Shown here: in pieces, positions 1 to 64,000 of the stretch
Position numbering within the stretch: position 1 is the first letter of the stretch
How the letters are laid out: each line of letters begins with the position of its first letter
Sequence record: KR014248
Direction: 5' to 3' (one strand)
Length of the DNA stretch: 64,000 nt
Origin: Escherichia phage vB_EcoM_AYO145A
Notes under the pieces: model-generated
Database searches by the model: none
What the model was told of the DNA's origin: nothing
Seen by the model: the letters and a program-made list of their open reading frames with translations, nothing else
Translations under genes and position numbers: made by a program

Positions 1-2292
1 ATGACACCTGAAATGTTCAGCCTTCTGAGTTCTGGTGTATATACATTTAAAGAGCGAGCAGTGATTCGTGAACTGTCATGTAACGCAGTAGATGCTCAGA
101 AAGAAGCTGGAAAAGAGAACATCCCATTCCATGTGCATTTACCTACTCGTTTTGAGCCTTACTTCGAAGTTCGTGATTTTGGAACTGGATTGACTCATGA
201 TAAAGTTATGAGTTTGTATCTGAACTACGGAGCTTCTACGAAGAATGACTCTAATGATTACATTGGTGCAATGGGTATCGGCTCAAAGTCACCATTTGCA
301 ATTGCTCAGTCATTCACAGTATCTAGCTATGTTGATGGTGTTGTTAATAAGTACTCTGTTTATCTTGAGAATGGTATTCCTCAAGTAACTAAGCTGACAA
401 CTAACCCAACAAAAGAACCTAATGGTTTAGCTGTACGTGTGGCAGTTGCTGACCACCGTATCTCAAAGTTCTTTGAAGAAGCTGGGAATGTGTACTCATA
501 CTTTGCTGTAAAACCAGAAAGTAATATTGTGTACGACGATGTATTAGCAGATATGAACGTCATTGCCCGTGAAGAGGGTGTTTATGATGCCATGATTCAT
601 AAGCAAAGCTGGCGTTCTAGTGGTAACAGGACAGAATTTAATGTGGTGATGGGTAACATTGCCTACCCTGTTAACATGGAAGCATTACTTGGTGATGATT
701 TCTTCAAAATCTTGCCAGAATTTTTCCGTAGGAGCGTAGACCTTGTAAACATCTACATGCCTATTGGTTCAGTCGCTATTGCAGCTTCTCGTGAAGCATT
801 GCAGATGAATGACACGACAAAAAATGTCATCATTGAGGCTACCAAAAAGATAACTGAAGCAATTACAAGGGATGTTATTAAGGGAGTTAATAGCCAACCT
901 ACACTTATGGATGCTGCACAGGCTTATGCAGAGTTACGTTTGAACTCACGAGAGATGTTTAATGCTGTGTGTCCAAAGCTAGAGTGGGGAGGTGTTAAGC
1001 TTGACTCTCTGGAAGAAGAATTGTTAAACATTCGTCGTGGAATTATCTACGCAGAAGACGGCTCAGTCATCTATGAACGTGACGGCAAAGGTAATATTAA
1101 GGTTGACAGTAAAGGAAACAACATTCCTAAAGTGGACTACCTATACAATCCAGTTGCTTATGTTAAGTTCAACTCTTTAGAGAGTAAGATTCGTGCAACA
1201 GCACTTTCCTACACTCAAGAGGCGAGCATGTTCAATATCTTTGGTGCAATGCGTAAAAGCCAAATTGAACAGTTTTTGTTTGTGATTAATGACCGTCGCA
1301 ATAAAAACGGAACTGAGAAGACTGTAGGCCGCAATCAGATTCTGCGTGGTGCATGTCGAGACTACGCCAGTGAGTCAAGCCTGTTTCACAGATACAATGG
1401 TATTGTGTTTGTATTCTCGACTGAAAAAGAGTTAGATGACTTAATCAATCTGCACAAACTTGATAAAAGCTTGTTAAAGATTGTGAAAATGTCTGATAAG
1501 GAACACCATTACCAGCGTAAAGAAGCTGTAAGAGGTGTTGTAAAACTCTGGAAAGCTGTTCCAGCAGAAGGTGTAGCCTCCTACAAAGAGGTGTCAGAGG
1601 ACTTAGACACAATTGAAGAGTCTCAGCTTTATATTAAGGCAGTAGGTGACACAGTTGATGGTAGATGTTTTTGCTCATCTCCAGAGGATGTAGCTAAGTC
1701 AGTTGCTAATGTTATTGGGAAGACAGTCTATGTTTTCCGAAAAGCAAATTGGAAAAAGATACCAGAAGACTGGATTGAAGTAGATGAGAAGCTCTTGAAC
1801 GACAGCTTAACTGATGTTCATTGGATTAATCATAACAGGTATATGACACGCATCTACATGAATGGTGTTCTTGACCTTACAAGTAGCTGGATTATTGCCA
1901 GAAACTTTACATTCAATAATAGGAAGATTTCTCGTGGTTATTGCTATTCACGGGATACAAACAAAACTATCTTCCTAGAAGGTAATGAAGAGGCTGTAGA
2001 GGCAATGTTCGGTAAAATCCAATACGTTGCTGCACAGTTTGCATACACTTACACTATTAGTCGGTTGCAAACTTTGAAAGAGTGCCTTGACAATGATACA
2101 AAGCTGTACAAGAAAATTAAGAAAGCTGGTGACCGTATGGTTATTAAGGTGACAAACTACCTTTCAAAAAGAAAACAAGAAAACTTCTTGCTTTCTCATT
2201 TAGATTGGAATAAAGTGTCACCCATCGAAGTGAGTAAGTTCTTAGGCTTTGATGTGAAGTGTGTTCCAGAAGGGACTACAATTTACGATTAA
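1..2292 (+). CDS. rIIA: rIIA-like protein (GHKL-type ATPase fold); may be 5'-truncated at window edge
   Basis: 763-aa ORF starting at base 1; N-terminal GHKL-like boxes (ELSCNAVDA, DFGTGL, GIGSKSPF); followed by an rIIB-like gene. Confidence 0.75.
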   Translation: MTPEMFSLLSSGVYTFKERAVIRELSCNAVDAQKEAGKENIPFHVHLPTRFEPYFEVRDFGTGLTHDKVMSLYLNYGASTKNDSNDYIGAMGIGSKSPFAIAQSFTVSSYVDGVVNKYSVYLENGIPQVTKLTTNPTKEPNGLAVRVAVADHRISKFFEEAGNVYSYFAVKPESNIVYDDVLADMNVIAREEGVYDAMIHKQSWRSSGNRTEFNVVMGNIAYPVNMEALLGDDFFKILPEFFRRSVDLVNIYMPIGSVAIAASREALQMNDTTKNVIIEATKKITEAITRDVIKGVNSQPTLMDAAQAYAELRLNSREMFNAVCPKLEWGGVKLDSLEEELLNIRRGIIYAEDGSVIYERDGKGNIKVDSKGNNIPKVDYLYNPVAYVKFNSLESKIRATALSYTQEASMFNIFGAMRKSQIEQFLFVINDRRNKNGTEKTVGRNQILRGACRDYASESSLFHRYNGIVFVFSTEKELDDLINLHKLDKSLLKIVKMSDKEHHYQRKEAVRGVVKLWKAVPAEGVASYKEVSEDLDTIEESQLYIKAVGDTVDGRCFCSSPEDVAKSVANVIGKTVYVFRKANWKKIPEDWIEVDEKLLNDSLTDVHWINHNRYMTRIYMNGVLDLTSSWIIARNFTFNNRKISRGYCYSRDTNKTIFLEGNEEAVEAMFGKIQYVAAQFAYTYTISRLQTLKECLDNDTKLYKKIKKAGDRMVIKVTNYLSKRKQENFLLSHLDWNKVSPIEVSKFLGFDVKCVPEGTTIYD

Positions 2293-2295
2293 AGT

Positions 2296-2330
2296 ATTTG
2301 ACAAGGGGCTTCAAAGCCCCTTAGAATAAC
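2296..2330 (+). promoter_or_regulatory. sigma70-like promoter with palindrome in spacer (TTGACA-N18-TAGAAT)
   Basis: TTGACA followed by hairpin AAGGGGCTtcaaAGCCCCTT then TAGAAT, about 40 nt upstream of the rIIB start. Confidence 0.45.
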
Positions 2331-2371
2331 CTCACAAAATGATTTATTAACTAACAAGAGAGAGTAACAAG

Positions 2372-3481
2372 ATGACTACTAAAACTAAAGCACAGATTGA
2401 CGCAGAAATTTACAAACTGGTTAAAGAAGGCAAGCTGACTAAAACAGCTATTGCACAGAAGTTCAATACTTCAACCCGTTCAGTTGGTCGTGCTGTAGAG
2501 CGTCATGAAGCAACCTTAAAGGGTAAGAAAAAGGCAGCTTCGACACCAGCTACGAAGACTTTGAAGCAAGTTGCTAAGACCTTTAAGAAGAAAGCTGGCA
2601 AACCAGTTGAAAAGGTCGTTAAAGACGCTGTACAGAAAGCTCCAGTAAATAAACTGCATGAAGCTATGCAGAAAGATGACAAGATTGAGTACATGATTAC
2701 TGGTGACTCTGTAATTATGACTTACGGTTCAGAGTCTGAAATTGTTGAATCTACTCATCCGAACTATCAAGAGATTGTAGTTCATGTTGTGAAAGGTGAG
2801 TTTAAGAAAGCCTTTGAACTGATGAACATTCGTAAGTCTATCGAAAACTTCACTCAGGGTGCTATCACAATCAAAGGTGACAAACTATTCTACGGTGCTG
2901 TTGAGATGCGTTCTACTCTGGTTGACCGTATTCTTCACATGATGAAGACTGGAGATAAAGGTTTTGAACGCCTTGTAATGTTCTTTGAAAAACTGATGGA
3001 AAACCCATCTAAAGATTCTGTAGAACAACTTTGGGGCTTCGTATCTCACCTTGATGTTGAAATTGATGAAGAAGGCTACATCATTGGTTGGAAGAAAGTA
3101 TCTACTCGTGAAGGCAAGCTGGTTGACTCCCACACCTACAGAGTACCTAATGATTTAGGTAACATTGTAGAAATGCCACGTTGGATGGTTGATAATAACC
3201 GTAACGTGACTTGCTCTCAAGGTCTTCATGTTGGTGCTTGGGATTATGTTCGTTGCTTCTCAGGTGATACAATTCTGAAGGTTCGTGTCCATCCACGAGA
3301 TGTTGTATCTGTTCCGACTGATTACAACGATATGAAGATGCGTTCATCCCGTTATGAAGTTGCAGCAATCGTTGATAATCAACGTAAAGTGCTGGAAGCA
3401 TGGGATGGTAAGACTGAAGCTTTGCATGTCATCGTTGGCACTGCTGGAGAACTCATCTCCCAACGTAAACGTGAAATCTAA
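2372..3481 (+). CDS. rIIB: rIIB-like protein
   Basis: 369-aa ORF directly downstream of rIIA; C-terminal VHPRDVVSVPTDYND region matches my recollection of rIIB; synteny. Confidence 0.6.
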   Translation: MTTKTKAQIDAEIYKLVKEGKLTKTAIAQKFNTSTRSVGRAVERHEATLKGKKKAASTPATKTLKQVAKTFKKKAGKPVEKVVKDAVQKAPVNKLHEAMQKDDKIEYMITGDSVIMTYGSESEIVESTHPNYQEIVVHVVKGEFKKAFELMNIRKSIENFTQGAITIKGDKLFYGAVEMRSTLVDRILHMMKTGDKGFERLVMFFEKLMENPSKDSVEQLWGFVSHLDVEIDEEGYIIGWKKVSTREGKLVDSHTYRVPNDLGNIVEMPRWMVDNNRNVTCSQGLHVGAWDYVRCFSGDTILKVRVHPRDVVSVPTDYNDMKMRSSRYEVAAIVDNQRKVLEAWDGKTEALHVIVGTAGELISQRKREI

Positions 3482-3499
3482 TAAGTAATTTCTTAAAAG

Positions 3500-3528
3500 G
3501 CTGCTTCGGCGGCCTTTTTATTTGTATT
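3500..3528 (+). terminator. rho-independent terminator
   Basis: AGGCTGCttcgGCGGCCT hairpin followed by TTTTTATTT, just after the rIIB stop. Confidence 0.6.
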
Positions 3529-3580
3529 TTGTGCAGAGTGCTGTATAATTGTTGTCACGATAAACTAAACAGGAGAACCA

Positions 3581-4129
3581 ATGAAGAAGTTGATTCTAGG
3601 TTTGTGCTTAATGTTTACAGCACACTTATCTTATGCAGTTGACTGCCCAGAGCTATCAATTAGCCAAAAAGTAAACATGTTAAAAGCTTACCAGTATGGT
3701 GAGAATAACATGGGCAAAGGTTGGGGTATCACTCTAGCTGCTATAGCCTTACAAGAGTCAGAGTTAGGTCTGAAGGTAGAGAATAAAAAGACACACGATT
3801 ATGGTATTTTCCAGAATCACTTGAAGACTGTTGTAAAGCGTAACAAAATTAGCCCTAATGTGGCTAAAAAGAAACTCTTAAGAGACTTTGATTATGCTGC
3901 GAAGGAAACTCACAAAGAGCTTGAGTTTTGGACGAAGGTACATGGTCAACCAAAGTCAAAGAAGACTTTACAAAAAGTTTTAGCATCATATAATGCTGGG
4001 TATTCGTACAAAATTCCTAAAGCTAAGAAATACTCTCAAGATGTCTATAACAATATGAAAGTTATTGCTCAATGTGAATTTGCAACAAACATTTCTAAGG
4101 TAAATCATGAAAAAATTAAGAAAGTCTGA
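3581..4129 (+). CDS. secreted lytic transglycosylase (SLT domain)
   Basis: N-terminal signal peptide MKKLILGLCLMFTAHLSYA; SLT motifs AIALQESELG (catalytic Glu-Ser) and SYNAGYSY. Confidence 0.6.
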   Translation: MKKLILGLCLMFTAHLSYAVDCPELSISQKVNMLKAYQYGENNMGKGWGITLAAIALQESELGLKVENKKTHDYGIFQNHLKTVVKRNKISPNVAKKKLLRDFDYAAKETHKELEFWTKVHGQPKSKKTLQKVLASYNAGYSYKIPKAKKYSQDVYNNMKVIAQCEFATNISKVNHEKIKKV

Positions 4130-4802
4130 TGAAGTCCTGTGTCATGCTTACGACTTGCATCCTCATGAGTTAGGTCTTGATTCCTGTGTATGGACTCCAG
4201 AACAGTGTAGGGATTTTGAAGATACTGCAAGAGAAGTTGTATGTTCACTTGAAGAGTTCCACACATCAGAACCAATTGTGAACGTTGTGGACAAAGAGAC
4301 TGGACAATCTATAGGTGTAAGACGTGACAGCTTAGTCATAGTCAATAAAGACCTTGTAGAAAAAGGTAACCTTATCTTAGCAGACATTGATGGTGTTCTT
4401 ACAAATTTTAATCACGAAGATTACTCAACGGAATTGATTGATGGGTCATTTTCACAGTACACTAATTTGCTTGACTCTGTAAGTGCAAAGCCAACGTATG
4501 TTTTCAATATCATTGATGCAATTGCTAATCATGCTGCCATTGGACTCTTGACAGCTAGAGGTGAATCTCAGAGAATCCCTACTGAGATGTTTTTAAGGCA
4601 TTACATAGAGCATGATTACATGCTTTTTATGCGTGGTTTTGGAACTAACTCTATAAATGCAGAAAGTTTGAAAGTGAGGATGATTCAGTCTTGCATTCTT
4701 CCTTACTTTAATATAGTATGCTTTATAGAAGATACAGAGAAGAATGTTCAGAAGGTAAACAGAATCCTTCCACACATTAAAACCATGTTAGTTAAACATT
4801 GA
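4107..4802 (+). CDS. HAD-like hydrolase, possible nucleotidase
   Basis: 231-aa ORF; LILADIDGVLT resembles HAD motif I (DxDGT/V), but the motif sits unusually far from the N-terminus. Confidence 0.35.
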   Translation: MKKLRKSDEVLCHAYDLHPHELGLDSCVWTPEQCRDFEDTAREVVCSLEEFHTSEPIVNVVDKETGQSIGVRRDSLVIVNKDLVEKGNLILADIDGVLTNFNHEDYSTELIDGSFSQYTNLLDSVSAKPTYVFNIIDAIANHAAIGLLTARGESQRIPTEMFLRHYIEHDYMLFMRGFGTNSINAESLKVRMIQSCILPYFNIVCFIEDTEKNVQKVNRILPHIKTMLVKH

Positions 4803-5278
4803 GAGAAGAACTTATGAACAATATCATTACGGTAGCACTGGACGATACGGCAAACAAATCTGAAGTAGTTCGTAAAATGATTCAAGGTAACTTTGAAGGT
4901 AAAATTTTCCGTGCTGTTAATGTAAAAGCTGATGGTAGCATTCGTGAATATCGTGCATTGTTGAACGTTAAGAAGCACGTAAAAGGTGTTGGTTCAACGA
5001 CTGCACACAAAGAAAACCTGATGACTATCTATGATATGGGTAAGGCTTCAGAGTTAGGTGCTGAAGGTATCGTTAAAGAAGGTGCTCCGTATCGCTCTTT
5101 CAATCTGGAAACTGCTCTTATGCTTTCCTTTACAAGTGGTTCCAAAACAATCACTTATCTCTTTACTGATGCTGCAACGGTATCTGCTATTAAGGATAGC
5201 ACTGTCAAAGCTGGCGTAGTTGCTGCTGCAAAAGCTTCTTCGATGGCTGCGAATATCCTTGCTAAAGTCCTCGGTTAA
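4799..5278 (+). CDS. hypothetical protein
   Basis: 159-aa ORF in co-directional gene string; the start may be the ATG at 4814. Confidence 0.5.
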   Translation: MREELMNNIITVALDDTANKSEVVRKMIQGNFEGKIFRAVNVKADGSIREYRALLNVKKHVKGVGSTTAHKENLMTIYDMGKASELGAEGIVKEGAPYRSFNLETALMLSFTSGSKTITYLFTDAATVSAIKDSTVKAGVVAAAKASSMAANILAKVLG

Positions 5279-5290
5279 GGTTAAGATACA

Positions 5291-5312
5291 GGCTCCTTCG
5301 GGAGCCTTTTTC
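5291..5312 (+). terminator. rho-independent terminator
   Basis: GGCTCCttcgGGAGCC hairpin followed by TTTTT. Confidence 0.65.
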
Positions 5313-5330
5313 ATTTCAGGAGATTGTTAA

Positions 5331-5678
5331 ATGACATTTAAAGAGTTTTGTCAAGCTACTTTCATAATTGTTTTCTTAGTTGGGGCAGGTGTCTGGGGAG
5401 GATACTCTTACAGAGACTACCAAGTTGCTGAAACTGAGCTAAATAATGAGAAACTAATAAGTGTTGCCAAAGATGCTTATCAGGAAGGTTTAGCCACACT
5501 CAGCACCAATTACAAAAATGATTTGAAAGACGTGCTTGCTAAGAATAAGCATACAAAAGAGGTACTAACGTATGAAAAGACTAAGCCAGAGTTTTATAAT
5601 GTTTGTGTTACTGATAATTATGTCAGGGTGTTCAACGAACAAAGTGAACAGTACATTCAAAAACTCCCAAGTAAGTGA
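5331..5678 (+). CDS. i-spanin-like membrane protein
   Basis: 115 aa; N-terminal hydrophobic TM segment (FIIVFLVGAGVWGG) then a polar/coiled region; its 3' end overlaps the next lipoprotein ORF in another frame. Confidence 0.4.
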   Translation: MTFKEFCQATFIIVFLVGAGVWGGYSYRDYQVAETELNNEKLISVAKDAYQEGLATLSTNYKNDLKDVLAKNKHTKEVLTYEKTKPEFYNVCVTDNYVRVFNEQSEQYIQKLPSK

Positions 5679-5841
5679 GAGTGACAAGTACACTCAAGAA
5701 GAGTCAAGATTCACTGTCAAAGGTAATACTGGTAGTGATGTGGCAGCAGCCCTTGAGTTTTATCGTGATGGTTTTTACCAGTGCACAATCAAAGCTAATA
5801 ACCTTATTGATATGATTTTATTAGGAAACAAACAGCAATGA
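5572..5841 (+). CDS. o-spanin-like lipoprotein
   Basis: signal peptide ending in lipobox-like IMSGC; the start may be the internal ATG at 5599; overlaps the upstream membrane-protein gene (Rz/Rz1-like arrangement). Confidence 0.4.
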   Translation: MKRLSQSFIMFVLLIIMSGCSTNKVNSTFKNSQVSESDKYTQEESRFTVKGNTGSDVAAALEFYRDGFYQCTIKANNLIDMILLGNKQQ

Positions 5842-6107
5842 CAGAGAATGAAGACACTTTCTATGTAGAAGGGTACTTACTGCTACCACGACCAAAAGAA
5901 ACTTATATGCGGGTTGATTTCTCACCAACCATTATGGATAACGTGATGTGTCATATCTTTATGCAAGGTGTCACAGCACAGCTTAAGCATGTTGGTAAAG
6001 AGTGCAAAATAAAGGTTGACACTCATCCAGAAATCAAAGAGAATCACTACACATGGTTCTTACCAGACTCTAAAGAAATCTTAGCAGTTCTTAAAACGAG
6101 GAAATGA
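5838..6107 (+). CDS. hypothetical protein
   Basis: 89-aa ORF, start overlaps upstream stop. Confidence 0.5.
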   Translation: MTENEDTFYVEGYLLLPRPKETYMRVDFSPTIMDNVMCHIFMQGVTAQLKHVGKECKIKVDTHPEIKENHYTWFLPDSKEILAVLKTRK

Positions 6108-6415
6108 TTATGCAATTCCAGCCAACAAATCGTGGATTTTCTTATGCAGAATTTAAAGATGCTAAAGGGGAAATTTGTACTTTACAAGAGAGTTCATCAT
6201 ATGAACCATGTATCTGGTTAGGTGCTAAAGAGGTCTCTGTTCAGTACCTAGATGGTGGCTGGAAAACACTTGATATCCCAGCATTAGTAGGCAAAGATTT
6301 TGTAGGTAACCAAAGAATGAAACTCAATCAAGAACAGGTAAAAGAACTGTTGCCGTACCTTCAATACTTTGCTGAAAATGGTGAATTACCAACAGAGGAA
6401 CTTACAAATGGGTGA
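6104..6415 (+). CDS. hypothetical protein
   Basis: 103-aa ORF, coupled ATGA overlap with upstream gene. Confidence 0.5.
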   Translation: MIMQFQPTNRGFSYAEFKDAKGEICTLQESSSYEPCIWLGAKEVSVQYLDGGWKTLDIPALVGKDFVGNQRMKLNQEQVKELLPYLQYFAENGELPTEELTNG

Positions 6416-6812
6416 CTGTGCAGATGATGCAGACCGTTGGGCTGAACTTCAAGACTTAAGAGCAGAGTTTAGAGACATCTTAGTGAGGTCTTCTAAAACA
6501 AATGTAGAGTACACACAAAAGGATTTTCCAAAGGTTCCTTTGTATGTTATACACCAAAATAATCTAATGAACTCTGGATTAAGTTTGCAACAAAGGATGG
6601 AAATTTGCCTAGCAAGGTATTACATTAATGTTGACGCCAAAGTTGGTGAATTGATTAAGTGTCCGTGCTGTAATCTTGAATTTAAGAAGAAGACATACCA
6701 ACAAAAGTTTTGTGGAGTTAAAAAGAGAGGTCGCTCTAACTGTAAAGACTTCTTCTTTAATTTCACTGACTTAAAAAGAAATAACAGAGCTAAGTTCTTT
6801 ATTGTGGGGTGA
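6369..6812 (+). CDS. hypothetical protein with CPCC/CxxC motif
   Basis: 147-aa ORF; start more likely the ATG at 6405 (GAGGA RBS); contains CPCCN...C. Confidence 0.45.
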   Translation: MLKMVNYQQRNLQMGDCADDADRWAELQDLRAEFRDILVRSSKTNVEYTQKDFPKVPLYVIHQNNLMNSGLSLQQRMEICLARYYINVDAKVGELIKCPCCNLEFKKKTYQQKFCGVKKRGRSNCKDFFFNFTDLKRNNRAKFFIVG

Positions 6813-7141
6813 TTATGGAAGTGAACGGTAAAACCATTGTAGCTGTCATCCAAGATAGTGAAAAAGATATTGGTGTAGCACAAGTCACATATGGTAACGG
6901 TAAGTTCCTATATGGTGTTGTGGCAATGGTAGGGACAAGGGGTGATACAAAAACTTTCAAAGATTGTGTTGACCTTCTTGAAGAATCCATCCATAATCAT
7001 TGGTGTCTGATATGGATGACTGACAACGAAGTGATAGAACGCTTCAAAAAGATTGGTATCAACATTGATGGTATTGAGCATGTTGATTTATACGAACTAA
7101 CTGAGAAGGTAAACTATGAAAGTAATACTAGCCAGAGATAA
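6809..7141 (+). CDS. hypothetical protein
   Basis: 110-aa ORF with coupled start. Confidence 0.5.
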   Translation: MIMEVNGKTIVAVIQDSEKDIGVAQVTYGNGKFLYGVVAMVGTRGDTKTFKDCVDLLEESIHNHWCLIWMTDNEVIERFKKIGINIDGIEHVDLYELTEKVNYESNTSQR

Positions 7142-7343
7142 AAAGACACGAAAACTTATCAGGTCAGCAGTGTTCATTGGACGAAATGAGGTCATCCCAT
7201 TTACAGCAAATGATGTGATAGCTTACAGGAAGAACTTAGTATTCACTGACTGCTTACGTGGCTTCATCTCTGAACCATTGGAAGACTTTAAAAGTCGTTG
7301 TGGTAAAGGCATCATCATTCAAGAGGCAATTATTCATGGCTGA
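7116..7343 (+). CDS. hypothetical protein
   Basis: 75-aa ORF. Confidence 0.4.
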   Translation: MKVILARDKKTRKLIRSAVFIGRNEVIPFTANDVIAYRKNLVFTDCLRGFISEPLEDFKSRCGKGIIIQEAIIHG

Positions 7344-7536
7344 CTTCTGTAAAGACTGTTCTATCGAAATGTTCGGACGTGATACAGGTGACTTAAAAGG
7401 TCTCATCACTGAAGATGACTTTAAAGCTGGTTATGCAATGCCAGTAATCTGTGAAGGTTGTGGGTGTATCTGGGTAGACCACAAAGGGCAACGTGTAAAA
7501 CCTTCAGAAGACAAAGAATCTTGGGAGAGATGTTAA
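7336..7536 (+). CDS. small zinc-ribbon-like protein
   Basis: internal ATG of the 7258 ORF with AGAGG RBS; CKDCS...CEGCGC cysteine pairs. Confidence 0.4.
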   Translation: MADFCKDCSIEMFGRDTGDLKGLITEDDFKAGYAMPVICEGCGCIWVDHKGQRVKPSEDKESWERC

Positions 7537-8322
7537 ATGGGTATTGTAAAAATTATCAATGGTAATATCTTTGACGCATTTGATAAAGGTAAGTTTGACA
7601 TCATTGGTCATGGTTGCAACTGTATGAATTTCATGGGTGCAGGTATTGCAGCAACTATTTCTAAGCGTTATCCAAAAGTGTATGATACTGATACAGAAGT
7701 TTACCTGTTTGCAGGTGGCATTCGTCACAAACCCTGTGAAAATTTACTAGGTAATTTCTCTGTAGCACGTTTAAAACAAGGTCGTATAGCTAACCTTTAC
7801 ACCCAACTTCATACTGGTAAAGATGCCCGATACAGTGCTTTAGAGTCATCTTTGAAGCAGCTTAACAGATACTGTGAAGTCAATCAGTTGAAGAAAGTTG
7901 GGTTACCTATGATTGGTGCAGGTATCGGTGGGCTAGACCCTCAAGCCGTCACAGTTATCATCAATCAGGTGATGAAGAGTGTAGATGTTTATCTATATGT
8001 CTATGAAGGAGAGATGTACCACAAGTTACGCTCAGGTTGGAAGAACTACTGTGAACCAGAATACTTTGCAGGTGTAGTTGTGTTCACGGATAATGCAGTT
8101 ACCCTCTTCAGACGAAGAAAAGGTAAGATACATCAAAGTAACCCTCCGGTTGAAAAGATGTCTCTAAGTAACGCTCTAGTTACCCACCTGTCGAAGAGCA
8201 ATCACGGGATTGCAGTAACATTTGGCAGTGATGCAGATACTTACATCTATGCAAGAACTGATGAGGATATCGAGACAGTTTTCTCTTCGCCAGAAGTTAC
8301 CTTCTTAGACGCAAAGAACTAA
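7537..8322 (+). CDS. macro-domain protein (TARG1/OARD1/DarG-like ADP-ribose hydrolase)
   Basis: IIGHGCNCMNFMGAGIAATI and GLPMIGAGIGGLDP resemble the TARG1/DarG-type macro signature (H-C-x-x-C...MGAGIA, P-x-IGCG-x-D) as I recall it. Confidence 0.6.
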   Translation: MGIVKIINGNIFDAFDKGKFDIIGHGCNCMNFMGAGIAATISKRYPKVYDTDTEVYLFAGGIRHKPCENLLGNFSVARLKQGRIANLYTQLHTGKDARYSALESSLKQLNRYCEVNQLKKVGLPMIGAGIGGLDPQAVTVIINQVMKSVDVYLYVYEGEMYHKLRSGWKNYCEPEYFAGVVVFTDNAVTLFRRRKGKIHQSNPPVEKMSLSNALVTHLSKSNHGIAVTFGSDADTYIYARTDEDIETVFSSPEVTFLDAKN

Positions 8323-8351
8323 GAAACTTCGTAGGATATTCACAATAGACT

Positions 8352-8398
8352 AAGCCTTTCTTATCTGGTAAATTTTTCAGGTAAGGAGGGCTTTTTCA
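8352..8398 (+). terminator. imperfect hairpin plus T-run
   Basis: AGCCTTTCTTATCTGG ... CAGGTAAGGAGGGCT followed by TTTTT. Confidence 0.4.
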
Positions 8399-8590
8399 TT
8401 TCAGAATTGTGCAGGTATATTTCTATAGAGAAATCTGTAGAGAAAATTTTGAACTCCAAAGAGAAAATTCATTTTCAAACTGTGCAGGTAATCTCCAAAG
8501 ACCTTTTTCATTTTCAAAACGTGCAGAGAAAAATCAGGTCGGGCAAGAAAAATCATTTTAGAATTGTGCAGGTAGGTGGGTGCAGGTGGG
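8397..8590 (+). repeat. four direct repeats CATTTTCARAAYTGTGCAGGTA
   Basis: copies at about 8397, 8470, 8509, 8554, plus GGTGGGTGCAGGTGGGG; non-coding. Confidence 0.6.
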
Positions 8591-8750
8591 GATGTCGCCA
8601 TTTCTCACAAGGCTACCACATCTGAAAAGAAAAGTCAACAGAAAAATTTGTAGCGGATTGAAAAATAATTCTTGATTGTAGTTCTGTTTTGTGGTAGTCG
8701 CGCGCACCCGTTTCATTACAATCTTTGCAAAAATATTTTTAAAATTTTTC

Positions 8751-8779
8751 TTGACTCTTTGAACGGGGTTATCTAGTAT
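8751..8779 (+). promoter_or_regulatory. sigma70-like promoter (TTGACT-N17-TAGTAT)
   Basis: upstream of the first small-ORF cassette. Confidence 0.45.
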
Positions 8780-8842
8780 TTGCATCAACGGGGAGGGAAT
8801 GACCTTCCCCACTAAATAAAGTCCTAAACTGGAGATTCAAAA

Positions 8843-9223
8843 ATGAAATACCGTGCACCTAAATTCATCAACAAAGACAACTTTCGCAACGCACTGGAGA
8901 AGTCACTTGATGAAAATTTTAAAGGTAATGTTATTGTTGTTCACTCGTTTAATTTTAAGTATGATGTAAACGGGAATAGAATCAACCATTACACGGCAAC
9001 CATGTTAGATGGTACACTTTCAAGTGAAAAAGCCATTTTACATGCACTTGCAGGACGTGGTAAAAACCTGATAAGATGCGATAAGAGACGTTATCAGGGT
9101 GGCGCATATGGTTATGATGATGCTGTTTATCATCTTGAAAATATGGGCTATTCAGTGGAAAAAGCTGGAGTGTCTCAAATAATCGGCAGTGACGGCTATG
9201 TGACAATTTTCAAAATTAACTGA
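8843..9223 (+). CDS. hypothetical small protein (leader-cassette gene 1)
   Basis: 126-aa ORF with type A leader. Confidence 0.6.
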   Translation: MKYRAPKFINKDNFRNALEKSLDENFKGNVIVVHSFNFKYDVNGNRINHYTATMLDGTLSSEKAILHALAGRGKNLIRCDKRRYQGGAYGYDDAVYHLENMGYSVEKAGVSQIIGSDGYVTIFKIN

Positions 9224-9311
9224 TAAAGTACTTTACAAGGGGCTTATAGTTCGATAAAGTAAGCCCCAGATAAAGAGCTTTACCACTAAATCCTAAATTG
9301 GAGATTCAAAA

Positions 9312-9569
9312 ATGGCTATTATCAAAAACGTTGTAATTCCTGCAAAAACTCGTGATGACGCTCGCGTTATGGCTAAAAAGTTATGCGGGAAAGTGGTTGA
9401 CAACGGAAAAACATCTGCTGTAAGATGGGGTGTAAAGGCTGATAAACAACTAACCTTAAAACGCAGTTCAAACAACCTTTTTAAAGGTGTAAAATCACTC
9501 GGTAAAGTGAACGTCTTTACCAAAAAAGGCTATAAAATGCACTTATCATTAACTGGCAATTTAATCTGA
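9312..9569 (+). CDS. hypothetical small protein (cassette gene 2)
   Basis: 85-aa ORF with type B leader. Confidence 0.6.
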   Translation: MAIIKNVVIPAKTRDDARVMAKKLCGKVVDNGKTSAVRWGVKADKQLTLKRSSNNLFKGVKSLGKVNVFTKKGYKMHLSLTGNLI

Positions 9570-9657
9570 TAAAGTACTTTACAAGGGGCTTAAAAGTTGA
9601 TATCTTAAGCCCCAGATAAAGAGCTTTACCACTAAATCCTAAACTGGAGATTCAAAA

Positions 9658-10170
9658 ATGAAAACTGTAGATGCTACCTTTGAAGTTGTAAAAGAAAAAT
9701 TCACCATTATTTATGAAGCTGTCAATTGCTTTGAAGCAAGCCATAGCCTTGATAATTGGGAGTTTACAGATGACCATCAAGGCGGCGTGACGATTAAAAA
9801 TCCTAACTATCAGCGTAATGAATTTAAATATGCAATCCCTTTGCATTACAGCCTTAAACAGCTTTCAAGTGACTATGCAAAACAAGGCCGCGATAACCCA
9901 TCGAAAGAGGCTTACACGAGCTTACAGAAAGAACTAGAAAGAGATTTAGAGGCTTCAGAGTATAACCTTGCCGCGAAAGTTGTGGATGCAAACGGTAGCA
10001 CGGTTTTAGAAAGTTTTTATCTTGGTTATGCTTTCGATTGGTGCTATCGTGACGGCGATGATTTAGAGGATAGACTAAAAGAAGAGGTGAACAACGCAGA
10101 CGCAGAATCTGAAGTTTTAGAACGTTTGGAAGCATTAAAAGATTCAGTGATGAATATCTTTAAGAACTAA
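9658..10170 (+). CDS. hypothetical protein (cassette gene 3)
   Basis: 170-aa acidic ORF with type B leader. Confidence 0.6.
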   Translation: MKTVDATFEVVKEKFTIIYEAVNCFEASHSLDNWEFTDDHQGGVTIKNPNYQRNEFKYAIPLHYSLKQLSSDYAKQGRDNPSKEAYTSLQKELERDLEASEYNLAAKVVDANGSTVLESFYLGYAFDWCYRDGDDLEDRLKEEVNNADAESEVLERLEALKDSVMNIFKN

Positions 10171-10261
10171 ATAGATTTCTTTACACGGGGCTAACAAGCG
10201 GATATGATAGCCCCAGATAAAGAGATTTATCAAATTAACCCTTAAACTAGGAGATTCAAAA

Positions 10262-10558
10262 ATGAAATTATCAAATAAAGTTAGGGAAAACCTTAGCAAA
10301 TTACTCAACAAAATTGATTTTATAGAGACATCAAGGAATAGTCATGATGTTATGGAATGGTTACACGGCAAAATAAAAGGCCGTCGTGTAGTGATTTGCT
10401 TATGGAATAGTTGCAGGGAGTATAAAAAACCTGTATTGCAAGTCAATATCTATGATGATACTTTTAAAAGTCCTGTAAAGTCTAAAAGTGATTTATTAGA
10501 ATCCTATGAGATAACTGTAAATGGCAAAGTATCACGTAAAGAGGAAACACCATGTTAA
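10262..10558 (+). CDS. hypothetical small protein (cassette gene 4)
   Basis: 98-aa ORF with type B-like leader. Confidence 0.55.
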   Translation: MKLSNKVRENLSKLLNKIDFIETSRNSHDVMEWLHGKIKGRRVVICLWNSCREYKKPVLQVNIYDDTFKSPVKSKSDLLESYEITVNGKVSRKEETPC

Positions 10559-10884
10559 TGACTGGTATCACTGCAATCATTGCCATTTTCGCGCTATATA
10601 AGGCATATAAAGCCTATAATCTAGCAAACAAGGCAATCACACAGCAGGTTAGTAATAGCCTTGTAGAGAGCTTTCTAGGACGTTTAAGTGATGAGCAAAT
10701 AAAGCGGCTAGAGATGAGCTTCAGATATAAAGCGAAAACCTATCAGATAAGTGACATCTTCAAAGATAATTTTCAGCTTGTCGATGATTATAACTCTCTG
10801 ATAAATGCTTTAAATATCAGTGACTTAAAAGACTATTACGCTGTAATTGTCCAAGAATTGAACAAACGAAAAAATTTCTCTTGA
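10552..10884 (+). CDS. hypothetical membrane-associated protein
   Basis: 110-aa ORF, start overlaps upstream stop; N-terminal hydrophobic segment. Confidence 0.5.
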   Translation: MLMTGITAIIAIFALYKAYKAYNLANKAITQQVSNSLVESFLGRLSDEQIKRLEMSFRYKAKTYQISDIFKDNFQLVDDYNSLINALNISDLKDYYAVIVQELNKRKNFS

Positions 10885-10974
10885 TTTTGGTTTTTAAAAC
10901 AAGTAAATTACTAATCAACGGGGAGGGAATGACCTTCCCCACTAAGCAAAGTCCTTAAACTAGGAGATTCAAAA

Positions 10975-11247
10975 ATGTATACTACTAACAACGGTCGCAC
11001 CTTAAACGTAACCCTGCGCCACTATGTGAACGGTGTAATGCACTTCGAGGATTTACAAGCTGAACAACACATTCTGAATTGGCAACTTGCAGGACTGCAA
11101 AAAACTGCTACAGGATACGGGAAAAAGATTCCAACCAGTTGGAAAGTATACTACGAAGGCCGTTTGCGCAGAATTTATCAAGATGTATACAGCAACAGCG
11201 CAACAAGTTACATTATAGTAAAAGGCAAAAAACTGCATTTAATGTAA
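10975..11247 (+). CDS. hypothetical small protein (cassette gene 6)
   Basis: 90-aa ORF with type A leader. Confidence 0.6.
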   Translation: MYTTNNGRTLNVTLRHYVNGVMHFEDLQAEQHILNWQLAGLQKTATGYGKKIPTSWKVYYEGRLRRIYQDVYSNSATSYIIVKGKKLHLM

Positions 11248-11333
11248 AGTACTTTACAAGGGGCTTATAGTTCGATAAAGCAAGCCCCAGATAAAGAGCT
11301 TTACCACTAAACCCTAAATTGGAGAACTTAAAA

Positions 11334-11738
11334 ATGGCTATTAATAACCGTGAATTATCAATCTTAAAAGCACGTTTGACCGTCAATCGAATCAATGTTA
11401 TCACATCATCAGCACCGGACGAGACATTGCACAACATTATCGGAAAGATTCAAAGCGTTATTTTAGACGTTGAAAACGTAAAAAGCTCATTGGCTGACGT
11501 TGCAGCAGGTATCACACTAGATGGCGCACAATATGAAATGTGCGACATGTTAGGCAAATCAAAGGTAATGAATAAAGAGCTTGATTTAAAGATGTTCCGA
11601 TTTGCTGTTAAAGTATGGCTATCCGTTGAGTATGACGCTAATTTTGCAATCGCTGATTTCTTTGCCACTTGGTTACAACGTAATTTGACAAATCACGATT
11701 TTCGTGGTATCTGCGATGCAATTTATGCAGAACTTTAA
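11334..11738 (+). CDS. hypothetical protein (cassette gene 7)
   Basis: type B leader then GGAG-N9-ATG at 11334; the ORF-track start 11319 is a TTG inside the RBS. Confidence 0.55.
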   Translation: MAINNRELSILKARLTVNRINVITSSAPDETLHNIIGKIQSVILDVENVKSSLADVAAGITLDGAQYEMCDMLGKSKVMNKELDLKMFRFAVKVWLSVEYDANFAIADFFATWLQRNLTNHDFRGICDAIYAEL

Positions 11739-11838
11739 AAATTTTTGTTGACACTGGTTTTTAGATAGGCTAAATTGCACATCAACGGGGAGGGAATGAC
11801 CTTCCCACTAAATAAAGTCCTAAACTGGAGATTCTAAA

Positions 11839-12042
11839 ATGGCTATTATTAACGGCTTAACCATTGAAACTACACACATCAAAGATATCAAAGTTGGTGA
11901 TATAGTCCTTTCCCACGGCGTAGAAAAAACTGTCACTGCAAAGGATATCAAAGAGGATTCTTTCATGGGTAGGACTCTTTTCGGTGATTCTTATTGCTTA
12001 GGTTACCTTGCAGTGTTAAAAGTTGTCAAAAATAACAAATAA
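11839..12042 (+). CDS. hypothetical small protein (cassette gene 8)
   Basis: 67-aa ORF; type A leader preceded by TTGACA promoter-like box. Confidence 0.55.
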   Translation: MAIINGLTIETTHIKDIKVGDIVLSHGVEKTVTAKDIKEDSFMGRTLFGDSYCLGYLAVLKVVKNNK

Positions 12043-12127
12043 AGTACTTTACAAGGGGCTTATAGTTCGATAAAGTAAGCCCCAGATAAAGAGCTTTACC
12101 ACTAAATCCTAAACTGGAGATTCAAAA

Positions 12128-12691
12128 ATGAAATGCTATCACGGTACTACCATCAAAAACTTTGTAAACCTGCTGAATGGTGGCGACAAGCCGGAAGGAA
12201 TCTGGAACTGCTCCTACATGGACGATTGTTTTTACGTTTACCCAATGAGCAAGATTATCAAAACGGAATGTCTGGAAGATGAGGAAGATTCTTACATTCG
12301 TGAACGCTGCATTCAAAACGCCTTAGAGTCTGGACTTATTACGGCAGCTTTCCAAATGGAAACGCAGGACGTAATTGTCATTGAAATGGATATCCCAGAG
12401 GAAGAACTAGAGGACGATTATTCTTGCGACAACATGAGCGATATCGCCAGCTTTACCGGATACTTTGATAAAGATTGGATTATCGGCATTCACTCCGCGA
12501 AATTTAGTGCGATGTATGCACCTTTCTTTTTACCTGATACAACTAACCGCAATTTAGGCTATGTTGACGATGATTTGTTAAGTCTGGCGAAAATTGTACA
12601 GAATAGCGGTGATAGTTCCGTGTTTTGTGACTTGCTGGATAAAATCACGGCAAACATCACAGAACGCAATTTAAAAGACTTTTTAGGTTAA
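12128..12691 (+). CDS. hypothetical protein (cassette gene 9)
   Basis: 187-aa acidic ORF with type B leader. Confidence 0.6.
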   Translation: MKCYHGTTIKNFVNLLNGGDKPEGIWNCSYMDDCFYVYPMSKIIKTECLEDEEDSYIRERCIQNALESGLITAAFQMETQDVIVIEMDIPEEELEDDYSCDNMSDIASFTGYFDKDWIIGIHSAKFSAMYAPFFLPDTTNRNLGYVDDDLLSLAKIVQNSGDSSVFCDLLDKITANITERNLKDFLG

Positions 12692-12754
12692 TCAGTACAA
12701 AGACACCAACTTCCAACTTAAGGCCCATACAGGGCCATTTAAAGGGCTTAAATC

Positions 12755-12988
12755 ATGCTTACAACCGTTTATCTTATCCTTTCTATTTGTAACGGTCATT
12801 CATGCGATTTTAAAGGGCTTGAGGAGTTTACAGGGAGTAAAGAAAATGCTGTTCAAGTGTGCCAGATAGCAAGGCAAGACTATCCCGCCAGTGATGATAT
12901 ACAATGTTACTTTAAGACAGAAGATGAAGACGGCATCTATTTTGACAGCGTAGATGGTCAGTATGAAATTATCATTGAAAAAGACTAG
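12755..12988 (+). CDS. hypothetical small protein
   Basis: 77-aa ORF; different leader (GGCCCatacaGGGCC hairpin). Confidence 0.5.
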   Translation: MLTTVYLILSICNGHSCDFKGLEEFTGSKENAVQVCQIARQDYPASDDIQCYFKTEDEDGIYFDSVDGQYEIIIEKD

Positions 12989-13078
12989 ACAAGCCTGATA
13001 AAAATCTGTAAATTGTCAATCAACGGGGAGGGAATAACCTTCCCCACTAAATAAAGTCCTAAACTGGAGAATCTAAAA

Positions 13079-13420
13079 ATGGCTTATGTAACCGTAATTA
13101 CCGATAAAGCTGGCGCATCTTGGTCAACTCAGGTCAGTGATAAGATGTCACCCATGCAGTGCCTAAAATACTTTGAACAGTGGAATAAAGGCGAGGACAC
13201 AAGCCCCTTTCAAGTGATGCAGATTATCCATGTAGACAACGAAGGGAATAAAACGACGCTGAATAGTGAGTACTATGCAAGCCGTTTTGAAACGAGAAGT
13301 AAAACAATGAAACTTTTACGTGAATCCGGTTATGTCCATATCGCCGCGTTAATCTGGGATGACCTGCTAAAAAGTCAGCGTATCAGCTATGTAAAACCTG
13401 AAAAAATATTCATCAGTTAA
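13079..13420 (+). CDS. hypothetical protein (cassette gene 11)
   Basis: 113-aa ORF with type A leader. Confidence 0.6.
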   Translation: MAYVTVITDKAGASWSTQVSDKMSPMQCLKYFEQWNKGEDTSPFQVMQIIHVDNEGNKTTLNSEYYASRFETRSKTMKLLRESGYVHIAALIWDDLLKSQRISYVKPEKIFIS

Positions 13421-13639
13421 TCAATAACTTACAAAAAACTTTCAAAAAAGTATTGACAACGCCCCTTGACATTGGTAACTTTGTTCGAGGGGGTTTATCT
13501 AAAAGGGATTAACTTAAAAGATTCTTTATAGATAAGCTTAAAAAATTGCTTGCAATCAGCTAACAAAACAAGTAAATTACTAATCAACGGGAGGGATAAC
13601 CTCCCCACTAAGTAAAGTCCTTAAACTAGGAGATTCAAA

Positions 13640-14170
13640 ATGAACAAGTTCAAAGCTATCAACTTCATTCGTTCAAATGCTGTAATGTCAAAGCCTGTTA
13701 AAGATACCTATGAATTTCGTTGCAATGGTGTACACTTTGCAACCATCACTAAATCAGAAAACGGGGCTTATTACGTCCATCGTCGTAATGTTTCTACTGT
13801 TGTAGTTTCTCATTTTATGCAAGCTGTCGCGGAACTTCTCCCGATGTTTTTAGGTCTTTACTTAGATGAGTGTAAAAACGTTCACAACCACGTTAAAAAC
13901 CTTTTAAACGGTTATAAAATGGCTTATGAACGTTCTATCAAGTCACTAAACAAGTTTTACAACGCACCTAAAAATACTGTATCAATAGCCTATGCTGCAA
14001 ATGGTGAGATGGTAAACTTATCCAATGTGGAAGAAATCAAGCTGCATGATTTACGCCCTAGTGGTTACTCTAAGACTCTCGGTGAAGGTTTAACGTTCAA
14101 TATCAAGAACTTAGAAAAAACTTTAAAAGATATTGAAAAAGATATTGACGAGACAATCAAAAGTCTGTAA
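13640..14170 (+). CDS. hypothetical protein (cassette gene 12)
   Basis: 176-aa ORF; type A-variant leader; upstream TTGACA boxes. Confidence 0.6.
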   Translation: MNKFKAINFIRSNAVMSKPVKDTYEFRCNGVHFATITKSENGAYYVHRRNVSTVVVSHFMQAVAELLPMFLGLYLDECKNVHNHVKNLLNGYKMAYERSIKSLNKFYNAPKNTVSIAYAANGEMVNLSNVEEIKLHDLRPSGYSKTLGEGLTFNIKNLEKTLKDIEKDIDETIKSL

Positions 14171-14236
14171 ATTGTCAATCAACGGGGAGGGAATAACCTT
14201 CCCCACTAAATAAAGTCCTAAACTGGAGTTATCAAG

Positions 14237-14500
14237 ATGGAAAACGTAGAATTAACCACACTTTTACAAATCGCAACCGACAAAGAAAACGTAGCATTAT
14301 TACACCGCATTGAAAGCGATTTGTTCAATGGTGAAATCATCAAAGAGTCTTATGAAGTTGTAGGATTCAAAGACGGTAAAGCGTTTGGATTCTTTGACCT
14401 CGAAAAAGGCAACGCTGTTACAAATTACGATGTTTTATCTTGTGAGATTCTTACAAAATACAACGAAAAAAGGCTTGCAACATACGCCAACATGCAGTAA
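14237..14500 (+). CDS. hypothetical small protein (cassette gene 13)
   Basis: 87-aa ORF with type A leader. Confidence 0.6.
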   Translation: MENVELTTLLQIATDKENVALLHRIESDLFNGEIIKESYEVVGFKDGKAFGFFDLEKGNAVTNYDVLSCEILTKYNEKRLATYANMQ

Positions 14501-14565
14501 ATTACTCATCAACGGGAGGGATAACCTCCCCACTAAGTAAAGTCCTTAAACTAGGAGATTCAAAA

Positions 14566-14814
14566 ATGGCAACTATCCGCGCAATTGTAAATTCTTATGG
14601 CTGCTACACTCTGGACGTTAAATTTGATATCGGTGGAACTGATGAATGTTTTTCATTAGTGAAGACAGTTATCAAACAAGTTATCCCAGATTATAACCCT
14701 ACTGATGACTTCTGGAAAGATGCAGTAAAAGAGGCGTTGAACGATGAATATCATTACCATTATTGGGGTGATTTGATTGTCTCCCTGTACTACAATAAAC
14801 AAGGTTACAACTAA
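14566..14814 (+). CDS. hypothetical small protein (cassette gene 14)
   Basis: 82-aa ORF with type A-variant leader. Confidence 0.6.
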   Translation: MATIRAIVNSYGCYTLDVKFDIGGTDECFSLVKTVIKQVIPDYNPTDDFWKDAVKEALNDEYHYHYWGDLIVSLYYNKQGYN

Positions 14815-14852
14815 TCGACGCAACGGGGCTAAATAGCCCCAGATACCTTTAT

Positions 14853-14879
14853 AGCCCCTTTCTCATAGGGGCTTTTTTA
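14853..14879 (+). terminator. rho-independent terminator closing the small-gene array
   Basis: AGCCCCtttctcatAGGGGCT followed by TTTTTT. Confidence 0.7.
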
Positions 14880-14880
14880 C

Positions 14881-16470
14881 GTCTATCCAATCCTTATACA
14901 ATCCCTTTCCCTTTCCTTTCCAGAATCTTATCAGACCTTAAAAGCAATAACTCTATAGTCCACTCTATAACCTTTTATCAAATCAACTTAAATATAAGCC
15001 CATAACCCGAAAGGGAAGGGCAACCATTTAAACGCTCTATAAAGCTCTATAACAGCCTTATCAACCTAACTTAAGGGATTGCATTAACTCACCCTAAAAA
15101 GCTCTTTATAAAGCTTCCTAGAGCCTTAAAAGAATCTTATAAGGGTGTAAGCTTTATCATCTCGTTAGTTCCTTGTGAACTACTAAAAAGGGCTTGTTAG
15201 TGTCTTAAAAGTATGTTATAGGGGCTATAAAGTTACTTCAAAGTTACGTAAAAGAGGCTATAAAGTTACGTAAATGCTAGCCCCCTTAACATTCTCTTAA
15301 CAAATTCTTAACAATCCCTACATAGTTATGCTTGCTAGAGACTTGTTAGCCCCTTGTTAAATCTCTGTTAAAACCACGTAAAAGCCTTGTAAGAGTCTTT
15401 GACATAGCCTTTAAAGCTCCTGTAAAGCCCTATAAAAAGGTATCTGTACAGTTGGGGTGTAATTACTAGGAAGAGGTTTAAGAGAGCTTACAAAGAGCTA
15501 TAGAGAGCTTTTAAGAGGTATGTTTAGAGAATCACTAAGAAAGAGAGGGAACGATAAGAAAGAGATAGTGACCATGTTAATAGCTTGTTAAAAAGATTAA
15601 ATACTTGTTAGAAACTTGTTAATTATCTTAACAAAATAACTCTTAAAAATTAACTTGTTAGCTCTTGTTAGTCATCTGTTAAGCCTCTGTAAAGACTATG
15701 TATTGACTGTTAAGAACTTGTTACAGCCTTGTTAGTTCTGTTAAGAATCTGTTAAGACCTCTGAAGAGATGTTAAGAGCTTGAGAGAGTTGTTAAGAGAT
15801 TGTTAAGGATATTTTAAAATTCTGCAAAGGGGGTGTTACAGGGATGTTAAGGGCTACCAAGCAGATATACATCTTCTACAGATATTTTTGAGTTCCTTCA
15901 AAGACCCTAAAAAATGACTTGATAGTCCTATTTTATAAAAATTTTAAAATTCTGAATAATTACCTATACAGTCTTTTAAAAATACAGGTAGAAACAGGCT
16001 TATAAGATACCTTGTTAGTACCGTGTTAGACCTTGTGAGATAAGGTCTGTAAAGATATTCCTGTTAAGTTTGTTAAAACAGTCTATATAGAGGCTTAGTA
16101 ATACCTAGTGAACACCTATAGAGAGTGTCATAGCTGACATAGAGATTAAGAGGTGTATAGGAGCTTCTAAGAGGGTGTAGAGGAATGGTTAAGGTGATTG
16201 TATAGGTTGTTAAGAGGGCTTGTTAGAAGAGTGTTTAGAAGGGTTATACAGAGGGGCTATTAAGACCACTAGATAGTTACTAAGATACTATATAGTACTA
16301 TATAACTATATAGAGAGTAAGATTAAGAAGGTTGTTAAGAAGGATAGATATTTTGTTCACATATGATGGTGACCCAGAGGTTGGGACAACCGATGAAATT
16401 TTATAAAAAATATAAATTTCGTAAATTTTACTCAATAAAAAGCCCCCAATTAAGGAGGCTCTTAAGATAT
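14881..16470. repeat. 1.6-kb non-coding region with about 30 short YTTGTTAR / GTTAAGAG repeats and AT-rich tracts
   Basis: no ORF of 60 aa or more on either strand; many CTTGTTAG/CTGTTAAG/GTTAAGAG copies; duplicated CTATAAAGTTACGTAAA; AT-rich blocks near 15900 and 16400. Confidence 0.7.
16436..16466 (-). terminator. rho-independent terminator (minus strand)
   Basis: reverse complement reads AGCCTCCttaattGGGGGCT followed by TTTTTATT, just downstream of the 16472 gene end. Confidence 0.5.
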
Positions 16471-16471
16471 T

Positions 16472-17095
16472 TTAAACCAGTGTTTCCAGAACTGTTTTTA
16501 ATGATGACTTAGTTGTCTGATAAAAATGAGTAAATCCATTGTTGTTATCGAATATCTGCATCATAACAGCATCTCCCTTGATTGGATACACTCGGATATC
16601 ATAGTGAAAACCATTAAAGACACAAGAGCCATTACAGAATGCACTAAAGTCATCCACTGAGATATACTCTTCATGCCCTGTGATTTTTATACAAACACCT
16701 TTACTCAGTCTCTTAGGGTTGATATCTTCCATCACAGACATACTCTGTCCACCAAGAGATACCATAGTGACCACTTTACGGTTCTTCTGTTTAAAGTACA
16801 TCTTAACTTTCTGTAAAGTATCTTCATAGAACGGATAAGACTTCTCTACAAAGATTCCTTCAAGTGGCTCTTTACCATTTTCAACTTCTCTGTTATGCCG
16901 TACTGCAAAGATAATTTGTTCGAACCAGTCAAGATTTTCTTCGGAGAGTGCTTCCCGAATATCACCCCAGTCAAGTACTAAGTAGTTACCTTCAACTTCT
17001 TTTAAGTTATCTTTTTCCATAGCTATCACACCATTATCGTAAAACTTGATATTCTGGTACTGCGAATTTATTACTATTGTTCTTGATGAGGTCAT
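16472..17095 (-). CDS. hypothetical protein
   Basis: 207-aa ORF; overlaps upstream gene by about 60 nt, so the true start may be internal. Confidence 0.5.
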   Translation of the reverse strand: MTSSRTIVINSQYQNIKFYDNGVIAMEKDNLKEVEGNYLVLDWGDIREALSEENLDWFEQIIFAVRHNREVENGKEPLEGIFVEKSYPFYEDTLQKVKMYFKQKNRKVVTMVSLGGQSMSVMEDINPKRLSKGVCIKITGHEEYISVDDFSAFCNGSCVFNGFHYDIRVYPIKGDAVMMQIFDNNNGFTHFYQTTKSSLKTVLETLV

Positions 17096-17498
17096 CCTCT
17101 GAAACTAAAAATGTAATACCACATAAGTGTCTGTAACGACTATCATACTCGAATATCTTAAACAGATATTTACCATCATGATAAACCTGTTGCACTTCAC
17201 CTTCTGCAACAATCTCGCCTGTAATAAAATTTTTTAGTTTATACACATTACCAACTTTAGGTACTGTTTTCATCTCAGGCTCTTTTAGTGCTACACCTAT
17301 TTTTGCATCACCGAGTAAATGAGAACTCTCAAAAGCTACGTGTTTCATATAAGCTTCTGAGCATTCCCAGATAAAACAATGTACAAGAACCTTAGCAGCA
17401 TGTCTTGAACAGTTCAACTTATCACAAATTTCTGTGTACATCTCATCTTTAGTAGAATTGTCAAGCATTGCTCTTTGCACTACTTCTTTAATTTTCAT
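17034..17498 (-). CDS. hypothetical protein
   Basis: 154-aa ORF. Confidence 0.5.
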   Translation of the reverse strand: MKIKEVVQRAMLDNSTKDEMYTEICDKLNCSRHAAKVLVHCFIWECSEAYMKHVAFESSHLLGDAKIGVALKEPEMKTVPKVGNVYKLKNFITGEIVAEGEVQQVYHDGKYLFKIFEYDSRYRHLCGITFLVSEDDLIKNNSNKFAVPEYQVLR

Positions 17499-17916
17499 AA
17501 GCTCTCCGAATAACCCTATTAAGCATCTCTAAAGTCAGCTTTCCAGATTCTAAATGTGGCATGATGAGTTTTAAAGCTTTTTCAACATCATTCACAACAT
17601 CTATTATACCTTCTGCATAGGCTTCTACAAGGATATCTTTTACGTTTTGTTGGTTACCTTTTTGTGGTATCACTAGACGCATATCAAAATCATTTGCTTG
17701 AGGATGGTCACTGCCACGCCAATAACCCTCTTTGTTAAAGCTGATGTAGTTACCGTGGTAAAAGTGTATACCATTAACTTTAAACTTTTCCAGTACAAGG
17801 CATTGAATGGGGTATTCAGTATCCCAATCCCTGACTCCTAGAGCCTTCACTGTTGCGATATACTTCTGTGTTTTTGCATCTATGATGTCAAGTTCTTGAC
17901 CAGCAATGATTTGCAT
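17488..17916 (-). CDS. hypothetical protein
   Basis: 142-aa ORF. Confidence 0.5.
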   Translation of the reverse strand: MQIIAGQELDIIDAKTQKYIATVKALGVRDWDTEYPIQCLVLEKFKVNGIHFYHGNYISFNKEGYWRGSDHPQANDFDMRLVIPQKGNQQNVKDILVEAYAEGIIDVVNDVEKALKLIMPHLESGKLTLEMLNRVIRRAYEN

Positions 17917-17969
17917 ACTCGCTACCTTCTAAGTTTCTACAAAGGGGCTATCAAGTAACCCCTAAGTTA

Positions 17970-18194
17970 TTACTCAGACTTTTCAGTCTTCTTATCGGAT
18001 TTCTTACTAGTCTTCTTCTCAGCTTTCTGCTCAGGTTCCTTCTCAGAAGTTGCCTTGATAACCATATCAAGAAGTTCTGACAAGTCACTCTTCAGCAAAG
18101 TAACAGGCTGCTCGTTGTAGAAGTTTTTGTCAAGATAAACTTTGAACTCTTCAATAGATGGAAATCCAAAAATTGGTACAGGTGTCTTAATCAT
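17970..18194 (-). CDS. hypothetical small protein
   Basis: 74-aa ORF, lysine-rich C-terminus. Confidence 0.4.
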   Translation of the reverse strand: MIKTPVPIFGFPSIEEFKVYLDKNFYNEQPVTLLKSDLSELLDMVIKATSEKEPEQKAEKKTSKKSDKKTEKSE

Positions 18195-18270
18195 TACTTA
18201 GTTTCTCCATAGGCATCTTTTAAGATTGCCTTGTTAATCATTTCAGCGATTGCAAAACGAACACATACAG

Positions 18271-18804
18271 CTATAATTGTAGGTTGCATTCTTTACTTAC
18301 CTCTTCAAGTTTAACCTCAGAGTCCTTGAGTCGTTTCTTATGAACTCTGAATCTTAGTAGTGAGATGATGATACCAGCTAAAGGAACAGCATACAAGTAC
18401 CAGATATCATGCACCTTTGCAGTAATCTGTGTAATGGTCAAATCTTGAGCTATGCAGCTAATTGCTGATACTGTCAGTAACATTGCTAAGAAGAACGCCA
18501 GTACCATAACAATACTCAGGCAGCCTCTGGCATGGTGTTCATGCTTAATGCACTTATTCTTTTCGTCAACAACCCTGTTGTAGTCATTTGTAAAGTCTCT
18601 GTAGAAAGCTTTTAAGTATTCTTTATTGTAGCCTTCAAAGCAACCTGTACCGTACCAATAATCACCACCAAAATGAGCTATAATACCGGTATCTCCATTT
18701 GGTTTCGTCACTCTTAAAGAAGTGTGATGGCGAGTATCCTGAAAATCTATCTTGTATCTTTCTTCGTAAATCATTTCCCAACCCCTCTCAATCTTTTGTT
18801 CCAC
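18271..18804 (-). CDS. hypothetical membrane protein
   Basis: 177-aa ORF with two hydrophobic segments. Confidence 0.5.
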   Translation of the reverse strand: MEQKIERGWEMIYEERYKIDFQDTRHHTSLRVTKPNGDTGIIAHFGGDYWYGTGCFEGYNKEYLKAFYRDFTNDYNRVVDEKNKCIKHEHHARGCLSIVMVLAFFLAMLLTVSAISCIAQDLTITQITAKVHDIWYLYAVPLAGIIISLLRFRVHKKRLKDSEVKLEEVSKECNLQL

Positions 18805-19004
18805 TCAAGGTCAACAAGTCTTTGCAGGACTTTCCCTCTAGGTGTTACACCTTTTAAATCTGCATCATAGCAACGGTAAAAGTCACCTTCAGCGTGTTTA
18901 CCATAGCATTTTCTGATATTCTGGCTCCTACGATACTGTTCTAACAGGGACAGCTTGTAGTAGTCTTCAACTGTAGTTAGCTTTTTCATTCTTTTACCAC
19001 GCAT
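18771..19004 (-). CDS. hypothetical small protein
   Basis: 77-aa basic ORF. Confidence 0.4.
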   Translation of the reverse strand: MRGKRMKKLTTVEDYYKLSLLEQYRRSQNIRKCYGKHAEGDFYRCYDADLKGVTPRGKVLQRLVDLEWNKRLRGVGK

Positions 19005-19072
19005 CTTCTTAATAAACTAAAAAGGGAACTACCTCTCGATAGCTCCCATCATAGTTAACATTGTATATTCGG

Positions 19073-19654
19073 TCAAGAGTATTTTTTAGGCAGTAATGCG
19101 CTACGTTTGTTACTCTCTTCACTCAACAGTGCGATGAAGTCATCCCCTTTGCCTTTCCACGGGCTGAATGAAGGGATATGCTCACGAATAGCTTCAATCA
19201 CTGTCTTCAGTGCTGTATTTTTCATCCACCAGTCAGAATCTGCTGATGCTACAACATAGTAGCCACCTTCATCAGTCAGAATTGGCTCTGAGATACATGG
19301 TGAAATCAGAGTGGTGACGATTGAACCATTATTCATGTAGTATGTGCGCTTCATAACCTTTTCAAGAAGCTTGTGAAGGTCACCAAACAGTGTTACAAGT
19401 TCTTTATGGTCAATGTCTTTTTCGAGATTTGCTCGATACTTCAACAAAGCTGCATCAACTTCTCTGTCATTGAACTTGAAGTACTGAACTTCATCAACAA
19501 GGCAAACACTGATATTGTTAACATTCATAGTCAACTTGCAAACTTTTGCGGGAGAGTTAATACTTGGTTGAAAAAGTGCAATACACCCTTCAATATTTCC
19601 AAAGTGTTGTACCAGTGTTACTTGTGGAGTAATATTCTGTTGCTCTTCGGACAT
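19073..19654 (-). CDS. hypothetical protein
   Basis: 193-aa ORF. Confidence 0.5.
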   Translation of the reverse strand: MSEEQQNITPQVTLVQHFGNIEGCIALFQPSINSPAKVCKLTMNVNNISVCLVDEVQYFKFNDREVDAALLKYRANLEKDIDHKELVTLFGDLHKLLEKVMKRTYYMNNGSIVTTLISPCISEPILTDEGGYYVVASADSDWWMKNTALKTVIEAIREHIPSFSPWKGKGDDFIALLSEESNKRSALLPKKYS

Positions 19655-19998
19655 TACAGTTTCCTCATTAAATACTTTTTAAGTTGTGTGTTAGGTTTCT
19701 CAAAAACTTCTATAGAAGATATCTTGACAGATTCACCACGCATACCTGTATGTTTGAATATATAGTACTCTAACATCCCTATATACTTTGCTGGTAAGTC
19801 ATGCTTGACATACACCGTTACAGAATCTTCAAATTCAACAACCTTTGTACCATCTTTGTAGTTAAACTCTTTAGGATGGTCGTAGTTGTCGATATCGTAC
19901 ATTAAAAAGAGTCTTTTCCGTTGCATATCAAGCTTATTAGTTAAAGACTCTTTGATATCTGAGAAGTTTTTGTACACTATGACATGGAGCTTACTCAT
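19654..19998 (-). CDS. hypothetical protein
   Basis: 114-aa ORF, coupled with neighbours. Confidence 0.5.
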   Translation of the reverse strand: MSKLHVIVYKNFSDIKESLTNKLDMQRKRLFLMYDIDNYDHPKEFNYKDGTKVVEFEDSVTVYVKHDLPAKYIGMLEYYIFKHTGMRGESVKISSIEVFEKPNTQLKKYLMRKL

Positions 19999-20284
19999 CG
20001 TTAAACTCTCTGACGAAGAAATAATTGACTTTGTTATTACCTACCATAAGGTCAAAGCAGGTGTTCTCAAAAGGTTTGTTGTAGGCATCATATGAAGTGT
20101 ACGTATCAGCTACTTGTTTAGTGTTGAGCTTTTTACTTGATGGGTTTAAGAGGCCACCATACAGTTTCTTGATAGCCTCTTCTACAACAGACCAGATGAT
20201 TTCGTCAGTAATTTCTTCGTACAGGTCAAGTTCACGCTCTAGTGAGAAGTCACAAATAGGGAAAATAACCTGTACTTTACTCAT
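19991..20284 (-). CDS. hypothetical protein
   Basis: 97-aa ORF. Confidence 0.5.
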   Translation of the reverse strand: MSKVQVIFPICDFSLERELDLYEEITDEIIWSVVEEAIKKLYGGLLNPSSKKLNTKQVADTYTSYDAYNKPFENTCFDLMVGNNKVNYFFVREFNDE

Positions 20285-20682
20285 TAACGAATAACCTGTG
20301 TGACTTGAATTGCTTCAGTTACGGACAATTCACCTACTTTCTCTTCTTTGATAAAAGTGAAGGTGAGTTCAACAGGTTCTTCCTCTTCTTCTTCTTCTTG
20401 CTCAACTGGAACACCATTAAGCTCATCAAAGATTGATTGAGTTGTCCAGTCTTCTCCACCATCTGGGTAGTGGATTGCATAAAGAGGAAATTCCACGTCA
20501 TACCAACCAAATACGGGGCAACCATCTGCATCATCACGTACTCGTCGAAGAGTGTTGCCTGATTCTGTAAATCGAAGGCTGAGATTACCATTACACTCAA
20601 AAATTACTGCATCAGCAGGCCCAACATTTTCTCGACCATCATGACCAAATGTGTCAACCTTTACTTGAATCTCGTTATTCAT
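20284..20682 (-). CDS. hypothetical acidic protein
   Basis: 132-aa ORF with EQEEEEEEEP acidic tract. Confidence 0.5.
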   Translation of the reverse strand: MNNEIQVKVDTFGHDGRENVGPADAVIFECNGNLSLRFTESGNTLRRVRDDADGCPVFGWYDVEFPLYAIHYPDGGEDWTTQSIFDELNGVPVEQEEEEEEEPVELTFTFIKEEKVGELSVTEAIQVTQVIR

Positions 20683-21073
20683 AAAAACCTCTCTCTGCTT
20701 GTTCGATTTTTGCTCTTAAAATTTCGCAATGTTGTAAATGGTAGTTAGCTTCTTGTTCATGTGTTGCTAACTGCCTTTCAAGAACAGTTTTATAATAACT
20801 TGCGAGTTGCTCTTTTGTCAATGGGTGTTCTGAAATAATATCAAGTCCACTTTCGCCAAGAGGGTTGAATTGTCCATGTTCATTGACATTGTAAGTCTCA
20901 AACTTGAAGAGGCCATTGTTCACAGACTCAATAGGCGACAGCTCAACAAGCTCTACAGTAAACCGTGTATATACCTTGTCACCTCTTGAAACCACATTGT
21001 TTCCGACAATGCGTACAAGCGAGCCATTACGAGTGTACTTAAAAGTTCCAAAGTCACTAGCCCAAAGTTTCAT
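20675..21073 (-). CDS. hypothetical protein
   Basis: 132-aa ORF. Confidence 0.5.
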   Translation of the reverse strand: MKLWASDFGTFKYTRNGSLVRIVGNNVVSRGDKVYTRFTVELVELSPIESVNNGLFKFETYNVNEHGQFNPLGESGLDIISEHPLTKEQLASYYKTVLERQLATHEQEANYHLQHCEILRAKIEQAERGFYE

Positions 21074-21087
21074 AGTTTTCTCCTTAG

Positions 21088-21114
21088 AAAATAAAAAAGG
21101 CTCCCGAAGGAGCC
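21088..21114 (-). terminator. rho-independent terminator (minus strand)
   Basis: GGCTCCcgaaGGAGCC hairpin; on the minus strand it is followed by TTTTTTATTTTC. Confidence 0.6.
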
Positions 21115-21124
21115 TATGAAGATA

Positions 21125-21589
21125 TTACTTTGGATATACACTGTCAAGATAAATGTCAGCTTCCATTCTACGTCTGTTTTTCAGGCCGTTTGAAGTGACC
21201 TTCTTACCTTTGACTGTAACCTTGTTCCACCACTGCATAGCTTCTGCACAACCGACCTTATTACCAGCATTGTGGCGCTTGATAAATGTGGAATCCTGCA
21301 TAGCCGTGATACCAATGTTGTATGTTTCACTTACCAGTGCATCAAACTCATTCTGAGAAGTTGGAACCTTGATAGATTTGTTCACTGCTGCGACAAACTT
21401 TTCAACATCTGCAAGAAGATACTGTTCAGCCTGTTCAGCAGTAATTTTCATGCCCATCTTAACAGGTTTTCCGTCAATACGGATTGTACCATACCCGATT
21501 GTTGGGATTCCGGCAGAGTCTTCGTAAGCCTCTAACTTCAGACCTTCAAAGAACTTAATAGCTTCTAAACCTTTTCTTGAGAGTTGCAT
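21125..21589 (-). CDS. lysozyme (GH24, T4-lysozyme-like)
   Basis: 154 aa; N-terminal signature LEAIKFFEGLKLEAYEDSAGIPTIGYGT. Confidence 0.8.
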   Translation of the reverse strand: MQLSRKGLEAIKFFEGLKLEAYEDSAGIPTIGYGTIRIDGKPVKMGMKITAEQAEQYLLADVEKFVAAVNKSIKVPTSQNEFDALVSETYNIGITAMQDSTFIKRHNAGNKVGCAEAMQWWNKVTVKGKKVTSNGLKNRRRMEADIYLDSVYPK

Positions 21590-22722
21590 TATGCCTCCCC
21601 TGCTGGGTTAACTGTAACTGTTGCCGCATTAGATGTTACAGAGCCACCTGCACCAGTAACTACACAGGTGTAGCTTCCTGCGTCAGCAGTGATTGCACCT
21701 TCTTTGGTGTAAGTTGCAGTAGTTGCGTCTAGGATGTTTTCCTCACCCTTCTTCCACTGATAACCTGTCGCACCAGTAGCCACAACACTTAGTGTCAAGG
21801 TATCACCTTCAGTGATTTCTTGATTGGTTGGCTGCTGAGTGATTACCGGAAGTGCATTCACAGTAACTGTTGCAGGGTTAGAAGTAACAGAACCACCTGC
21901 ACCTGTTACAACGCAAGTGTATGAACCTGCATCTGCTGGCAGTGCACCAGACTTGCTATAGGTAGCGTTTGTAGCTGAAGGGATGTCAGAGCCATCTTTC
22001 TTCCACTGGTAACCTGTTGCACCTGTTGCAGTCACTGATAGACTGATGTTTCCACCTTCATTAATGGTATGGCTAGAAGGTTGCTGTGTAATCACAGGCA
22101 GTGCGTTCACAGTCACTGTTGCTGCATCTGAGGTAACACTTGTTCCACCCTCTCCAGAGACAACACAAGTGTATGAACCAGCGTCAGAAGGTGCTACTGA
22201 CTGTTTTGTGTAAGTTGCAGAATTGGCACTAGGGATATCCTCACCATCCTTCTTCCACTGATATCCAGTGGCGTTAGTTGCTAGAATGCTTAGAGTAAGT
22301 GTGCCACCCTCATTGACTGTTTGACCTGTTGGTTGCTGAGTAATTGCTGGTGGCTTAATAGCATCCTTCAACTTAGCATTCAACATTGAGAACGGCTTAA
22401 CTCTTGCCAACCATTCACAGTAAATTGTGTCAACATCTTTACCATTGATGATTGCATACTGCAAATCCATGAAGAAATCAGCAGTTCTCATCTGTGCACC
22501 AACACTGTAAAGGAGTTCATCACTAAAAGGAACTTTGTAGTCTGGTTTGTAGTCAAACTTCTTAACTTCTGCAATATCAGCTTCAGGCCAATACGAGCTA
22601 TAGGTGAGTGGTAAAATAGCCTCTTGATATGTTCTAAAGTCATATCTCTTACCAGCTTTTACATTTGCAATGAAGCCCTTCACAAACTCTTTGAAGTCTG
22701 GGTAAGTCTTTGCTTTAATCAT
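21589..22722 (-). CDS. protein with three tandem Ig-like domains
   Basis: 377 aa; N-terminal domain paralogous to the next gene; three near-identical repeats of about 83 aa (PVITQQP...GATGYQWKKDG...DAGSYTCVV.GAGGSVTSN.ATVTVNA). Confidence 0.7.
   Translation of the reverse strand: MIKAKTYPDFKEFVKGFIANVKAGKRYDFRTYQEAILPLTYSSYWPEADIAEVKKFDYKPDYKVPFSDELLYSVGAQMRTADFFMDLQYAIINGKDVDTIYCEWLARVKPFSMLNAKLKDAIKPPAITQQPTGQTVNEGGTLTLSILATNATGYQWKKDGEDIPSANSATYTKQSVAPSDAGSYTCVVSGEGGTSVTSDAATVTVNALPVITQQPSSHTINEGGNISLSVTATGATGYQWKKDGSDIPSATNATYSKSGALPADAGSYTCVVTGAGGSVTSNPATVTVNALPVITQQPTNQEITEGDTLTLSVVATGATGYQWKKGEENILDATTATYTKEGAITADAGSYTCVVTGAGGSVTSNAATVTVNPAGEA
21592..22350 (-). repeat. three tandem repeats of about 250 bp encoding Ig-like domains
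   Basis: seen at protein level inside the 21589..22722 CDS. Confidence 0.7.
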
Positions 22723-23090
22723 TTCTTTTTAGCCTCTAAATGTGCGTTTAGTCTAAAATAGCCTTTGTGATGCGGAGATACATCACCAACAACAATACCT
22801 TTAACCTTATAACCTTTACCAATTACATACTGGATATCCATAAGGAATCTTCCAAGACCAACAATATGGAACATTGGATATAATAGATTCTCAGAATCTG
22901 GAATATTGATTTCAGGTTTGTAGGTGCGTTGTTCGCTTGTTGGTGTAATATCTTCTTCAGGCCATTTACTGAGTCTCCATGTCAAAGGTGTTGGGATAAC
23001 ATCATTAAGGTTGTACCTTTCACCATTTTGCACGGAATTGATATAGGATTGTAGGAAGCAATAAAAGTCTTTTGCACTCTTAGCTTTCAT
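22719..23090 (-). CDS. hypothetical protein, paralog of the N-terminal domain of the Ig-repeat protein
   Basis: 123 aa; shares Y..D..Y/F..MDLQY.I..GK pattern with the 21589..22722 N-terminus. Confidence 0.55.
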   Translation of the reverse strand: MKAKSAKDFYCFLQSYINSVQNGERYNLNDVIPTPLTWRLSKWPEEDITPTSEQRTYKPEINIPDSENLLYPMFHIVGLGRFLMDIQYVIGKGYKVKGIVVGDVSPHHKGYFRLNAHLEAKKK

Positions 23091-23137
23091 TAAATATCCT
23101 TATAAATAATTAAAGGGGCATCAGCCCCTATTCACAC

Positions 23138-23728
23138 TTAAGCTTTAGTCTTAAGTAGGTTCTTAAGTTTTTTAAGATTCATACTCTCATCAAACTTAAA
23201 ACCAAATCCATTGACATAATCAATGAACTCGGATTTCTTACTGAGTGACAATGCGTAACTCATATCAAAGTTCTTACTTGTTTCTGCGTCTGGACTAGAG
23301 TTCACATCAAATGAAATTTCTGTAGGTTCTTGCTTACTTTTCCTAATATTATCAACCAACAAGCATGTATAGTTTGCTGGATAGAAATTTACACTACCAT
23401 CAACGTAGCTGTACTTATTATTATGGATAAGGTTGGAAAATACCTTAAGGAATGTTTCTGAGTCGTGGCAAACAAGTTTGAATTGGCTGCTCTCTCCAAG
23501 CGCAACTAATGAGTACGGACTTTCACTATCAAAGTCATAATTTGGATTTGATGTTGTAACCGTCACACGCATTAGGTTATTGGCAATAGTCTTCTGCTTG
23601 AAAGAATTTGGAACATAGTGAAGACCTCTATCGCACTGATTAACTAATTCTTTTAATAGGTCATTTGCATACGGTGAATTAATTGATACAGAGCCATCAC
23701 TATTGTAATTAAAACTTACTGTTAACAT
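23138..23728 (-). CDS. hypothetical protein
   Basis: 196-aa ORF. Confidence 0.5.
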   Translation of the reverse strand: MLTVSFNYNSDGSVSINSPYANDLLKELVNQCDRGLHYVPNSFKQKTIANNLMRVTVTTSNPNYDFDSESPYSLVALGESSQFKLVCHDSETFLKVFSNLIHNNKYSYVDGSVNFYPANYTCLLVDNIRKSKQEPTEISFDVNSSPDAETSKNFDMSYALSLSKKSEFIDYVNGFGFKFDESMNLKKLKNLLKTKA

Positions 23729-23955
23729 TTTTCAGTTCTCCTGCGGTTTATAATTTTGCTGCAATAGAGAAACGAAGTAAACTCACTGGAAGAAACCACT
23801 AAGTGTTGTTCACTAGATTGAGCCATTGCCCTGAAATACATTCCAGTCAAAGCATCATAGTGACTATTCTTTCCAATTGAGGTTATATAGCCATGACTCT
23901 TTGCAGTTTGATATAAATCTATAATATCTGCGATTTCTAATTGGGAACTACACAT
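23722..23955 (-). CDS. hypothetical small protein
   Basis: 77-aa ORF. Confidence 0.4.
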   Translation of the reverse strand: MCSSQLEIADIIDLYQTAKSHGYITSIGKNSHYDALTGMYFRAMAQSSEQHLVVSSSEFTSFLYCSKIINRRRTEKC

Positions 23956-24119
23956 AGATAATCCTCTTGTCTTCTGTAATTTTGAAAGAACAGGTACAGA
24001 CCAATTTCAGAGGACGAATAGTAGATTAATTCTACCCTTTTTGATTCCTTACAGTGATTGGTATTCTTACCTTTCTTCGGTTTATTTGATTTTCTCATTA
24101 AGTCTCCTTTGTAGAACAA
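23937..24119 (-). CDS. hypothetical small basic protein
   Basis: 60-aa ORF. Confidence 0.35.
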   Translation of the reverse strand: MFYKGDLMRKSNKPKKGKNTNHCKESKRVELIYYSSSEIGLYLFFQNYRRQEDYLCVVPN

Positions 24120-24347
24120 GGCAGACCTACAGCTTTAAGTAAGATGGTACAGTAATCCATACAACAAGTCAAGAACTATTGCAAGTTAAAAAAGTTGTTG
24201 ACAAAGGACTTGACAAGGTGTAGGCTTATAAATACTTAGAAGATAACTTAAAAGGTTCCTCTAAAAAGGCTATTTAAACAGATATCTTTCTGGATATCTA
24301 TCTTTTATCTTAAAAGCCTTTTAAGAGGTCTTATAAGAGGCATACCA

Positions 24348-24719
24348 ATGAAAAACAGAACAAACAAAGGCCAGTTTAAAAAAGGCCAGTCTGGAAACCC
24401 ATCTGGAAGACCAAAAGGCTCTCGTAACAAAAGCTCACTCGTAAAAGCTCAACTGACCATTGATAATTCTGCTGAGTTCGCTGCAAAGCTGTTTGAGGCG
24501 ATTGTTACAAGGGACGCGGCTAAGCTTGCAGAGTTCGGGTTAAACACAGATGACGTAACCATCAAGAGTATGATTGAGGTCGGTAAAACTATCTTTACTC
24601 ACTCAGCAGGTGAGATGAAAGCACTTGCAGCAGACACTAAGAAGACTCCTGATAATGGTGGTCAACAACAGACAGATAACAAACCAACGTTCTCTGCTGT
24701 AGCGACTCTCAAAAAATAA
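24348..24719 (+). CDS. hypothetical protein with basic Gly-rich N-terminus
   Basis: 123 aa; KGQSGNPSGRPKGSRNK N-terminus. Confidence 0.5.
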   Translation: MKNRTNKGQFKKGQSGNPSGRPKGSRNKSSLVKAQLTIDNSAEFAAKLFEAIVTRDAAKLAEFGLNTDDVTIKSMIEVGKTIFTHSAGEMKALAADTKKTPDNGGQQQTDNKPTFSAVATLKK

Positions 24720-24731
24720 TTTTAAAAGGTG

Positions 24732-24768
24732 TTGACAGACTCTACAAAGTTGCTCTAAAGTCTGTCAC
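24732..24768 (+). promoter_or_regulatory. promoter TTGACA-N18-TAAAGT overlapped by a 9-bp inverted repeat
   Basis: TTGACAGACT ... AGTCTGTCA; -10 TAAAGT; upstream of the Ro60-like gene. Confidence 0.45.
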
Positions 24769-24800
24769 ATCAAACAACAAATGAGAGAAGAGAGTAAAAT

Positions 24801-26216
24801 ATGAGCGAATTATTTAAACATGCGCACCTTCATGCAGGTCGAACTGAAAATGGTGCTGTAAACCATACTTCATCAATGTCTGCTCTTGTAGACTTTTACA
24901 AAGCTGCTGGTTCTAGCCGTAGCAATGTAGGAATCTTACCAGACCTGTTCTACAAAGCTTTGCGTGAGGATGTTGATGTTGCAGTTCGTATTTTGCTTCA
25001 TATGCGAGATGTACGAGAAGGTATGGGTGAGCGTAAAGCTTTCCGAACTGTTTTACTTCAAGCGATTGAAGATAAAGTTTTAGAGCCTACGCAGGTTCTT
25101 CGCATTATGGATAAGATTGCAGAGCTTGGTCGTTTTGATGACTTCAAAATCTTCGTGGGTACTCGTTTCGAGACAGATGCCTTCAAACATTTAGAAGCAG
25201 CATTACTAGACCCTGCAACAGCAGGTTTGGCAGCTAAGTGGTTACCACGAGTCAAACCACGTCATAAGCAGTTTGTAAAACGTTTCTGCAAGTTTGCAAA
25301 CTTGAGTGAGAAAGAGTACCGCACACTGTTGTCTGCACTATCTGATACAGTTGAACAAAAAATCTCTGCTAATGAGTTTGGTAAGATTGACTACAGTAAG
25401 ATTCCTTCACTTGCTGCTGCACGTTACCAAAAACTCTTTAACCGTAAAGATGGAGAACGCTACAAAGCTTACATCGAGTCACTCTCAAAAGGTGAGGCCA
25501 AGATTAACGCTGGTGCTGTTTACCCATACGATGTGATTAAATCTATCAAGTATGGTAATGCAGATGTTGCTAATGAGCAGTGGAAAGCACTACCAAACTG
25601 GATGGTAGAAGGTGAAAACATCCTGTGTATGACTGATGTTTCAAGCTCAATGTCTTGGGTGAATCTTGGTTCAATCACTGCCCTTGATATTGGTGTATCC
25701 CTTGCCTTGTATGTAGCAGAACGCAATACAGGTTGTTTTAAGAATGAGTTAATGGTTTATTCAACAAACCCTCATTTCATCGAATTGAGTGGTGATTTAC
25801 GAAACCGTCATCGTCAGATAATGCGTCATGTTGAATATGGCTCAACTAACTTACAAGCAGCTTTTGACCGTATTCTTGAAATAGGCAAGAGAAACAACTT
25901 GACTCAGAAAGATATGCCAAGTAAGCTTATTATCTTCTCTGATATGGAGTTCAATCAGGTTGATGGAGCTAACGGTCGTACAAACTTTGAAGCAATTCAG
26001 AGTAAGTACAAAAAAGCTGGATATGAGATGCCACAACTGGTATTCTGGTACTTAGCAAACCGTAATGGTACTTGCGAAGTATCTGTTAAGGATAATGGTG
26101 TAGCAATGGTATCAGGGTTCTCTCCAGCCACTTTAAAAGCTCTGCTTGGTGGTGAGAAGTTTGACCCAATCAGCGTAATGCTCAAAGCAGTAATGATTGA
26201 CCGTTATATCTGGTAA
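24801..26216 (+). CDS. Ro60-like TROVE + vWA protein (Rsr-like)
   Basis: 471 aa; vWA MIDAS-like ILCMTDVSSSMSW and LIIFSDMEFNQ; central VYPYDVIKSI and C-terminal NG...GF..ATL resemble Ro60 as I recall it. Confidence 0.55.
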   Translation: MSELFKHAHLHAGRTENGAVNHTSSMSALVDFYKAAGSSRSNVGILPDLFYKALREDVDVAVRILLHMRDVREGMGERKAFRTVLLQAIEDKVLEPTQVLRIMDKIAELGRFDDFKIFVGTRFETDAFKHLEAALLDPATAGLAAKWLPRVKPRHKQFVKRFCKFANLSEKEYRTLLSALSDTVEQKISANEFGKIDYSKIPSLAAARYQKLFNRKDGERYKAYIESLSKGEAKINAGAVYPYDVIKSIKYGNADVANEQWKALPNWMVEGENILCMTDVSSSMSWVNLGSITALDIGVSLALYVAERNTGCFKNELMVYSTNPHFIELSGDLRNRHRQIMRHVEYGSTNLQAAFDRILEIGKRNNLTQKDMPSKLIIFSDMEFNQVDGANGRTNFEAIQSKYKKAGYEMPQLVFWYLANRNGTCEVSVKDNGVAMVSGFSPATLKALLGGEKFDPISVMLKAVMIDRYIW

Positions 26217-26234
26217 AAAGTTTTAAAAAGGGTA

Positions 26235-26263
26235 TTGACAATGTGTTTGATACCCTTTAATAT
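26235..26263 (+). promoter_or_regulatory. sigma70-like promoter (TTGACA-N17-TAATAT) inside the GGGTAT/ATACCC inverted repeat
   Basis: consensus boxes read by eye. Confidence 0.45.
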
Positions 26264-26325
26264 GTTCTACATAGAAACAAAATGAGAGCTTTTCTAAGAT
26301 ACTGAAAAATATTTTAAAAAAGTTC

Positions 26326-26355
26326 TTGACAACCACTAAAAAATAATGTTAAAGT
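26326..26355 (+). promoter_or_regulatory. promoter TTGACA-N18-TAAAGT upstream of the first tRNA
   Basis: TTGACAACCACT...AGTGGTT inverted repeat spanning the -10. Confidence 0.45.
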
Positions 26356-26381
26356 GGTTACATAGAGTTTGAAAAGTTTAT

Positions 26382-26458
26382 CTCTGTTTAGCTCAGCTTG
26401 GTAGAGCGTTCCGTTTGGGGCGGTAAGGCCGGAGGTTCAAGTCCTCCAACAGAGACCA
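26382..26458 (+). tRNA. tRNA-Pro(TGG)
   Basis: cloverleaf by eye; anticodon loop TTTGGGG; D- and T-arms close to E. coli tRNA-Pro; CCA encoded. Confidence 0.75.
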
Positions 26459-26465
26459 AATTAAT

Positions 26466-26543
26466 GTTCCAGTAGACAAAATGGTAAAGTCACCACTCTT
26501 TCAAAGTGGATATTTGAGGGTTCAAATCCCTTCTGGAACGCCA
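26466..26543 (+). tRNA. tRNA-Glu(TTC)
   Basis: acceptor GTTCCAG/CTGGAAC; anticodon loop CTTTCAA; T-loop TTCAAAT; CCA. Confidence 0.7.
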
Positions 26544-26550
26544 GTTTTGA

Positions 26551-26623
26551 CAGAAGACCAATTACAGCAAACTTAATCTTATTCATCTGACACGAAATCG
26601 GACAAAGAAGAGATTTGGTCTGG
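26551..26623 (+). ncRNA. structured spacer RNA candidate (CAGAAGACC...GGTCTGG family, copy 1)
   Basis: 5' CAGAAGACCA and 3' TGGTCTGG form the terminal helix; shared internal CAGCAA box. Confidence 0.3.
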
Positions 26624-26634
26624 TCATTAAGAAT

Positions 26635-26711
26635 TGCGGGTATAGAGAAAGGGCGTCTCACATGTCTCATTAGCATGGTATCGGCAGGTTCGACTCCTGC
26701 ACCCGCCTCCA
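26635..26711 (+). tRNA. tRNA-Met(CAT), or Ile2/fMet
   Basis: anticodon loop CTCATTA; T-arm GCAGGttcgactCCTGC; CCA. Confidence 0.55.
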
Positions 26712-26717
26712 ATTTTG

Positions 26718-26777
26718 CAGAAGACCGTATGCAGCAATAAACTACTTTTTGCGGATAAAAGAAAAAACACGGTCTGG
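26718..26777 (+). ncRNA. structured spacer RNA candidate (same family, copy 2)
   Basis: CAGAAGACCG ... CGGTCTGG; compensatory G:C where copy 1 has A:T. Confidence 0.3.
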
Positions 26778-26788
26778 CAATGTATTAA

Positions 26789-26865
26789 GGTTAGGAAGCA
26801 CATAAGGTATGTGCGGTCGCCTGTTAAGCGAATGGCACAGGGTTCGAATCCCTGACTAACCGCCA
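26789..26865 (+). tRNA. tRNA-Asn(GTT)
   Basis: anticodon loop CTGTTAA; T-arm CAGGGttcgaatCCCTG; CCA. Confidence 0.65.
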
Positions 26866-26874
26866 AATTTAAAT

Positions 26875-26962
26875 GTGTCGTTATCCCGTAGATGGTAGCG
26901 GTGGGGACTGTAAATCCCTTGTCATTGAGACTCGGTAGGTTCGACTCCTACACGGCACACCA
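26875..26962 (+). tRNA. tRNA-Tyr(GTA)
   Basis: 88 nt with long variable arm; anticodon loop CTGTAAA; CCA. Confidence 0.7.
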
Positions 26963-26968
26963 AATAAA

Positions 26969-27046
26969 GGTTATGTAGTTTAATCTGGTTAAAATACTCC
27001 CCTGTCACGGGAGATGATGAGGGTTCAAATCCCTTCGTAACCGCCA
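26969..27046 (+). tRNA. tRNA-Asp(GTC)
   Basis: anticodon stem CTCCC/GGGAG, loop CTGTCAC; CCA. Confidence 0.75.
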
Positions 27047-27133
27047 AATTATAATAAGTATTCCAAGATGATGTTTTGAGAGGGCTATTTAGCCCCTCCC
27101 TTAAAGAGTTCTTACGAGTATTCTTTAAAGGAG

Positions 27134-27210
27134 CAGAAGACCAAATTCAGCAAGTACGTATGATATTTTCAAGCCAATTTAATTTTGAAAAAATTTAAAA
27201 CTTGGTCTGG
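27134..27210 (+). ncRNA. structured spacer RNA candidate (same family, copy 3)
   Basis: CAGAAGACCAA ... TTGGTCTGG. Confidence 0.3.
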
Positions 27211-27223
27211 CTCAACAAATTTA

Positions 27224-27355
27224 CAGAAGACCGTTTACAGCAAAACTTAAACAATCTATTTCTCCGGTAAAGAAAAGGCGAAGGTTCGATTCCTTCACTC
27301 GGCAGATGTCGAGTTGGTGTAATGGTAGCACTTAAGATGATAAACAACGGTCTGG
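27224..27355 (+). ncRNA. Y-RNA-like RNA candidate (YrlA-type, permuted tRNA-like module)
   Basis: terminal helix AGACCGT/ACGGTCT; inside, T-arm GAAGGttcgattCCTTC, then ACTCGGC-agat-GTCGAGT acceptor-like hairpin, then TG and D-arm GTGTaatggtaGCAC; about 1 kb downstream of the Ro60-like gene. Confidence 0.45.
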
Positions 27356-27357
27356 TA

Positions 27358-27500
27358 ATTATCTTTGTAGATAAGTTATTAAGCTTACCTGTGAGTATGC
27401 GACCACAAAGGGTGAAAGGGTAAATTCTAGATTTAAACCCAACAAGGCACATCGCTACAGACCTTAAGCAAGTCTGGGTAGCTTATCTACAAAGATAATT
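27358..27500 (+). ncRNA. structured RNA candidate closed by a perfect 19-bp inverted repeat
   Basis: AATTATCTTTGTAGATAAG (27358-27376) is the exact reverse complement of CTTATCTACAAAGATAATT (27482-27500); internal CAGACcttaagcaaGTCTG hairpin. Confidence 0.35.
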
Positions 27501-27505
27501 TTAAT

Positions 27506-27581
27506 GGAAGTGTAGCAGAATGGTGATGCGGCAGACTTTTAATCTGACAGGCGATGGGTTCGAATCCCTCCACTTCTACCA
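27506..27581 (+). tRNA. tRNA-Lys(TTT)
   Basis: anticodon loop CTTTTAA; T-loop TTCGAAT; CCA. Confidence 0.65.
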
Positions 27582-27585
27582 ATAT

Positions 27586-27662
27586 GGTTCAGTCGCAGAT
27601 AAGGTAATGCAGGGGTCTCATAAGCCCTATGAATGTGGGTTCGATTCCCATCTGAACCTCCA
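27586..27662 (+). tRNA. tRNA-Met/Ile(CAT)
   Basis: acceptor GGTTCAG/CTGAACC; anticodon loop CTCATAA; CCA. Confidence 0.65.
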
Positions 27663-27663
27663 A

Positions 27664-27739
27664 GCTGGTATAGTTAAGAAGGTTATAACACTCCCCTGAT
27701 AAGGGAACATCGGTGGTTCGATTCCACCTACCAGTACCA
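27664..27739 (+). tRNA. tRNA-Ile(GAT)
   Basis: D-stem GTTA/TAAC; anticodon loop CTGATAA; T-arm GGTGGttcgattCCACC; CCA. Confidence 0.65.
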
Positions 27740-27754
27740 ATTTCAATAAAGTTG

Positions 27755-27783
27755 TTGACATTGAGATGTGACTACTTTATAGT
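27755..27783 (+). promoter_or_regulatory. sigma70-like promoter (TTGACA-N17-TATAGT)
   Basis: internal promoter inside the tRNA island. Confidence 0.5.
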
Positions 27784-27987
27784 AACCTTAGTTTTCGTTG
27801 CGTAGCGTCTATTTTGCAAATTTAAAATAAATGCAAACGACAATGTTTTTCTGGCAGTAGCTTGATAGGCTAAACACCAGTGAGGTCTTCCAATCCCTCA
27901 TCAAAGAATTTGGCGTACTCGCCCACGGTATGATTAATAAGGTGGGCATCTTTAAGGGCTTTCTAAGAGAGTCTTTAAAGATAATTA

Positions 27988-28069
27988 CGGGGCGTATCTC
28001 AGCGGTCTTCTAAACCGCCGTTAACCGAGTAAGTGGAGTATGCGGGTTCGAGTCCTGCCGCCTCGACCA
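27988..28069 (+). tRNA. tRNA-like, possibly Arg(TCT); non-canonical D region
   Basis: good acceptor (CGGGGCG/CGCCTCG), T-arm and CCA; GCGGTcttctaaACCGC fits an anticodon arm but leaves no room for a normal D-arm. Confidence 0.35.
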
Positions 28070-28211
28070 AATAGTTAGCAGATTACTTAGACGGTCTTAG
28101 CGGGTCTTCCTGTAGGGAGGTGGTCTGTATCTCATGTTTTCCAGAACATGTAAATAATCTGAGAAGGGGCTTTACAGTGTTGAGATAATACGGTAAGCTT
28201 CGAATTATAGT

Positions 28212-28294
28212 GTGGGACGATGTTAAGACTCTAAGGCATGAGCAACGGCTTCCAACACCGTTTCAAAGGGGTTCAACTCCTCCGTCCCATGCCA
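28212..28294 (+). tRNA. tRNA-like, possibly Trp(CCA); enlarged D region or anticodon loop
   Basis: acceptor GTGGGAC/GTCCCAT, T-loop TTCAACT, CCA; AACGG-cttccaaca-CCGTT contains CCA in a 7- or 9-nt loop. Confidence 0.35.
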
Positions 28295-28307
28295 AAGTCT
28301 TATTAGG

Positions 28308-28395
28308 GGTAGGTAGCGGCTAATGGTAGCCAAACTGTCTTGAAAACAGTTGCCACTGTAGAGATACGGTGAGGGTTCGACTCCTTTACTTACCG
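28308..28395 (+). tRNA. tRNA-Ser(TGA)
   Basis: class II: anticodon stem ACTGT/ACAGT, loop CTTGAAA, long variable arm; 3' CCA not encoded (GCCT). Confidence 0.65.
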
Positions 28396-28652
28396 CCTAA
28401 TAAGATTTAAAGCCAAGCTTCATTCGGATGTTGCTTTGGTATACCGCGTGTATTGTTGTACGCACTGATAAAGCACCTAGTAGGTGTCACGGAGAAGAGA
28501 TAATATCAAGCTCTCCAAAGGTTCTAGTCACCGGATTAAACAAGACTATGCAAAGACCTTTTTAGGTCTTTTTAGAGGGCTTCTAAGGTTATTACAGCTT
28601 GTTGTGGAACCTTGTTGCTTAGGTTCTTAGAAGTTCTCTAAAAAGACTTAAT

Positions 28653-28730
28653 GGGAGATTGACGGTAATTGGTAAACCTATCTCGCTTAGAACGAGATGT
28701 TTGAGGGTTCGAATCCCTTGTCTCCTACCA
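28653..28730 (+). tRNA. tRNA with anticodon TAG (Leu by anticodon; class-I-like shape)
   Basis: anticodon stem TCTCG/CGAGA, loop CTTAGAA; T-loop TTCGAAT; CCA; short variable loop. Confidence 0.5.
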
Positions 28731-28737
28731 AATTAAT

Positions 28738-28813
28738 GCAGGTGTAGCAAAATGGTTATGCGGCTGACTCTTAATCAGTAAGACGATGGGTTCAATTCCC
28801 TCCACCTGTACCA
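28738..28813 (+). tRNA. tRNA-Lys(CTT), tentative
   Basis: acceptor GCAGGTG/CACCTGT; anticodon loop CTCTTAA; weak T-stem; CCA. Confidence 0.5.
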
Positions 28814-28819
28814 AACAAT

Positions 28820-28895
28820 GGGGATGTAGTTTACATGGTTAAAACATAAGTTTTGCAAACTTAAGTACAGGGTTCAATTCCCTGCTTCTCCACCA
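28820..28895 (+). tRNA. tRNA-Ala(TGC)
   Basis: anticodon stem TAAGT/ACTTA, loop TTTGCAA; T-arm CAGGGttcaattCCCTG; CCA. Confidence 0.65.
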
Positions 28896-28901
28896 ATTAG
28901 T

Positions 28902-28976
28902 GCATCCATAGTTTAAACGGGAAAATTACAGTCTTCCAAACTGAGGTTGAGGGTTCGATTCCCTCTGGATGCTCCA
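28902..28976 (+). tRNA. tRNA-Gly(TCC)
   Basis: acceptor GCATCCA/TGGATGC; anticodon loop CTTCCAA; CCA. Confidence 0.7.
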
Positions 28977-28982
28977 AACAAT

Positions 28983-29059
28983 GCTGCTTTCGTATAATTG
29001 GCTATTACACATCCCTTGTAAGGATGGAAATGCAGGTTCGAGTCCTGTGAGCAGCACCA
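28983..29059 (+). tRNA. tRNA-Thr(TGT)
   Basis: anticodon stem CATCC/GGATG, loop CTTGTAA; CCA. Confidence 0.7.
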
Positions 29060-29062
29060 ATT

Positions 29063-29150
29063 CAGAGGTCAAGTGAAAGACCGCTTTGAGTCAACTGAAG
29101 ACCGTAACAAATTCCACGGAGTTGAGTTAGCGGCACAACTCCAGACCTCT
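29063..29150 (+). ncRNA. structured spacer element
   Basis: outer helix AGAGGTC/GACCTCT enclosing GGAGTTGagttagcggcaCAACTCC hairpin and a GAAGACCG box. Confidence 0.25.
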
Positions 29151-29155
29151 TTCAT

Positions 29156-29230
29156 ACTCGCTTAGTTTATATGGTAAAACATCACCCTTACAAGATGAAG
29201 AAAAAGGTTCAAGCCCTTTAGTGAGTACCA
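29156..29230 (+). tRNA. tRNA-Val(TAC)
   Basis: D-stem GTTT/AAAC; anticodon loop CTTACAA; CCA. Confidence 0.65.
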
Positions 29231-29231
29231 T

Positions 29232-29309
29232 GTTCCAGTATCCCAATTGGCAGAGGATGCAAGCTCAAACCTTGTATTAGTGACGGTTCGAATCCGTCTT
29301 GGAACACCA
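29232..29309 (+). tRNA. tRNA with anticodon CAA (Leu by anticodon)
   Basis: anticodon stem GCAAG/CTTGT, loop CTCAAAC; T-arm GACGGttcgaatCCGTC; CCA. Confidence 0.55.
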
Positions 29310-29314
29310 ATTTT

Positions 29315-29390
29315 GCAGGATTAGTTCAAATGGAAAGAGCAACAGTCTACGAAGCTGTTAATAGGGGTTCGAATCCCTTATCCTGCGCCA
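29315..29390 (+). tRNA. tRNA-Arg(ACG)
   Basis: acceptor GCAGGAT/ATCCTGC; anticodon loop CTACGAA; CCA. Confidence 0.7.
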
Positions 29391-29409
29391 ATTTAAAGAG
29401 GCTATTTAG

Positions 29410-29967
29410 ATGAGATATTTGAAGTATGCTTCATGGATTTTCTTAGCTTTGTTAGAGCCATTTGCAGCAATCTTAGCAGTTATCTTAGCACCTTTCGTAG
29501 TTCCATTCTACAGTGAGAAGAAAGGCCACTTACCTTTCGGATTTAGATGGATGGAGACCTATGACAACCCGATTGATGGTGATGAAGGCCACGTTAAAAG
29601 ATGGGCTAAGATTAGAAAGATTGGTAAGCTCGGTGTTTATATGCAGAGAGTTGGATGGCTCTGGAGAAACAAAGCTTATAACTTCTCTTACCATGTATTA
29701 GGAAGAGATGTAAAAGATGTTACTAAGTGGAAAGGTAATATCAACGTAAGTTCTAACCCTGAAGATAATCAGACAGGTTATCTCCTAATGTGGAACAGTA
29801 ATGCTTGGGGATTATTTGCTTTTATCCCATCTATTAAAGTCTTTGGTAAACAATTCTACTGGAGAATTTATGTTGGGTGGAAACTAAAAAGTGTTGTCCC
29901 AGAAGAAAGAGCATTCTCAAGGGAAAGAGTTATGTTGGCATTCTTTATTCATCCACTAAGAAAATAA
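29410..29967 (+). CDS. hypothetical membrane protein embedded in the tRNA island
   Basis: 185-aa ORF with N-terminal hydrophobic segment; flanked by tRNAs. Confidence 0.5.
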   Translation: MRYLKYASWIFLALLEPFAAILAVILAPFVVPFYSEKKGHLPFGFRWMETYDNPIDGDEGHVKRWAKIRKIGKLGVYMQRVGWLWRNKAYNFSYHVLGRDVKDVTKWKGNINVSSNPEDNQTGYLLMWNSNAWGLFAFIPSIKVFGKQFYWRIYVGWKLKSVVPEERAFSRERVMLAFFIHPLRK

Positions 29968-29975
29968 AGATTTAA

Positions 29976-30051
29976 AGGGGATTAGTTTACAAGGTTAAAA
30001 CCTCGGTCTTTGAAATCGAAGAAGTTGGTTCAATTCCAACATCCCCCGCCA
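29976..30051 (+). tRNA. tRNA-Gln(TTG)
   Basis: anticodon stem TCGGT/ATCGA, loop CTTTGAA; T-arm GTTGGttcaattCCAAC; CCA. Confidence 0.65.
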
Positions 30052-30053
30052 AT

Positions 30054-30132
30054 GCTCCATTACTCCAATTGGCAGAGAGGCCAGACTTAAAATCTGTGTT
30101 ATGTATCGGTTCGAATCCGATATGGAGTACCA
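30054..30132 (+). tRNA. tRNA with anticodon TAA (Leu by anticodon)
   Basis: anticodon loop CTTAAAA; T-arm ATCGGttcgaatCCGAT; CCA; 7-nt variable loop. Confidence 0.55.
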
Positions 30133-30137
30133 AATTT

Positions 30138-30213
30138 AGCGGTATAGCATAACTGGCAATGCAACAGTCTCTGAAGCTGTCCTATTAAGGTTCAAATCCT
30201 TATGCCGCTGCCA
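30138..30213 (+). tRNA. tRNA-Gln(CTG)
   Basis: anticodon loop CTCTGAA; T-arm TAAGGttcaaatCCTTA; CCA. Confidence 0.65.
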
Positions 30214-30244
30214 CTTCTAAGGGTTCTTACGAGAGTCCTTAAAT

Positions 30245-30320
30245 GTGGCCTTATCATAAAAGGTAATGACCCATGCTGTGAACATGGTCTATACGGGTTC
30301 AAATCCCGTAGGTCACCCCA
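30245..30320 (+). tRNA. tRNA-His(GTG)
   Basis: anticodon stem CCATG/CATGG, loop CTGTGAA; CCA. Confidence 0.7.
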
Positions 30321-30326
30321 ATTTAT

Positions 30327-30402
30327 AGTCCAAGTAGCTTATATGGTTAAAGCGCGTGTCTGAAAAACATGAGAAGAGGGTTCAAATCCCACTGGACTAC
30401 CA
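30327..30402 (+). tRNA. tRNA-Phe(GAA)
   Basis: D-stem GCTT/AAGC; anticodon loop CTGAAAA; T-loop TTCAAAT; CCA. Confidence 0.65.
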
Positions 30403-30418
30403 ATTTCAAAGGTGCTTA

Positions 30419-31153
30419 ATGAAAGAGATGACAGAACAAGGTAAGGAGATTTTTAATCTCTTAAAAACCGGTAAAGGGTTCTCTAACCCGCTTATTACTG
30501 GTGCAGCAGTTCTCGGTGGAACCGTAGCTGCTTCTACATCACTTGTAAGCTCTATTAGTTCTGTAACAGACCCTACAATGAAGGAGAAACTTGTTGCTGC
30601 TGGACTTACAACAGTCCTTTTAAACAGCTTTACAACAAGCCTTACAAGCACTACAGCAACTACTAAGACCCTAACAGACTACGGTCAAAAGTCTATTGAT
30701 GAGTTTTCATCACGTATGCAGGTAGCAAAGGGATACTCCAATGTTATGGGTGCAGTAGGAGAACAAGTTGGTTGTACACCATTCAGTGGTATTATGGGTG
30801 TTGCTACAGAGTATGGTCAAAAAGCTATTGACACAATTAACAGTGCACTAGACGGTGTTAATGATGTATTAAGTGACTTACAAGATGCTATTGATAAAGG
30901 TCTTGATACTGTTTCTGATTTAGCTAACCAAGCTGTTAGTAAGATTAATGAAGGTATCTCAAAGATTACAGCTTATGCAGATGAAGTTGTGCAGATGATT
31001 GAAGAAGAAGCTGCCCTTATTGCAGAGTACCTTAAAACAAATATCAATGGGTTCTTAGCAGGTATCTTACCAGACTGGTTTGATGATGCTTGTAAAACTG
31101 GTGTGATTGATACTATTGCAACACCAGAAATGAAGAACGCATTACAGAAATAA
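30419..31153 (+). CDS. hypothetical Ser/Thr/Ala-rich protein
   Basis: the ORF-track start at 30356 lies inside tRNA-Phe; first ATG after the tRNA is 30419; low-complexity N-terminal half. Confidence 0.5.
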   Translation: MKEMTEQGKEIFNLLKTGKGFSNPLITGAAVLGGTVAASTSLVSSISSVTDPTMKEKLVAAGLTTVLLNSFTTSLTSTTATTKTLTDYGQKSIDEFSSRMQVAKGYSNVMGAVGEQVGCTPFSGIMGVATEYGQKAIDTINSALDGVNDVLSDLQDAIDKGLDTVSDLANQAVSKINEGISKITAYADEVVQMIEEEAALIAEYLKTNINGFLAGILPDWFDDACKTGVIDTIATPEMKNALQK

Positions 31154-31154
31154 T

Positions 31155-31247
31155 GGAAGATTAACCCTAAAAGGTAAGGGAGCAGTTTGCTAAACTGCCA
31201 GTAGCTGAGAAATCGGTGTACCAGTTCAAGTCTGGTATCTTCCTCCA
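31155..31247 (+). tRNA. tRNA-Ser(GCT)
   Basis: class II, 93 nt: acceptor GGAAGAT/ATCTTCC, anticodon stem GCAGT/ACTGC, loop TTGCTAA, long variable arm; CCA. Confidence 0.65.
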
Positions 31248-31251
31248 ATTT

Positions 31252-31327
31252 GAATCCGTGACAGAAATGGCTATGTGCCTGTCTGCAAAACAGGTTTATA
31301 AGGGTTCGAGTCCCTTCGGATTCTCCA
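31252..31327 (+). tRNA. tRNA-Cys(GCA)
   Basis: acceptor GAATCCG/CGGATTC; anticodon stem CCTGT/ACAGG, loop CTGCAAA; CCA. Confidence 0.7.
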
Positions 31328-31489
31328 AGTTATTTTACTCTCTCTCAATTAAAATAATAATAATGCCCTGCTATAAGTATTCTTCCTTTCGCTACCGAAG
31401 AGTATTTTTAGACAGGGCTTTTTTACAGAGTTATACTTTATAGGAAGACTTATACAGTATGTCTCTGACGTACATTGTGGTTTCTCCTT

Positions 31490-31513
31490 GACGGTCTCTG
31501 TGCCGTCTTTTTT
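31490..31513 (+). terminator. rho-independent terminator
   Basis: GACGGtctctgtgCCGTC followed by TTTTTT. Confidence 0.6.
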
Positions 31514-31549
31514 AAGGGGAAACAATATTAATTATTTGGAGAAAACATA

Positions 31550-31750
31550 ATGAGTGAGAACGTTTATAAAGAACTTTATGAAGCTAACAAAAAGCTGGAA
31601 TTTATGCAGAACACTATCATGGCAATTGCAGACAGATTATCTGTAGCAACAGGTATTGATATCAAAGAGGCATCTATGGATGCACTTCTTGATGCTGTTG
31701 ATGCAAAGTTCGAAGTTAAGAAAGAAGAGACTGCTACAGACTCTGAATAA
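31550..31750 (+). CDS. hypothetical small protein upstream of terminase
   Basis: 66-aa ORF with GGAGAAAACATAATG RBS. Confidence 0.45.
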   Translation: MSENVYKELYEANKKLEFMQNTIMAIADRLSVATGIDIKEASMDALLDAVDAKFEVKKEETATDSE

Positions 31751-31771
31751 TTCTATTTGCGGAGGTGCTTA

Positions 31772-33373
31772 ATGGACTTAAATGCTGTTAAGCAGAAGCG
31801 AGTGGAAGATGTTAGGAAAGTCCTAGCTGGAGAGTTGGGGCTTTCTGATGAAGTAAAAGAAATTATCAAATCATTCGGTAAAGACCCCTCTAAATTCCTT
31901 CCAACTCAAATTCTGACTTTATTAAGATACACACCAGACCAAGTTAGACTTATCTTCAAATTGATGACTGATAAGAACTATGTAGCCCCTCAGCCGGGTT
32001 CTCAAGAGGTGTTTTTAAATACTAATGCTGACTTGGTTTTATATGGTGGTGCTGCTGGTGCTGGTAAAACTGCTGCATTGTTAATGGACTCTTTAAGATT
32101 TATTGAAGACCCTAACTATAATGCTGTATATTTCCGTCGAAATACAACACAGCTACAAGGTGGTTTATGGCCTGCTGCAAAGAAACTATTTGGTAAGTTT
32201 GGTGGGGTTCCTCACGAGCAGAAGATGACTATCACATTCCCTTCTGGGGCAACTATCAAGTTTACTTATTTAGAACTTGAAAAACACGCTGAAGGTCATC
32301 AGGGTATTGAATACTCAGCTATCTACTTTGACGAAGGTACACACTTCTCTGCCTCACAGATTTCATACCTACAGACCCGTCTACGTTCTGGTGCTGAAGG
32401 TGATTCATACATGAAGATTTCCATGAACCCAGACAGAGACCACTTCATTTATGATTGGGTAGAGCCATTCTTAGATGAAGAAGGTTACCCAGACCCTGAG
32501 AAATGTGGTCGTATTCGTTGGTATGTTATGAATGATGGTGTGATGGTTTCTGATTGGGAGAGAGACAAGATTCTTGAAATGTTTCCTCTTGAGATTCCTC
32601 AGACATACACCTTCATCTCTGGTACGATTGATGATAACCCAATTCTTGACTTCTTAGAACCTAAATATCGTGGTAAGTTGGAAAACAACACACCTGTAAA
32701 CGTTGCAAGACTTCGTTTCGGTAACTGGAAGGCTCGTGCAGAAGGTTCAAACTATTGGCAAAGACAATGGTGTGAGATTGTTGATTCACTCCCAGAAGAT
32801 GTGTTTGATGTCAGAGCATGGGACTTAGCAGCGACTTTACCATCTGAAATTAACCCTAACCCAGACTGGACAGCGGGTGTTAAGATGGGTAAATCTAAAA
32901 AAGACGGTTGCTATTATATCATTGATGTAGTAAGATTTAGAGATAGACCCTCTGGAGTCGAAACACAAATTAATTTGACTGCTGAAAGTGACGGTAAGCG
33001 AACTGGTATTTTTATCCCTCAAGACCCAGGCGCTGCTGGTAAATCCTATGCAACATCCCTCATCAGGAAACTTGCCGAGAAAGGTTATCGCGCAAGAGCT
33101 AAACCAACAAATAAAGATAAAGTTACCCGCTTTGCGGGATTTTCTGCTGCTTCTGAAGCTGGACTTGTAAAAGTCTTGAGAGGTAGTTGGAACGAAGCTT
33201 ACTTTCAAGAACTTGAAGGTTTTTGTGGTGATGGTAAAACTAAAGATGACCAAGTGGATGCTACCAGTGATGCTTTCAACAGTCTTAACGAAGTTAAATT
33301 ATTCAAGCCACCATCAATGGGTGCTCACACAGACTTAGTGAGAGGAAACCCATATGAGGGGCTTAGACGTTGA
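31772..33373 (+). CDS. terL: terminase large subunit
   Basis: Walker A LYGGAAGAGKTAA; GGAGG RBS before the ATG at 31772 (ORF-track start 31757 is a TTG). Confidence 0.8.
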   Translation: MDLNAVKQKRVEDVRKVLAGELGLSDEVKEIIKSFGKDPSKFLPTQILTLLRYTPDQVRLIFKLMTDKNYVAPQPGSQEVFLNTNADLVLYGGAAGAGKTAALLMDSLRFIEDPNYNAVYFRRNTTQLQGGLWPAAKKLFGKFGGVPHEQKMTITFPSGATIKFTYLELEKHAEGHQGIEYSAIYFDEGTHFSASQISYLQTRLRSGAEGDSYMKISMNPDRDHFIYDWVEPFLDEEGYPDPEKCGRIRWYVMNDGVMVSDWERDKILEMFPLEIPQTYTFISGTIDDNPILDFLEPKYRGKLENNTPVNVARLRFGNWKARAEGSNYWQRQWCEIVDSLPEDVFDVRAWDLAATLPSEINPNPDWTAGVKMGKSKKDGCYYIIDVVRFRDRPSGVETQINLTAESDGKRTGIFIPQDPGAAGKSYATSLIRKLAEKGYRARAKPTNKDKVTRFAGFSAASEAGLVKVLRGSWNEAYFQELEGFCGDGKTKDDQVDATSDAFNSLNEVKLFKPPSMGAHTDLVRGNPYEGLRR

Positions 33374-33389
33374 TAGCTAGGTGAGAAGA

Positions 33390-34856
33390 ATGGCAGAAAT
33401 TACAGAAACACAAGAAAGCTTACCACCATTTAGAATGGGTGAAGTAGGTTCTTTGGGTCTGAAGGTTAAGAATGGAAGAATCTATGAAGAACCTCGTCAG
33501 GCACTAAGGTTCCCTGAAAGTATTAAAACTTTCCAATTAATGATGCGTGACCCTGCTGTAGCAGCATCTGTAAATATTATTAAGATGTTTGTTAGAAAAG
33601 TTAACTGGAGATTTGTACCTCCAAAGGGAAAAGAGCAAGACCCTAAAATGCTTGAAAGAGCAGACTTCTTTAATTCTTTAATGGATGACATGGAGCATGA
33701 TTGGGCAGATTTTATTAATTCTGTAATGTCATTCTGCACTTATGGGTTCTGTGTTAACGAGAAAGTTTATAAGAAGCGACAGGGTAAAAAAGGAAAGTAC
33801 CAGTCAAAATTTGATGACGGTCTAATTGGGTGGGCTAAATTACCAATCAGAAATCAATCAACGCTTGATAAGTGGTATTTTGACGAAGACTTTAGAAAAG
33901 TTACTGGTGTCAGACAAAATCTAAGAAATGTTTCACATATTGCTGGAGCAATTAATCTTGGAGAAAGACCACTAACAAGAAAACTCCCACGAGCTAAATT
34001 CATGCTGTTTAAGTATGATGATGAGTATGGTAACCCAGAAGGTCGTTCACCATTACTTAATGCTTATGTACCGTGGAAGTATAAAGTACAGATTGAAGAG
34101 TATGAAGCTGTTGGTGTTTCAAGAGACTTAGTAGGTATGCCAAAGATTGGTTTACCACCAGATTATCTGGATGAAAATGCAGAACCTGAAAAGAAAGCTT
34201 TCGTACAATACTGCAAAACTGTTGTCAACGATATGATTGCTAATGACAGAGCAGGTTTAATCTGGCCTAGATATATCGACCCAGATACTAAAGAGGATAT
34301 TTTCGAGTTCTCATTAGTTTCTAGACAGGGTGCTAAAGCATACGATACAGGTTCTATTATTGACAGGTATTCCAAGCAGATTATGATGGCATTTATGTCA
34401 GATGTTCTTGCTATGGGTCAGTCAAAATACGGTTCATTCTCTCTTGCAGATTCTAAGACAAGCTTATTAGCGATGTCAGTAGATATTCTGCTGAAGCAAA
34501 TTAAGAACGTAATTAACCGTGACTTAGTTGCACAGACTTATGCTCTTAATATGTGGGATGATGAAGAACATGTACAAATCACATATGATGATATCGAAAC
34601 TCCAGACCTTGAAGCAATTGGTTCTTATATTCAGAAGACTGTTGCAGTAGGTGCTTTGGAAGTTGACAAAGAGCTATCTAACAAGCTTAGAGAGCATATT
34701 GGTCTTCCTCCTGCTGATGAGTCTCAACCAGTATCTGAAAAGCTTTCTCCAAATAGCCAAAGCCGTTCAGGAGATGGTTATAAGACCGCTGGAGAAGGTA
34801 CTGCAAAGACACCTTCAGCGAAAGACCCAAGCACAGCAAATAAGGCAAATAAATAA
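33390..34856 (+). CDS. putative portal protein
   Basis: about 490 aa immediately downstream of terminase; ATG at 33390 preferred over the GTG at 33381. Confidence 0.55.
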   Translation: MAEITETQESLPPFRMGEVGSLGLKVKNGRIYEEPRQALRFPESIKTFQLMMRDPAVAASVNIIKMFVRKVNWRFVPPKGKEQDPKMLERADFFNSLMDDMEHDWADFINSVMSFCTYGFCVNEKVYKKRQGKKGKYQSKFDDGLIGWAKLPIRNQSTLDKWYFDEDFRKVTGVRQNLRNVSHIAGAINLGERPLTRKLPRAKFMLFKYDDEYGNPEGRSPLLNAYVPWKYKVQIEEYEAVGVSRDLVGMPKIGLPPDYLDENAEPEKKAFVQYCKTVVNDMIANDRAGLIWPRYIDPDTKEDIFEFSLVSRQGAKAYDTGSIIDRYSKQIMMAFMSDVLAMGQSKYGSFSLADSKTSLLAMSVDILLKQIKNVINRDLVAQTYALNMWDDEEHVQITYDDIETPDLEAIGSYIQKTVAVGALEVDKELSNKLREHIGLPPADESQPVSEKLSPNSQSRSGDGYKTAGEGTAKTPSAKDPSTANKANK

Positions 34857-35356
34857 TGGCTGAAGTTATCTCTATTTCAAATGCTACACGAGTGCATTCG
34901 TATAGAGGTGTTCTTATCGTCACTGACAAATTATCTGTAGAGGCTGGCTCAAGGGTCAGCCTTTCAGGTTATGTAAGTGATGGTGGAACCTCTGACGTTT
35001 TCACTATTTGTAGGTTACTTGATGCACCAATGAGTGGAAAACCGTTTATTTTAGGAAATTGTAGTGAAATTGTTAAAATTCCATTTGACAGTTCATGCCT
35101 TTTGGGTGTAAAGTTATATAACTGCGAGAATAAACGTATCAATGTTAATAGCATTGAAGCCGCTTTCATTATCCTCGATACTGCATTTCAATCTCCAATG
35201 ACAGTTAATAAAGAAACAAACAGACTTGAATACATTTTTTCACAAAATGATTACAAAGTACTTGTCAAAGGTAAAGTATATGATATGATTGTAAATGTGG
35301 TAGATGAATCTGGTAACCATTCAACAGTCCTTAAACAAAAAGTAAGGTTTAATTAA
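34856..35356 (+). CDS. hypothetical protein
   Basis: 166-aa ORF, ATGA-coupled to portal. Confidence 0.5.
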   Translation: MAEVISISNATRVHSYRGVLIVTDKLSVEAGSRVSLSGYVSDGGTSDVFTICRLLDAPMSGKPFILGNCSEIVKIPFDSSCLLGVKLYNCENKRINVNSIEAAFIILDTAFQSPMTVNKETNRLEYIFSQNDYKVLVKGKVYDMIVNVVDESGNHSTVLKQKVRFN

Positions 35357-35688
35357 TGGGAACATTAACTATTGATGGTAAGAATAAAATCCTCGCCACG
35401 CTAACCCCAACGACTATTATTTTACACAATGTAGACCCAACGGCAGACCCTACAGCAAATAAGGTTACTCAGCCAGTGGCTATTTATTTTTCTGAACCGG
35501 ATAATGGCTTAATTGCCTCAGAAGATACAGTTAACATTACTGTTCCAGCTTCTGCAACGGTCTCACACTATAGCTTGTGGGATGCTAACGATAAATGCGT
35601 GGCAACTGGTGCTCTTAGCAAACCTCAATTCTTTGCTGAAGAAGGTATCTATGTTATCTCTTCAGTCTCTGTAGATTTAAACAAATAG
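35356..35688 (+). CDS. hypothetical protein
   Basis: 110-aa ORF. Confidence 0.5.
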   Translation: MGTLTIDGKNKILATLTPTTIILHNVDPTADPTANKVTQPVAIYFSEPDNGLIASEDTVNITVPASATVSHYSLWDANDKCVATGALSKPQFFAEEGIYVISSVSVDLNK

Positions 35689-35699
35689 GGTGAGTAAAA

Positions 35700-37046
35700 A
35701 TGAGTTCGAATATCTTCAGACTTGCTGATAGATTATTCAACCAACCTTTACTAGCCACTGAATCATTAGCTCACTCAGCAGCAACTTATGTGAATAACAG
35801 ATTGCTGGGTGATGTCCAAGCAGCAGTAAACTTTGATAAACCCAAAGGTGAAGCAAGAAGTCTTTTAAAAGTAAAAGATGACATTGCTATTATCCCTATT
35901 ATGGGTGGTTTAACTCATCGTATGACATTCATTGATGCAATGTGTACAGGTGGTCTAAGCTCTTATGAAGGTTTACGTAGAGGCTTTGACGAAGCTTTAG
36001 CAGATGAGTCAATTAAGACTATTGTTCTGCATATTGATTCTGGTGGTGGTGAAGCTTCAGGTTGCTTTGAATTAGCACGTCACATCATGGCTTCAAGAGG
36101 CCAAAAGAAAATTATTGCTTATGTAGATGAGTTCGCTTGTTCCGCTGCATATGCTCTTGCATCTTCTGCTGAAGAAATTATTGCATCACCAGATGCAGAT
36201 GTTGGTTCTATCGGTGTAATCATGGTTCATCAGGAATTAACTAAGGCATTTGAAAAGAATGGCGTAACAATTAACGTCATTAAAGCTGGTGAGTTTAAAG
36301 GTATGGGTTCACCATTCCAAGCACTTTCAGAAGAAAGCAAAGAAAGACTTCAAAAGAGGATTAATGATACCTACGCAACCTTCACAGGTTTTGTAGCTGA
36401 ATCTCGTAATCTCTCTGAAGAAGCTGTAAAGAATACTGAGGCGAATGTTTATTCTGCTCAGGAAGCTCTTGAACTTGGTTTAATTAACTCAATCATGTCT
36501 CAAGATGATTTCTTAAATTACTTACAAGGTTCTGAAGAGGCTCCTGTAAGTTTAAACGTTAACAATTCAGGTGAAGAAATGACTGAACAAGAAAAGCAAG
36601 AACTAGAAGCTTTGCGTCTTCAGGTTGCTCAAATGAAAGCTAAAGAACAGGAAGCTGCTTTGTCAGATTTGACTAATAAGATTTCTGCTTCTGCTGAAGC
36701 TTTTGGATTTGATGCAAAAGAAGCTGCAACGACTATTTTAGGTGCTGGTCTTGATAACCCTCTGAGTGTTCTGTTTATGAATGCTATGGAAGGTGCTAAC
36801 CAGAAACTTAATGAAACTATCGCGTCCCATGCTTCTGCAATGGAAGAAAAAGAATCAGAAATTACCAAGCTGAAAGAAACTGCTGGTGCTGTTCTTGAAC
36901 ATTCCAACGCTATGGAAGAAATGGGTAATGACGGCGAAGCTGATTTGGTTGAAGAAGAAAAAGAACCAGCTAAGAATGCTTCCGAAGACACCGCTGAACA
37001 ACGCAAACTGGCTCTCCAGAATGCTCTAAAATCTCTTATCAAATAA
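35700..37046 (+). CDS. prohead protease (S49/ClpP-like) fused to scaffold-like coiled-coil
   Basis: S49-like VLHIDSGGGEASGC...FACSAAYALASSA...GSIGV; C-terminal Glu/Ala-rich coiled-coil. Confidence 0.7.
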   Translation: MSSNIFRLADRLFNQPLLATESLAHSAATYVNNRLLGDVQAAVNFDKPKGEARSLLKVKDDIAIIPIMGGLTHRMTFIDAMCTGGLSSYEGLRRGFDEALADESIKTIVLHIDSGGGEASGCFELARHIMASRGQKKIIAYVDEFACSAAYALASSAEEIIASPDADVGSIGVIMVHQELTKAFEKNGVTINVIKAGEFKGMGSPFQALSEESKERLQKRINDTYATFTGFVAESRNLSEEAVKNTEANVYSAQEALELGLINSIMSQDDFLNYLQGSEEAPVSLNVNNSGEEMTEQEKQELEALRLQVAQMKAKEQEAALSDLTNKISASAEAFGFDAKEAATTILGAGLDNPLSVLFMNAMEGANQKLNETIASHASAMEEKESEITKLKETAGAVLEHSNAMEEMGNDGEADLVEEEKEPAKNASEDTAEQRKLALQNALKSLIK

Positions 37047-37057
37047 GGAACACAATA

Positions 37058-37435
37058 ATGGCATATCAAGGTTTTACTAAGTTAGGTAAAAGAGAACCTC
37101 TGAATGATATCATTCTTTGGGAACAGATTACCCCAACAGGTCACTCTCGTAAAGAGTACACTCCAGTTGCTTCAACAGAATACCGTGTAGGTGAAGTTCT
37201 GAAAGCAGACGGTACTAAAGTTGCAGCAGGGGAAGAAGCTCAGGCTGACTCTGTATGTATCGTTAACTTCTACGCAGACTCACAACTGTCTTATCATGGT
37301 CAGTTGAAAGTGGTAGGTATCTACCGCGATGCAGAACTGAAAGACATGCTTACTCTTGAAGCAAGTGTTAATGCTGATAGTGTTAAGGCAGCTCTGGCTG
37401 CTAAAGGTATTGATTTCGTACCAACTGGCCTGTAA
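37058..37435 (+). CDS. putative head decoration protein
   Basis: 125 aa between protease and major capsid gene; assigned by position and size only. Confidence 0.35.
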   Translation: MAYQGFTKLGKREPLNDIILWEQITPTGHSRKEYTPVASTEYRVGEVLKADGTKVAAGEEAQADSVCIVNFYADSQLSYHGQLKVVGIYRDAELKDMLTLEASVNADSVKAALAAKGIDFVPTGL

Positions 37436-37468
37436 TAACAATAATAAGACATTCTGGAGAATTTTACA

Positions 37469-38572
37469 ATGTTGACTAATTCTGAAAAAAGCAGATTTTT
37501 CCTTGCTGACCTGACTGGTGAAGTCCAGTCTATCCCAAATACTTATGGGTATATTTCCAACTTAGGTCTGTTCCGTTCAGCACCAATCACCCAAACTACT
37601 TTCCTGATGGACTTGACTGATTGGGATGTTAGCTTGCTTGATGCGGTAGACCGTGATAGCCGTAAAGCAGAGACTAGCGCACCTGAGCGTGTTCGTCAAA
37701 TCAGCTTCCCAATGATGTACTTCAAAGAAGTTGAAAGCATTACTCCTGATGAGATTCAGGGTGTACGTCAGCCAGGCACTGCAAACGAACTGACTACTGA
37801 AGCTGTAGTACGTGCTAAGAAGCTGATGAAGATTCGTACCAAGTTCGATATTACTCGTGAGTTCCTGTTTATGCAAGCTCTGAAGGGTAAAGTTGTTGAT
37901 GCTCGTGGTACTCTGTACGCTGACCTGTACAAGCAGTTCGATGTTGAGAAGAAGACTATTTACTTCGACCTTGACAACCCTAATGCTGACATCGACGCTT
38001 CTATTGAAGAACTGCGTATGCACATGGAAGACGAAGCTAAGACTGGCACTGTAATCAACGGTGAAGAGATTCACGTAGTTGTTGACCGTGTATTCTTCAG
38101 CAAACTGACTAAGCATCCTAAGATTCGTGATGCTTATCTTGCACAGCAGACTCCGCTGGCTTGGCAACAGATTACTGGTTCTCTGAGAACTGGTGGTACT
38201 GACGGCGTTCAGGCTCATATGAACACCTTCTACTACGGTGGTGTTAAGTTTGTCCAGTACAACGGTAAGTTCAAAGACAAGCGTGGTAAGGTTCACACTC
38301 TGGTTAGCATTGATGGTGCAGCAGCAACTGTTGGTGTTGGTCATGCCTTCCCTAACGTTTCTATGCTGGGTGAAGCAAACAACATCTTCGAAGTGGCATA
38401 TGGTCCATGCCCTAAGATGGGTTATGCAAATACACTTGGTCAGGAACTGTACGTATTCGAATACGAAAAAGACCGTGACGAAGGTATTGACTTCGAAGCT
38501 CACTCTTACATGCTGCCATACTGTACTCGTCCTCAGTTGCTGGTAGATGTTCGTGCTGACGCCAAAGACTAA
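37469..38572 (+). CDS. major capsid protein
   Basis: 367 aa directly after protease/decoration genes; assigned by position and size. Confidence 0.6.
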   Translation: MLTNSEKSRFFLADLTGEVQSIPNTYGYISNLGLFRSAPITQTTFLMDLTDWDVSLLDAVDRDSRKAETSAPERVRQISFPMMYFKEVESITPDEIQGVRQPGTANELTTEAVVRAKKLMKIRTKFDITREFLFMQALKGKVVDARGTLYADLYKQFDVEKKTIYFDLDNPNADIDASIEELRMHMEDEAKTGTVINGEEIHVVVDRVFFSKLTKHPKIRDAYLAQQTPLAWQQITGSLRTGGTDGVQAHMNTFYYGGVKFVQYNGKFKDKRGKVHTLVSIDGAAATVGVGHAFPNVSMLGEANNIFEVAYGPCPKMGYANTLGQELYVFEYEKDRDEGIDFEAHSYMLPYCTRPQLLVDVRADAKD

Positions 38573-38593
38573 TATTCTTAAGGAGGGTTATGA

Positions 38594-39043
38594 ATGTGTT
38601 ATACAGGCGACCCAGCCAATAACCCTCTTGATAGAGTAAGAATCCTCTGCACAGACACTAATAATGATGAAATTCTTATTGAGCAGTCTGTGCTAGAGTG
38701 GTTCTATCTAGAATCTGGAAAGGATGAAAAGAAAGCAGCCATCAAAGCTCTTAAATATTTACTCTTTCAAGTAGCCAAGATGGGAGATGAGAAGGTTGGT
38801 GGTGTTTATTTACGTAACTCTTCCAGATTCAAATCTCTGAAAGCTGTTTATGACGACCTTGTTAAAAGCTCTGTTTCAGGACTACCCTATGCAGGTGGTA
38901 TTAATCAGTGTGATATTGACATGCGTCGTCAGAATCCTTGCTCTGTCAAGAAATACACAGAATATGGTGATGCTGCCAGATACGAGGGCAGAGATTACTG
39001 CAACCGTGTTAATGGCGTATTTATTATCGAGCGAGATGAATAA
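38594..39043 (+). CDS. putative head-tail connector protein
   Basis: 149-aa ORF, by position. Confidence 0.35.
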   Translation: MCYTGDPANNPLDRVRILCTDTNNDEILIEQSVLEWFYLESGKDEKKAAIKALKYLLFQVAKMGDEKVGGVYLRNSSRFKSLKAVYDDLVKSSVSGLPYAGGINQCDIDMRRQNPCSVKKYTEYGDAARYEGRDYCNRVNGVFIIERDE

Positions 39044-39525
39044 TGGTTAAAAGGGTTATTCACCCCGCTAGAGCAAAATTAGTCGGGGCTATGAAGAACT
39101 TGCAAACGGCTAATGCTCAAGTTGGGTATTTTCAAGAACAAGGTCAACATAGCTCTGGTTTTTCTTATCCTGCTTTAATGTATTTACAAGAAGTTATTGG
39201 AGTCCCTTCAGCTTCTGGTAAAGTATATCGTAGGTTGTTTGAAATCACTATGATGCTAAACAAACAGACCTTGTTAGAGCAGACTAAGAAGAATCTATAT
39301 AAGCAACTTAGCAGTCTCAACACAGACCCTTCAAATACCTTAGAAGCATTTGCAAAGAATGCTCAAAAGGCAATTAAAAAGGGTTTTGGTAATTCTGCTA
39401 TCCTCCCTCCTAACGCACCTTCCACAGTCAAGAAAAAAGGCTTTAATGCACCTCTTGTTGAGACAGGTGACTTAAGAGATAACCTTGCTTATAAAATTTC
39501 TACTAAGAAGGGTATTAAGAAATGA
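39043..39525 (+). CDS. putative head-tail joining protein
   Basis: 160-aa ORF, by position. Confidence 0.35.
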   Translation: MVKRVIHPARAKLVGAMKNLQTANAQVGYFQEQGQHSSGFSYPALMYLQEVIGVPSASGKVYRRLFEITMMLNKQTLLEQTKKNLYKQLSSLNTDPSNTLEAFAKNAQKAIKKGFGNSAILPPNAPSTVKKKGFNAPLVETGDLRDNLAYKISTKKGIKK

Positions 39526-39923
39526 GACTCTTAAACAGACACAGCTTTGTAGTAAAGCGTAAAGTCTCTGAAGACGGTTATTATAACGATGATGGTGATT
39601 GGGTAGCTTCACAAGATATTGTAGAGGTTAACTGTAAAGGTAATATCCAGCCATATATCAAAGGTTCTGTAAAGAATGGTACACAGATTGCTTTACCGGA
39701 AGGTATTAGACTTACTGATACAAGAATCCTGTATACCACATATAAGCTTAGGACTTCAGATGATGTAGAGTGGAATGAGTCTGACATTGTTATGATTGAT
39801 GGTCATGAGTATGAAGTATTTATGACTATGGATTGGTCACAGCAATTAGCCCATACGTCCCATTATGAATATATCATTATTAGAAGGGATAAAATGAATG
39901 CAGTTAGAAACAGCAGAACTTGA
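39522..39923 (+). CDS. putative head completion protein
   Basis: 133-aa ORF, by position. Confidence 0.35.
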   Translation: MRLLNRHSFVVKRKVSEDGYYNDDGDWVASQDIVEVNCKGNIQPYIKGSVKNGTQIALPEGIRLTDTRILYTTYKLRTSDDVEWNESDIVMIDGHEYEVFMTMDWSQQLAHTSHYEYIIIRRDKMNAVRNSRT

Positions 39924-40374
39924 AAAAGGTCTAGTTAGAACCTTAGTGGATGTTATTGGTCACAGATTAGCTCGTGATAAAAATAATAGGCCAAACGTAA
40001 TTAGAGCTTACCCTTCTGATAACTCAAATGACAAAGGTTTAAAACCTGACCAGCCATTTATTACCGTATATTGTCAAGATGCTGCAACACCTTATGGTTG
40101 GGTTCTTGATAAGTTTGTTGAGGATGATGTAGTTTGCTACAGAATTGCTTTTCAGATTCCAGTATTAATTACGGTGAATGGTAAAGGTGCTCACAGTATT
40201 ATGCTTGAGCTTAAACAACGATTAGAGATGAGTTCAGTCAGAGATTTAATCCTTGAAGAAACAGGGGCTACAGTACTAGACACTGGAGCAATCCCTAATG
40301 ACTATACTTATCTCAATACAGATTTCGAAAATTCTGCACCTCTTGTTGTAACTCTTGTAAAAATTCAGTCCTGA
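39898..40374 (+). CDS. putative tail completion protein
   Basis: 158-aa ORF, by position. Confidence 0.35.
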   Translation: MQLETAELEKGLVRTLVDVIGHRLARDKNNRPNVIRAYPSDNSNDKGLKPDQPFITVYCQDAATPYGWVLDKFVEDDVVCYRIAFQIPVLITVNGKGAHSIMLELKQRLEMSSVRDLILEETGATVLDTGAIPNDYTYLNTDFENSAPLVVTLVKIQS

Positions 40375-40496
40375 AAGATGAACGTGGAAGTATTATTGAG
40401 CGTGTCATTGTTGATGGTGAGTTGGTTTACGAAGAAGGACAAGAGCCACCAGAATATACTATCCATCTAGATGTAGACTCCAAAGGGGTAAAATAA

Positions 40497-41849
40497 ATGT
40501 GGAATCCAATTGTTAATGTAGATATTACATTGAACACCGCAGGAACTACAAGAGAAGGTTTTGGTTTGCCACTATTCTTAGCTTCAACAGATAACTTTGA
40601 AGAGAGAGTTCGTGGCTACACTTCCTTAACTGAAGTTGCTGAAGACTTCGATGAGAATACTGCTGCATATAAGGCTGCTAAACAACTTTGGAGTCAGACT
40701 CCTAAAGTAACTCAGCTTTATATTGGTAGACGTTCTATGCAGTACACTGTATCAATTCCTGATGCCGTTTCCGAAAGTACAGACTACTCAATTACTGTAG
40801 CTGTTGGTGGTGGAATCTCTCAACCATTCCAGTACACAGCACAAAGCTCAGACACTGCTGAGGTGGTTTTGCAACAGTTTAAAACACAGATTGAAGCTGA
40901 CCCAACAATCAAAGATAAGGTTTCTGTGAACGTAACTGGTAGTGCTGGTTCTGCCACAATGATTATTACTAAAGCTGGTGATAATGACTTTGTGAAAGTA
41001 ACAACCACAGCACAGACTGTATATATTGCAGGTACAACTGCCGATACAGCATCAACTGCTCTGGCAGCCATTGAAGCTTATTCTACTGACTGGTATTTCA
41101 TTGCAGCGGAAGACAGAACTCAACAGTTTGTCTTAGCAATGGCTTCTGAGATTCAGGCTCGTAAGAAAATCTTCTTTACAGCCAACTCCGATGTAACAGC
41201 ACTACAAGGCACGGAGTTAGCCAGTGCAAATGATGTTCCAGCACAGCTTGCTAAGGGTATGTATACTCGCACAGTTTGCTTGTGGCATCACGCAGCGGCA
41301 GAAGACTATCCAGAAATGGCATACATTGCTTATGGTGCTCCATATGATGCAGGTTCAATTGCTTGGGGTAATGCTCAGCTAACTGGTGTAGCTGCTTCTC
41401 TACAGCCAGCTAATAAGAGACCTCTGACAAGTATTCAGAAGTCAGCTTTAGATGCACGTCACTGTAACTTTATCGACCTTGATGGTGGTGTTCCAGTGGT
41501 TCGTAGAGGGATTACTTCTGGTGGGGAATGGATTGATATCGTCCGTGGTGTTGACTGGTTAGAATCAGACCTGAAAACTTCTCTGAGAGACTTGCTAATT
41601 AACCAGAAGGGTGGTAAGATTACTTATGATGATACTGGTATTACCCGTATTCGTCAAGTCATTGAAACCTCTCTACAAAGAGCAGTCAACAGAAACTTCC
41701 TGTCATCTTACACAGTTAATGTTCCTAAAGCCTCTCAAGTTGCTTTGGCAGACAAGAAAGCTCGTATCCTGAAAGATGTTACCTTCGCAGGTATCTTAGC
41801 AGGGGCTATCTTGGATGTTGACTTGAAAGGTACAGTGGCTTACGAATAA
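40497..41849 (+). CDS. putative tail sheath protein
   Basis: 450 aa, followed by a 148-aa gene, a frameshift chaperone pair and the tape measure (myovirus order). Confidence 0.45.
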   Translation: MWNPIVNVDITLNTAGTTREGFGLPLFLASTDNFEERVRGYTSLTEVAEDFDENTAAYKAAKQLWSQTPKVTQLYIGRRSMQYTVSIPDAVSESTDYSITVAVGGGISQPFQYTAQSSDTAEVVLQQFKTQIEADPTIKDKVSVNVTGSAGSATMIITKAGDNDFVKVTTTAQTVYIAGTTADTASTALAAIEAYSTDWYFIAAEDRTQQFVLAMASEIQARKKIFFTANSDVTALQGTELASANDVPAQLAKGMYTRTVCLWHHAAAEDYPEMAYIAYGAPYDAGSIAWGNAQLTGVAASLQPANKRPLTSIQKSALDARHCNFIDLDGGVPVVRRGITSGGEWIDIVRGVDWLESDLKTSLRDLLINQKGGKITYDDTGITRIRQVIETSLQRAVNRNFLSSYTVNVPKASQVALADKKARILKDVTFAGILAGAILDVDLKGTVAYE

Positions 41850-41864
41850 TAGAGGTAAATTGGA

Positions 41865-42311
41865 ATGGCTATGTATCAGCAATATTCCCCTAAAGACGTT
41901 GTATGTAGCTGGAATGGTATTGCCATTGAAGGCTTTGCCCCAGACTCATTCTTACGTCTACAGAGAACATCACCACTTGTGACACCAGTTGTTGGTGCAG
42001 GTGGTCAGGTTGCTCTGACAAGAAATGCAGACAAGACAGGTACTATTGAGATTGAGTTAATGCAGACTTCTCTCTCTAACCAGATGCTTTCTGCAATTCA
42101 AGCTAAACAAGACAATATGGAACTTGAAGAAGATATCTCTTCTAACTTCGTAATCTACGACCCATCAGGCTCTGTTCTGGCAACTGGTATTAATGCTTGG
42201 TTGCAGGAATTACCACAGATTGAACTTGGTCGTGACCAGAACTCTAAAACTTGGATTTTTGGTTGTGAGAAGCTAGACTACACTTCTACAATTCCAGCGT
42301 CAAGTGTTTAA
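41865..42311 (+). CDS. putative tail tube protein
   Basis: 148 aa between sheath candidate and chaperones; strong terminator follows. Confidence 0.45.
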   Translation: MAMYQQYSPKDVVCSWNGIAIEGFAPDSFLRLQRTSPLVTPVVGAGGQVALTRNADKTGTIEIELMQTSLSNQMLSAIQAKQDNMELEEDISSNFVIYDPSGSVLATGINAWLQELPQIELGRDQNSKTWIFGCEKLDYTSTIPASSV

Positions 42312-42323
42312 TAAATCCTATAA

Positions 42324-42356
42324 GGGGGAGACTTTAAAAGGTCTTCCCCTTTTTTG
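42324..42356 (+). terminator. rho-independent terminator
   Basis: GGGGAGACtttaaaagGTCTTCCCC followed by TTTTTTG. Confidence 0.65.
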
Positions 42357-42383
42357 TTTCTTTTAAAGTATTAAGGAATCACA

Positions 42384-42782
42384 ATGAAAACAGAATCTAG
42401 AGTAATTAATGGTAAAAAAGTAAATATCATTCTGCTTGGGGCAAGAGATGGTATTAAGATGTCTATGAAGTTGGGTAAGATTGTTGTTCCAACCTTTGCA
42501 CAGATGCTATCAAGTCTGACTGATAAAGATAAGAAAGAAGCTCCAATGGTTCCGTTTAAAGAACTTGTTGAAGCTTGCTTTGACAGAATTGAAGAAATTA
42601 ACCTTGAAGAAATGGCTACCATGTTATTTCAAGGGGCAACTGTTGATGACTTCCCACTTAATATTGATACATACTTCCAAGCAAACTATGGTGAATTTAT
42701 TGATTACTTAGCATTTGCGCTGGAGGCAAACTTCGGAAGTTTTTTCGAAGCAAGCATTTTCAAAAGCCTAACTTCTCAGTAA
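42384..42782 (+). CDS. tail assembly chaperone (G-like)
   Basis: 132 aa upstream of tape measure; in-frame T_TTT_TTC heptamer near its 3' end. Confidence 0.6.
   Translation: MKTESRVINGKKVNIILLGARDGIKMSMKLGKIVVPTFAQMLSSLTDKDKKEAPMVPFKELVEACFDRIEEINLEEMATMLFQGATVDDFPLNIDTYFQANYGEFIDYLAFALEANFGSFFEASIFKSLTSQ
42740..42746 (+). promoter_or_regulatory. candidate -1 frameshift slippery site TTTTTTC
   Basis: heptamer in the zero frame of the chaperone ORF; the -1 frame continues into ORF 42785..43024. Confidence 0.5.
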
Positions 42783-42784
42783 AC

Positions 42785-43023
42785 ATGGGTAACACTCTAC
42801 AGACACCACTAACTGATGCTGCTGTAGAGGCAACCTATGAAGAAGCAGACGAGATGAAATTTGTGCTTGCTATTTATGGTATGGAAGGGTGTAAAGAAAC
42901 ACTTGACCAACTCTTTGCTATGACATTCTCTGATTTATTATCATTGAGACAATTTCTTGAAATTCAGAGGTCGTATAAAGAGGAAATTGCTTACAACGAA
43001 CTTAGAAGAGCAGGAAAAATGTA

Positions 43024-43024
<1 letters not shown>
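42785..43024 (+). CDS. tail assembly chaperone extension (GT-like), likely made by -1 frameshift
   Basis: 79-aa ORF in the -1 frame relative to 42384..42782. Confidence 0.5.
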
Positions 43025-51040
<8,016 letters not shown>

Positions 51041-51042
51041 TA

Positions 51043-52215
51043 ATGGCAGTAGGTGAAATTCAAATTAGTGCCTTGCCTCAAGCAGCTTTACCAATTGACC
51101 TTAGTGATATCTTCCATCTTAAGCAGGGTATTGAGGATAAGAGATGCACTCTTGAGCAATTGCTTGCTCCACACTCAAGCCTAAGAAATAACCCTCATGG
51201 TGTTACTAAAACACAAATTGGTTTAGATAATGTTATTAATGCTCTTCAGTTAGTTGCTGCAAATAACTTATCAGATATTGTTAATGTAGCTGAGGCAAGA
51301 GCAAATCTACAGATTATGTCTTCCGAAGAGGTTAATAGTCTTGTTCAACAGCATATTAATGATAAGAGTAATCCGCACAATACAACTAAGGCACAGGTAG
51401 GGTTGAGTAATGTCCAGAACTGGACAACATCTAACCTTTATAATGAAGATGCAGATAAGTATGCTACAGCGAGAGCAGTAAATAACTTGTACAAGGCTGT
51501 TCAGGCTTCCTATCCAGTAGGTACTATCCATCTTTCCATGAACTCTGCAAACCCTTCTACATATTTAATTTGTGGAGGAACTTGGGAGTTAGTTTCAAAA
51601 GGTAGGGCATTAGTTGGTTATGACTCTGACACAAGACCAGCAGGTTCTGTATTTGGTGCTTCAACTGTCACTTTATCAGTTAATAATATGCCTCAACACT
51701 CTCACTCTGTATCTCTTAGTGGTGGTGGTCATACCCATAATGCAACTGTGTCAATTTCAGCTTTTGACTATGGAACTAAGACTACCAACTCTTTTGACTA
51801 TGGAACAAAGGGTACTAATACAACAGGTAACCATACGCACAACGTATCAGGTAACACAAGTACAAATGGTACTCACAACCACGATGTGTACCCTAGAGAA
51901 AATGATGGTACTGGTAATGCTGTAGCTGACTCCGATGGTGGTGGTGCAAGAAGAACATCAAGGACATCGAGTGATGGTGCACACTCACATAGTTTTAATG
52001 TTACATCTGGTGCATCCGGTGACCACAGCCACACAGTCGGTATTGGTGCTCACAGCCACACAGTCGGTATTGGTTCACATACACACAGTGGTACTGTGAC
52101 AGTTTCTTCTTCTGAGCATACACATAGTGGCAATACAAATAGTGTTGGTGGAGGTCAGGCGGTTAATATTGAACAGCCATCCTTCGTACTGTATGTATGG
52201 CAGAGAACAGCTTAA
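51043..52215 (+). CDS. tail fibre protein with His-rich C-terminal repeats
   Basis: 390 aa; C-terminal [17 protein letters not shown]...[16 protein letters not shown] repeats; C-terminus homologous to the next gene. Confidence 0.6.
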
Positions 52216-52261
52216 TTTCTTTACAGGGGCTATCAAGCCCCTTTTAAGAGGAAAATTTACA

Positions 52262-54625
52262 ATGGCAGATTACAAGTTGAGTGAATTAAACTCAATCGAT
52301 ACAATCCGTTCAGATGACCTTCTTCATGTCAGAGTTAAAAAGAGACCTGAAATGCTGGGTGATGAAGACCGTCGAATGACCTATCAAGACTTCTTAGCAT
52401 CTTTTAATCTTGAAAGATTTGTTCAGATTGCTGGTAGCACTATGACGGGTGACTTAGGGATTGTTAAGTTACTTTATGGTGGTAAGGCAGTCTTTGACCC
52501 AACAGGCTCTTCTGAGATTAATATTGGGGATGTTTTAAAGACTTTTAAAATTAACTCAAACGGTCTTAGACTAACTATTGCAGATGCTTCAAGGTCAGCA
52601 ACTGTTTATCATACCCTGAATAAACCAAGTCCTAATGAGCTTGGGATGAGAACTAATGAAGAGAATGATGCAAGATATGCAAGACTTGCTGTTACAAACT
52701 CATTCCAAGCTAAACAGAGTGTCGTAGCAAATGGCGAGCAGTTGACACTGAAGACCCCTGCTGGTGCAAGTGAGGCATACTCCGCTATTGTAGGTCGAAA
52801 TGCCAATAATGATAAAACTTGGGCTGTTGGGAATCTAACTCAAGGAAGTCTTGATGTTCATCTCGAAAACAGCAGAGGTTCAAGAATCACTCTAGGTGCA
52901 ATTGTGTCTGTTAATAAGGCTCTTGCTATTACTGGACAGGTTCAACCTTCTGACTTCTCTAACTTAGATGCTAGATATTTTACTCAGGCAGTTGCTAACC
53001 AGAGATTTGCACAGTTAGCTGCTAATAACACTTTTAGTGGTGCAAACACATTCACTAATTCCGTCAGTGTGAACTCTGATGCTGCTGCTATCATTCTCAA
53101 AAATAAAACTGTTAATGATAATTTGTTCATCCTAGCAAGAGACAGTGAAAACAATAATTTGTGGTATATTGGTAAAGGTGATACAAACTCTAATGTCACA
53201 TTATATGATTATAAGGGTGGTACTTCTATTAAATTAGACTCATCTGGTGTAACATTTAATAAGGTTGTAAAAATCATTGGTCAAGTTCAACCTTCTGATT
53301 GGGCTAACATTGACTCTAGATACATTCCAGCAGCTACTTTGAATAATCTTGCTAAGATTAATGTATCTAATACATTCACGAATACACAAACTATTGTTGC
53401 TAACAATGAAGGGTTGATTGTAAAGAATTTAACACAAAATCAGCCTTTGTATATCCGTGGTGTTGATACCACAAACACCTCTAGATGGTGGATTGGTGTA
53501 GGAGGGAACAATTCTAACGTGGTTACTTGGAGCAACAGCTACTCTGGCACAGCAATTGCCCTTGAACAATCAGTAATTGTGGCTAACAAGAGTCTTGCTA
53601 TCGCTGGTCAAGTTCAACCTTCTGACTTCTCTAACTTAGATGCTAGGTACTATACGCAATCTGTTGCGAACTCTAGGTACATGCTTGCAAGCCTCACTGG
53701 TTCAGCTTCTGAAAAGGATGGTGGGAATGGGGTTGCATGGAATGCTAGAACAGGGCTATACAATGTTACCAACACTACTGGTGGAGCATCTTTTCTTGTA
53801 TCTCATATGTTTTTAGGTGCTGGCTCTACACCATCTGCACAATTAAAATTTGAATACAGAAATGGTGGGATGTGGTATAGAACATCAAGAGATGCCTATG
53901 GCTTCGAAGTTAATTGGTCTAAGGTTTACACGGAAGCACAAAAACCAACCCCTTCAGATATTGGTGCATACACTAAAGCTGAAACTGACCAGAAGATTGC
54001 ACAGGCAGTAAGTGACTCTACAGACCTTAATAAAATCTATCCAGTAGGTATTGTAACGTGGTTTAACAGCAACGTTAACCCTAATACAGCACTTCCTGGT
54101 CTAACTTGGACGTACCTGAATAATGGTGTTGGGAGAACTATTAGAATTGCAGCAGCAAATGGTTCAGATGTTGCTACAACTGGTGGTTCAGATTCTGTAA
54201 CGTTAGCTGTTGGTAACTTACCATCACACACTCACAGCTTCTCTGCTACCACTTCATCTTTTGATTATGGTACGAAGGGGACTAATAGTACTGGTGGTCA
54301 CACTCACTCTGGTAGTGGTTCTACCAGCACAAATGGTGAGCACAGCCACTACATCGAGGCATGGAACGGGACTGGTGCAGGTGGTAGTAAGATGTCATCG
54401 TATGCCGTAGCATATAGGGCGGGTGGGAGTAACACTAATGCAGCAGGAAACCACAGCCACACTTTCTCTTTCTCAACTAACAATACTGGCGCTCACACAC
54501 ACTCTGTAGGTATTGGTGCTCACAGCCACACAGTTAGTGGTAACACTGGTGGTACAGGCTCTGGTTCAGCATTTAGTGTTACTAACCAGTTCTACAAATT
54601 AATGGCTTGGGTAAGAACTGCTTAA
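52262..54625 (+). CDS. long tail fibre protein with internal repeats and His-rich tip
   Basis: RBS + ATG at 52262 (ORF-track start 52127 overlaps upstream gene); three [15 protein letters not shown] repeats; C-terminal GxHSHT repeats. Confidence 0.6.
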
Positions 54626-54703
54626 TCCCTTATTGACTGATTGTTAAGATGGTGTTAATATCTTTATGGGTATTCTCACCATCTTGGCTGATGAGGTGAT
54701 TAA

Positions 54704-54898
54704 ATGCCTACAATCCTAGCAATTCTTCTAAAAAATCTAGGTAGCTTCTTCTGGAAACTCATTTTATCCCTTCTAAGTGAATACATGATTGAGAAAGTGT
54801 TCTTTAGGCTTGCAAGATACCTTGCGAGTAAAACAGACACACCTATTGATGATGAGTTCGTAGATAACTTAGAAAAAGCTTTTAAGGGGGAGAAGTAA
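54704..54898 (+). CDS. small membrane protein (holin-like candidate)
   Basis: 64 aa with N-terminal hydrophobic segment and charged C-terminus, after the tail fibre genes. Confidence 0.35.
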   Translation: MPTILAILLKNLGSFFWKLILSLLSEYMIEKVFFRLARYLASKTDTPIDDEFVDNLEKAFKGEK

Positions 54899-55270
54899 AT
54901 GAAGTGGTTAGAGGAAGCTTTTAAAAATAATATTGGTGCAATTGTTGTTGGTATTTTTAGTGTTATTGGGATGTATACCACTATGCAAGTTTCAAGTGGT
55001 AAGCAAGAAGTGTCTATCACAACAAAGTTACAACAGTTAGATAATTATTCCAAAAGTAATTATTCAGCTATTCGTGATTTACAGTCTGATATGAGGCTGC
55101 TTCAGCTAGGGATGGAGAACCAGAAAGTCCAGTTAGAGAATGTTAAGGGTGAGAACGCAAAACTTACTAAGACTCTTGATAAGTTCTCTGATAGTGTGAA
55201 CAATCTGGCTCAATCAGTATCAGCCCTCCAAGCTATTACTGAAAAGAACACAAAGAATACTGAAAAGTAA
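54899..55270 (+). CDS. membrane-anchored coiled-coil protein
   Basis: 123 aa; TM segment IGAIVVGIFSVIGMY then helical region. Confidence 0.4.
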   Translation: MKWLEEAFKNNIGAIVVGIFSVIGMYTTMQVSSGKQEVSITTKLQQLDNYSKSNYSAIRDLQSDMRLLQLGMENQKVQLENVKGENAKLTKTLDKFSDSVNNLAQSVSALQAITEKNTKNTEK

Positions 55271-55274
55271 AGTT

Positions 55275-55306
55275 TAAGGCTCCTTTTTACGGGAGCCTTT
55301 TTTGTT
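55275..55306. terminator. bidirectional rho-independent terminator
   Basis: AAGGCTCCtttttacGGGAGCCTT with T-runs on both sides, between convergent genes. Confidence 0.65.
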
Positions 55307-56206
55307 TTATTTACCTACTGACAAAGGTGCTTCAATCTTTCCTGCATGTTGATAGTTGCTAATACCACCGATAAAGTCACTTGCAGTAAGATGTTTCAGG
55401 TCACTTAAAGTATTAAGTTGTAGACCAATCTCAAAAGTAGGTGCATGGAACTCTTCATTGCTCATCAGTTCATAAACCTGCTTCATATGGTTCTGGTAAA
55501 TCTGAGTATCCCCAAAGACACCTATCAAGTACCGTGGAGTGTATCCAGTCATCTTACAAAGAACTTCCAGAATAAAACCATAAGACGCAATGTTAAAGGG
55601 AAGTCCTAAAAAGGTATCTACAGAACGCTGATACCATTGTAAGTCAACTTCACCCTCGTTAGTAATATAAATCTGAAACAGAACATGACAAGGTGCTAGA
55701 GCCATTGAGTTTGCTGCAATATCTGCTGCATTCCAAGCATTAACAAGCATGTAACGGTCTGTAATATCACCCTTCATCTTCGTTACTAAGGTTTCTAACT
55801 GGTCTACAACACAACCATTATGACCTTCAAAGTTTCTCCACTGAACCCCATAGATTCTCCCACCTGCATCTTCTAACCAATCTTGTTCAGAAGAATAGTT
55901 AGAACTTAACCAGCGTTTAAAATCATCTGACCAGATAGTCCAACGTTCTCCGTCATTTTCACCCCAAGTGCGGTAACGGAGTTCACCAAGCTTATTCTCG
56001 CCATTCAGGAACCATAAAGCTTCCCCAATAACTTGCCGTGTAAACACCTGTTTAGATGTTAAAAGCGGGAAACCAGTTCGCATATCAAAACGAAACTGAG
56101 GTGGAGCAAATGCAGAGATAACATCTCCAGTTCGTGTAGTACGCAGTTCACCAACTGATAAAACATGGTTCAGGATATTTTTGTAACTTGAATCTGCTTG
56201 TGACAT
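55307..56206 (-). CDS. thyA: thymidylate synthase
   Basis: 299 aa; N-terminal YKNILNHVLSVGELRTTRTGDVISAFAP matches the ThyA N-terminal signature. Confidence 0.75.
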   Translation of the reverse strand: MSQADSSYKNILNHVLSVGELRTTRTGDVISAFAPPQFRFDMRTGFPLLTSKQVFTRQVIGEALWFLNGENKLGELRYRTWGENDGERWTIWSDDFKRWLSSNYSSEQDWLEDAGGRIYGVQWRNFEGHNGCVVDQLETLVTKMKGDITDRYMLVNAWNAADIAANSMALAPCHVLFQIYITNEGEVDLQWYQRSVDTFLGLPFNIASYGFILEVLCKMTGYTPRYLIGVFGDTQIYQNHMKQVYELMSNEEFHAPTFEIGLQLNTLSDLKHLTASDFIGGISNYQHAGKIEAPLSVGK

Positions 56207-56207
56207 A

Positions 56208-56753
56208 TCAAAAGTGTCCTTTTACTTGTGGAACATAAATTTCAAAAGTTGCTTTACCATCCTCTGATGGTTTTGACTGTACCTTTGTAAATACACGGTT
56301 ATCATACAGCTTCTCAAAGAAGTTTTCAAAAGGTAAATGCACAGTGGCCTCTTCAGTAACTTTATGGAAAACAGTATGGAACACCACACTAGCATACGGT
56401 AAAGCATCGACAAGGACACCTGCGCCACCAATTACAAAGACATCTTCATCAATAGAGCTATCAAGATACTTCAAAAATGCTCCAAAGGACTCTTTACTAG
56501 CTTTAGCAAACATAACATCATCTTTACCAAAGTCTATACCATAATAAGGTACAGAGTTTGTTAAGATGAGGTTTGCACGTTCTGGTAAAGGCTTACTCCC
56601 CAGAGTCTTGAAAGTCTCATTACCCATCACTACTAAGTTGTTTTTAGTGAGTCTCTTAAACTCTTGCATATCTTGCTTATGTCGAGGCCACGGCATACCA
56701 GTCGGTGTACCAAATTCACCGTTTTCACCACTTGCAAATATTAGTTTAATCAT
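56208..56753 (-). CDS. frd: dihydrofolate reductase
   Basis: 181 aa; MIKLIFASGENGEFGTPTGMPWP is the DHFR N-terminal signature; adjacent to thyA. Confidence 0.75.
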   Translation of the reverse strand: MIKLIFASGENGEFGTPTGMPWPRHKQDMQEFKRLTKNNLVVMGNETFKTLGSKPLPERANLILTNSVPYYGIDFGKDDVMFAKASKESFGAFLKYLDSSIDEDVFVIGGAGVLVDALPYASVVFHTVFHKVTEEATVHLPFENFFEKLYDNRVFTKVQSKPSEDGKATFEIYVPQVKGHF

Positions 56754-57010
56754 TTTGTAAACCCTTTCTTAATGAACCAGTTGATGACACTCTTCACAAC
56801 TTTACTACGATGGTAGATAAAATGTGGAGATGGTTGGTATGAACCATAAGCCCAGAAAGCGATAATTTCATTACACCCTGTGCATCGGGTACTTTCTTCA
56901 GCAATATGACCGTTGACTATTTCACTTACCTCACCTTGTAAGTCTGTACACCCACAATGTGGACAACGGATAGGTGTTCCATCAGACTCATAGCAGTGTT
57001 CAATTTTCAT
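56750..57010 (-). CDS. zinc-ribbon protein
   Basis: 86 aa with CPHCGC ... CTGC. Confidence 0.45.
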   Translation of the reverse strand: MKIEHCYESDGTPIRCPHCGCTDLQGEVSEIVNGHIAEESTRCTGCNEIIAFWAYGSYQPSPHFIYHRSKVVKSVINWFIKKGFTK

Positions 57011-57526
57011 CTATTTAACCTCAAAAACTGGCTCAAGAACCAATATAAAGTCTACACAGTCATCTTCTTCATCCAGAATACCATCAAAGTTCTTAGGAAC
57101 AAAGTCGAAGAGGCTCATAACAAAACAGTCAGAAGTGACCTTGATAGTTCCTCCCATGTTCTCTACAGTTAACACTGTACGACTTTCTTTTACCTCCCTC
57201 AGAAGATTACCCACAAAGTCATCTAAGAAGTACTTCATCAGTGACTTGAAACCTTTAGGGTAATCTGTACCAGAGTATGTTTCAATCTGAGGCACAAGCT
57301 TAACATTTATACTAGTCTTTGTTAAGAACGTGTTAGAGAACATGCTATCAGGTAGCTTACAAACAGTCTTTCCAGTACCTTCATGCTCAATCTCAACAAA
57401 ACCAGCTTCGTCACCACATGTAACTATTTTAAAAGATGCTTCATTCTCATACTGTGAAGCCATAAACTTTTTAAGCATCTCTTTAAGGAAATCTGCATGA
57501 GCATCTTGTAAGTAGACATCAATCAT
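57011..57526 (-). CDS. hypothetical protein
   Basis: 171-aa ORF. Confidence 0.5.
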   Translation of the reverse strand: MIDVYLQDAHADFLKEMLKKFMASQYENEASFKIVTCGDEAGFVEIEHEGTGKTVCKLPDSMFSNTFLTKTSINVKLVPQIETYSGTDYPKGFKSLMKYFLDDFVGNLLREVKESRTVLTVENMGGTIKVTSDCFVMSLFDFVPKNFDGILDEEDDCVDFILVLEPVFEVK

Positions 57527-57539
57527 AGTTAATCACCTA

Positions 57540-57899
57540 TTATGGGAACAGACACTTAATGTCATCGTTTTTGAAGACAAAACTTGTGTAGTTGTGACCA
57601 TCAACATCTAGCCAAACAGCCTGAACATCTACACCATCAAGATTCTGGTAAAGCTCTTTGATGAAGTGGTCTTTCACAATCTGGCTGCTAGTTGTCTCCA
57701 GCTTAATGTTCGAGATTGCTGAACCTACAGCCATATAACCCATGACACGTTTCTTCTCAGTATGCTTAATCTTACCATCTTTGTAAGCCATAATGAGATT
57801 GGAAAGAATCTTCACACCGTAGTACTTTTCAAGGTGAGTAGGTACACCATAAAATCCTAATGCGAAGTTTTCAGAGTGGATAATGTTTTCACGTTTCAT
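57540..57899 (-). CDS. hypothetical protein
   Basis: 119-aa ORF. Confidence 0.5.
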   Translation of the reverse strand: MKRENIIHSENFALGFYGVPTHLEKYYGVKILSNLIMAYKDGKIKHTEKKRVMGYMAVGSAISNIKLETTSSQIVKDHFIKELYQNLDGVDVQAVWLDVDGHNYTSFVFKNDDIKCLFP

Positions 57900-57900
57900 A

Positions 57901-58230
57901 TTAGTCTGCCAACCTTAAATTGAAATTAACACCAAATTTTTCACATACTTCCAACATAAACTCAAGAGAGACATTACCAGTGAGATTGATTATGTTGGAT
58001 ACACGAGCCTGAGATATACCACAAATTTTAGCAACTTGCTCTTGAGAAAGACCTCTGGATTTAATCTCTCTCTTAAAACGATGTGCAACGAAGTCTCTCA
58101 TTTCGTCTACATCCATTGGACAAATATAACTCTCCATTTCAGCCTCTCTATCAGCCTCCCAATCATCTTGTGGGGCATAAGGGTCAAAAACCTCATTCAT
58201 CTTTCTTCTTCCGTTTGCGTGAAGTGTCAA
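57901..58230 (-). CDS. HTH (XRE-like) DNA-binding protein
   Basis: 109 aa; C-terminal GLSQEQVAKICGISQARVSNIIN helix-turn-helix. Confidence 0.55.
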   Translation of the reverse strand: MTLHANGRRKMNEVFDPYAPQDDWEADREAEMESYICPMDVDEMRDFVAHRFKREIKSRGLSQEQVAKICGISQARVSNIINLTGNVSLEFMLEVCEKFGVNFNLRLAD

Positions 58231-58414
58231 TCAATGAATCTATGTTTGTAGCCCTAACCTTTTCACGTTCATCGTTAAGATAATCATCAAGAGCCTTCTC
58301 AATCTGTGAATCATCTTGACAGATAACTGTAAAGACTGTAAAGCCGTCTGTATCGTCAATTATCTTACCATAACCGCTTCTGGGATGTAACTTTTTAAGA
58401 GCCATATCAGACAC
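58193..58414 (-). CDS. hypothetical small protein
   Basis: 73-aa ORF. Confidence 0.4.
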   Translation of the reverse strand: MSDMALKKLHPRSGYGKIIDDTDGFTVFTVICQDDSQIEKALDDYLNDEREKVRATNIDSLIDTSRKRKKKDE

Positions 58415-58790
58415 CTGTGCAGCTTCTGTTTTCTAAGAAATACTCAACACCGTACATAGCTTTTTGCATCAAATCTTCTTTAAACTGGATACGGTGGTTG
58501 AGCATAGCCTGTACATCAATATCATCACGGTGTTTCTCTTTAATATTTGCAGATTGCAGGAAATACTCTGCAAGAACGCGATACTGATAGTCAGTTACCT
58601 TATCAGTCATCTCTGTCAAAGACTCTTCAGAGATTGGTTTAAGTAACTCACCATTAGCTAGAGCAACACCTTTAACAATCTGGCAAGTGTCTTCTGGAAC
58701 ACCTGATAAGTCCACATTTGGAAGTTCTGTTGCATTGACTGGTAAATTCATTGCCATAACCATTGCAGAAGCTAATAAAATCTTTTTCAT
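58407..58790 (-). CDS. secreted/periplasmic hypothetical protein
   Basis: 127 aa with signal peptide MKKILLASAMVMAMNLPVNA. Confidence 0.5.
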   Translation of the reverse strand: MKKILLASAMVMAMNLPVNATELPNVDLSGVPEDTCQIVKGVALANGELLKPISEESLTEMTDKVTDYQYRVLAEYFLQSANIKEKHRDDIDVQAMLNHRIQFKEDLMQKAMYGVEYFLENRSCTGV

Positions 58791-58892
58791 AATGACCTCA
58801 AAGTTATATTAAATTTTGTATTACATTGAGTATAAAAATAAGCTATAACACCTGACTTGTCAACAGATTTTATAGCTTATTTGGCAGATTTT

Positions 58893-59175
58893 TTATAAGG
58901 CTACTGCCATCCTTCCATACCTTACCTTACCACACCTAACCATACCTAACCAAACTACACCATACAATACCTTGTTAAAAGACCCTTTTAAAGACCTTTT
59001 AAAAAGGTAAGTCTCATTTTAATGTAGTTGAGACTAGCTACCCATACTTTACCTTACCATACCAGACCTCACCCCGCCTTACCGCACCAGACAGCACAAT
59101 GCAGTACAGTACCTTATTAAAAGACCCTGTTTAAAGACATTTTAAAAAGGAGCCTCCGAAGAGGCTACCTAGTCA
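58893..59175. repeat. direct repeat A: C/A-rich CCTTACC-type tracts plus conserved hairpin core
   Basis: about 60 nt (AGACCTTTTAAAAAGGTAAGTCTCATTTTAATGTAGTTGAGACTAGCTACCCATAC) nearly identical to the core of repeat B. Confidence 0.7.
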
Positions 59176-59177
59176 AC

Positions 59178-59618
59178 TTAGAAAGGTTTTCTACGTTGCT
59201 TGTTAATATTAGCTTTCATAGCAGCTAAATGGTTTTGCTGTTCAATTAGTCGTGAACGTTCTTGATGACTAAGTGCCATAGTGTTCACATTCTCAATTGC
59301 TTGAGTGGCTTGCTTTAAAGCGCGACCAATCTTACCAGACATTTTACGTTTTGCAATAGTTGCTTGATGCTTAGGTTCGACAACACGATAACCAACACCC
59401 ATTGAAGCAACCAGATAAATCTTCTCTTCTTTAAGAAGCTTCTCAATAAACTTCTCAAGTCGATTTAAGCGTGTAAGTGCGTAAGCTTTCATTTCATCTT
59501 CGTACTTAACAATGTCACCTTGATAAGTTGGCTTCACAATACCTAAGAAGGTATCCATCTCAGAGTGTGATACAGTGTCACCGTAACTAAACTTTGCTGC
59601 TAATGCTTTTGTATTCAT
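59178..59618 (-). CDS. hypothetical protein
   Basis: 146-aa ORF between the two direct repeats. Confidence 0.5.
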   Translation of the reverse strand: MNTKALAAKFSYGDTVSHSEMDTFLGIVKPTYQGDIVKYEDEMKAYALTRLNRLEKFIEKLLKEEKIYLVASMGVGYRVVEPKHQATIAKRKMSGKIGRALKQATQAIENVNTMALSHQERSRLIEQQNHLAAMKANINKQRRKPF

Positions 59619-59620
59619 AA

Positions 59621-60226
<606 letters not shown>

Positions 60227-60298
60227 TTAGTTGATTGTTAAGTTGTTTGTAAAGAACCCTCAACAGAAGACTCTTTAGAAACTTGGTAGATTTTTAAC

Positions 60299-60560
60299 GT
60301 GGCTACTACCATCCACCCATACCATACCGAGCCTTACCTTACCAAACCAGACCGCGCCTTACCAAACCAGACCAAACATTACTTTACCCTACCTCATTAA
60401 AAAACCCTCTTAAAGACCTTTTAAAAAGGTAAGTCTCATTTTAATGTAGTTGAGACTAACTACCCATACCGAACCTCACCGCACCATACTACACCTGACA
60501 CCACCTTACACCACCTTACACCACCGCACCATACCTGACCGAGCTACACATCACTTAAAA
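60299..60560. repeat. direct repeat B (partner of repeat A)
   Basis: GTGGCTACTACCATCC start, CCTTACC/CACCTTACA tracts and the same hairpin core. Confidence 0.7.
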
Positions 60561-60609
60561 ACCCTCTTAGAAGACTCTTAAGTGATGCTGGTGAGTACCC
60601 GTTGGTTTA

Positions 60610-60645
60610 TGCTGCTCAGTATACTCACCAAATTTTCTATGTCAA
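60610..60645 (-). promoter_or_regulatory. sigma70-like promoter on minus strand (TTGACA-N16-TATACT)
   Basis: reverse complement reads TTGTTGACATAGAAAATTTGGTGAGTATACTG. Confidence 0.45.
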
Positions 60646-60652
60646 CAACTTT

Positions 60653-61789
60653 TTACTCATAATCCCTAATAACTAACCCAACAGGGAACTGTAAAGACCC
60701 CTTACGAGTCATCTTCTGGAACTGAACCGTTAAAGGCTTCCCGATAAACTCTTCAGGATGCTCAGCCAGATACTGCTTTTTCTCATGAGTGGTTTTCCAT
60801 GAGACATCTACAAAGACGTTAGGAAGAGTCTCTACAACGAACTTACCATGACCACGTTTATCAGTCTTTACACCAGTTACTTTAAACTCTTCAGTGTGCA
60901 TCTTCTTGTGCTTAATCAAGAAGTATGAACGGTGACAACACTCGTAGAAGGAGTCTTCAGAGATTGAACGGTACATTGCACCTTCAAACTTAGCTTCAAC
61001 CCACTTATCATGAGCTTCATCAAACTCTTCCCAAGAATTTACACGGATAGTCTGCACAGGAACAACTCTACAGGTATCCCCAAGCTCAACAATAGGTGAG
61101 TTATCAATAACTTCACGACGCTCAGGCCAAGATTTTGAATTGTCGCAGATATCATACCAGTAGAATTTAAGAAGGTGACGGTCTGGATTGTCAGCATTCT
61201 TAATCATAGATACAATATCTTCTAAGTCCCAACCATGAGCATAAATCTCACCATCAAAGTCTTCAACTTGTGGATGTAATTTAAGCAACAAAAGCAAATC
61301 TGGAATTAGTTCTGCTGGAACGTTGTAAACAGTATTCTCACGAGAATAAGCCGTAAAACTAACTAAATCAGCATCTCTTGAAATCCTACAACGGACACCA
61401 TCAAGTTTTGGTTGAGCATCAGCAGGGAACTTCAGATACTTTGCATGGCTAACCTTTGCAGCATCATGAGCAAGCTGTACACCTACCTTCTCAGTATTCT
61501 GTGCAGACTCTTTTGTGTAAGCATAACCTTTGCGGTCTACTTGCTTTTTATACTTAGCAGCAACTTCAAAGAGAGCTTGTTGTTCAGCGTTACGCTCATT
61601 CTTTTTACCGATGTTTTTAGGCTCTGCTGTGTACTCTTCAAACATCATCTTGCCATTTTCTTTACCGTAGGTTGTAATAACTTTGTCACCTACAGCAACA
61701 CATGACCAGACGTTGAAGGAACCATCTTTATTTTGTTTGTACAGAATTGTCATTTTATTCCTCTGAATGATACCAAGTATTGCAAGCAT
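60653..61789 (-). CDS. ATP-dependent DNA ligase
   Basis: 378 aa; adenylation motif I AQPKLDGVRCRI (KxDGxR). Confidence 0.7.
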   Translation of the reverse strand: MLAILGIIQRNKMTILYKQNKDGSFNVWSCVAVGDKVITTYGKENGKMMFEEYTAEPKNIGKKNERNAEQQALFEVAAKYKKQVDRKGYAYTKESAQNTEKVGVQLAHDAAKVSHAKYLKFPADAQPKLDGVRCRISRDADLVSFTAYSRENTVYNVPAELIPDLLLLLKLHPQVEDFDGEIYAHGWDLEDIVSMIKNADNPDRHLLKFYWYDICDNSKSWPERREVIDNSPIVELGDTCRVVPVQTIRVNSWEEFDEAHDKWVEAKFEGAMYRSISEDSFYECCHRSYFLIKHKKMHTEEFKVTGVKTDKRGHGKFVVETLPNVFVDVSWKTTHEKKQYLAEHPEEFIGKPLTVQFQKMTRKGSLQFPVGLVIRDYE

Positions 61790-61946
61790 TACATGCGTAA
61801 AGCTCTAAGTCATTTTTATCTGGTTTATGAAAGCAGTTTGCTCCGCAGTGGCAACGGAATGGCTTTCCACCAACTGTCAGGGTGAATGATTGAATCTTCC
61901 CATCAGGAGTTCGTACAGCATTTTTATGCTTATCTTCTTTGTTCAT
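61755..61946 (-). CDS. small Cys-rich protein
   Basis: 63 aa; CHCGANC ... CNAC. Confidence 0.4.
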   Translation of the reverse strand: MNKEDKHKNAVRTPDGKIQSFTLTVGGKPFRCHCGANCFHKPDKNDLELYACNACNTWYHSEE

Positions 61947-62164
61947 TTTCTCTTACCACCAATCTCTACGTCAATCACTTGAACATCACCAGCAACATCA
62001 AACTTATGAATGATGCTTTCCACAGTGTAAGTCCAACCCTCAATGCGAACCAATTCACCTTCTCGCGGTACGATTGGGTTACGTTGAGCTATGGTTGTAG
62101 TGGAGTGAACAGTATCATAACGGTAGATATAGTTTACTAAGACTTGCATCTTGAAAAACCTCAC
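61943..62164 (-). CDS. hypothetical small protein
   Basis: 73-aa ORF. Confidence 0.4.
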   Translation of the reverse strand: MRFFKMQVLVNYIYRYDTVHSTTTIAQRNPIVPREGELVRIEGWTYTVESIIHKFDVAGDVQVIDVEIGGKRK

Positions 62165-62397
62165 TCAATAACAGTAGTGTGTGATTGACTATTTTTACCA
62201 TAACGATAAGATGTTGTCGTTTGAGAGTTTGGACATCTTACAACAACAATATCTGTGCTTATTGCATCCTCATTCAGCTTATAGACTTTACAATCTTGCA
62301 TCTCTGGTGGGAGACTATAAGAAGCATTTTTATCTTCATAAGAAGGGTTGCAGCCAGATAGAAAAATAACACCAAGCACAATTACTGATTTCCACAT
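62161..62397 (-). CDS. small lipoprotein
   Basis: 78 aa; signal peptide with lipobox FLSGC. Confidence 0.5.
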   Translation of the reverse strand: MWKSVIVLGVIFLSGCNPSYEDKNASYSLPPEMQDCKVYKLNEDAISTDIVVVRCPNSQTTTSYRYGKNSQSHTTVIE

Positions 62398-62554
62398 AAT
62401 ACTTCTCCTGTCTGTTGTTCACGATACTCAAGCTCTCTGAAAGTTTTGTAGTAATGAATTTTGTAGTACGCTATCTCATTACTTTTTACATTTGTTTTGA
62501 GCAGATTCCAGTCAGAATCTTTACCCATCCTTCCCCAGAGACTATATAACTTAT

Positions 62555-62788
62555 TCATAACAATTCCAAGATATCAATACGTTCACCCTTAAGAACACCT
62601 GTACGGTCTTTTGCAATCTTACCTTCAACAATAAGAATGTGTGCAGACCTTAAAGTGTCACTGTTAAAGGCTTTTACGAACTTGCTAGGCATCACTACAA
62701 TACACATCTCCTGAATCAACTCTGGGGTATAGCAGTTGTCGTGAAGTTGCTGAATAACGTCTGCAAGTGTCATTTTTGATGTCTCCAA
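62555..62788 (-). CDS. hypothetical small protein
   Basis: 77-aa ORF. Confidence 0.4.
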   Translation of the reverse strand: METSKMTLADVIQQLHDNCYTPELIQEMCIVVMPSKFVKAFNSDTLRSAHILIVEGKIAKDRTGVLKGERIDILELL

Positions 62789-62979
62789 TACTCAATGTCA
62801 ATAAGTTCTTGTGCAATGCTTTTCAGATTACCTTTCAAGAAAACCTTCTCAGAACCTGAAAGAGATGAGTTGTCAATTAACCTGTTCATTCTCTCAAACA
62901 ACTTCTGCTTACGATTTTTGATAGTCTCCTTTGAAGCACCTTTCATCATCGCTGCATGGGTTCTTCCACGGTGGCTCAT
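62770..62979 (-). CDS. hypothetical small basic protein
   Basis: 69-aa ORF. Confidence 0.4.
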   Translation of the reverse strand: MSHRGRTHAAMMKGASKETIKNRKQKLFERMNRLIDNSSLSGSEKVFLKGNLKSIAQELIDIEYWRHQK

Positions 62980-63040
62980 AAGCCCTCCTATATAAGATAT
63001 AGTATAAGGTACTCTTCCATGAGCACCCTGTCAACACTAA

Positions 63041-64000
63041 TTAGTGAACCTCAAGCCAGCTTTTACCAACCTTACCAGTACCTGTAACAAGCGTTTCTTT
63101 CTTAAGACCTAAGTTCTTAGAAGCTTGTCCATAATACCAGTCAGTAACTGCTTTCACTTCTGCCGTCATACTTTCTGGACATTCCCAACTCGTCTCGTCG
63201 TGATATGCGCAGAGTAAACGAGCACCAATAGCTGGTTTGCGACCATTCAACTTCATCAAGCCTTCGTCAATCATACGACGACAAGCAAGGTTAATCGCCT
63301 CATTTTGAATCTGAGCCTCCGAACCCATGAGCAAATAATTCAATAACTTGTGTGGAGATTTACACCACAACCAAGCTCCAGCAACCTTTACAAAACCCCC
63401 TTTAGAGATTGCAGCGGTCTTACCAAACACCTCTTCAAGTGCCTTTTTAGTTGCTTTGTAGTCAGCTTCCAAGTTATCTAATAGTTTCTTAATCTTTGGC
63501 AAACGCACAAAGTAAGTCTGTTTAGTTAATGCACCTTCCTGAGTAGTGGCTGCCTTAATAGTTTTAGCAAACTTCTCATCACCTGCACCAAACAGTAGTG
63601 CATAGATACCATTCTTAGCTTTCTTACGACCTTTGCTAATCTCATGAAGAAGATTCTCATCCTGAGTAGCTCGACAAGTCAAGATATCCTGCTCATCATT
63701 CAAGCTAAAGTAAATACTGTTCAGTGTGTGTGCATCAGTCCCTGAATAGACAACGTAAAGGTCATTCTCAGAGTCATAGCGAAGGTACTTATCAATCTCT
63801 GGATTGAGGTACTCATCAAAGTGTTTGCAGTAATAACGTCCGTCTTCTTGACGAATAAATTCAATCTCTTCTTTACCTTGCGTTACCGCTTTGGTGAAGT
63901 CTTTATCACCCATAAAGTTACAAAGAAGAACTAGCTGAGCTGAGTTCATATCTACAGAGACAACGTTAGTACCTTCCTCACAAATCCACACTGCCCTCAT
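63041..64000 (-). CDS. family-A DNA polymerase, C-terminal polymerase domain (N-terminus beyond window)
   Basis: motif A-like VDMNSAQLVLL, motif B-like GRKKAKNGIYALLFGAG, motif C-like AYHDE; ORF runs to the window edge. Confidence 0.7.
   Translation of the reverse strand: MRAVWICEEGTNVVSVDMNSAQLVLLCNFMGDKDFTKAVTQGKEEIEFIRQEDGRYYCKHFDEYLNPEIDKYLRYDSENDLYVVYSGTDAHTLNSIYFSLNDEQDILTCRATQDENLLHEISKGRKKAKNGIYALLFGAGDEKFAKTIKAATTQEGALTKQTYFVRLPKIKKLLDNLEADYKATKKALEEVFGKTAAISKGGFVKVAGAWLWCKSPHKLLNYLLMGSEAQIQNEAINLACRRMIDEGLMKLNGRKPAIGARLLCAYHDETSWECPESMTAEVKAVTDWYYGQASKNLGLKKETLVTGTGKVGKSWLEVH

Follow-up and report, generated by a model that had tools for sequence, protein, structure and literature searches.

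At the pac and cos sites of phages, such as the P1 pac hexamers, the R sites of lambda cosB and SPP1 pacL/pacR, repeated short motifs flank the terminase cut, with 3-7 elements in 100-300 bp. Phage phi29, with its terminal proteins and short inverted terminal repeats, carries periodic signals at both genome ends that nucleate a multimeric protein-DNA complex of p6, a protein that reads bendability at a 24-bp period. The parC centromere of plasmid R1 comprises ten 11-bp iterons bound by ParR, one per helical turn, an arrangement in which a small DNA-binding protein can polymerise on a single helix face. Iteron origins (lambda ori, P4 ori/crr and plasmid iterons) consist of 4-8 direct, helically phased repeats of 17-22 bp beside AT-rich DNA. 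In T7 and T3, short non-permuted direct terminal repeats (DTRs) lie at a gene-free junction, in which the repeat and both flanks are filled by a short motif about once per helical turn, forming the short-repeat arrays SRL and SRR of T7.

These features of T7 and T3 recur in a 1.6-kb region of Escherichia phage vB_EcoM_AYO145A (KR014248), a Felixounavirus, i.e. a Felix O1-like myovirus, of which a stretch of 64,000 nucleotides (the window) was analysed. The T7 terminal repeat with its SRL/SRR arrays appears to be the closest analogue of this region, by likeness and not by membership. Analysis of the T7 junction in the same way revealed 20 copies of TAAAG in 739 bp and a periodicity at lags 12-13 (z = 6.5-8.4); here the motif also recurs about once per turn in and beside the repeat (lag-11 z = 11), and neither sequence homology to SRL/SRR nor T7-like packaging machinery was found. 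Compared to T7, the motif is TGTTAAG instead of CCTAAAG, the period is 11 bp instead of 12-13, the region is about twice as long, the repeat has 579 bp instead of 160 bp, and the phage is a myovirus, its large terminase subunit being a T4-type Terminase_6. We know of no T7-type RNA polymerase in the Felix O1-like group, and thus see no obvious counterpart here to the transcription-linked role of the T7 junction; nor do we know of any description of an inverted iteron bracketing of the repeat in T7. In PhageTerm papers, Felix O1-like phages are grouped with the T7-type short-DTR packagers (PMC6454146).

The other systems differ more in scale and setting. With 1.6 kb and roughly 140 units, the region exceeds the pac and cos sites; compared to iteron origins, it has about 140 units of 11 bp, lacks an adjacent initiator gene and DnaA boxes, and coincides with the genome ends. 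It shares with R1 parC the 11-bp direct iterons, one per turn, but its arrays are ten times longer and tied to the termini of a lytic phage with a linear genome, and no parM/parR-like gene was found for the six flanking proteins. In contrast to phi29, the repeats are long and direct, and a sequence motif rather than bendability is repeated.

A conserved gene-free region

A scan of all frames found no ORF that reaches 50 aa in 14824-16471 (1648 bp), confirming the predicted 1.6-kb ORF-free region; among the ORF-free stretches of the window it ranks second after the tRNA cluster, and the third has only 429 bp. It separates, as also predicted, a plus-strand array, whose genes stop at 14814, from a minus-strand block ending at 16472. 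The flanking terminators, found by a terminator scan, both face inward:

14825..14873, plus strand: two hairpins, GGGGCTAAATAGCCCC then AGCCCCTTTCTCATAGGGGCT, with a T-run (positioned by exact match)
16443..16457, minus strand: terminator of the minus-strand gene block, at the right edge of the non-coding region

The two hairpins close the plus-strand early-gene array and form the left edge of the non-coding region, and terminators are annotated at the matching place in Moogle and Maleficent. Beside the right terminator, positions 16400-16440 show the lowest conservation of the region (0.44). The AT-rich tracts of the original prediction are present, with a GC content of 0.23 at 15581-15680 and also at 15881-15980. 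The conservation of the gene-free region equals that of the flanking genes, and between genera the non-coding DNA is ~81% identical, compared to 50-56% for an adjacent 207-aa protein. Records of Felix O1-like phages are opened at arbitrary points, and the region is left unannotated or filled with spurious 30-aa ‘genes’.

Predicted physical ends of the genome

Taken as a whole, the explanation that we favour is on balance probable: the region consists of the DTR and its non-coding flanks, and represents the concatemer junction where the terminase cuts. In four related records, E9, Ro111lw, NBEco004 and SPJ41, the two ends are exact duplicates of each other; the duplications found are 580, 613, 628 and 613 bp long and map to 15280-15858. 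All four have the same first and last bases, the start corresponding to 15280 (GCCCCCTTAACATT) and the end to 15858 (TGTTAAGGGCTACC). Judged from these relatives, which are 88-95% identical, the virion DNA of the window phage would have G15280 as its first and C15858 as its last base (a slash marks the terminus here and below):

15280..15858, no strand: predicted DTR of 579 bp, with one copy in the window and one at each virion end (terminal duplications of relatives)
15265..15292, plus strand: left terminus signal GTTACGTAAATGCTA/GCCCCCTTAACAT, start at G15280
15845..15871, plus strand: right terminus signal TGTTAAGGGCTACC/AAGCAGATATACA, end at C15858

Identical sequence at both virion ends was thus found in the relatives, and the ends are fixed and non-permuted at defined nucleotides, as seen in the four records and at the homologous positions of Kolesnikvirus. 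The four records start, or end if reversed, at GCCCC[CT]TTAACATT, and the left terminus signal is conserved in Felixounavirus, Mooglevirus and Suspvirus; against its uniformity, the TGCTA outside the left junction varies among relatives. On the right, GTTAAGGGCTACCAAGCAGATATACA is invariant in all 31 aligned sequences, including four of Mooglevirus, and also occurs in Suspvirus phage mistaenkt, which was analysed separately. Outside the DTR, 399 bp on the left and 612 bp on the right are non-coding, and would lie just inside the right and left virion ends, respectively.

Published termini agree with this placement to differing degrees. PhageTerm gave a 613-bp DTR for Ro111lw (PMC6454146) and was also used to determine the termini of E9 (PMC11737134). 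For UAB_Phi87, Bal31 digestion and run-off sequencing gave a 608-bp DTR, and two discrete Bal31-sensitive SpeI fragments of 2819 and 4322 bp were reported (PMC4837284). The GenBank record of this phage is opened away from the physical ends; with the boundaries set here, its DTR has 614 bp and the terminal SpeI fragments are predicted at 2751 and 4431 bp, off by 68 and 109 bp (2-3%). Against this, the reported fragment sizes imply a DTR of 573 bp, neither 608 nor 614 bp.

Helically phased iterons with inverted edges

The whole 1.6 kb is composed of degenerate 11-bp units, roughly 140 in number and one per helical turn, with the core TGTTAAG or its relatives CTTGTTAG, GTTAAGAG and CTnTAAAG. The predicted packing with iterons is borne out: TGTTAR occurs 26 times on the plus and 4 times on the minus strand in 14881-16470, compared to 69 and 45 times in the remaining 62.4 kb. 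TGTTAAG is ~35-fold over-represented, as 15 of its 42 matches in the window (~16 expected by chance) fall in the region, which makes up 2.5% of the window; for CTTGTTAG, 8 of 15 matches do (3.9 expected in the whole window). Autocorrelation at lag 11 reaches 0.395, compared to 0.263 +/- 0.015 in coding controls (z = 11), with harmonics at lags 22 and 33, and shows no 3-bp (codon) periodicity in the region. The 11-bp periodicity had been no part of the original prediction. The region can be divided as follows:

14881..15279, plus strand: left-hand flank of 11-bp-phased CTnTAAAG / CTTATAAG / CTCTATAA units (lag-11 z = 5.6)
15207..15272, plus strand: tandem repeat of 33 bp (3 x 11), (A)AAGTTACGTAAAAGAGGCTATAAAGTTAC, adjoining the left DTR boundary on its outer side (repeat family; 31-sequence alignment)
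15285..15313, minus strand: three reverse iterons CTTAACA with an 11-bp spacing (15285, 15296 and 15307), at the left DTR edge
15342..15851, plus strand: forward iteron arrays over the rest of the DTR (site list and spacings; lag-11 z = 10.1 within the DTR)
15859..15990, no strand: AT-rich iteron-free segment, just inside the left-end DTR copy (conservation profile; GC 0.23)
15991..16350, plus strand: right-hand flank, inside the left virion end (smoothed conservation mostly 0.82-0.99)

The left-hand flank lies inside the right virion end, directly before the right-hand DTR copy; its mean conservation to the window sequence in 30 relatives is 0.879, and CT.TAAAG reaches a density of 7.5/kb, compared to 0.34/kb elsewhere in the window. 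The 33-bp repeat at its end ranges among relatives from part of one unit up to several extra copies (L024). The duplicated CTATAAAGTTACGTAAA unit of the original prediction corresponds to this tandem repeat; its two copies (15207-15239 and 15240-15272) are 76% identical, whereas the full 17-mer is single (15258), and exact matching found CTATAAAGTTAC and AAAGTTACGTAAA twice each. The reverse iterons at the left DTR edge number 2-5 among relatives. The forward arrays hold 18 TGTTAR copies (CTTGTTAG, CTGTTAAG, GTTAAGAG), spaced mostly by 9-11 or 20-22 bp, in addition to a purine-rich block of the TTAAGAGAG type at 15450-15560 and one reverse iteron at 15627. The best-conserved stretch of the region (smoothed 0.91-0.98) starts with the AT-rich segment, which has no significant single-strand fold (z = -1.4). 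In the right-hand flank, CTTGTTAG-type iterons (15996-16080) are followed by purine-rich ATAGAGAG / TTAAGAGG / GTTAAGAAGG units; the entire flank, 15859-16470, shows z = 3.3-4.1 at lags 10-12.

Inverted iteron arrays bracket the DTR, whose two edges are paired by the best inverted repeats of the region (20 nt at 95% and 39 nt at 74%), and two of the four occurrences of CCCTTAACA in 64 kb are found at its boundaries, in opposite orientation and 3 and 5 nt inside the ends. A T7-style junction hairpin (15212-15226 / 15278-15292, z = -2.7) was rejected, being lost without compensation in three of four Mooglevirus sequences, and the other junction segments fold no better than shuffles. A direct-repeat cut site, with GCTA at both junctions and a 2-nt stagger, was also discarded, as it fits the Felix group but not Erwinia phage phiEa21-4. 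A de novo EM motif profile collapsed to a low-information quasi-palindromic YTTWAAAR with >500 overlapping sites, and revealed only that the units are variants of CTTnnAAG. Repeat spacings of 261-264 bp hinted at a higher-order module of ~262 bp, but this gave no long-lag autocorrelation peak, and its alignments (z = 3-5 only) are expected from the shared iterons.

Comparison of relatives indicates that the units are gained and lost by slippage, so that DTR length shifts in 11-bp steps. Among 48 indels of at least 5 nt, 18 are exact multiples of 11 and 29 lie within 1 nt of a multiple, and 24 of 30 predicted DTR lengths are at most 1 bp away from 569 + 11n. Across the region, the hexamers are conserved at 0.965 and the rest at 0.884, a difference that none of 2000 circular shifts reached; within the DTR the values are 0.975 and 0.862. 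The comparison indicates purifying selection on the core hexamer in four genera. Because the hexamers are more strictly preserved than the spacers and the region is as conserved as its flanking genes, the original reading of a functional array of protein-binding-type iterons holds at the sequence level; what it missed is the identity with the genome ends.

The architecture in a distant Erwinia phage

Megablast detected no similarity between the window region and the corresponding region of Erwinia phage phiEa21-4. Nevertheless, this distant phage has the iteron, the 11-bp period and the inverted bracketing, all as in the window. By homology, its boundary motifs are placed at 17028 and 17466, and these predicted termini coincide with the starts of three and the ends of at least eight Kolesnikvirus records. 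The starts are marked by the homologous TTTTACGCTATGGTTA/GCCACTTTTACATT, and AAGCAGATATACA is found at 17467-17479 in phiEa21-4, directly past the end point of the at least eight records. Sequence comparison points to conservation of the phased TGTTAAG array throughout the phage subfamily. Against an exact correspondence, the Roscha1 record opens 1 nt off the Felix-type cut position, and the inverted CCCTTAACA of phiEa21-4 lies at a different distance from the right end; the two-fold-symmetric nicking model described below therefore rests mainly on the Felixounavirus group.

We found no description of an 11-bp-phased TGTTAAG array at genome ends in published papers: those on Felix O1, wV8, VpaE1 and Michonne, as well as those on UAB_Phi87, the Danish wastewater phages and PhageMaP (Bas63), neither describe the arrays nor place the DTR here. 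New here are the 11-bp steps of DTR length, the inverted bracketing, the conservation of hexamers above spacers, and the architecture shared with phiEa21-4.

Alternative functions

The iteron arrays could be, or also contain, a replication origin overlapped by the DTR, in which a phage initiator would bind TGTTAAG and melt the AT-rich tract. Helically phased direct iterons do adjoin AT-rich tracts, the conserved iteron-free segment 15859-15990 has no other explanation, and gene orientation and GC skew diverge from here. Phased iterons and an AT-rich element are, however, also expected in a T7-like junction, and the GC-skew check suggested originally, which did give a sign change at the region, is uninformative because gene orientation flips there too. 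There is no DnaA box or IHF consensus in 14800-16500, no neighbour is initiator-like (the six flanking proteins lack Pfam matches and hit only PHROGs of unknown function), and the arrays are oriented according to the DTR edges, a feature that an origin would not need; an origin is held unlikely. The arrays could also form a telomere-like nucleoprotein scaffold rather than a packaging signal, in which an abundant phage or host protein would coat the ends of the injected genome and, comparable to phi29 p6, protect them from exonucleases or organise recombination into concatemers. The arrays cover ~1 kb at each virion end, their one-turn phasing puts all sites on one helix face, the hexamers are selectively conserved, no Chi site is present in the region, and, according to the PhageMaP paper (10.1101/2024.10.10.617714), there is no RecBCD inhibitor in the related phage Bas63. 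No candidate protein was found, and a scaffold leaves unexplained why the arrays flip exactly at the DTR edges; we give it a small chance as the sole function, although it is compatible with the favoured terminal repeat junction. It is improbable that the arrays are a slippage-prone spacer without sequence-specific function, with only ~30 bp per junction being of importance. The copy number of the 11-bp and 33-bp units does vary freely among relatives, and to our knowledge no function has been established for the analogous T7 short-repeat arrays either; yet the conservation of the region matches that of the neighbouring genes and exceeds it between genera, the hexamers are conserved above the sequence between them, and the hexamer is retained in phiEa21-4, where the surroundings have diverged beyond detection by megablast.

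Partition, non-coding RNA and small genes are all unlikely, and the probability that the region encodes an RNA or small proteins is very low. One 26-codon ORF (minus strand, 15872 to 15792) is intact in all 30 relatives and of unchanged length in phiEa21-4; it stays open because it overlaps the invariant terminus signal and iterons. Its 20 nucleotide variants give 16 different peptides, its variable sites are distributed as 9, 3 and 6 over the codon positions, and it lacks a Shine-Dalgarno sequence, with a variable upstream sequence that has a 24-bp insertion in some relatives. The remaining small ORFs are interrupted in many or even most of the relatives, the indels are multiples of 11 rather than 3, and codon periodicity is missing. 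For a non-coding RNA, no Rfam match has E below 0.7, promoter-like sites number 9 compared to 9.2 expected, and the terminators point inward. With regard to the transcription-factor array suggested originally, promoters are not in excess and terminators converge on the region. A partition or centromere-like site finds no support: no ParA/ParM/ParB/ParR-like protein is encoded by the three genes on each side, as judged by Pfam and PHROG, none of the six proteins matches a Pfam family or a PHROG of known function, and the phage is lytic with a linear genome.

A model for cutting at the terminal repeat

For the terminal repeat junction, the expected cutter of the DTR boundaries is encoded 16 kb away and acts in trans:

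31757..33373, plus strand: gene of the large terminase subunit (PHROG 979, E = 1e-233; Pfam Terminase_6N and Terminase_6C)

During packaging, the large terminase and a DNA-recognition partner would recognise ...TGCTA/GCCCCCTTAACA and TGTTAAGGGCTACC/AAGCAGATATACA. Because CCCTTAACA and the iteron arrays are inverted at the DTR edges, one and the same protein might bind each edge in opposite orientation and make nicks at a distance of 579 bp on opposite strands. Strand-displacement synthesis from the recessed 3' ends could then duplicate the repeat, as in Watson's model for T7. The phased iterons would line up many copies of a binding protein on one helix face, and the protein-coated iterons could mark and bend the junction as a target of the terminase, arrange the DNA ends, or do both. 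Possible roles of the iterons are recognition by the terminase, formation of a nucleoprotein complex at the ends, and origin function. Two observations speak against this explanation: it gives no role to the iteron-free segment 15859-15990, with which the best-conserved stretch begins, and ~140 units in 1.6 kb are far beyond the need of any pac or cos site known to us.

No small terminase is recognisable beside the large terminase gene, and none is known to us in the Felix O1-like group. Examination of candidate proteins by Pfam/PHROG and sequence features identified no iteron-binding protein. The 66-aa ORF upstream of the terminase was rejected as acidic, a 185-aa protein as apparently membrane-associated, with a hydrophobic N-terminal stretch, and a 265-aa protein as a DUF7217 protein, while the 82-aa protein adjoining the region has no detectable homologue at the equivalent place in phiEa21-4.

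Implications for Felix O1-like phages

Felix O1-like phages are widely used in Salmonella and E. coli typing, biocontrol and therapy. Taking 15280 and 15858 as the physical ends, with their invariant junctions, would allow their genomes to be oriented correctly, and a simple motif-based prediction of termini is now possible, which worked for the distant Kolesnikvirus. Engineering may become safer, as insertions at the junctions can be avoided. The phased iterons and inverted edges provide a concrete hypothesis of how a T4-type terminase could make T7-type ends, and the iterons point to a DNA-binding partner. A bolder and rather doubtful extension is a subfamily-wide ‘phage telomere’, in which a sequence-specific protein would polymerise on the TGTTAAG iterons, phased by one turn, at both ends, the inverted brackets would orient two strand-specific nicks, and the repeat length would be quantised in helical turns. 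If true, this would provide a testable sequence-level mechanism for the generation of short DTRs outside T7.

An ORF-free region in a Felix O1-like genome

The segment 14824-16471 of the window is free of any ORF of at least 50 aa in all frames, as originally predicted for 14881-16470 (hereafter the region), and is the longest such stretch after the tRNA cluster, the next being 429 bp. The flanking genes on both sides point towards the region, and a terminator scan revealed that each side ends in terminators. Nucleotide search identified 255 phage records matching the region at 78-95% identity, nearly all of Felixounavirus or Mooglevirus. The equivalent stretch of Felix O1 (12371-13926) lies unannotated between ORF23 (+) and ORF24 (-). 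From these matches and the Felix O1 counterpart, the window is assigned by sequence to the genome of a Felix O1-like myovirus.

Automatic annotation has placed 30-55-aa "hypothetical proteins" in the homologous non-coding DNA of phage E9 (PP886229.1, 241-1157), PV798375.1 and other records; small ORFs homologous to these are not kept among relatives. In addition, the 147-kb record of Staphylococcus phage SA1 (GU169904.1), probably the product of a mixed or chimeric assembly, carries at 135422-137669 a Felix O1-type region (91% identity) and the 207-aa gene next to it. Intergenic modules of ~70 bp (window 14167-14236 and 14496-14569) are repeated ahead of consecutive small early genes; each combines a -10-like element of the TAAATT type with the hairpin GGGGAGGGAATAACCTTCCCC and a ribosome-binding site. 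The direct repeats of 57 bp and 39 bp described for Felix O1 (PMC3185647) probably belong to this kind of element.

The direct terminal repeat and the genome ends

Several related records open or close within the region at one shared query position. Examination of both ends of four of them revealed exact terminal duplications of 580 bp (E9), 613 bp (Ro111lw), 628 bp (NBEco004) and 613 bp (SPJ41), with a common start at GCCCC[CT]TTAACATT (window 15280) and a common end at TGTTAAGGGCTACC (window 15858). The Ro111lw repeat of 613 bp had been called by PhageTerm (PMC6454146), as had the E9 termini (PMC11737134). For phage UAB_Phi87, Bal31 digestion and run-off sequencing gave a repeat of 608 bp (PMC4837284), compared to 614 bp by our boundaries; its terminal SpeI fragments, predicted at 2751 and 4431 bp, agree closely but not exactly with the reported Bal31-sensitive fragments of 2819 and 4322 bp. 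These shared duplications and boundaries identify the region, at the level of sequence, as a direct terminal repeat (DTR, 15280-15858) flanked by non-coding DNA, 399 bp on one side and 612 bp on the other, together forming the junction of genome units in the replicating concatemer.

Iterons and 11-bp periodicity

The predicted packing with short motifs held: TGTTAR occurs 26 times on the plus and four times on the minus strand of the region, versus 69 and 45 times in the other 62 kb. Fifteen of the 42 TGTTAAG matches in the window fall inside the region, which makes up 2.5% of the sequence, and eight of the 15 matches to CTTGTTAG do so; dinucleotide shuffles gave whole-window expectations of 16 and 3.9, respectively. 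Beyond the original prediction, the whole region is periodic, with a lag-11 base identity of 0.395 versus 0.263 ± 0.015 in coding controls and harmonics at lags 22 and 33; autocorrelation detected no 3-bp signal of coding DNA in it. The observation as a whole is confirmed with one correction, in that the "duplicated unit" is a 33-bp tandem repeat.

Conservation and anatomy of the repeat edges

When homologous regions of 31 Felixounavirus and Mooglevirus sequences were aligned, mean conservation was 0.88-0.91 in the non-coding DNA, compared to 0.82 and 0.92 in the genes on either side; between genera, the non-coding DNA is ~81% identical, compared to only 50-56% for the adjacent 207-aa protein. 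The 31 sequences show no variation at the right junction, GTTAAGGGCTACC|AAGCAGATATACA, and very little at the left one, GTTACGTAAATGCTA|GCCCCCTTAACAT. TGTTAR hexamers have a conservation of 0.965 versus 0.884 for the remainder of the region, a difference reached in none of 2000 circular shifts. Indel lengths are quantised: of the 48 indels of at least 5 nt, 18 match a multiple of 11 exactly and 29 do so to within 1 nt. Of 30 predicted DTR lengths, 24 are within 1 bp of 569 + 11n. Copy number of the left-edge unit CTTAACATTTT ranges from two to five, and relatives differ, too, in the length of the 33-bp tandem-repeat block that lies outside the DTR.

Iterons are exclusively reverse-oriented in the initial 60 bp of the DTR and exclusively forward in its final 100 bp, and the two edges pair as the best inverted repeats of the region. 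Of four copies of CCCTTAACA in 64 kb, two are located just within the respective ends, by 3 and 5 nt, and face in opposite directions. Just past window 15873, five of the 31 sequences (L028, L017, L018, L027 and SPJ41) carry a 24-bp insertion, ATGAGGTAGATTCTACCGAATCAA, immediately after the invariant AAGCAGATATACATC; it holds the small inverted repeat GGTAGAttCTACC. Its distribution over both genera suggests inter-genus exchange or a recurrent event.

Alternative readings of the region

The pattern of conservation contradicts a reading of the region as spacer DNA without function. That the region encodes RNA or small genes is unlikely. The only ORF open in every relative is a minus-strand frame of 26 codons (15872 to 15792; MYICLVALNIPVTPPLQNFKISLTIS) that runs across the DTR boundary on the right. 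All 30 relatives have it intact, and the distant Erwinia phage phiEa21-4 has an ORF of equal length with 14 of 26 residues identical. The frame shares its sequence with iterons and the invariant junction and has no Shine-Dalgarno sequence; its substitutions are mostly amino-acid-changing (20 nucleotide variants yield 16 different peptides), with 9, 3 and 6 variable sites at the three codon positions. The frame is probably held open by constraints on the DNA.

The original interpretation is partly right: an array of protein-binding type stands, a centromere does not, and a replication origin at the iteron arrays is possible but finds no specific support. An end-protecting nucleoprotein complex on the arrays fits the data and in part coincides with the best explanation. 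The feature is real and functional, and its main identity, as read from sequence comparison, is the genome terminus.

A proposed model for end formation

Alongside the demonstrated ends, repeat, phased iterons, selective iteron conservation and inverted arrangement at the repeat edges, we propose that the large terminase (31757-33373) would act at the two junctions. Since these resemble one site in opposite orientation, the simplest model would be a pair of strand-specific nicks, one in each strand and 579 bp apart; the recessed 3' ends might then be extended, duplicating the repeat as in Watson's T7 model. With one iteron per helical turn, a DNA-binding protein could line up in many copies along a single face of the helix. 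No small terminase was recognisable beside the large terminase gene (window 29410-31750), where the following ORFs lie upstream:

within 29410-31750, 66-aa acidic ORF, PHROG 4397
within 29410-31750, 265-aa ORF, DUF7217
within 29410-31750, 185-aa ORF, DUF7338, with a hydrophobic N-terminal stretch

As iteron-binding partners, the small proteins encoded nearby look unsuitable. Also upstream of the terminase gene, the tRNA cluster (26382-31327) contains 25 tRNA genes and a 568-bp gap (27740-28307) without ORF or ARAGORN call; a weak Rfam tRNA match therein (27988-28066, 31.7 bits) may be a degenerate tRNA.

Among known systems, the closest analogue of the region is the terminal repeat of T7 and the short-repeat arrays that go with it; the same analysis of the T7 junction revealed a 12-13-bp period based on CCTAAAG. 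As motif, period, size, virus family and terminase type all differ, the likeness is an analogy of design, not homology. ATCTGTT, core of the signal at which T7 RNA polymerase pauses in the T7 concatemer junction, occurs twice within the iterons (window 15674 and 15747). This is probably coincidence, given its 15 occurrences in the whole window and that no T7-type polymerase is known in this phage group. The papers examined mention neither the arrays nor the junction sequences nor the 11-bp quantisation.

The same architecture in other genera

In phiEa21-4, a member of Kolesnikvirus, a syntenic ORF-free stretch (16472-17912) gave no megablast match to the region. It shares the iteron, with GTTAAGA occurring 12 times versus twice in the other 43.5 kb, as well as the 11-bp period (lag-11 z = 9.2) and the sequence AAGCAGATATACA. 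Motif homology places the ends at 17028 and 17466; three Kolesnikvirus records begin at 17027-17029, and eight or more finish at 17465-17468. The resulting repeat of ~439 bp again has reverse iterons at its left edge and forward ones at its right edge. In the Suspvirus phage mistaenkt, region and junctions are both as in the window. Added to the Felixounavirus and Mooglevirus alignment, these results indicate that the architecture is conserved over four genera, namely Felixounavirus, Mooglevirus, Kolesnikvirus and Suspvirus.

Follow-up and report, generated by a model that had tools for sequence, protein, structure and literature searches.

The closest described relatives of the protein studied here are hexamer decoration proteins (Hex-Dec) of two phages with T=9 capsids. 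Cryo-EM placed both Hex-Dec of Bas63 (Escherichia phage JohannRWettstein; 9NCF chain S) and gp20 of Shigella phage Sf14 (a Mooglevirus; 9C2D/9C3A chain S, map EMD-45155) as monomers in the centres of the facet-edge hexamers (PMC12609058, PMC11821841). In Sf14, Arg79 and Arg107 of gp20 form salt bridges to Asp221 of the capsid protein, and gp20 was found in virions by mass spectrometry (PMC11821841). The Felix O1 counterpart, gp36 (NP_944848; 294 aa with two Ig units), was also detected by mass spectrometry in purified virions (score 813, 44% coverage). For near-identical orthologues, the variation between one and four Ig units and the position of the gene outside the structural module have been published already, the Bas63 gene for example being located >10 kb away from that module (PMC12609058). 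The protein family, its capsid position, its variable Ig number and its genomic location are thus known, and the main feature of the present locus is of little significance because two 2025 cryo-EM papers already describe the Hex-Dec family. On the other hand, a conserved, late-expressed accessory gene next to it, a paralogue of the capsid-binding domain (CapBD) that lacks the capsid anchor, is the only undescribed part of the locus: neither cryo-EM study mentions it (PMC12609058, PMC11821841), and in the literature from 2024 on we found nothing on this gene pair beyond those two studies.

The window analyzed, i.e., the whole stretch of 64,000 nt from Escherichia phage vB_EcoM_AYO145A (KR014248), is from a Felixounavirus. 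Three genes on its minus strand form one unit bracketed by terminators: the stand-alone CapBD paralogue (22719..23090; a 123-aa ORF, phrog_4463), the Hex-Dec gene (21589..22722; a 377-aa ORF encoding three Ig-like units behind a 123-aa N-terminal domain) and, in third place, the endolysin gene (21125..21589; a T4-type phage lysozyme, PF00959 with E 1e-40). The coordinates given in the preliminary description of this DNA proved exact. At the junctions, the TGA stop of the paralogue overlaps the Hex-Dec ATG as ATGA, and the Hex-Dec TAA overlaps the endolysin ATG as TAATG. Directly upstream of the paralogue, a terminator-like hairpin (23114..23129, minus strand) closes the preceding unit; at its site the wV8 annotation has a rho-independent terminator, and the site is also listed for Felix O1. 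After the endolysin gene, a second terminator-like hairpin with a T-run (21098..21115, minus strand) is the counterpart of t35 of Felix O1 and of an annotated terminator in wV8. Felix O1 has the same trio, ORF37-ORF36-ORF35 (lysin), in which ORF36 corresponds to Hex-Dec and ORF37 (gp37, NP_944851) to the paralogue. As noticed from the sequence earlier, the Hex-Dec gene is beside the lysozyme gene and outside the structural module, an arrangement that recurs in a divergent contig as well as in wV8 and Felix O1: the gene of the major capsid protein (37469..38572, plus strand), the predicted binding partner of Hex-Dec, is ~14.7 kb away on the opposite strand.

Several lines of evidence linked the 377-aa protein to the Hex-Dec family: i) Its best phmmer matches in PDB included 9ncf_S (E 5e-279) and 9c2d_S (E 4e-171), and it matched phrog_3995 with E 2e-210; ii) Its domain order was that of the Bas63 orthologue, to which it was identical at 118 of 123 positions in the CapBD (aa 1-123; 22354..22722, minus strand), at 152 of 167 in Ig1-2 and, for its third unit against Bas63 Ig4, at 80 of 85; iii) Sf14 gp20, which likewise has three Ig units but is from another genus and more diverged in them, was identical at 106 of the 123 CapBD positions; iv) Arg79, invariant in the Hex-Dec rows of the alignment, and Arg107 were both present, and residue 221 of the window's major capsid protein was Asp, so that the Hex-Dec/capsid pair here shares all three contact residues with Sf14; v) The major capsid ORF matched 9ncf_A of Bas63 (E 3e-247) with few substitutions across residues 1-366, the two capsid proteins being nearly identical. 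Given 86-96% identity and the conserved contact residues, the 377-aa protein is very probably the Felixounavirus Hex-Dec, and we infer for it the capsid placement of its orthologues. The analysis turned up no evidence against this identification. Many GenBank records and the label of phrog_3995 would instead make it a tail protein ("tail protein", "putative tail protein" or "major tail protein"), and gp36 was named "major tail protein" in the Felix O1 paper itself. This assignment is highly improbable: the N-terminal domain of the orthologues was built into capsid hexamer centres by two independent cryo-EM studies (9NCF_S, 9C2D_S), while the tail label arose from annotation and then propagated, with no localisation behind it. 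Most database records nevertheless still label the gene wrongly in this way, and Felix O1 gp36 is misnamed accordingly.

In the proposed arrangement, the CapBD, as a monomer, would plug the centre of facet-edge (quasi-threefold, pentamer-adjacent) hexamers of a T=9 capsid, where its Arg79 and Arg107 would hold it by salt-bridging to the major capsid protein at Asp221, and the three Ig-like domains, which are acidic (pI of the Ig part 4.3), would project outward as a flexible fibre. Judged by its analogues T4 Hoc and T5 pb10, this fibre would most likely serve weak, non-essential adhesion, for example to mucus glycans or cell envelopes; apart from the analogy, this reading draws on one PhageMaP knockout screen of Bas63, where the Ig protein gp124 was of greater importance on E. 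coli S17-1. Of the earlier suggestion of a Hoc-type capsid decoration or adhesin, the decoration half is thus borne out by cryo-EM of the orthologues, while the adhesin half stays an analogy. The outcome named there as refuting it, a protein absent from virions and showing no Ig fold, was not borne out: mass spectrometry detected the orthologues Felix O1 gp36 and Sf14 gp20 in virions, and Ig domains were found.

The likeness to T4 Hoc has its bounds. Like Hex-Dec, Hoc is a hexamer-centre monomer with a string of Ig-like domains and an acidic fibre; it is non-essential, a role in adhesion or environment sensing has been proposed for it, and PHROG profiles named "Hoc-like head decoration" match the Ig region of the 377-aa protein. 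However, the capsid-binding domain is C-terminal in Hoc, whereas the CapBD here is N-terminal (aa 1-123) and the Ig units come after it. The Bas63 authors described the capsid-binding folds of Hoc and Hex-Dec as topologically distinct, with minimal sequence conservation (PMC12609058), and no Hoc chain was among the best 60 of the 123 PDB sequence matches of the 377-aa protein. Therefore, with its domains in the opposite order and a different capsid-binding fold, the protein is Hoc-like in action but not a member of the Hoc family. T5 pb10 (5LXK and 8ZVI; E 7e-13 and 2.5e-12) has Ig domains homologous to those of the 377-aa protein, but one in place of three; as the match covers the Ig part only (8zvi_a residues 81-158), the capsid-binding domains of pb10 and Hex-Dec are without detectable similarity. 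The same Ig repeat subtype also occurs in the Aureispira grappling-hook protein GhpA (9FLP; E 1.8e-91 over 18 matched stretches), a 5898-aa bacterial surface protein that has no capsid-binding domain and has the repeat type alone in common with Hex-Dec. A 2026 paper on a "Hoc-like" protein of Shigella phage DSF2 was set aside, as it concerns an unrelated family.

The domain search proposed with the preliminary description found Ig_3 (E 2.7e-32), Ig_2 and I-set of Pfam, each in three stretches of the 377-aa protein. The units, all on the minus strand, were 84 aa (unit 1, aa 124-207; 22102..22353), 83 aa (unit 2, aa 208-290; 21853..22101) and 87 aa (unit 3 with a short C-terminal tail, aa 291-377; 21592..21852), which agrees with the three repeats of ~83 aa first reported. 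"Near-identical", as they had been called, they are not: identity between units was 65-70% at the amino acid level and 63-65% at the nucleotide level. At the DNA level the units were too diverged to be delimited, and their boundaries were therefore taken from the protein; Tandem Repeats Finder reported no ~250-bp array in 20000-25000. Similarly, the view of the repeats as recombination-prone tandem DNA overstated their DNA similarity, the longest exact words common to units being 11-16 nt, but in-register recombinants do exist.

The anticipated variation in repeat number between isolates was confirmed, relatives having one to four Ig units: among 27 related loci, Hex-Dec fell into length classes of 210, 294, 377 and 461 aa, and the gene spanned 633, 885, 1134 or 1386 nt among isolates. 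Unit mapping against the four-unit genes, to which Bas63 Hex-Dec belongs, assigned units 1, 2 and 3 of the window as orthologues of U1, U2 and U4 respectively; U3 is absent and the composition is U1-U2-U4. Moreover, the one-unit genes were chimeras of U1 and U4, in which three different breakpoints, all in register, occurred. The U1-U2-U4 assignment and the chimeric nature of the one-unit genes are what we add to the published variation. Unit number shifts via in-register recombination between units.

As for the stand-alone gene, the claim that the N-terminal domain of ~120 aa is duplicated next door held up, with 123 aa and 37% identity to the CapBD over 101 aa (BLASTP E 1e-16). The paralogue also matched 9ncf_S directly (phmmer E 1e-11), and with a predicted model of pLDDT 67 the only significant Foldseek matches were 9ncf_S and 9c2d_S (TM 0.61, E 4e-5), with none to pb10 for that model. 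Pfam returned nothing for the paralogue, and NCBIfam and PADLOC nothing meaningful for either protein. All 23 aligned paralogues have Gly at the position of Arg79; at that of Arg107 they have His or Gln, with Arg in the distant P0099 only. The paralogue is basic (pI 9.1), conservation is very strong in its C-terminal half, and a dN/dS of 0.11 indicates purifying selection. The gene trio was also found in a divergent lineage, in which the paralogue is 45% identical. The gene upstream of P0101, a distant protein with CapBD and Big_2, was no CapBD relative. Alleles of the paralogue and of the CapBD recombine independently. In about 8% of isolate genomes the paralogue is either lost or degraded, with one deletion allele shared by isolates from different countries; its function is therefore dispensable. 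Natural deletion of the paralogue occurs, for example, in REP12, OQ174511.

With regard to expression, ORF36 and ORF37 of Felix O1 are in the same late RT-PCR transcript class. The Hex-Dec Shine-Dalgarno motif GAGG is inside the 3' end of the paralogue, and both the GAGG and the stop/start overlap are conserved across lineages. A programmed -1 frameshift at AAAAAG at this junction, an A-rich run, would fuse the paralogue to Hex-Dec, which is in the -1 frame; it was considered and rejected, since neither Mooglevirus nor Suspvirus-like loci nor the divergent contig L033 have the motif. At the protein level, no gp37 peptides were reported from Felix O1 virions and ORF37 is not in the virion protein list, which was cut at 25% coverage; nor is the paralogue (ORF40c) among the VpaE1 virion proteins that the text of that study describes from a thresholded list. 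Such absences are weak negative evidence, because of the 25% coverage cut for Felix O1 and, for VpaE1, the thresholded list as described in the text. The mass-spectrometry table of Sf14 gives structural proteins only. The paralogue is an old copy of the CapBD that has lost the Arg79 anchor; it is made late alongside Hex-Dec but does not appear in these virion lists.

What such a protein does can be read in several ways. Our guess is that its action is most probably away from the mature particle, for instance in head assembly or in the handling of Hex-Dec. One form of this reading, which we regard as possible, has it as a non-structural assembly-stage factor, either a transient binder of hexamer centres in the unexpanded procapsid or an escort of Hex-Dec prior to its binding, that is released afterwards. 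Late expression would suit such a factor, as would the ATGA overlap with the Hex-Dec GAGG within its 3' end, an arrangement conserved across lineages, the purifying selection and the absence from the Felix O1 and VpaE1 lists. So would its dispensability in some isolates, accessory assembly factors often being dispensable. The independent recombination of paralogue and CapBD alleles speaks against it, and to our knowledge no decoration protein of the Hex-Dec kind needs a chaperone. We hold it equally possible, and equally tentatively, that the paralogue has taken on a task that does not concern the capsid, for example binding a host or phage factor, or that it is a slowly decaying duplicate. 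Here the loss of the Arg79 anchor, the deletion allele common to isolates from different countries and the want of matches in Pfam, NCBIfam and PADLOC all fit; simple decay, however, is contradicted by the dN/dS value together with retention in lineages whose paralogue is 45% identical.

Readings that keep the paralogue on the head appear weaker. That it is a further decoration protein, one lacking Ig domains, and caps either the true threefold hexamers, 20 in number, or a few special sites near the portal, is distinctly unlikely. Its fold family is that of the CapBD, it is expressed late together with Hex-Dec, its C-terminal half is under strong conservation, and its basic pI would suit the Asp-lined hexamer centre of Sf14 (PMC11821841). 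But neither cryo-EM study saw density on the other hexamers (PMC12609058, PMC11821841), the virion lists of Felix O1 and VpaE1 omit it while including other proteins of 10-14 kDa, and the first anchoring Arg is replaced in all paralogues and the second in most. A wider notion, of an undescribed head-decoration factor acting as procapsid cap, gatekeeper or sub-stoichiometric component, is doubtful: as a cap it could transiently cover procapsid hexamer centres; as a gatekeeper it could help explain why Hex-Dec is confined to the 60 facet-edge hexamers and leaves the 20 threefold ones bare; and as a sub-stoichiometric component it could sit at special sites and be lost to icosahedral averaging. 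The natural deletion alleles make the role of the paralogue cheap to test.

The CapBD itself is a natural display platform, on which I-set Ig units sit in numbers from one to four, or Big_2 domains in distant relatives, and may be of interest for phage display or engineering.

Two minus-strand ORFs occupy 21589-23090, exactly as the preliminary description had them: the gene of the 377-aa Ig protein, here called Hex-Dec after its Bas63 orthologue (21589..22722, -), and that of a stand-alone 123-aa paralogue of its N-terminal domain (22719..23090, -). Together with the lysozyme gene they form a tightly packed trio, whose junctions overlap as ATGA and TAATG and which is bracketed by terminator-like hairpins upstream (23129..23114, -) and downstream (21115..21098, -), both of which carry a terminator annotation in wV8 and appear in the Felix O1 list. 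The gene of the major capsid protein, on the opposite strand, is ~14.7 kb away (37469..38572, +); Hex-Dec is indeed beside the lysozyme gene and outside the structural module. At the paralogue/Hex-Dec junction (22719-22740, -; GAGGCTAAAAAGAAATGA), the Shine-Dalgarno of Hex-Dec sits within the last codons of the paralogue, and an AAAAAG run resembles a -1 slippery site; a -1 frameshift fusion of the two proteins was rejected because conservation of this run does not extend to other lineages. The flanking genes (23138-23728, -, 196 aa, phrog_4034; 20675-21073, -, 132 aa, phrog_4266) encode conserved Felixounavirus proteins of unknown function without Pfam match.

[quoted passage not shown] Pfam matches to Ig_3 (E 2.7e-32), Ig_2 and I-set, in three stretches each, bear out the proposed Ig-like fold. 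The repetition far exceeds chance, but the units are not near-identical as had been claimed, because they share only 65-70% amino-acid and 63-65% nucleotide identity, their longest common exact DNA words are 11-16 nt, and Tandem Repeats Finder reported no long-period array at the locus. With a pI of 4.3, the Ig part is acidic. Among solved structures, the Aureispira grappling-hook protein GhpA has the repeats most like these units (21592-22353, -; E 1.8e-91, 18 stretches). Each unit carries one Cys, in a YTC motif, without a partner Cys; therefore no intradomain disulfide is expected.

The window belongs to Felixounavirus (top DNA match VpaE1_ev78, 95.8%; 249 matching phage records). Hex-Dec matched chain S of 9NCF, the Bas63 "immunoglobulin-like domain protein" (E 5e-279), and chain S of 9C2D/9C3A, which comes from Shigella phage Sf14 and is labelled "tail protein" (E 4e-171): the N-terminal domain is identical at 118/123 positions to Bas63 and at 106/123 to Sf14, while Ig1-2 correspond to Bas63 Ig1-2 (152/167 identical) and Ig3 to Bas63 Ig4 (80/85). 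Cryo-EM placed these orthologues, Bas63 Hex-Dec (PMC12609058) and Sf14 gp20 (PMC11821841), in capsid hexamer centres, with the remaining hexamers without density and the Ig domains reaching outward, too flexible for resolution (PMC12609058, PMC11821841). In Sf14, Asp221 of the major capsid protein is salt-bridged by two gp20 residues, Arg79 and Arg107 (PMC11821841). Both arginines are present in the window protein and invariant among the Hex-Dec rows of our alignment of Hex-Dec and paralogues, and residue 221 is Asp in the window capsid protein, which differs little from the Bas63 chain (E 3e-247). Moreover, mass spectrometry detected in virions both Sf14 gp20 (PMC11821841) and the Felix O1 orthologue gp36 (31.6 kDa, score 813, 44% coverage), which is encoded between the lysin (ORF35) and the paralogue (ORF37). 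Thus the original observation was confirmed, and its interpretation as a Hoc-type capsid decoration is supported by orthologues on hexamer centres and in virions. The "tail protein" label, widespread in databases, stems from early Felix O1 annotation, and the structures contradict it. A record named Staphylococcus phage (SA1) carries this paralogue/Hex-Dec pair of Felix O1 type at ~99% identity and looks mislabelled or contaminated.

As in the orthologues, CapBD would anchor one copy per icosahedral asymmetric unit in the hexamer centre, and the acidic Ig part would project as a fibre. By analogy with the proposal for T4 Hoc, this fibre would provide weak, non-essential adhesion, a role also proposed by the authors of both structures (PMC12609058, PMC11821841). 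In a Bas63 genome-wide knockout screen, the Ig protein gp124 mattered more on E. coli S17-1 than on other hosts. Although Hex-Dec works like Hoc, it is not a Hoc family member, because its domain order is reversed and the capsid-binding fold of Bas63 Hex-Dec is topologically distinct according to its authors (PMC12609058). T5 pb10 shares the architecture of Hex-Dec, with detectable homology in the Ig domain only.

Hex-Dec is already in the literature, including its variable Ig number and its position outside the structural module; new here are the paralogue, which neither cryo-EM paper (Bas63, Sf14) mentions, and the recombinant makeup of short alleles. One to four Ig domains were predicted across the genus (PMC12609058), and two versus three were compared in the Sf14 paper (PMC11821841). 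Complete genes from 27 related viral contigs and the window fell into classes of 210/211, 294/298, 377 and 461 aa, and gene spans were ~633, 885, 1134 and 1386 nt among 60 evenly spaced records of the 219 matching isolates; the anticipated variation in repeat number was thus reproduced, as one- to four-unit classes, in contigs and isolates alike. Each gene was then mapped, 36 nt at a time, to units U1-U4 of a four-unit reference, L007. The window gene has the order U1-U2-U4 and two-unit genes have U1-U4; the last unit of the three-unit gene L008 is a U3/U4 hybrid, and the one-unit genes L014, L018 and L017 are chimeras of U1 and U4, each with an in-register breakpoint of its own. Therefore unit number changes through repeated in-register recombination between diverged units. 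These recombinants favour the earlier suggestion that the repeats are recombination-prone, despite the low DNA similarity between units.

A profile of CapBD and the paralogue retrieved only 12 clusters in a search of 1.84 billion representative proteins. Distant relatives are fused to Big_2-type domains (P0101, P0102 and P0104), to another Ig-like domain unlike the I-set units (P0103) or to a lysine-rich tail (P0105), and the display domain is likewise swapped at L035:869-1489. Thus different display domains have been swapped onto CapBD, a narrow anchor specific to phages.

The supposed duplication of the N-terminal domain proved to be a true paralogue (37% identity, BLASTP E 1e-16). It lies directly upstream of Hex-Dec in 26/27 related contigs and is present at no less than 60% identity in 232 of 251 matching phage records. 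The same trio occurs on a divergent 87-kb metagenomic contig (122-aa paralogue, 45% identical; 298-aa Hex-Dec; lysozyme); therefore the duplication is old. The paralogue is under purifying selection, with a median dN/dS of 0.11 versus 0.045 for CapBD. Modelled with AlphaFold2 at moderate quality (pLDDT 67), it had only two significant PDB matches, both CapBD chains (TM 0.61). No intact paralogue is present in 19/251 records (~8%). One degraded allele, which has lost its start codon and roughly 180-225 bp internally, is common to L018:3809-4000, REP12 (OQ174511; L031:1306-1497) and Z31 (MN655999; L032:1306-1497), and spans sources from the USA (REP12) and China (Z31) as well as contig L018. In Shigella phage Z31, Hex-Dec is annotated as two ORFs of 405 and 168 nt (L032:1498-2070), and the gene appears either disrupted or affected by a sequencing error.

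By RT-PCR in Felix O1, ORF36 and ORF37 belong to the class peaking at 60 min, alongside structural genes. We conclude that the paralogue is a late protein, functional although phages can dispense with it. Its capsid anchor is lost: at the Arg79 position every examined paralogue has Gly, and at Arg107 most have His or Gln. The paralogue is absent among the reported Felix O1 virion proteins, which include 10-14 kDa species, and its VpaE1 counterpart (ORF40c) is absent among the virion proteins described in the text of that report. Probably, then, mature capsids do not contain it in stoichiometric amounts. It may occupy a low-copy capsid site or may have acquired an unrelated new function; our preferred guess is a role at the assembly stage or in handling Hex-Dec.

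Divergence of the paralogue (22722-23090) and of CapBD (22354-22722) was uncoupled between genomes (L001-L020), indicating recombination between these neighbouring genes: between contig L013 and the window, for example, dS was 0.07 for the paralogue and 0.40 for CapBD. Paralogue alleles fell into two groups, one about 98-100% and the other about 85-88% identical to that of the window.

Follow-up and report, generated by a model that had tools for sequence, protein, structure and literature searches.

Particles of Ro60 and Y RNA occur in organisms as distant as bacteria and humans, and their functions are understood only in part. A stretch of 64,000 nt from the Felix O1-type Escherichia phage vB_EcoM_AYO145A (KR014248; here called the window) raises the question of whether a phage vWA-domain protein and RNA elements among the tRNA genes downstream of it form such a particle. 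The bacterial and phage examples described so far were found via the TROVE domain of the protein and a GNCGAA-type site in the RNA.

The product of the open reading frame under study (Table 1) comprises an N-terminal helical-repeat ring (approximately residues 1-265) and a C-terminal vWA domain. The vWA MIDAS signature noted in the original prediction is indeed present, with DVSSSMS at residues 279-285 and FSDMEFN at residues 379-385, and the motif is complete, D279, S281, S283, T349 and D381 being invariant among 41 homologues. A Pfam profile search at E<=0.1 returned DUF7788, DUF2828 and VWA_2 only; it thus supported the predicted vWA domain but not the predicted TROVE domain (PF05731). The "Ro60-like patches" claimed earlier found no counterpart at the sequence level either: searches with NCBIfam gave no Ro60 signal, and Ro60 was not retrieved among PDB sequences by phmmer or by an HMM of the 41 homologues. 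Where these searches found none, structure comparison revealed the expected Ro60 architecture of an alpha-helical repeat ring followed by a vWA domain, at 12-16% identity to Ro60. The protein is a ring-shaped Ro60-type protein from a divergent, mostly viral branch (DUF2828 plus DUF7788, PHROG 850) and probably binds RNA. This branch accounts for 708 GenBank phage records and at least 590 IMG/VR stretches, and extends to phages of at least five bacterial phyla.

Table 1. Positions in the window of the Ro60-like gene, candidate promoters and Y-like RNA units, with the conserved elements of each unit.
Feature	Position	Strand	Description	Outer stem	Inner stem (5' / 3' strand)	Linker and motif	Invariant G
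Candidate sigma-70-like promoter TTGACA-18-TAAAGT	24732..24761	+	Upstream of Ro60-like gene; consensus scan, 10/12 matches				
Ro60-like protein gene	24801..26216	+	ATG, 471 aa				
Candidate sigma-70-like promoter TTGACA-17-TAATAT	26235-26263	+	Consensus scan; gap between gene and first tRNA				
Candidate sigma-70-like promoter TTGACA-18-TAAAGT with TG	26326-26355	+	Consensus scan; gap between gene and first tRNA				
Y-like RNA unit 1 (short)	26548..26626	+	Between tRNA-Glu and tRNA-Met	TGAC/GTCA	AGACCAA 26555-26561 / TTGGTCT 26615-26621	TTA-CAGCAA 26562-26570	26622
Y-like RNA unit 2 (short)	26715..26780	+	Between tRNA-Met and tRNA-Asn	TTGC/GCAA	AGACCGT 26722-26728 / ACGGTCT 26769-26775	ATG-CAGCAA	26776
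Y-like RNA unit 3 (short)	27131..27213	+	Strict descriptor, minimum-free-energy fold	GAGC/GCTC	AGACCAA 27138-27144 / TTGGTCT 27202-27208	ATT-CAGCAA	27209
Y-like RNA unit 4 (YrlA-type)	27221..27358	+	Minimum-free-energy fold, covariance model R2	TTAC/GTAA	AGACCGT 27228-27234 / ACGGTCT 27347-27353	TTA-CAGCAA 27235-27243	27354

Four unannotated RNA genes are hidden among the tRNA genes (units 1-4). They have in common a covarying outer stem, an internal loop of AGA against G, a 7-bp stem and an unpaired NNN-CAGCAA. The same interrupted helix appears in all four minimum-free-energy folds, and the outer stems differ in sequence yet pair, while the folding energies of the individual units give modest z-scores (-1.7 to -2.0, with -1.73 for unit 4, and 0.05 for a truncated unit 3). 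As a loose stem scan had a high background, a strict structural descriptor was used together with shuffles; across the 64 kb it identifies four sites and no more, each on the plus strand and together spanning about 800 nt. Likewise, the 5' motif AGAAGACC-N5-CAGCA occurs four times in the window against 0.14 expected. Hence, the single Y-RNA-like element of the original prediction holds as unit 4 but not in number, since three shorter sister RNAs had been missed. Unit 1 is kept with a divergent interior in Escherichia phage JohannRWettstein (Bas63) and Citrobacter phage HP1. Unit 2 additionally has an A-rich tract and possibly an internal hairpin (CTTTT-TGCGGAT-AAAAG, 26745-26761) that was seen by eye, the unconstrained minimum-free-energy fold pairing this stretch otherwise. 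A covariance model from non-Felix phages only, R1, is weak because it handles the variable interior by local ends only; it found unit 2 (20.3 bits, E 0.014) and unit 3 (15.7 bits, E 0.28), missed unit 1 and matched unit 4 at the motif only. In some Felix O1-like records, spurious small CDS overlie parts of the units.

Within its terminal helix, unit 4 contains a V hairpin (27259-27275, overlooked before, as was the 4-bp outer stem of each unit) upstream of a T-arm (GAAGG-TTCGATT-CCTTC, 27280-27296), an acceptor-like hairpin with a 7-bp stem (ACTCGGC-AGAT-GTCGAGT, 27297-27314) and a D-arm (GTGT-AATGGTA-GCAC, 27317-27331). This is the order of the stem-loops in YrlA. All helices that had been proposed for 27224..27355, i. 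e. the terminal helix, T-arm, acceptor-like hairpin and D-arm, are present in the somewhat longer element and were recovered by an unconstrained minimum-free-energy fold. Several bases that are invariant in tRNAs are retained (T-loop TTCGATT; equivalents of U8, G10, A14, G18 and G19), and the acceptor loop of relatives encodes N-CCA (GCCA in Citrobacter phage HP1; ACCA in KP13-16, LPCS28 and phiM19). Together with the length of the acceptor-like stem, this hints that the RNA may be a substrate of tRNA enzymes (TruB, DusA, RNase P, CCA-adding enzyme). ARAGORN calls no tRNA at 27221-27358, and the Rfam tRNA model RF00005 yields a partial match (model positions 7-64) with 22 bits versus a threshold of 29. 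In the window, the element is located 1.0 kb downstream of the Ro60-like gene on the same strand, and in all related loci it likewise shares the strand of the gene within about 4 kb. Order, terminal helix, siting on the same strand within 4 kb and covariation across phages all bear out the YrlA-type architecture that had been suggested.

Covariance models gave a divided answer to the proposed kinship with Y RNAs. The Rfam models Y_RNA and YrlA have no match in the window at the gathering threshold (69 bits for YrlA, RF02553), nor at E<=10 in searches of 2.2 kb and 181 nt; YrlA scores in related loci reach 39.8 bits (mycobacteriophage LeBron), 39.7 bits (Klebsiella phage KP13-16) and 35.2 bits, the two named matches being below threshold and falling on the equivalent elements beside homologues of the gene. 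In contrast, a model built from eight non-Felix modules, R2, recovers unit 4 with 43.2 bits (E 3e-11), and its next-best matches are tRNA-tRNA junctions with at most 26.6 bits. Across phages, pairing amounts to 98% in the closing stem, with seven of seven pairs changed on both sides, and to 96% in the T, acceptor-like and D helices, with 13 of 16 pairs changed on both sides, the percentages being partly circular because the alignments were assembled by searching for pairing. Model R1 was built from fixed-register mini-constructs, as MAFFT misaligned the 3' strands of whole short units.

It is highly improbable that unit 4 is merely the decayed junction of two tandem tRNA genes, in which one tRNA contributes its T-arm and 3' acceptor strand and the following one its 5' acceptor strand and D-arm, and that the repeated motif is a functionless duplicated spacer. 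Unit 4 outscores every junction by 16.6 bits because its two acceptor strands form a stem with one another that is capped by a 4-nt loop. Moreover, no 5' half precedes and no 3' half follows it, the whole acceptor-like stem is compensatorily replaced across the Ounavirinae, where the hairpin occurs in three unrelated versions that are each paired, and the flanking module is conserved across phyla. These observations disfavour a junction even though such junctions do reach 26.6 bits with the T/AS/D model and Chen et al. warn of this type of false positive (PMC4201824). One such case was encountered in Cronobacter phage LPCS28, whose apparent permuted unit ("Cro_a") was rejected as a read-through of two neighbouring non-permuted tRNA-shaped RNAs.

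A functional lead is provided by Bas63, whose gp130 is an orthologue with 97% identity. Its gene is likewise located upstream of tRNA genes, and the same four RNA units are present, overlain in part by a pair of spurious CDS on the minus strand (bas63_0137 and bas63_0138). According to the 2024 PhageMaP preprint, gp130 is structurally Ro60-like, counters the Ppl defence and is transferable to T7 (PMC11482910), which fits the earlier proposal of a host-takeover module rather than a translation component. Since gp130 alone, whether supplied from a plasmid or carried by T7, allows plaques to form again on a Ppl host (PMC11482910), the phage RNAs are dispensable for that phenotype. The preprint goes no further than the guess "some tRNA genes are possibly Y RNAs" and does not identify these RNAs (PMC11482910), whereas the actual elements are unannotated spacers, and it contains neither the motif nor the family-wide association. 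New here are the RNAs, the motif and this association, while the Ro60-likeness and anti-Ppl activity of gp130 were already known (PMC11482910).

The association of module and gene is strict. In the window plus 16 GenBank phage loci, the descriptor finds 38 copies, all of them on the gene strand, compared with 0.9 in shuffles. Among 66 independent IMG/VR loci (unrelated viral contigs, 39-46% protein identity, 581 kb), 53 copies lie on the gene strand versus none on the other; 46 of the 53 are no more than 1 kb away from the gene, and one or more copies are present in 39 of the loci. The flanks examined of the other 27 loci, as well as of Aeromonas Ah1 and Serratia BF, are devoid of units that conform to the strict descriptor; motif variants (CAGCAT, CAGCAC) exist. 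In 75 phage units, numbered as in the 11-nt motif of the Class I RNAs discussed below, C6, C9, A10 and A11 are invariant, and position 4 of the motif is U in 85%. The hosts include Enterobacteria, Aeromonas, Campylobacter, Sinorhizobium, Mycobacterium, Bacillus, Staphylococcus, Listeria and Enterococcus, and the Ro60-like gene is the only neighbouring gene that is constant across lineages. A DUF5681 ORF upstream of it (24348-24719), considered as an alternative partner of the RNAs, was dismissed because other lineages have not kept it next to the gene. Because the same pairing of gene and RNA recurs in very diverse phages, the four small RNAs are probably partners of the Ro60-like protein.

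The units could also be real structured RNAs that contribute to processing, stability or punctuation of the tRNA operon (for instance as sites at which RNase III, E or P enters) or are ligands of another factor, with the linkage to the gene reflecting only joint siting at the head of tRNA islands. Such a role would be compatible with the spacing of 7-10 nt between units and flanking tRNAs, which equals that of the tRNA genes in the array, with further long stems beside nearby tRNAs (28295-28408, 27357-27500), with the tRNA genes found in many homologous loci and with the activity of gp130 against Ppl in the absence of the units (PMC11482910). We nevertheless regard it as unlikely. The module adjoins the gene without neighbouring tRNAs in LeBron and in Staphylococcus phage S-CoN_Ph8, in some cases precedes the gene or overlaps its ribosome-binding site, and was not seen in the tRNA islands of phages without the gene, where distant BLAST matches (T4-like, T5-like) are tRNA genes only. 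Furthermore, CAGCAA is kept from Mycobacterium to Campylobacter phages, which is hard to ascribe to host-specific nucleases.

The arrangement resembles that of bacterial Rsr with YrlA and YrlB in Salmonella Typhimurium and Mycobacterium smegmatis (PMC4201824, RF02553), for which the architecture of YrlA and its siting near Ro60 have been described (PMC4201824). Both systems combine a ring-plus-vWA protein with several small RNAs within a few kb on the same strand, of which one has V, T, acceptor-like and D stem-loops within a terminal helix, the remainder being simple hairpins; the acceptor-like stem of M. smegmatis YrlA also has 7 bp. Unlike Rsr, the phage protein is not seen by the TROVE profile, and its RNAs, four rather than two and embedded in a tRNA array with no rtcBA operon context seen, feature a 7-bp stem, NNN-CAGCAA and a 3' G in place of the conserved GNCGAAN0-1G of YrlA, which is found close to the 5' end and presumed to be the Ro-binding site. 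The canonical Ro-binding motif GNCGAA is not conserved in the units, the 5' region of unit 4 having CAGCAA instead, which points to a distinct branch of the Ro60/Y RNA system. Considered as a canonical site, GGCGAAGG at 27277-27284 in unit 4 was discarded: it shares bases with the T-stem, at its junction, and lacks conservation, Citrobacter phage HP1 having GAGAGAAGG. In Thermus phage phiLo, a phage Ro60 binds the adjacent RNAs Yrl1 and Yrl2 as well as host PNPase (PMC12135203; PDB 9KOP, 9L5Y). That protein is a recognised TROVE protein, unlike the one studied here, and its RNAs precede the gene and rely on a bulged CGAA motif, whereas the units in the window are downstream and carry CAGCAA; no tRNA-mimic module or tRNA-island context is described for phiLo.

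We consider it likely that this Ro60-type protein has the four downstream RNAs as dedicated ligands in the role of Y RNAs, with CAGCAA as part of a docking module. The latter would consist of an 11-12 bp helix broken by the AGA/G internal loop, the unpaired NNN-CAGCAA that directly follows the 5' strand, an A-rich approach to the 3' strand and an invariant G after the helix, and would replace the GNCGAA/GGUCCGA site of canonical Ro60. The units probably share a transcript with the tRNAs, started by the promoters at 26235 and 26326, and could be released as discrete RNAs from the polycistronic precursor by tRNA-processing nucleases. Judging from their sequence, these two promoters, whose regions are both covered by direct repeat D5, are the likely start of the tRNA/Y-like RNA transcript; the site upstream of the Ro60-like gene is only suggestive, because such sites are no commoner than in shuffles of the region. 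Units 1-3 would offer a small variable hairpin only, like YrlB, and unit 4 a YrlA-type tRNA mimic with V, T, closed acceptor and D arms. Once bound, the RNAs may act as a gate to the ring or link it to host enzymes that handle tRNA or RNA, in analogy to the bacterial Rsr-YrlA-PNPase and phiLo Ro60-Yrl-PNPase complexes, and the net effect of the complex could be counter-defence or RNA housekeeping during infection.

Conceivably, the RNAs are bound by the protein, yet their main action is in cis or that of a titrating sponge, which would set the abundance or activity of a protein whose actual task, the blocking of Ppl, needs no RNA. In Vibrio phage R10Z, the Shine-Dalgarno sequence and the ATG of the gene fall within the sole unit (locus L005, 2965-3005), and approximately one quarter of the units in the IMG/VR sample are located just upstream of it. 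In addition, gp130 alone suffices against Ppl (PMC11482910), and LeBron gp53 is toxic when overexpressed (PMC13148394), so that buffering would be useful. Yet all four units in the window lie downstream of the gene behind separate promoters, and such a role would leave unexplained the conserved tRNA-mimic module and the N-CCA encoded in relatives, both of which point to tRNA enzymes. We therefore deem this role quite improbable compared with that of enzyme-recruiting adaptors.

The short phage units also have a possible eukaryotic counterpart. The only Rfam family that matches them, over the full length, is RF01414 (Dictyostelid Class I RNAs), with 18-29.6 bits and thus always below the gathering score of 41.5: 18.0 bits for unit 2 and 12.8 bits for unit 4 in the window, 24.4 and 23.6 bits in KP13-16, and 29.6, 28.0 and 25.7 bits in Aeromonas phage LAh_6. 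Class I RNAs (sequences from supplementary file 19 of PMC7919456) are described as RNAs of about 60 nt with an 11-nt CCUUACAGCAA next to the 5' strand (U3, C6, C9, A10 and A11 invariant) and a 3' CUG(U). Like the phage units, which are 48-68 nt long and end in C-U-G, these multi-copy RNAs of 45-65 nt have a short covarying stem of the 5' and 3' ends, (C)UUACAGCAA directly 3' of the 5' strand, a variable interior with a small hairpin, an A-rich tract before the 3' strand and a 3' end C-U-G. They differ in a linker register that is off by 1 nt and in their stem, which has 6 bp with an invariant 5' G as opposed to 7 bp plus an outer stem. Moreover, Class I RNAs are eukaryotic, have a DUSE promoter and are directly bound by the RRM protein Rnp1A, whereas the phage RNAs belong to bacterial hosts and have no DUSE.

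According to its Pfam family description, the DUF2828 family is found in eukaryotes as well. The branch occurs in phages and mimivirus-like sequences (bioRxiv 10.1101/033464). It is a speculative and rather doubtful extension that the helix-plus-UUACAGCAA module is the universal recognition element of the DUF2828 Ro60-like branch and that Class I RNAs are its eukaryotic counterparts; the literature searched for DUF2828, and for Dictyostelium with TROVE, offered nothing decisive.

Taken together, a second branch of the Ro60/Y RNA system is defined by another protein family and another putative RNA docking module, and four unannotated RNA genes per genome are flagged. For Bas63 gp130, which defeats the uncharacterised defence system Ppl, RNA candidates can now be named, raising the questions of whether counter-defence proceeds via these RNAs and whether the tRNA mimic recruits host enzymes. 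The comparison also offers a lead on the long-unexplained Class I RNAs of Dictyostelium. If the module were indeed universal in the DUF2828 branch, these RNAs would, contrary to the current view, not be unique to social amoebae, and a second lineage of Ro60/Y-RNA-type ribonucleoproteins would be common to viruses and eukaryotes.

The original prediction paired the Ro60-like gene with a single Y-RNA-like element. This element is confirmed, and it is one of four such RNAs: the terminal helix of unit 4 belongs to a conserved module that is present four times within the tRNA island (units 1-4, see Table). The motif AGAAGACC-N5-CAGCA occurs at 26552, 26719, 27135 and 27225, i.e. four times in the window against 0.14 expected occurrences, and each copy has a downstream 3' partner, NN-GGTCTGG, in which NN covaries. 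All four units share a common fold that consists of a 4-bp outer stem differing from copy to copy, an internal loop with AGA opposite a single G, and a 7-bp inner stem, followed by three unpaired nucleotides and CAGCAA. Inside units 1-3 (66-83 nt) there is nothing beyond a small variable hairpin and an A-rich tract, and these units are spaced 7-10 nt from the neighbouring tRNAs, as members of the tRNA array are. Comparison of the window with Bas63 and Citrobacter phage HP1 shows no change in the module, but free divergence inside units 1 and 2. Small 'hypothetical protein' CDS are annotated over units 3 and 4 in both relatives (bas63_0137, bas63_0138 and HP1_22). These CDS are probably spurious, and their knockouts in screens would read out RNAs rather than proteins. 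The Bas63 preprint guessed at Y RNAs among the annotated tRNAs (PMC11482910); the real Y-RNA candidates are unannotated spacers, partly under the CDS just mentioned, and not annotated tRNAs.

Table. Coordinates of the RNA units, neighbouring features and related elements in other phages
Feature	Sequence	Coordinates	Strand	Remarks
Ig-like protein gene	window	21589-22722	-	377 aa; ITQQPT...GYQWKKDG...GSYTCVV
DUF5681 protein gene	window	24348-24719	+	123 aa; just upstream of Ro60-like gene; very basic N-terminus (KGQFKKGQSGNPSGRPKGSRNK)
Ro60-like gene	window	24801-26216	+	471 aa
Unit 1	window	26548-26626	+	outer stem TGAC/GTCA
Unit 2	window	26715-26780	+	outer stem TTGC/GCAA
Unit 3	window	27131-27213	+	outer stem GAGC/GCTC
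Unit 4	window	27221-27358	+	outer stem TTAC/GTAA
Structured element	window	27357-27500	+	closing stem AATTATCTTTGTAGATAAGTTA / TAGCTTATCTACAAAGATAATT
Promoter-like site and structured region	window	27740-28066	+	site at 27755-27783 (11/12 matches); region z -3.6
tRNA-like element	window	27988-28066	+	Rfam 31.7 bits; long insert
Inverted repeat, 13 bp	window	28295-28408	+	around tRNA-Ser (28308-28397)
Arm pair, 26 nt	window	28562-28651	+	88% complementary; just before tRNA-Leu
Non-permuted relatives of unit 4	homologue loci L007, L007, L006, L003	4895-5017, 5025-5137, 494-612, 5945-6057		Rfam tRNA 41-57 bits, large insertion
CAGCAA unit	L005, Vibrio phage vB_ValM_R10Z	2965-3005		6-bp stem
ROOL RNA match	L016, Listeria phage LMSP-25	928-1479		RF03087; 88.5 bits (gathering 99.1), E 1.7e-16
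bas63_0137, bas63_0138	L098, Bas63	16749-17023		over units 3 and 4
HP1_22	L002, Citrobacter phage HP1	5358-5486		over units 3 and 4

A strict descriptor of the module (CAGCAA; seven stem pairs at -10 to -4, no more than one of them G-U; a G after the 3' strand; an interior of 18-130 nt) retrieves the four units and nothing else from the 64-kb window. Applied to the window and 16 GenBank phage loci around homologues, it yields 38 sites on the gene strand versus 0 on the opposite strand, with 0.9 in dinucleotide shuffles. In 66 independent IMG/VR contigs (581 kb, 39-46% protein identity), 53 versus 0 sites were found, 46 of them within 1 kb of the gene and with bimodal unit lengths of 48-68 and 87-136 nt. 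The unit-bearing GenBank phages have hosts as different as Enterobacteria, Aeromonas, Campylobacter, Sinorhizobium, Mycobacterium, Bacillus, Staphylococcus, Listeria and Enterococcus. The closing stem shows changes on both sides at 7/7 pairs and is 98% paired, a figure that is partly circular because stems were picked for pairing; register, strand bias and location were not involved in this selection. From 75 distinct units, the consensus reads A-G-R-N-U-N-C UUA CAGCAA, a G-poor stretch, an A-rich approach and N-N-A-N-C-C-U-G. On long units beside the gene, the Rfam YrlA model aligns below threshold but near full length (LeBron, 39.8 bits; KP13-16, 39.7 bits).

Unit 4 had been read as a permuted tRNA-like element of YrlA-type architecture, a reading that is borne out by its fold, by a covariance model from other phages and by covariation across modules. 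All helices originally listed are present at their positions and also appear in the unconstrained minimum-free-energy fold, i.e. the T-arm (GAAGG-TTCGATT-CCTTC), the acceptor-like hairpin (ACTCGGC / GTCGAGT, 7 bp, 4-nt loop) and, 2 nt after it, the D-arm (GTGT-AATGGTA-GCAC). Equivalents of tRNA U8, G10, A14, G18 and G19 are found as well. A further hairpin at 27259-27275 (5 bp, 7-nt loop), which four to five nt separate from the T-arm, is the counterpart of the YrlA 'V' stem-loop (PMC4201824). None of the Rfam families YrlA, Y_RNA and tRNA reaches threshold at unit 4, the sole signal from them being a tRNA alignment that is partial and scores 22 bits; ARAGORN reports no tRNA there. The covariance-model search of 27224..27355 gives no Y-RNA family assignment from Rfam, but it does give a match to R2, a model made as an independent test and trained on eight T/acceptor/D cores beside homologues in Klebsiella, Mycobacterium, Cronobacter, Bacillus and Sinorhizobium phages, with Felix-like sequences left out. 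R2 aligns at 27280-27331 with all three helices (43.2 bits, E 3e-11); its next best matches, at most 26.6 bits, are tRNA-tRNA junctions aligned without the acceptor helix. Across eleven modules, the T/acceptor/D cores are 96% paired over 16 pairs, 13 of which show changes on both sides, and the acceptor-like hairpin exists in Ounavirinae in three unrelated versions, each of them paired. In several permuted relatives, the acceptor-like loop starts with N-CCA, while that of unit 4 in the window is AGAT only. RNase P processing and 3' trimming, both demonstrated for M. smegmatis YrlA (PMC4201824), are suggested for these relatives by their N-CCA loops.

A non-permuted version of the module is found in addition in Cronobacter phage LPCS28, Aeromonas phage LAh_6 and Klebsiella phage KP13-16. 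These tRNA-shaped RNAs possess a normal 7-bp acceptor stem, discriminator, N-CCA, D-arm and T-arm, and their anticodon arm is replaced by an A-rich strand, a 7-bp stem, a triloop and UUA-CAGCA(A/C/U). In Vibrio phage vB_ValM_R10Z, the only CAGCAA unit of the locus extends across both the Shine-Dalgarno sequence and the start codon (ATG) of the Ro60-like gene, a position that suggests translational autoregulation in some lineages. Listeria phage LMSP-25 carries a ROOL RNA match among tRNAs, approximately 1 kb upstream of the DUF2828 gene, with CAGCAA units between the two.

The only Rfam family that matches the short units is Class I RNA of Dictyostelium (RF01414), with scores of 18 bits (window), 24 (KP13-16) and at most 29.6 (LAh_6), all of them full length, exactly on the units and below the gathering score. 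DUF2828 proteins are present in eukaryotes too, according to the Pfam family description. They have also been found in mimivirus-like sequences (bioRxiv 10.1101/033464). Class I RNAs are 45-65 nt long and feature a covarying terminal stem, CCUUACAGCAA directly 3' of its 5' strand, a variable interior that includes an A-rich tract, and CUG at the 3' end (PMC7919456). They are reportedly restricted to Dictyostelia, and their function is poorly understood. The phage units fit this description except for a one-nucleotide register shift and their outer stem. Shared ancestry or a shared protein partner seems possible but rather unlikely to us.

The 471-aa protein itself contains DUF2828 (residues 171-264), DUF7788 (275-455) and a sub-threshold VWA_2 match in Pfam; of the TROVE and vWA domains originally predicted, TROVE is absent from the Pfam matches. 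The vWA MIDAS signature is complete, with D279, S281, S283, T349 and D381 invariant among 41 aligned family members with identities as low as 40%. PHROGs assigns the protein to family 850, 'RNA-binding protein', NCBIfam gave no match, and among PDB sequences Ro60 was found neither with the protein sequence nor with an HMM of 41 homologues. The family comprises 2837 clusters at E<=1e-3 among the candidates scored. A confident AlphaFold2 model from the 41-member alignment (pLDDT 87.6, pTM 0.87) retrieved only Ro60 proteins as its best 12 Foldseek matches in the PDB, namely those of Xenopus, Deinococcus (Rsr) and Thermus phage phiLo, all aligned over full length (E 1.7e-8 to 3e-6, TM 0.49-0.64). 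Since these matches are all Ro60 and no sequence-level match to Ro60 or TROVE was found, the predicted structure places the protein within the Ro60 architecture, in a branch beyond the reach of the TROVE profile. Homologues in cluster L mycobacteriophages are annotated as 'Ro-like RNA binding protein'. The 97% identical Bas63 gp130 was named structurally Ro60-like in a 2024 preprint and counters Ppl defence, also when transferred alone into T7 (PMC11482910). For Bas63, both the likeness to Ro60 and the action against Ppl have already been published; the RNAs have not.

The gene heads a 25-gene tRNA island, with small leftward genes in a block on one side and the terminase and structural genes, pointing rightward, on the other. 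The region shares 97-98% identity with Felix O1-like phages that infect E. coli and Salmonella (Felixounavirus: EcoM2, JH2, BPS17L1 and others). The DUF5681 ORF is kept in Ounavirinae and does not lie beside the Ro60-like gene in other lineages; across lineages, the Ro60-like gene is the only constant protein-coding neighbour of the RNA units. Further upstream, a gene for a protein with three tandem Ig-like repeats (immunoglobulin-like domain protein in Bas63) adjoins the endolysin gene. Directly after unit 4, a structured element of ~145 nt with a closing stem of 22-24 bp folds at -48.3 kcal/mol versus -26.5 for shuffles (z -6.06). The element lacks annotation and any Rfam match, is kept in Bas63 and shows a compensatory stem change in HP1 (TTTGTAG/CTACAAA to TTTGCAG/CTGCAAA). 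The structured region behind the next promoter-like site has weak matches to tmRNA_permuted (27681-27865, 29.2 bits, gathering 47) and tmRNA; the tRNA-like element that follows is not called by ARAGORN and is annotated as tRNA-Arg in related records. The inverted repeats at tRNA-Ser and tRNA-Leu may be processing stems.

Taken together, a divergent-branch Ro60/Y RNA system would be the most economical reading. We infer that the four RNAs are expressed, conceivably together with the tRNAs from promoter-like sites at 26235 and 26326, and that the protein ring would dock on their interrupted helix and CAGCAA; that the RNAs are ligands of this protein appears likely. The tRNA mimic of unit 4 could bring in tRNA-binding enzymes or an exonuclease, much as YrlA and Yrn1 link Rsr with PNPase and as the PNPase of the host is bound by phiLo Ro60-Yrl (PMC4201824, PMC12135203). 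The phage system would resemble Rsr-YrlA/YrlB in its way of working. We set it beside rather than within the known families because the RNA falls short of the Rfam YrlA threshold and lacks the GNCGAA motif, and because the TROVE profile does not detect the protein. In this phage group, the output is at least partly counter-defence, namely against Ppl (PMC11482910). Since T7 needs no more than gp130 for this effect, the RNAs may not be obligatory and may instead modulate the protein, gate it or redirect it. The original observation is confirmed and its Ro60/Y-RNA interpretation supported, and the single RNA of the initial finding has become a set of four that share a new, widely conserved candidate docking module.

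Follow-up and report, generated by a model that had tools for sequence, protein, structure and literature searches.

The 64,000-nt window examined here, meaning the whole stretch of DNA that was analysed, belongs to a Felixounavirus (Felix O1-like) phage with 95-98% identity to many annotated phages, and its G+C content is 38.9%. Between positions 26382 and 31327 lies the dense tRNA cluster reported in the initial annotation. ARAGORN predicts 25 tRNAs for 19 amino acids in this island, all on the + strand, which also carries every other feature described below. Rfam largely agrees: 22 of the 25 pass the gathering score of model RF00005, and tRNA-Ser(UGA) becomes the 23rd, exceeding the threshold only in the gathering run. 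The CCA end is encoded in every island tRNA gene.

The genes called by both programs encode tRNA-Pro(UGG) (26382-26458; Rfam 57.7 bits), Glu(UUC) (26466-26543; 60.6 bits), Asn(GUU) (26789-26865), Asp(GUC) (26969-27046; 65.2 bits), Lys(UUU) (27506-27581), a tRNA with a CAU anticodon (27586-27662; 54.3 bits), Ile(GAU) (27664-27739), class II Ser(UGA) (28308-28397), Leu(UAG) (28653-28730), Lys(CUU) (28738-28813), Ala(UGC) (28820-28895), Gly(UCC) (28902-28976), Thr(UGU) (28983-29059), Val(UAC) (29156-29230), Leu(CAA) (29232-29309), Arg(ACG) (29315-29390), Gln(UUG) (29976-30051), Leu(UAA) (30054-30132), Gln(CUG) (30138-30213), His(GUG) (30245-30320), Phe(GAA) (30327-30402), class II Ser(GCU) (31155-31247) and Cys(GCA) (31252-31327). 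All three tRNA-Leu species have a class I shape, with a 4-nt variable loop in Leu(UAG). Two ARAGORN genes do not reach the Rfam tRNA threshold. One is class II tRNA-Tyr(GUA) (26875-26962), for which only the tRNA-Sec model responds, at 29.6 bits. The other is an unusual tRNA(CAU) (26635-26711) with a U1.C72 mismatch and U37, a candidate for Met, fMet or Ile2 identity. Two CAT tRNAs are therefore present (26635 and 27586), where three had been claimed.

Two noncanonical genes complete the set. Rfam adds a 26th tRNA-like gene beyond the ARAGORN predictions (27988-28066). This Arg(UCU)-like gene, which we place at 27988-28069 (31.7 bits), lacks a D arm and has a 20-nt variable region, G3.U70, A73 and CCA; its homologues in muut, SE_PL, KpS8 and A4 display six compensatory pairs. 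A Trp(CCA)-like gene (28212-28294; anticodon 28252-28254) combines a C31.A39 mismatch with an unusual D arm, yet it retains G73, a 1:72 pair and the terminal CCA, and relatives conserve it. Automated prediction, the check proposed earlier, thus accepts 25 tRNAs and fails for this gene, which is rejected by ARAGORN and by the Rfam tRNA model. The earlier count of about 27 tRNAs covering all 20 amino acids is reached, with 27 genes and 27 anticodons, only when both noncanonical genes are included; standard predictors stop at 19 amino acids, without Trp. The set is near-complete, and all 20 amino acids are covered if both of these genes are functional.

Two protein-coding genes are embedded in the island. 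The first (29410-29967) is the membrane-protein gene described earlier, a DUF7338 family member (Pfam E 8e-62) with a hydrophobic N-terminus. It is not the sole interruption, as had been stated, because a DUF7217 gene (E 3.9e-89), annotated in relatives as 'putative membrane protein' or 'holin', occupies 30419-31153. Sigma-70-like promoter sequences occur at 26235-26263 (TTGACA-17-TAATAT; 10/12 matches), 26326-26355 (TTGACA-18-TAAAGT, TG extended; 10/12) and 27755-27783 (TTGACA-17-TATAGT; 11/12). The latter two had been proposed before, and promoter-like sites do exist there, but the region holds 15 such sites against a shuffled expectation of 12.4 +/- 3.5, which is not an excess. Support for the 27755 promoter therefore comes from its conservation, in relatives and, as an analogous site, in Klebsiella siphophages, directly upstream of the 5' end of a conserved RNA in unrelated phages. 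A long hairpin (GCCCUG...CAGGGC) followed by UUUUUU at 31365-31424, read from the sequence and not among the matches of a short-loop terminator scan, is the probable terminator of the island.

The codons AGA, ACA, AAG, UCA, GUA, CUA, CCA and UUA are 1.6-4.7 times more common in the phage than in an approximate E. coli codon table, and each has a cognate phage tRNA. This comparison, also proposed earlier, shows that the tRNA set fits the A/T-rich codons of the phage. For many codons the phage still needs wobble pairing or tRNAs from the host, and the island encodes neither an aminoacyl-tRNA synthetase nor a modification enzyme. The tRNAs are thus a supplement to the host pool rather than the substantial translational independence previously suggested. 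Transcripts from the promoters at 26235, 26326 and 27755 would be cut by host tRNA-processing enzymes, and the excised 25 canonical and two noncanonical tRNAs would top up the host pool for A/T-rich phage codons. Such supplementation is an established function of phage tRNAs.

It is possible, if somewhat unlikely, that the main role of the set is to withstand host defences that target tRNAs, or a loss of host tRNAs brought about by the phage, with codon matching secondary and the noncanonical Arg and Trp tRNAs, together with the Leu tRNAs of class I shape, acting as nuclease-resistant versions. In phage T5, tRNAs escape anticodon nucleases; here, several tRNAs of the island depart from the usual architecture, and many cognate codons, such as GAA, UUC and CAC, are not enriched relative to the E. 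coli table. However, the strongest enrichments (AGA, ACA, AAG, UCA, GUA and CUA) all coincide with cognate phage tRNAs. The two roles are not mutually exclusive.

Felix O1-like tRNA clusters are already known and are annotated in hundreds of records. The real novelty of the region lies in its spacer RNAs. What the initial annotation passed over as 'structured spacers' prove to be separate, conserved RNA genes. Single-sequence folding z-scores for the RNA elements are weak (-1.2 to -1.6), and the evidence for them is therefore comparative.

Directly upstream of the island is a gene (24801-26216) whose product matches Pfam DUF2828 and DUF7788/vWA, but not TROVE. An AF2 model built from a 39-sequence alignment (pLDDT 88) has a Ro60 fold: the top 12 Foldseek matches in the PDB are all Ro60/TROVE-vWA proteins (TM 0.52-0.61; E 1.8e-9 for 9KOP), among them the Ro60 of phage phiLo. 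MIDAS residues D279, S281 and S283 are invariant.

Four Y-RNA-like elements lie downstream of this gene, and all share a covarying bulged terminal stem and a CAGCAA motif. In element 1 (26548-26626), an outer helix (UGAC/GUCA), an AGA/G internal loop and an inner helix (AGACCAA/UUGGUCU) occur together with CAGCAA. The outer helices of elements 2 (26715-26780) and 3 (27131-27213) are UUGC/GCAA and GAGC/GCUC. Element 4 (27221-27358) resembles YrlA and carries a tRNA mimic of that type, with the bulged stem and CAGCAA followed by a V hairpin, a T arm (27279-27295), a loop-capped acceptor-like stem (ACUCGG/UCGAGU) and a D arm (GUGU-AAUGGUA-GCAC). RNAalifold recovers all four of these modules, and the acceptor-like stem shows compensatory changes; L141 has the same architecture. 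The sequence AGAAGACC occurs only four times in 64 kb, once at the start of each element. Across the alignment, pairing in the terminal stem reaches 98.9%, and 30 cells carry changes on both sides; none of 500 shuffles is as good, and pairing falls to 22-47% when the register is slid.

The conserved stem and CAGCAA are presumed to form a protein-binding site. The Ro60-like protein and the four RNAs would assemble into a phage Ro60-Y RNA particle that would act on structured or tRNA-like RNAs. Alternatively, the AGAAGACC...GGUCUGG elements might be tRNA-gene debris or RNA-processing hairpins with no link to the upstream protein. Element 4 contains tRNA-derived arms and a partial Rfam tRNA match (27247-27297), all four elements lie in gaps between tRNAs, the expected place for processing signals, and the Rfam YrlA model does not match any of them. 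The covariation of the shared stem makes this distinctly unlikely, as does a 153-kb phage of another family whose homologous protein is 48% identical. There, the layout is the same: the DUF2828/Ro60-fold gene is followed in turn by a promoter, a Y-like RNA, a YrlA-like RNA and a tRNA island, and CAGCAA is conserved. Moreover, element 4 has the same module order as YrlA (variable hairpin, T arm, capped acceptor stem, D arm; PMC4201824), although the GNCGAAN0-1G motif found in known YrlA is missing from the phage RNAs.

Behind the 27755 promoter lies an RNA of about 200 nt, here called tag RNA, whose whole predicted transcript extends to the 5' end of the next tRNA (27789-27987). We found no annotation of it and no paper on it. 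Judged by its sequence, it is derived from the mRNA-like half of tmRNA and lacks a tRNA-like domain. An A-rich resume context (27819-27832), an ARAGORN 'resume consensus', places U at -5 and A at -4, the counterparts of tmRNA U85 and A86 (PMC2481249). A start-less frame follows (27833-27868; GCA..GCU, then UGA UAG), encoding ANDNVFLAVA where the host tmRNA tag is ANDENYALAA. Rfam aligns both the resume region and the frame to tmRNA, with a tmRNA score of 16 bits that is far below threshold. Helix 5 (27851-27880; CUGG/CCAG and AGC/GCU; 97.5% paired, with compensatory changes) holds the stop codons in its loop; the tag frame overlaps this helix, and part of the frame's conservation is structural. 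Next come pseudoknot A (27881-27913; UGAGG/CCUCA and CCAA/UUGG; 98-99% paired, seven pairs changed on both sides), pseudoknot B (27914-27947; CGUAC/GUAUG and GCCCAC/GUGGGC, with the conserved loop AUUAAUAA, from the covariation alignment) and, read from the sequence, a hairpin CUUUAAGGGCUUUCUAAGAGAGUCUUUAAAG before the next tRNA (27950-27980). Taken as a whole, helix 5 and the two pseudoknots reach 92% pairing, and 16 pairs show changes on both sides; none of 500 shuffles is as good, and sliding reduces pairing to 31-47%.

Homologues of tag RNA are found in P1, lambdoid prophages, Kuttervirus, Gamaleyavirus and Klebsiella siphophages, and the 10-codon frame is present in every one. Among phages, each of the 124 pattern matches runs for exactly 10 codons before its stop, and 17 variants of the peptide occur. 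Entropies at the three codon positions are 0.61/0.47/0.96, and all four bases are seen in the third position of the final Ala codon.

The first 30 nt of tag RNA (27789-27818) are complementary to host tmRNA. With E. coli SsrA they can pair through UAGUUUUCGUUG (nt 95-106), GCG (89-91), CUAU (84-87) and UUUGC (77-81), so that nt 77-106, including A86, the resume codon and codons 2-6, are covered. RNAduplex gives -27.1 kcal/mol, compared with -16.3 +/- 2.9 when the dinucleotides are shuffled. Across 65 representatives, duplexes between the 5' domain and SsrA nt 49-112 average -41 kcal/mol. Relative to dinucleotide shuffles, z-scores lie between -5.3 and -6.9 for the long type; for the short type of the window they lie between -3.6 and -3.8, and its duplex of only about 24 bp is matched by 1 of 300 shuffles. 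Complementarity to the host stretch from -9 to +33 (-22.3) far exceeds that to the equivalent stretch of tag RNA itself (-13.9). Conservation within the 5' domain coincides with the blocks that pair with the host, and A86 and G90-C91 are among the host positions that these blocks cover. In unrelated phages, promoters likewise put the 5' end at the antisense motif. In one divergent homologue, L052, the complementarity is not significant (z -1.2) when measured against E. coli tmRNA, which may not be the tmRNA of its host.

The most likely role of tag RNA is to dock on the tmRNA of the host and take the place of its tag template. Pairing of its 5' domain would mask the host template, and directly 3' of the duplex it would offer its own U-A resume context, 10-codon frame, helix 5 and two pseudoknots. 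Tag RNA would thereby ride on host Ala-tmRNA/SmpB into stalled ribosomes, where translation would resume on the phage frame, and rescued proteins would bear a phage-specified tag instead of ANDENYALAA.

An unlikely explanation is that tag RNA is only an antisense inhibitor, which masks the host resume region or triggers its cleavage, with a frame that is never translated and a tmRNA-like 3' part that provides stability or titrates SmpB or S1. The complementarity does cover the resume codon and A86, the key determinant of frame, and pairing around this codon reportedly inactivates tmRNA (PMC2481249); furthermore, a phage RNA consisting of a TLD only (DS6A) is thought to inhibit tmRNA (PMC4131195). 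This explanation does not account for the constant 10 codons and stop with third-position variation, nor for the AND...(L)xAA pattern of real tags and the U-A resume context in every lineage. Tag RNA could also be a self-sufficient, unusual tmRNA whose tRNA-like domain is encoded nearby or elsewhere in the phage. The Arg(UCU)-like gene, which comes directly after tag RNA, has G3.U70, A73 and CCA, T-arm-bearing elements follow pseudoknot B in Kuttervirus and some lambdoid loci, and ARAGORN at relaxed thresholds calls a 'permuted tmRNA' with these tags. However, those calls force the TLD onto whichever tRNA is near. The Arg(UCU)-like gene has an invariant anticodon loop, is found also in phages without tag RNA, and is replaced by an ordinary tRNA-Arg in close relatives and by tRNA-Leu in M7. 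No T arm lies within 900 nt in many of the lambdoid loci, and RNase P would split a downstream tRNA from the tag, all of which renders this proposal very improbable. Finally, fragments of ssrA that stem from integration at this gene are frequent in prophages (PMC9004378), and tag RNA might be a functionless, decaying fragment of this kind acquired by recombination. This is scarcely credible because tag RNA covaries: it is conserved with compensatory changes in at least six unrelated groups (Ounavirinae, Ackermannviridae, Schitoviridae, P1, lambdoids and Klebsiella siphophages). In addition, tag RNAs have their own promoters and lie far from attachment sites.

Taken together, the comparisons suggest that the region is probably a co-oriented RNA-gene island with three kinds of translation-related RNA: tRNAs, Y-like RNAs with their Ro60-like partner, and a tag RNA that acts on host tmRNA. 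To our knowledge, there is no precedent for a template that an intermolecular duplex alone keeps in place. Two-piece tmRNAs are likewise joined non-covalently, but in these RNAs the acceptor stem and P2 are shared between the pieces.

The best promoter match of the region (27755-27783, TTGACA-17-TATAGT) is followed by a predicted RNA of about 200 nt, at 27789-27987 on the plus strand, which is referred to here as the tag RNA. Its central feature is a reading frame that lacks a start codon and follows an A-rich leader with U-A at positions -5/-4, as is characteristic of tmRNAs. The RNA reads AAAAUAAAU GCA AAC GAC AAU GUU UUU CUG GCA GUA GCU UGA UAG, which encodes ANDNVFLAVA and two stop codons. 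The corresponding tag of E. coli tmRNA is ANDENYALAA. Exactly ten codons precede the stop in all 124 instances among the matches listed, which carry 17 peptide variants. Variation is concentrated at the third codon position (entropies of 0.61, 0.47 and 0.96 for positions 1, 2 and 3), and all four third bases are used in the last alanine codon. An AUG that overlaps the resume codon in frame +1 was considered as a normal start and rejected on reading the sequences, since the frame that it opens varies from 5 to 13 codons and is not conserved.

The tag frame is embedded in a conserved structure. A helix corresponding to tmRNA helix 5, whose loop holds the stop codon, forms a set with two H-type pseudoknots that is 92% paired across 31 diverse sequences. 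Sixteen pairs of this set are altered on both sides, none of 500 shuffles performs as well and slid registers pair at only 31-47%; the covariation alignments were made with MAFFT, and the stem of pseudoknot B is partly misaligned in them where its length varies. Rfam aligns the RNA to tmRNA weakly (16 bits). Because the frame, helix 5 and the pseudoknots are all conserved, the tag RNA is homologous in plan to the mRNA-like half of tmRNA. It is almost certainly a functional, conserved RNA of tmRNA descent.

Relatives of the tag RNA are widespread in phages of enterobacteria. BLAST finds the element, always unannotated, in five further phage groups: Kolesnikvirus (Erwinia phage M7), Kuttervirus (Vi01), Gamaleyavirus (St11Ph5), T5-like phages and Klebsiella siphophages. 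A pattern scan of IMG/VR recovers at least 119 contigs with the tag RNA, and many of the matches listed are lambdoid prophages that carry it between the Q antiterminator and holin genes. In P1-like plasmids, it lies between dmt and tRNA-Asn and specifies the tag ANDDLMMVAA. Of 5,426 complete E. coli genomes, 691 have a match, never annotated and in most cases on a P1-like plasmid; several model phages carry the tag RNA too. A scan of GTDB species representatives gave one true match, in Pseudocitrobacter, and seven chance matches inside coding genes.

The tag RNA has no acceptor strand, and its ends do not form a tRNA-like domain (TLD) with a G3.U70 acceptor stem, a T arm and CCA. Promoters in two unrelated phage types set its 5' end at the invariant motif (U)AGUUUUCGU, the sequence on its 3' side differs from lineage to lineage and no T arm occurs near many of the lambdoid loci. 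In a two-piece (permuted) tmRNA, an acceptor piece with a CCA end lies upstream of a coding piece that opens with the 5' acceptor strand. The D-loop-like motif of the tag RNA has no such strand before it, and the promoter separates the tag RNA from the upstream tRNA-Ile. ARAGORN with default settings calls no tmRNA at the site, and the Rfam models RF00023, RF04321 and RF01849 reach 16-31 bits against gathering scores of 47-50. At lowered thresholds, ARAGORN does report 'permuted tmRNAs' with the right tags. The tRNA domains of these calls are the nearest tRNA arms, so they are not evidence for a TLD.

Structured RNAs near the tag RNA in other phages were also considered as acceptor pieces. Long-stem modules of lambdoid loci (CACAACAGGUAAGAGCAUUG...CAGUGCUCUUUCCGUUGUG) were rejected as acceptor/P2 helices, because their G.U pair is not conserved and no CCA follows. 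These modules are repeated 3' of the tag RNA in lambdoid prophages, P1 and Klebsiella siphophages (L003 1620-2000, L006, L008, L021 and L125 1680-1760), around variable inserts of which some contain a T-arm-like hairpin (GGGUUCGAAUCCC). Such modules may be processing signals for RNase III or RNase P, or may represent another family of tRNA-like RNAs. A tRNA-shaped RNA of 126 nt found 3' of the tag RNA in Kuttervirus was rejected as a TLD because it lacks G3.U70, though it carries CCA. This cloverleaf-like RNA of Kuttervirus/Ackermannviridae (L002 1846-1971; L083) combines an acceptor stem of 6 bp with two extended arms, a T arm and an encoded UCCA end. It follows the tag RNA directly in L083 and lies about 190 nt downstream in Vi01, and neither tRNA finders nor Rfam call it. 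In the N4-like Gamaleyavirus St11Ph5, a 72-nt tRNA-Ala(CGC)-like gene without CCA (L004 1275-1346) directly follows a promoter and lies about 150 nt upstream of the tag RNA, and two more tRNA-like genes lie downstream.

The 5' domain of the tag RNA is complementary to the host tmRNA, SsrA. Three of its segments are reverse complements of E. coli SsrA sequences: UAGUUUUCGUC of GACGAAAACUA (codons 3-6), GCGAC of GUCGC, which spans the resume codon, and UUUGCGG of CCGCAAA. In the window, nucleotides 27789-27800 pair with E. coli SsrA 95-106, 27805-27807 with 89-91, 27809-27812 with 84-87 and 27813-27817 with 77-81. Predicted duplexes between 65 representative 5' domains and SsrA nt 49-112 average -41 kcal/mol, with E. 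coli K-12 ssrA, which may not be that of each phage's own host, as the target throughout. Compared to dinucleotide shuffles, long-type 5' domains, which extend into tmRNA pseudoknot 1 (PK1) as far as nt 54, have z scores of -5.3 to -6.9, and short-type domains (Felix O1, M7; nt 77-106) have scores of -3.6 to -3.8. The reversed host sequence returns most types to shuffle level, with L011 as an exception (-25.0 versus -26.2). For one divergent sequence (L052), the duplex with E. coli SsrA is not significant.

Within the 5' domain, conservation is found in the same blocks that pair with the host. Among 55 long-type domains, SsrA positions 55-62, 65-73, 75-80, 86-91 and 97-105 are paired in at least 70% of duplexes, and thus A86 and G90-C91 are included. 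A86 is the main determinant of frame choice by tmRNA, and secondary structure around the resume codon inactivates the molecule (PMC2481249). Pairing of the 5' domains with their own resume-and-tag stretch is far weaker (-13.9) than with that of the host (-22.3), which argues that the phage frame has diverged exactly where self-pairing would occur. Structure formed in cis by the 5' domain, either PK1-like (CUUUG/CAAAG) or GGU/ACC, has no support across lineages. The antisense reading is preferred because it better explains the conservation of this domain. The complementarity exceeds chance and is maintained in homologues, as is typical of trans-acting antisense RNAs, and the tag RNA probably acts by pairing with host tmRNA.

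The geometry of the predicted duplex suggests what such pairing might accomplish. The phage strand exits at the PK1-proximal end, and 9-16 unpaired A-rich nucleotides, with U at -5 and A at -4, then lead to the phage resume codon; this spacing approximates the distance from PK1 to the resume codon in tmRNA. Given this exit point and spacing, the antisense head would place the phage template where the host template normally starts, and for this reason template substitution is the mechanism that we prefer. The tag RNA would pair with host tmRNA and silence its tag template, then borrow the charged tmRNA-SmpB of the host and substitute a tag of its own. Trans-translation in infected cells would consequently attach a phage-chosen peptide (AANDNVFLAVA, ...LMAA or others). 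To our knowledge, there is no precedent for a template that is held solely by an antisense duplex. The main rival is that the tag RNA is a pure inhibitor of host tmRNA, an explanation that shares the pairing and leaves the coding-type conservation of the frame unexplained. Between these, translation of the frame as a replacement tag could well occur, and we place it at or slightly short of an even chance. The broader proposal, that at least six unrelated groups of enterobacterial phages (including P1, Felix O1 and lambdoid prophages) deploy a parasitic 'third piece' of tmRNA that silences and replaces the host template, is offered tentatively and with rather more doubt than confidence.

ClpX reads the last three residues of the host tag (LAA) and SspB reads AANDENY. 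Phage tags end in ...LAVA, ...LMAA or ...LAAA, compared to ...ALAA in the ClpXP degron. Because the C termini differ in this way, one may speculate that the phage tags retain SspB binding and change proteolysis. If template substitution is correct, a virus would for the first time be seen to reprogram the ribosome-rescue template in trans, and redirected tagging would give viruses a new form of control over how ribosomes are rescued and what becomes of truncated proteins. Such redirection could also be relevant to old observations of some phages that need tmRNA activity and not the tag, and it would offer a natural tool for re-templating tmRNA. Literature searches found no paper on a phage antisense RNA to tmRNA and none that contains any of six common tag variants. 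Even on the minimal reading, a phage anti-tmRNA would be new.

The tRNA island in which the tag RNA resides is already known as such, since the same stretch is annotated in phage allfine (24 tRNAs plus two hypothetical or 'membrane' proteins) and over 160 Felix O1-like phages (Ounavirinae, Felixounavirus) that infect E. coli, Salmonella or Shigella match 26200-31600 at 95-98% identity throughout its length. About 190 further records match at 80-95% identity, and 233 records span at least 80% of the region at 80-99% identity. In annotated Felixounavirus records, 22-25 tRNAs are flanked by a 'conserved phage protein' on one side and terminase on the other; the terminase large subunit is encoded here at 31757-33373. 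The genes and their location are those of Felix O1-like tRNA clusters, and tRNA clusters also occur in other large coliphages (T4, T5 and KVP40). Public Felixounavirus annotations differ in that they omit two non-canonical tRNA-like genes or call them 'tRNA-OTHER' or pseudogenes, and all of the spacer RNAs are unannotated.

ARAGORN predicts 25 tRNAs within 26382-31327, all on the plus strand and all with an encoded CCA end, that serve 19 amino acids; Trp is absent. Relaxing its thresholds to 95% gains nothing, and 80-90% yields only a handful of calls, all with low scores, which either overlap real tRNAs or seem spurious. The Rfam tRNA model (RF00005, gathering score) recovers 22 of the 25 in both runs and Ser-UGA in the gathering run only, misses Met-CAT at 26635 and Tyr at 26875, and adds a 26th tRNA-like gene at 27988-28066 (31.7 bits). 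The initial annotation had listed about 27 tRNAs for all 20 amino acids. This tally is reached (27 genes, 20 amino acids) if the two non-canonical genes are counted, and the standard ARAGORN set stops at 25 and 19. Its three CAT tRNAs reduce to two, at 26635 and 27586, whose sequences do not distinguish Met from fMet or Ile2. The single embedded coding sequence that it described is present at 29410-29967 (DUF7338, hydrophobic N terminus) and is joined by a second at 30419-31153 (DUF7217). Promoter-like sites do occur near 26326 and 27755, where they had been proposed, and a third lies at 26235. Such sites are no more numerous than expected from shuffled sequence, so the case for the promoter at 27755 rests on its conservation.

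Several tRNAs in the island have unusual features. The first CAU tRNA (26635-26711) has a U1.C72 mismatch, which is an initiator-like feature, together with U37, and falls under the Rfam tRNA threshold. The three tRNA-Leu genes (UAG, 28653-28730; CAA, 29232-29309; UAA, 30054-30132) have a class I shape with variable loops of 4-7 nt and a 3-bp D stem, whereas bacterial tRNA-Leu belongs to class II and carries a long extra arm. Leu(CAA) of Erwinia phage M7 has the same class I appearance.

The gene at 27988-28069 lacks a D arm; it combines an acceptor stem of 7 bp with a variable region of 20 nt, a T arm, A73 and CCA. Its anticodon loop, CUUCUAA (UCU, Arg), is invariant, and homologues in four unrelated phages (muut, SE_PL, KpS8 and A4) provide six compensatory pairs. 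It is therefore regarded as a conserved, non-canonical gene of tRNA-Arg(UCU) type. Relative to E. coli, the phage over-uses AGA more than any other codon (4.7x). The D-armless gene is 83-90% conserved in four unrelated groups (Stephanstirmvirinae, Vequintavirinae, Asteriusvirus and SE_PL), and the homologues (L127 1201-1283, L128, L129 and L130) are never annotated. Four of the five sequences have G3.U70 and one homologue has G3-C70. G3.U70, A73, CCA and the missing D arm recommended this gene as the missing alanine TLD of the tag RNA. This candidate was rejected because the anticodon loop is invariant, because homologues occur in phages without the tag RNA and one of them has G3-C70, and because the same place holds an ordinary tRNA-Arg(UCU) in close relatives and a tRNA-Leu in M7.

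At 28212-28294, the second non-canonical gene carries G73 and CCA, and its first pair is G1.U72, replaced by A1-U72 in relatives. In E. coli, tRNA-Trp identity is set by A1-U72, G73 and CCA. In the anticodon arm, ACGGC-UUCCAAC-ACCGU, the anticodon is CCA with a C31.A39 mismatch, and the loop reads CUCCAAA in relatives. The gene is rejected by both predictors and scores 22 bits, to the tRNA-Sec model only. Function as tRNA-Trp is plausible. A quadruplet decoder with a 9-nt anticodon loop was rejected, since re-registering the arm against relatives gives a 7-nt loop with the C31.A39 mismatch.

Four elements among the island tRNAs resemble Y RNAs, and a candidate Ro60-like protein is encoded just upstream (24801-26216). 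The sequence AGAAGACC occurs four times in the 64-kb window and opens each element (26548-26626, 26715-26780, 27131-27213 and 27221-27358). All four share an AGA/G internal loop, an inner helix AGACCnn/nnGGUCU and a conserved CAGCAA, and the outer 4-bp helix covaries among the copies (UGAC/GUCA, UUGC/GCAA, GAGC/GCUC and UUAC/GUAA). Across 16 distinct sequences from Felix-type loci, 98.9% of the cells in this stem pair, with changes on both sides in 30 cells; none of 500 shuffles is as good and slid registers pair at 22-47%. Inside the fourth element (27221-27358), RNAalifold additionally recovers a hairpin, then a T arm (GAAGG-UUCGAUU-CCUUC), an acceptor-like stem capped by a loop and finally a D arm (GUGU-AAUGGUA-GCAC). 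The acceptor-like stem pairs in each of three differing sequences. The 96-nt spacer at 29060-29155, which contains GAAGACCGU and is closed by AGAGGUC/GACCUCU, could represent a fifth, degenerate member of the family.

Sequence comparisons place the 24801-26216 protein in DUF2828/DUF7788 only, with VWA matched weakly; Pfam TROVE gives no match, a PDB sequence search finds nothing significant and a profile of the protein reaches Ro60 only at E 0.24. AlphaFold confidence rises from pLDDT 45 with a single sequence to 88 with 39 homologues. With this model as a Foldseek query against PDB, the top 12 matches are all Ro60, with more than 500 columns aligned, and include the proteins of Thermus phage phiLo (E 1.8e-9), human and Xenopus (TM 0.55-0.61) and D. 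radiodurans (Rsr). The model thus predicts a ring of HEAT repeats (TROVE) and a vWA fold with a MIDAS as in Ro60, and the MIDAS motif DxSxS is invariant. We infer that the Ro60-like protein binds the Y-like RNAs. Independent support comes from a 153-kb phage belonging to another group and encoding a protein of 48% identity, which carries in succession the gene, a promoter, a simple Y-like RNA (GAAGAC..CAGCAA..GUUCUUC), a YrlA-like RNA and 13 tRNAs. Its YrlA-like RNA reads AGAAGGU..CAGCAAC.., V hairpin, T arm, capped stem UCAGGUC-UUU-GACUUGA, D arm, ..ACCUUCU. DUF2828 is a very large phage family without an assigned function (more than 2,800 relatives were scored), and the Ro60-like reading supplies one that can be tested. 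If DUF2828 proteins are Ro60-like and have Y RNAs of their own, many tRNA-rich phages of Enterobacteria and Vibrio would possess a Ro60-Y RNA system.

Other spacers of the island contain further structures. A hairpin with the loop UUCUUACGAGAG (AAGGGUUCUUACGAGAGUCCUUAA) is repeated at 27101-27131, 27950-27980 and 30216-30246 of the window and at about 3180-3210 of locus L005. It lies just 5' of several tRNAs and Y-like RNAs and may be a processing or protein-binding site. The conserved spacer at 28070-28211 shares GGAGGUGGUCUGUAUCUC with Erwinia phage M7 and has several GGUCUU/GGUCUG words; M7 does not retain its 7-codon open reading frame, which follows an SD-like GGAGG. In the 255-nt spacer at 28398-28652, a terminator-like hairpin (AAAGACCUUUUUAGGUCUUUUU, about 28556-28577) precedes a long hairpin at 28578-28645. 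Rfam matches of spacers to plant and animal miRNAs (including those at 28578-28645), plastid UTR motifs and snoRNAs are far under threshold and were dismissed as chance. Elsewhere in the window, three gaps of 0.6-1.7 kb (14815-16471, 23729-24347 and 62141-63040) have no open reading frame of 80 or more codons and no Rfam match at the gathering score.

Pairs of Ro60 and Y RNAs are known from mycobacteriophages, CcrColossus, Bacillus phage G and phiLo (PMC12135203), and a literature search found no paper that ties DUF2828 to them. As in other bacterial and phage Ro60 systems, the RNAs of the window lie beside the gene, have a bulged stem formed by their 5' and 3' ends and are present in several copies per genome. 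YrlA, the tRNA-mimicking Y RNA of bacterial Ro60, has modules in the order V, T, AS and D inside this stem (PMC4201824), and the fourth Y-like element has the same order. The window differs in that its Y-like RNAs are embedded in a tRNA island, and solved Ro60 (Rsr) proteins are only 12-16% identical to its DUF2828/DUF7788 family protein. The Rfam YrlA model (RF02553) does not match at the four sites, and CAGCAA replaces the known stem-adjacent motif GNCGAAN0-1G. For these two reasons, the module is regarded as a variant and not as a full member of the YrlA type.

The tag RNA shares with tmRNA the A-rich leader with U-A at -5/-4, the GCA resume codon, a 10-codon AND... tag ending in hydrophobic residues and Ala, stop codons in helix 5 and downstream pseudoknots. 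Unlike any described tmRNA, it has a 5' domain that is antisense to the host tmRNA template. The tRNA-like and mRNA-like parts of two-piece tmRNAs are not covalently joined, as is proposed for the tag RNA and host tmRNA, but the partner there is a dedicated acceptor piece, whereas that of the tag RNA is presumed to be the complete tmRNA of the host. AgvB and AsxR are prophage anti-sRNAs of pathogenic E. coli that sponge Hfq-dependent regulators. As is proposed for the tag RNA, they are phage RNAs that base pair with host non-coding RNA; the tag RNA differs in that its presumed target is tmRNA and that it would carry a substitute template. Mycobacteriophage DS6A encodes a partial, TLD-only tmRNA that is thought to interfere with host trans-translation (PMC4131195). 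It keeps the TLD without a tag and the tag RNA keeps a tag without the TLD, so that the two are complementary halves. Known phage tmRNAs are either complete or TLD-only (cluster C mycobacteriophages, Bacillus phage G, DS6A and marine myophages), ARAGORN finds tmRNA in 2.3% of phage genomes and none is reported from the enterobacterial phages that bear the tag RNA (PMC4131195, PMC9004378, PMC11915505). Set beside these systems, the tag RNA is at least a new form of tmRNA, and it would be categorically new if the template swap holds.
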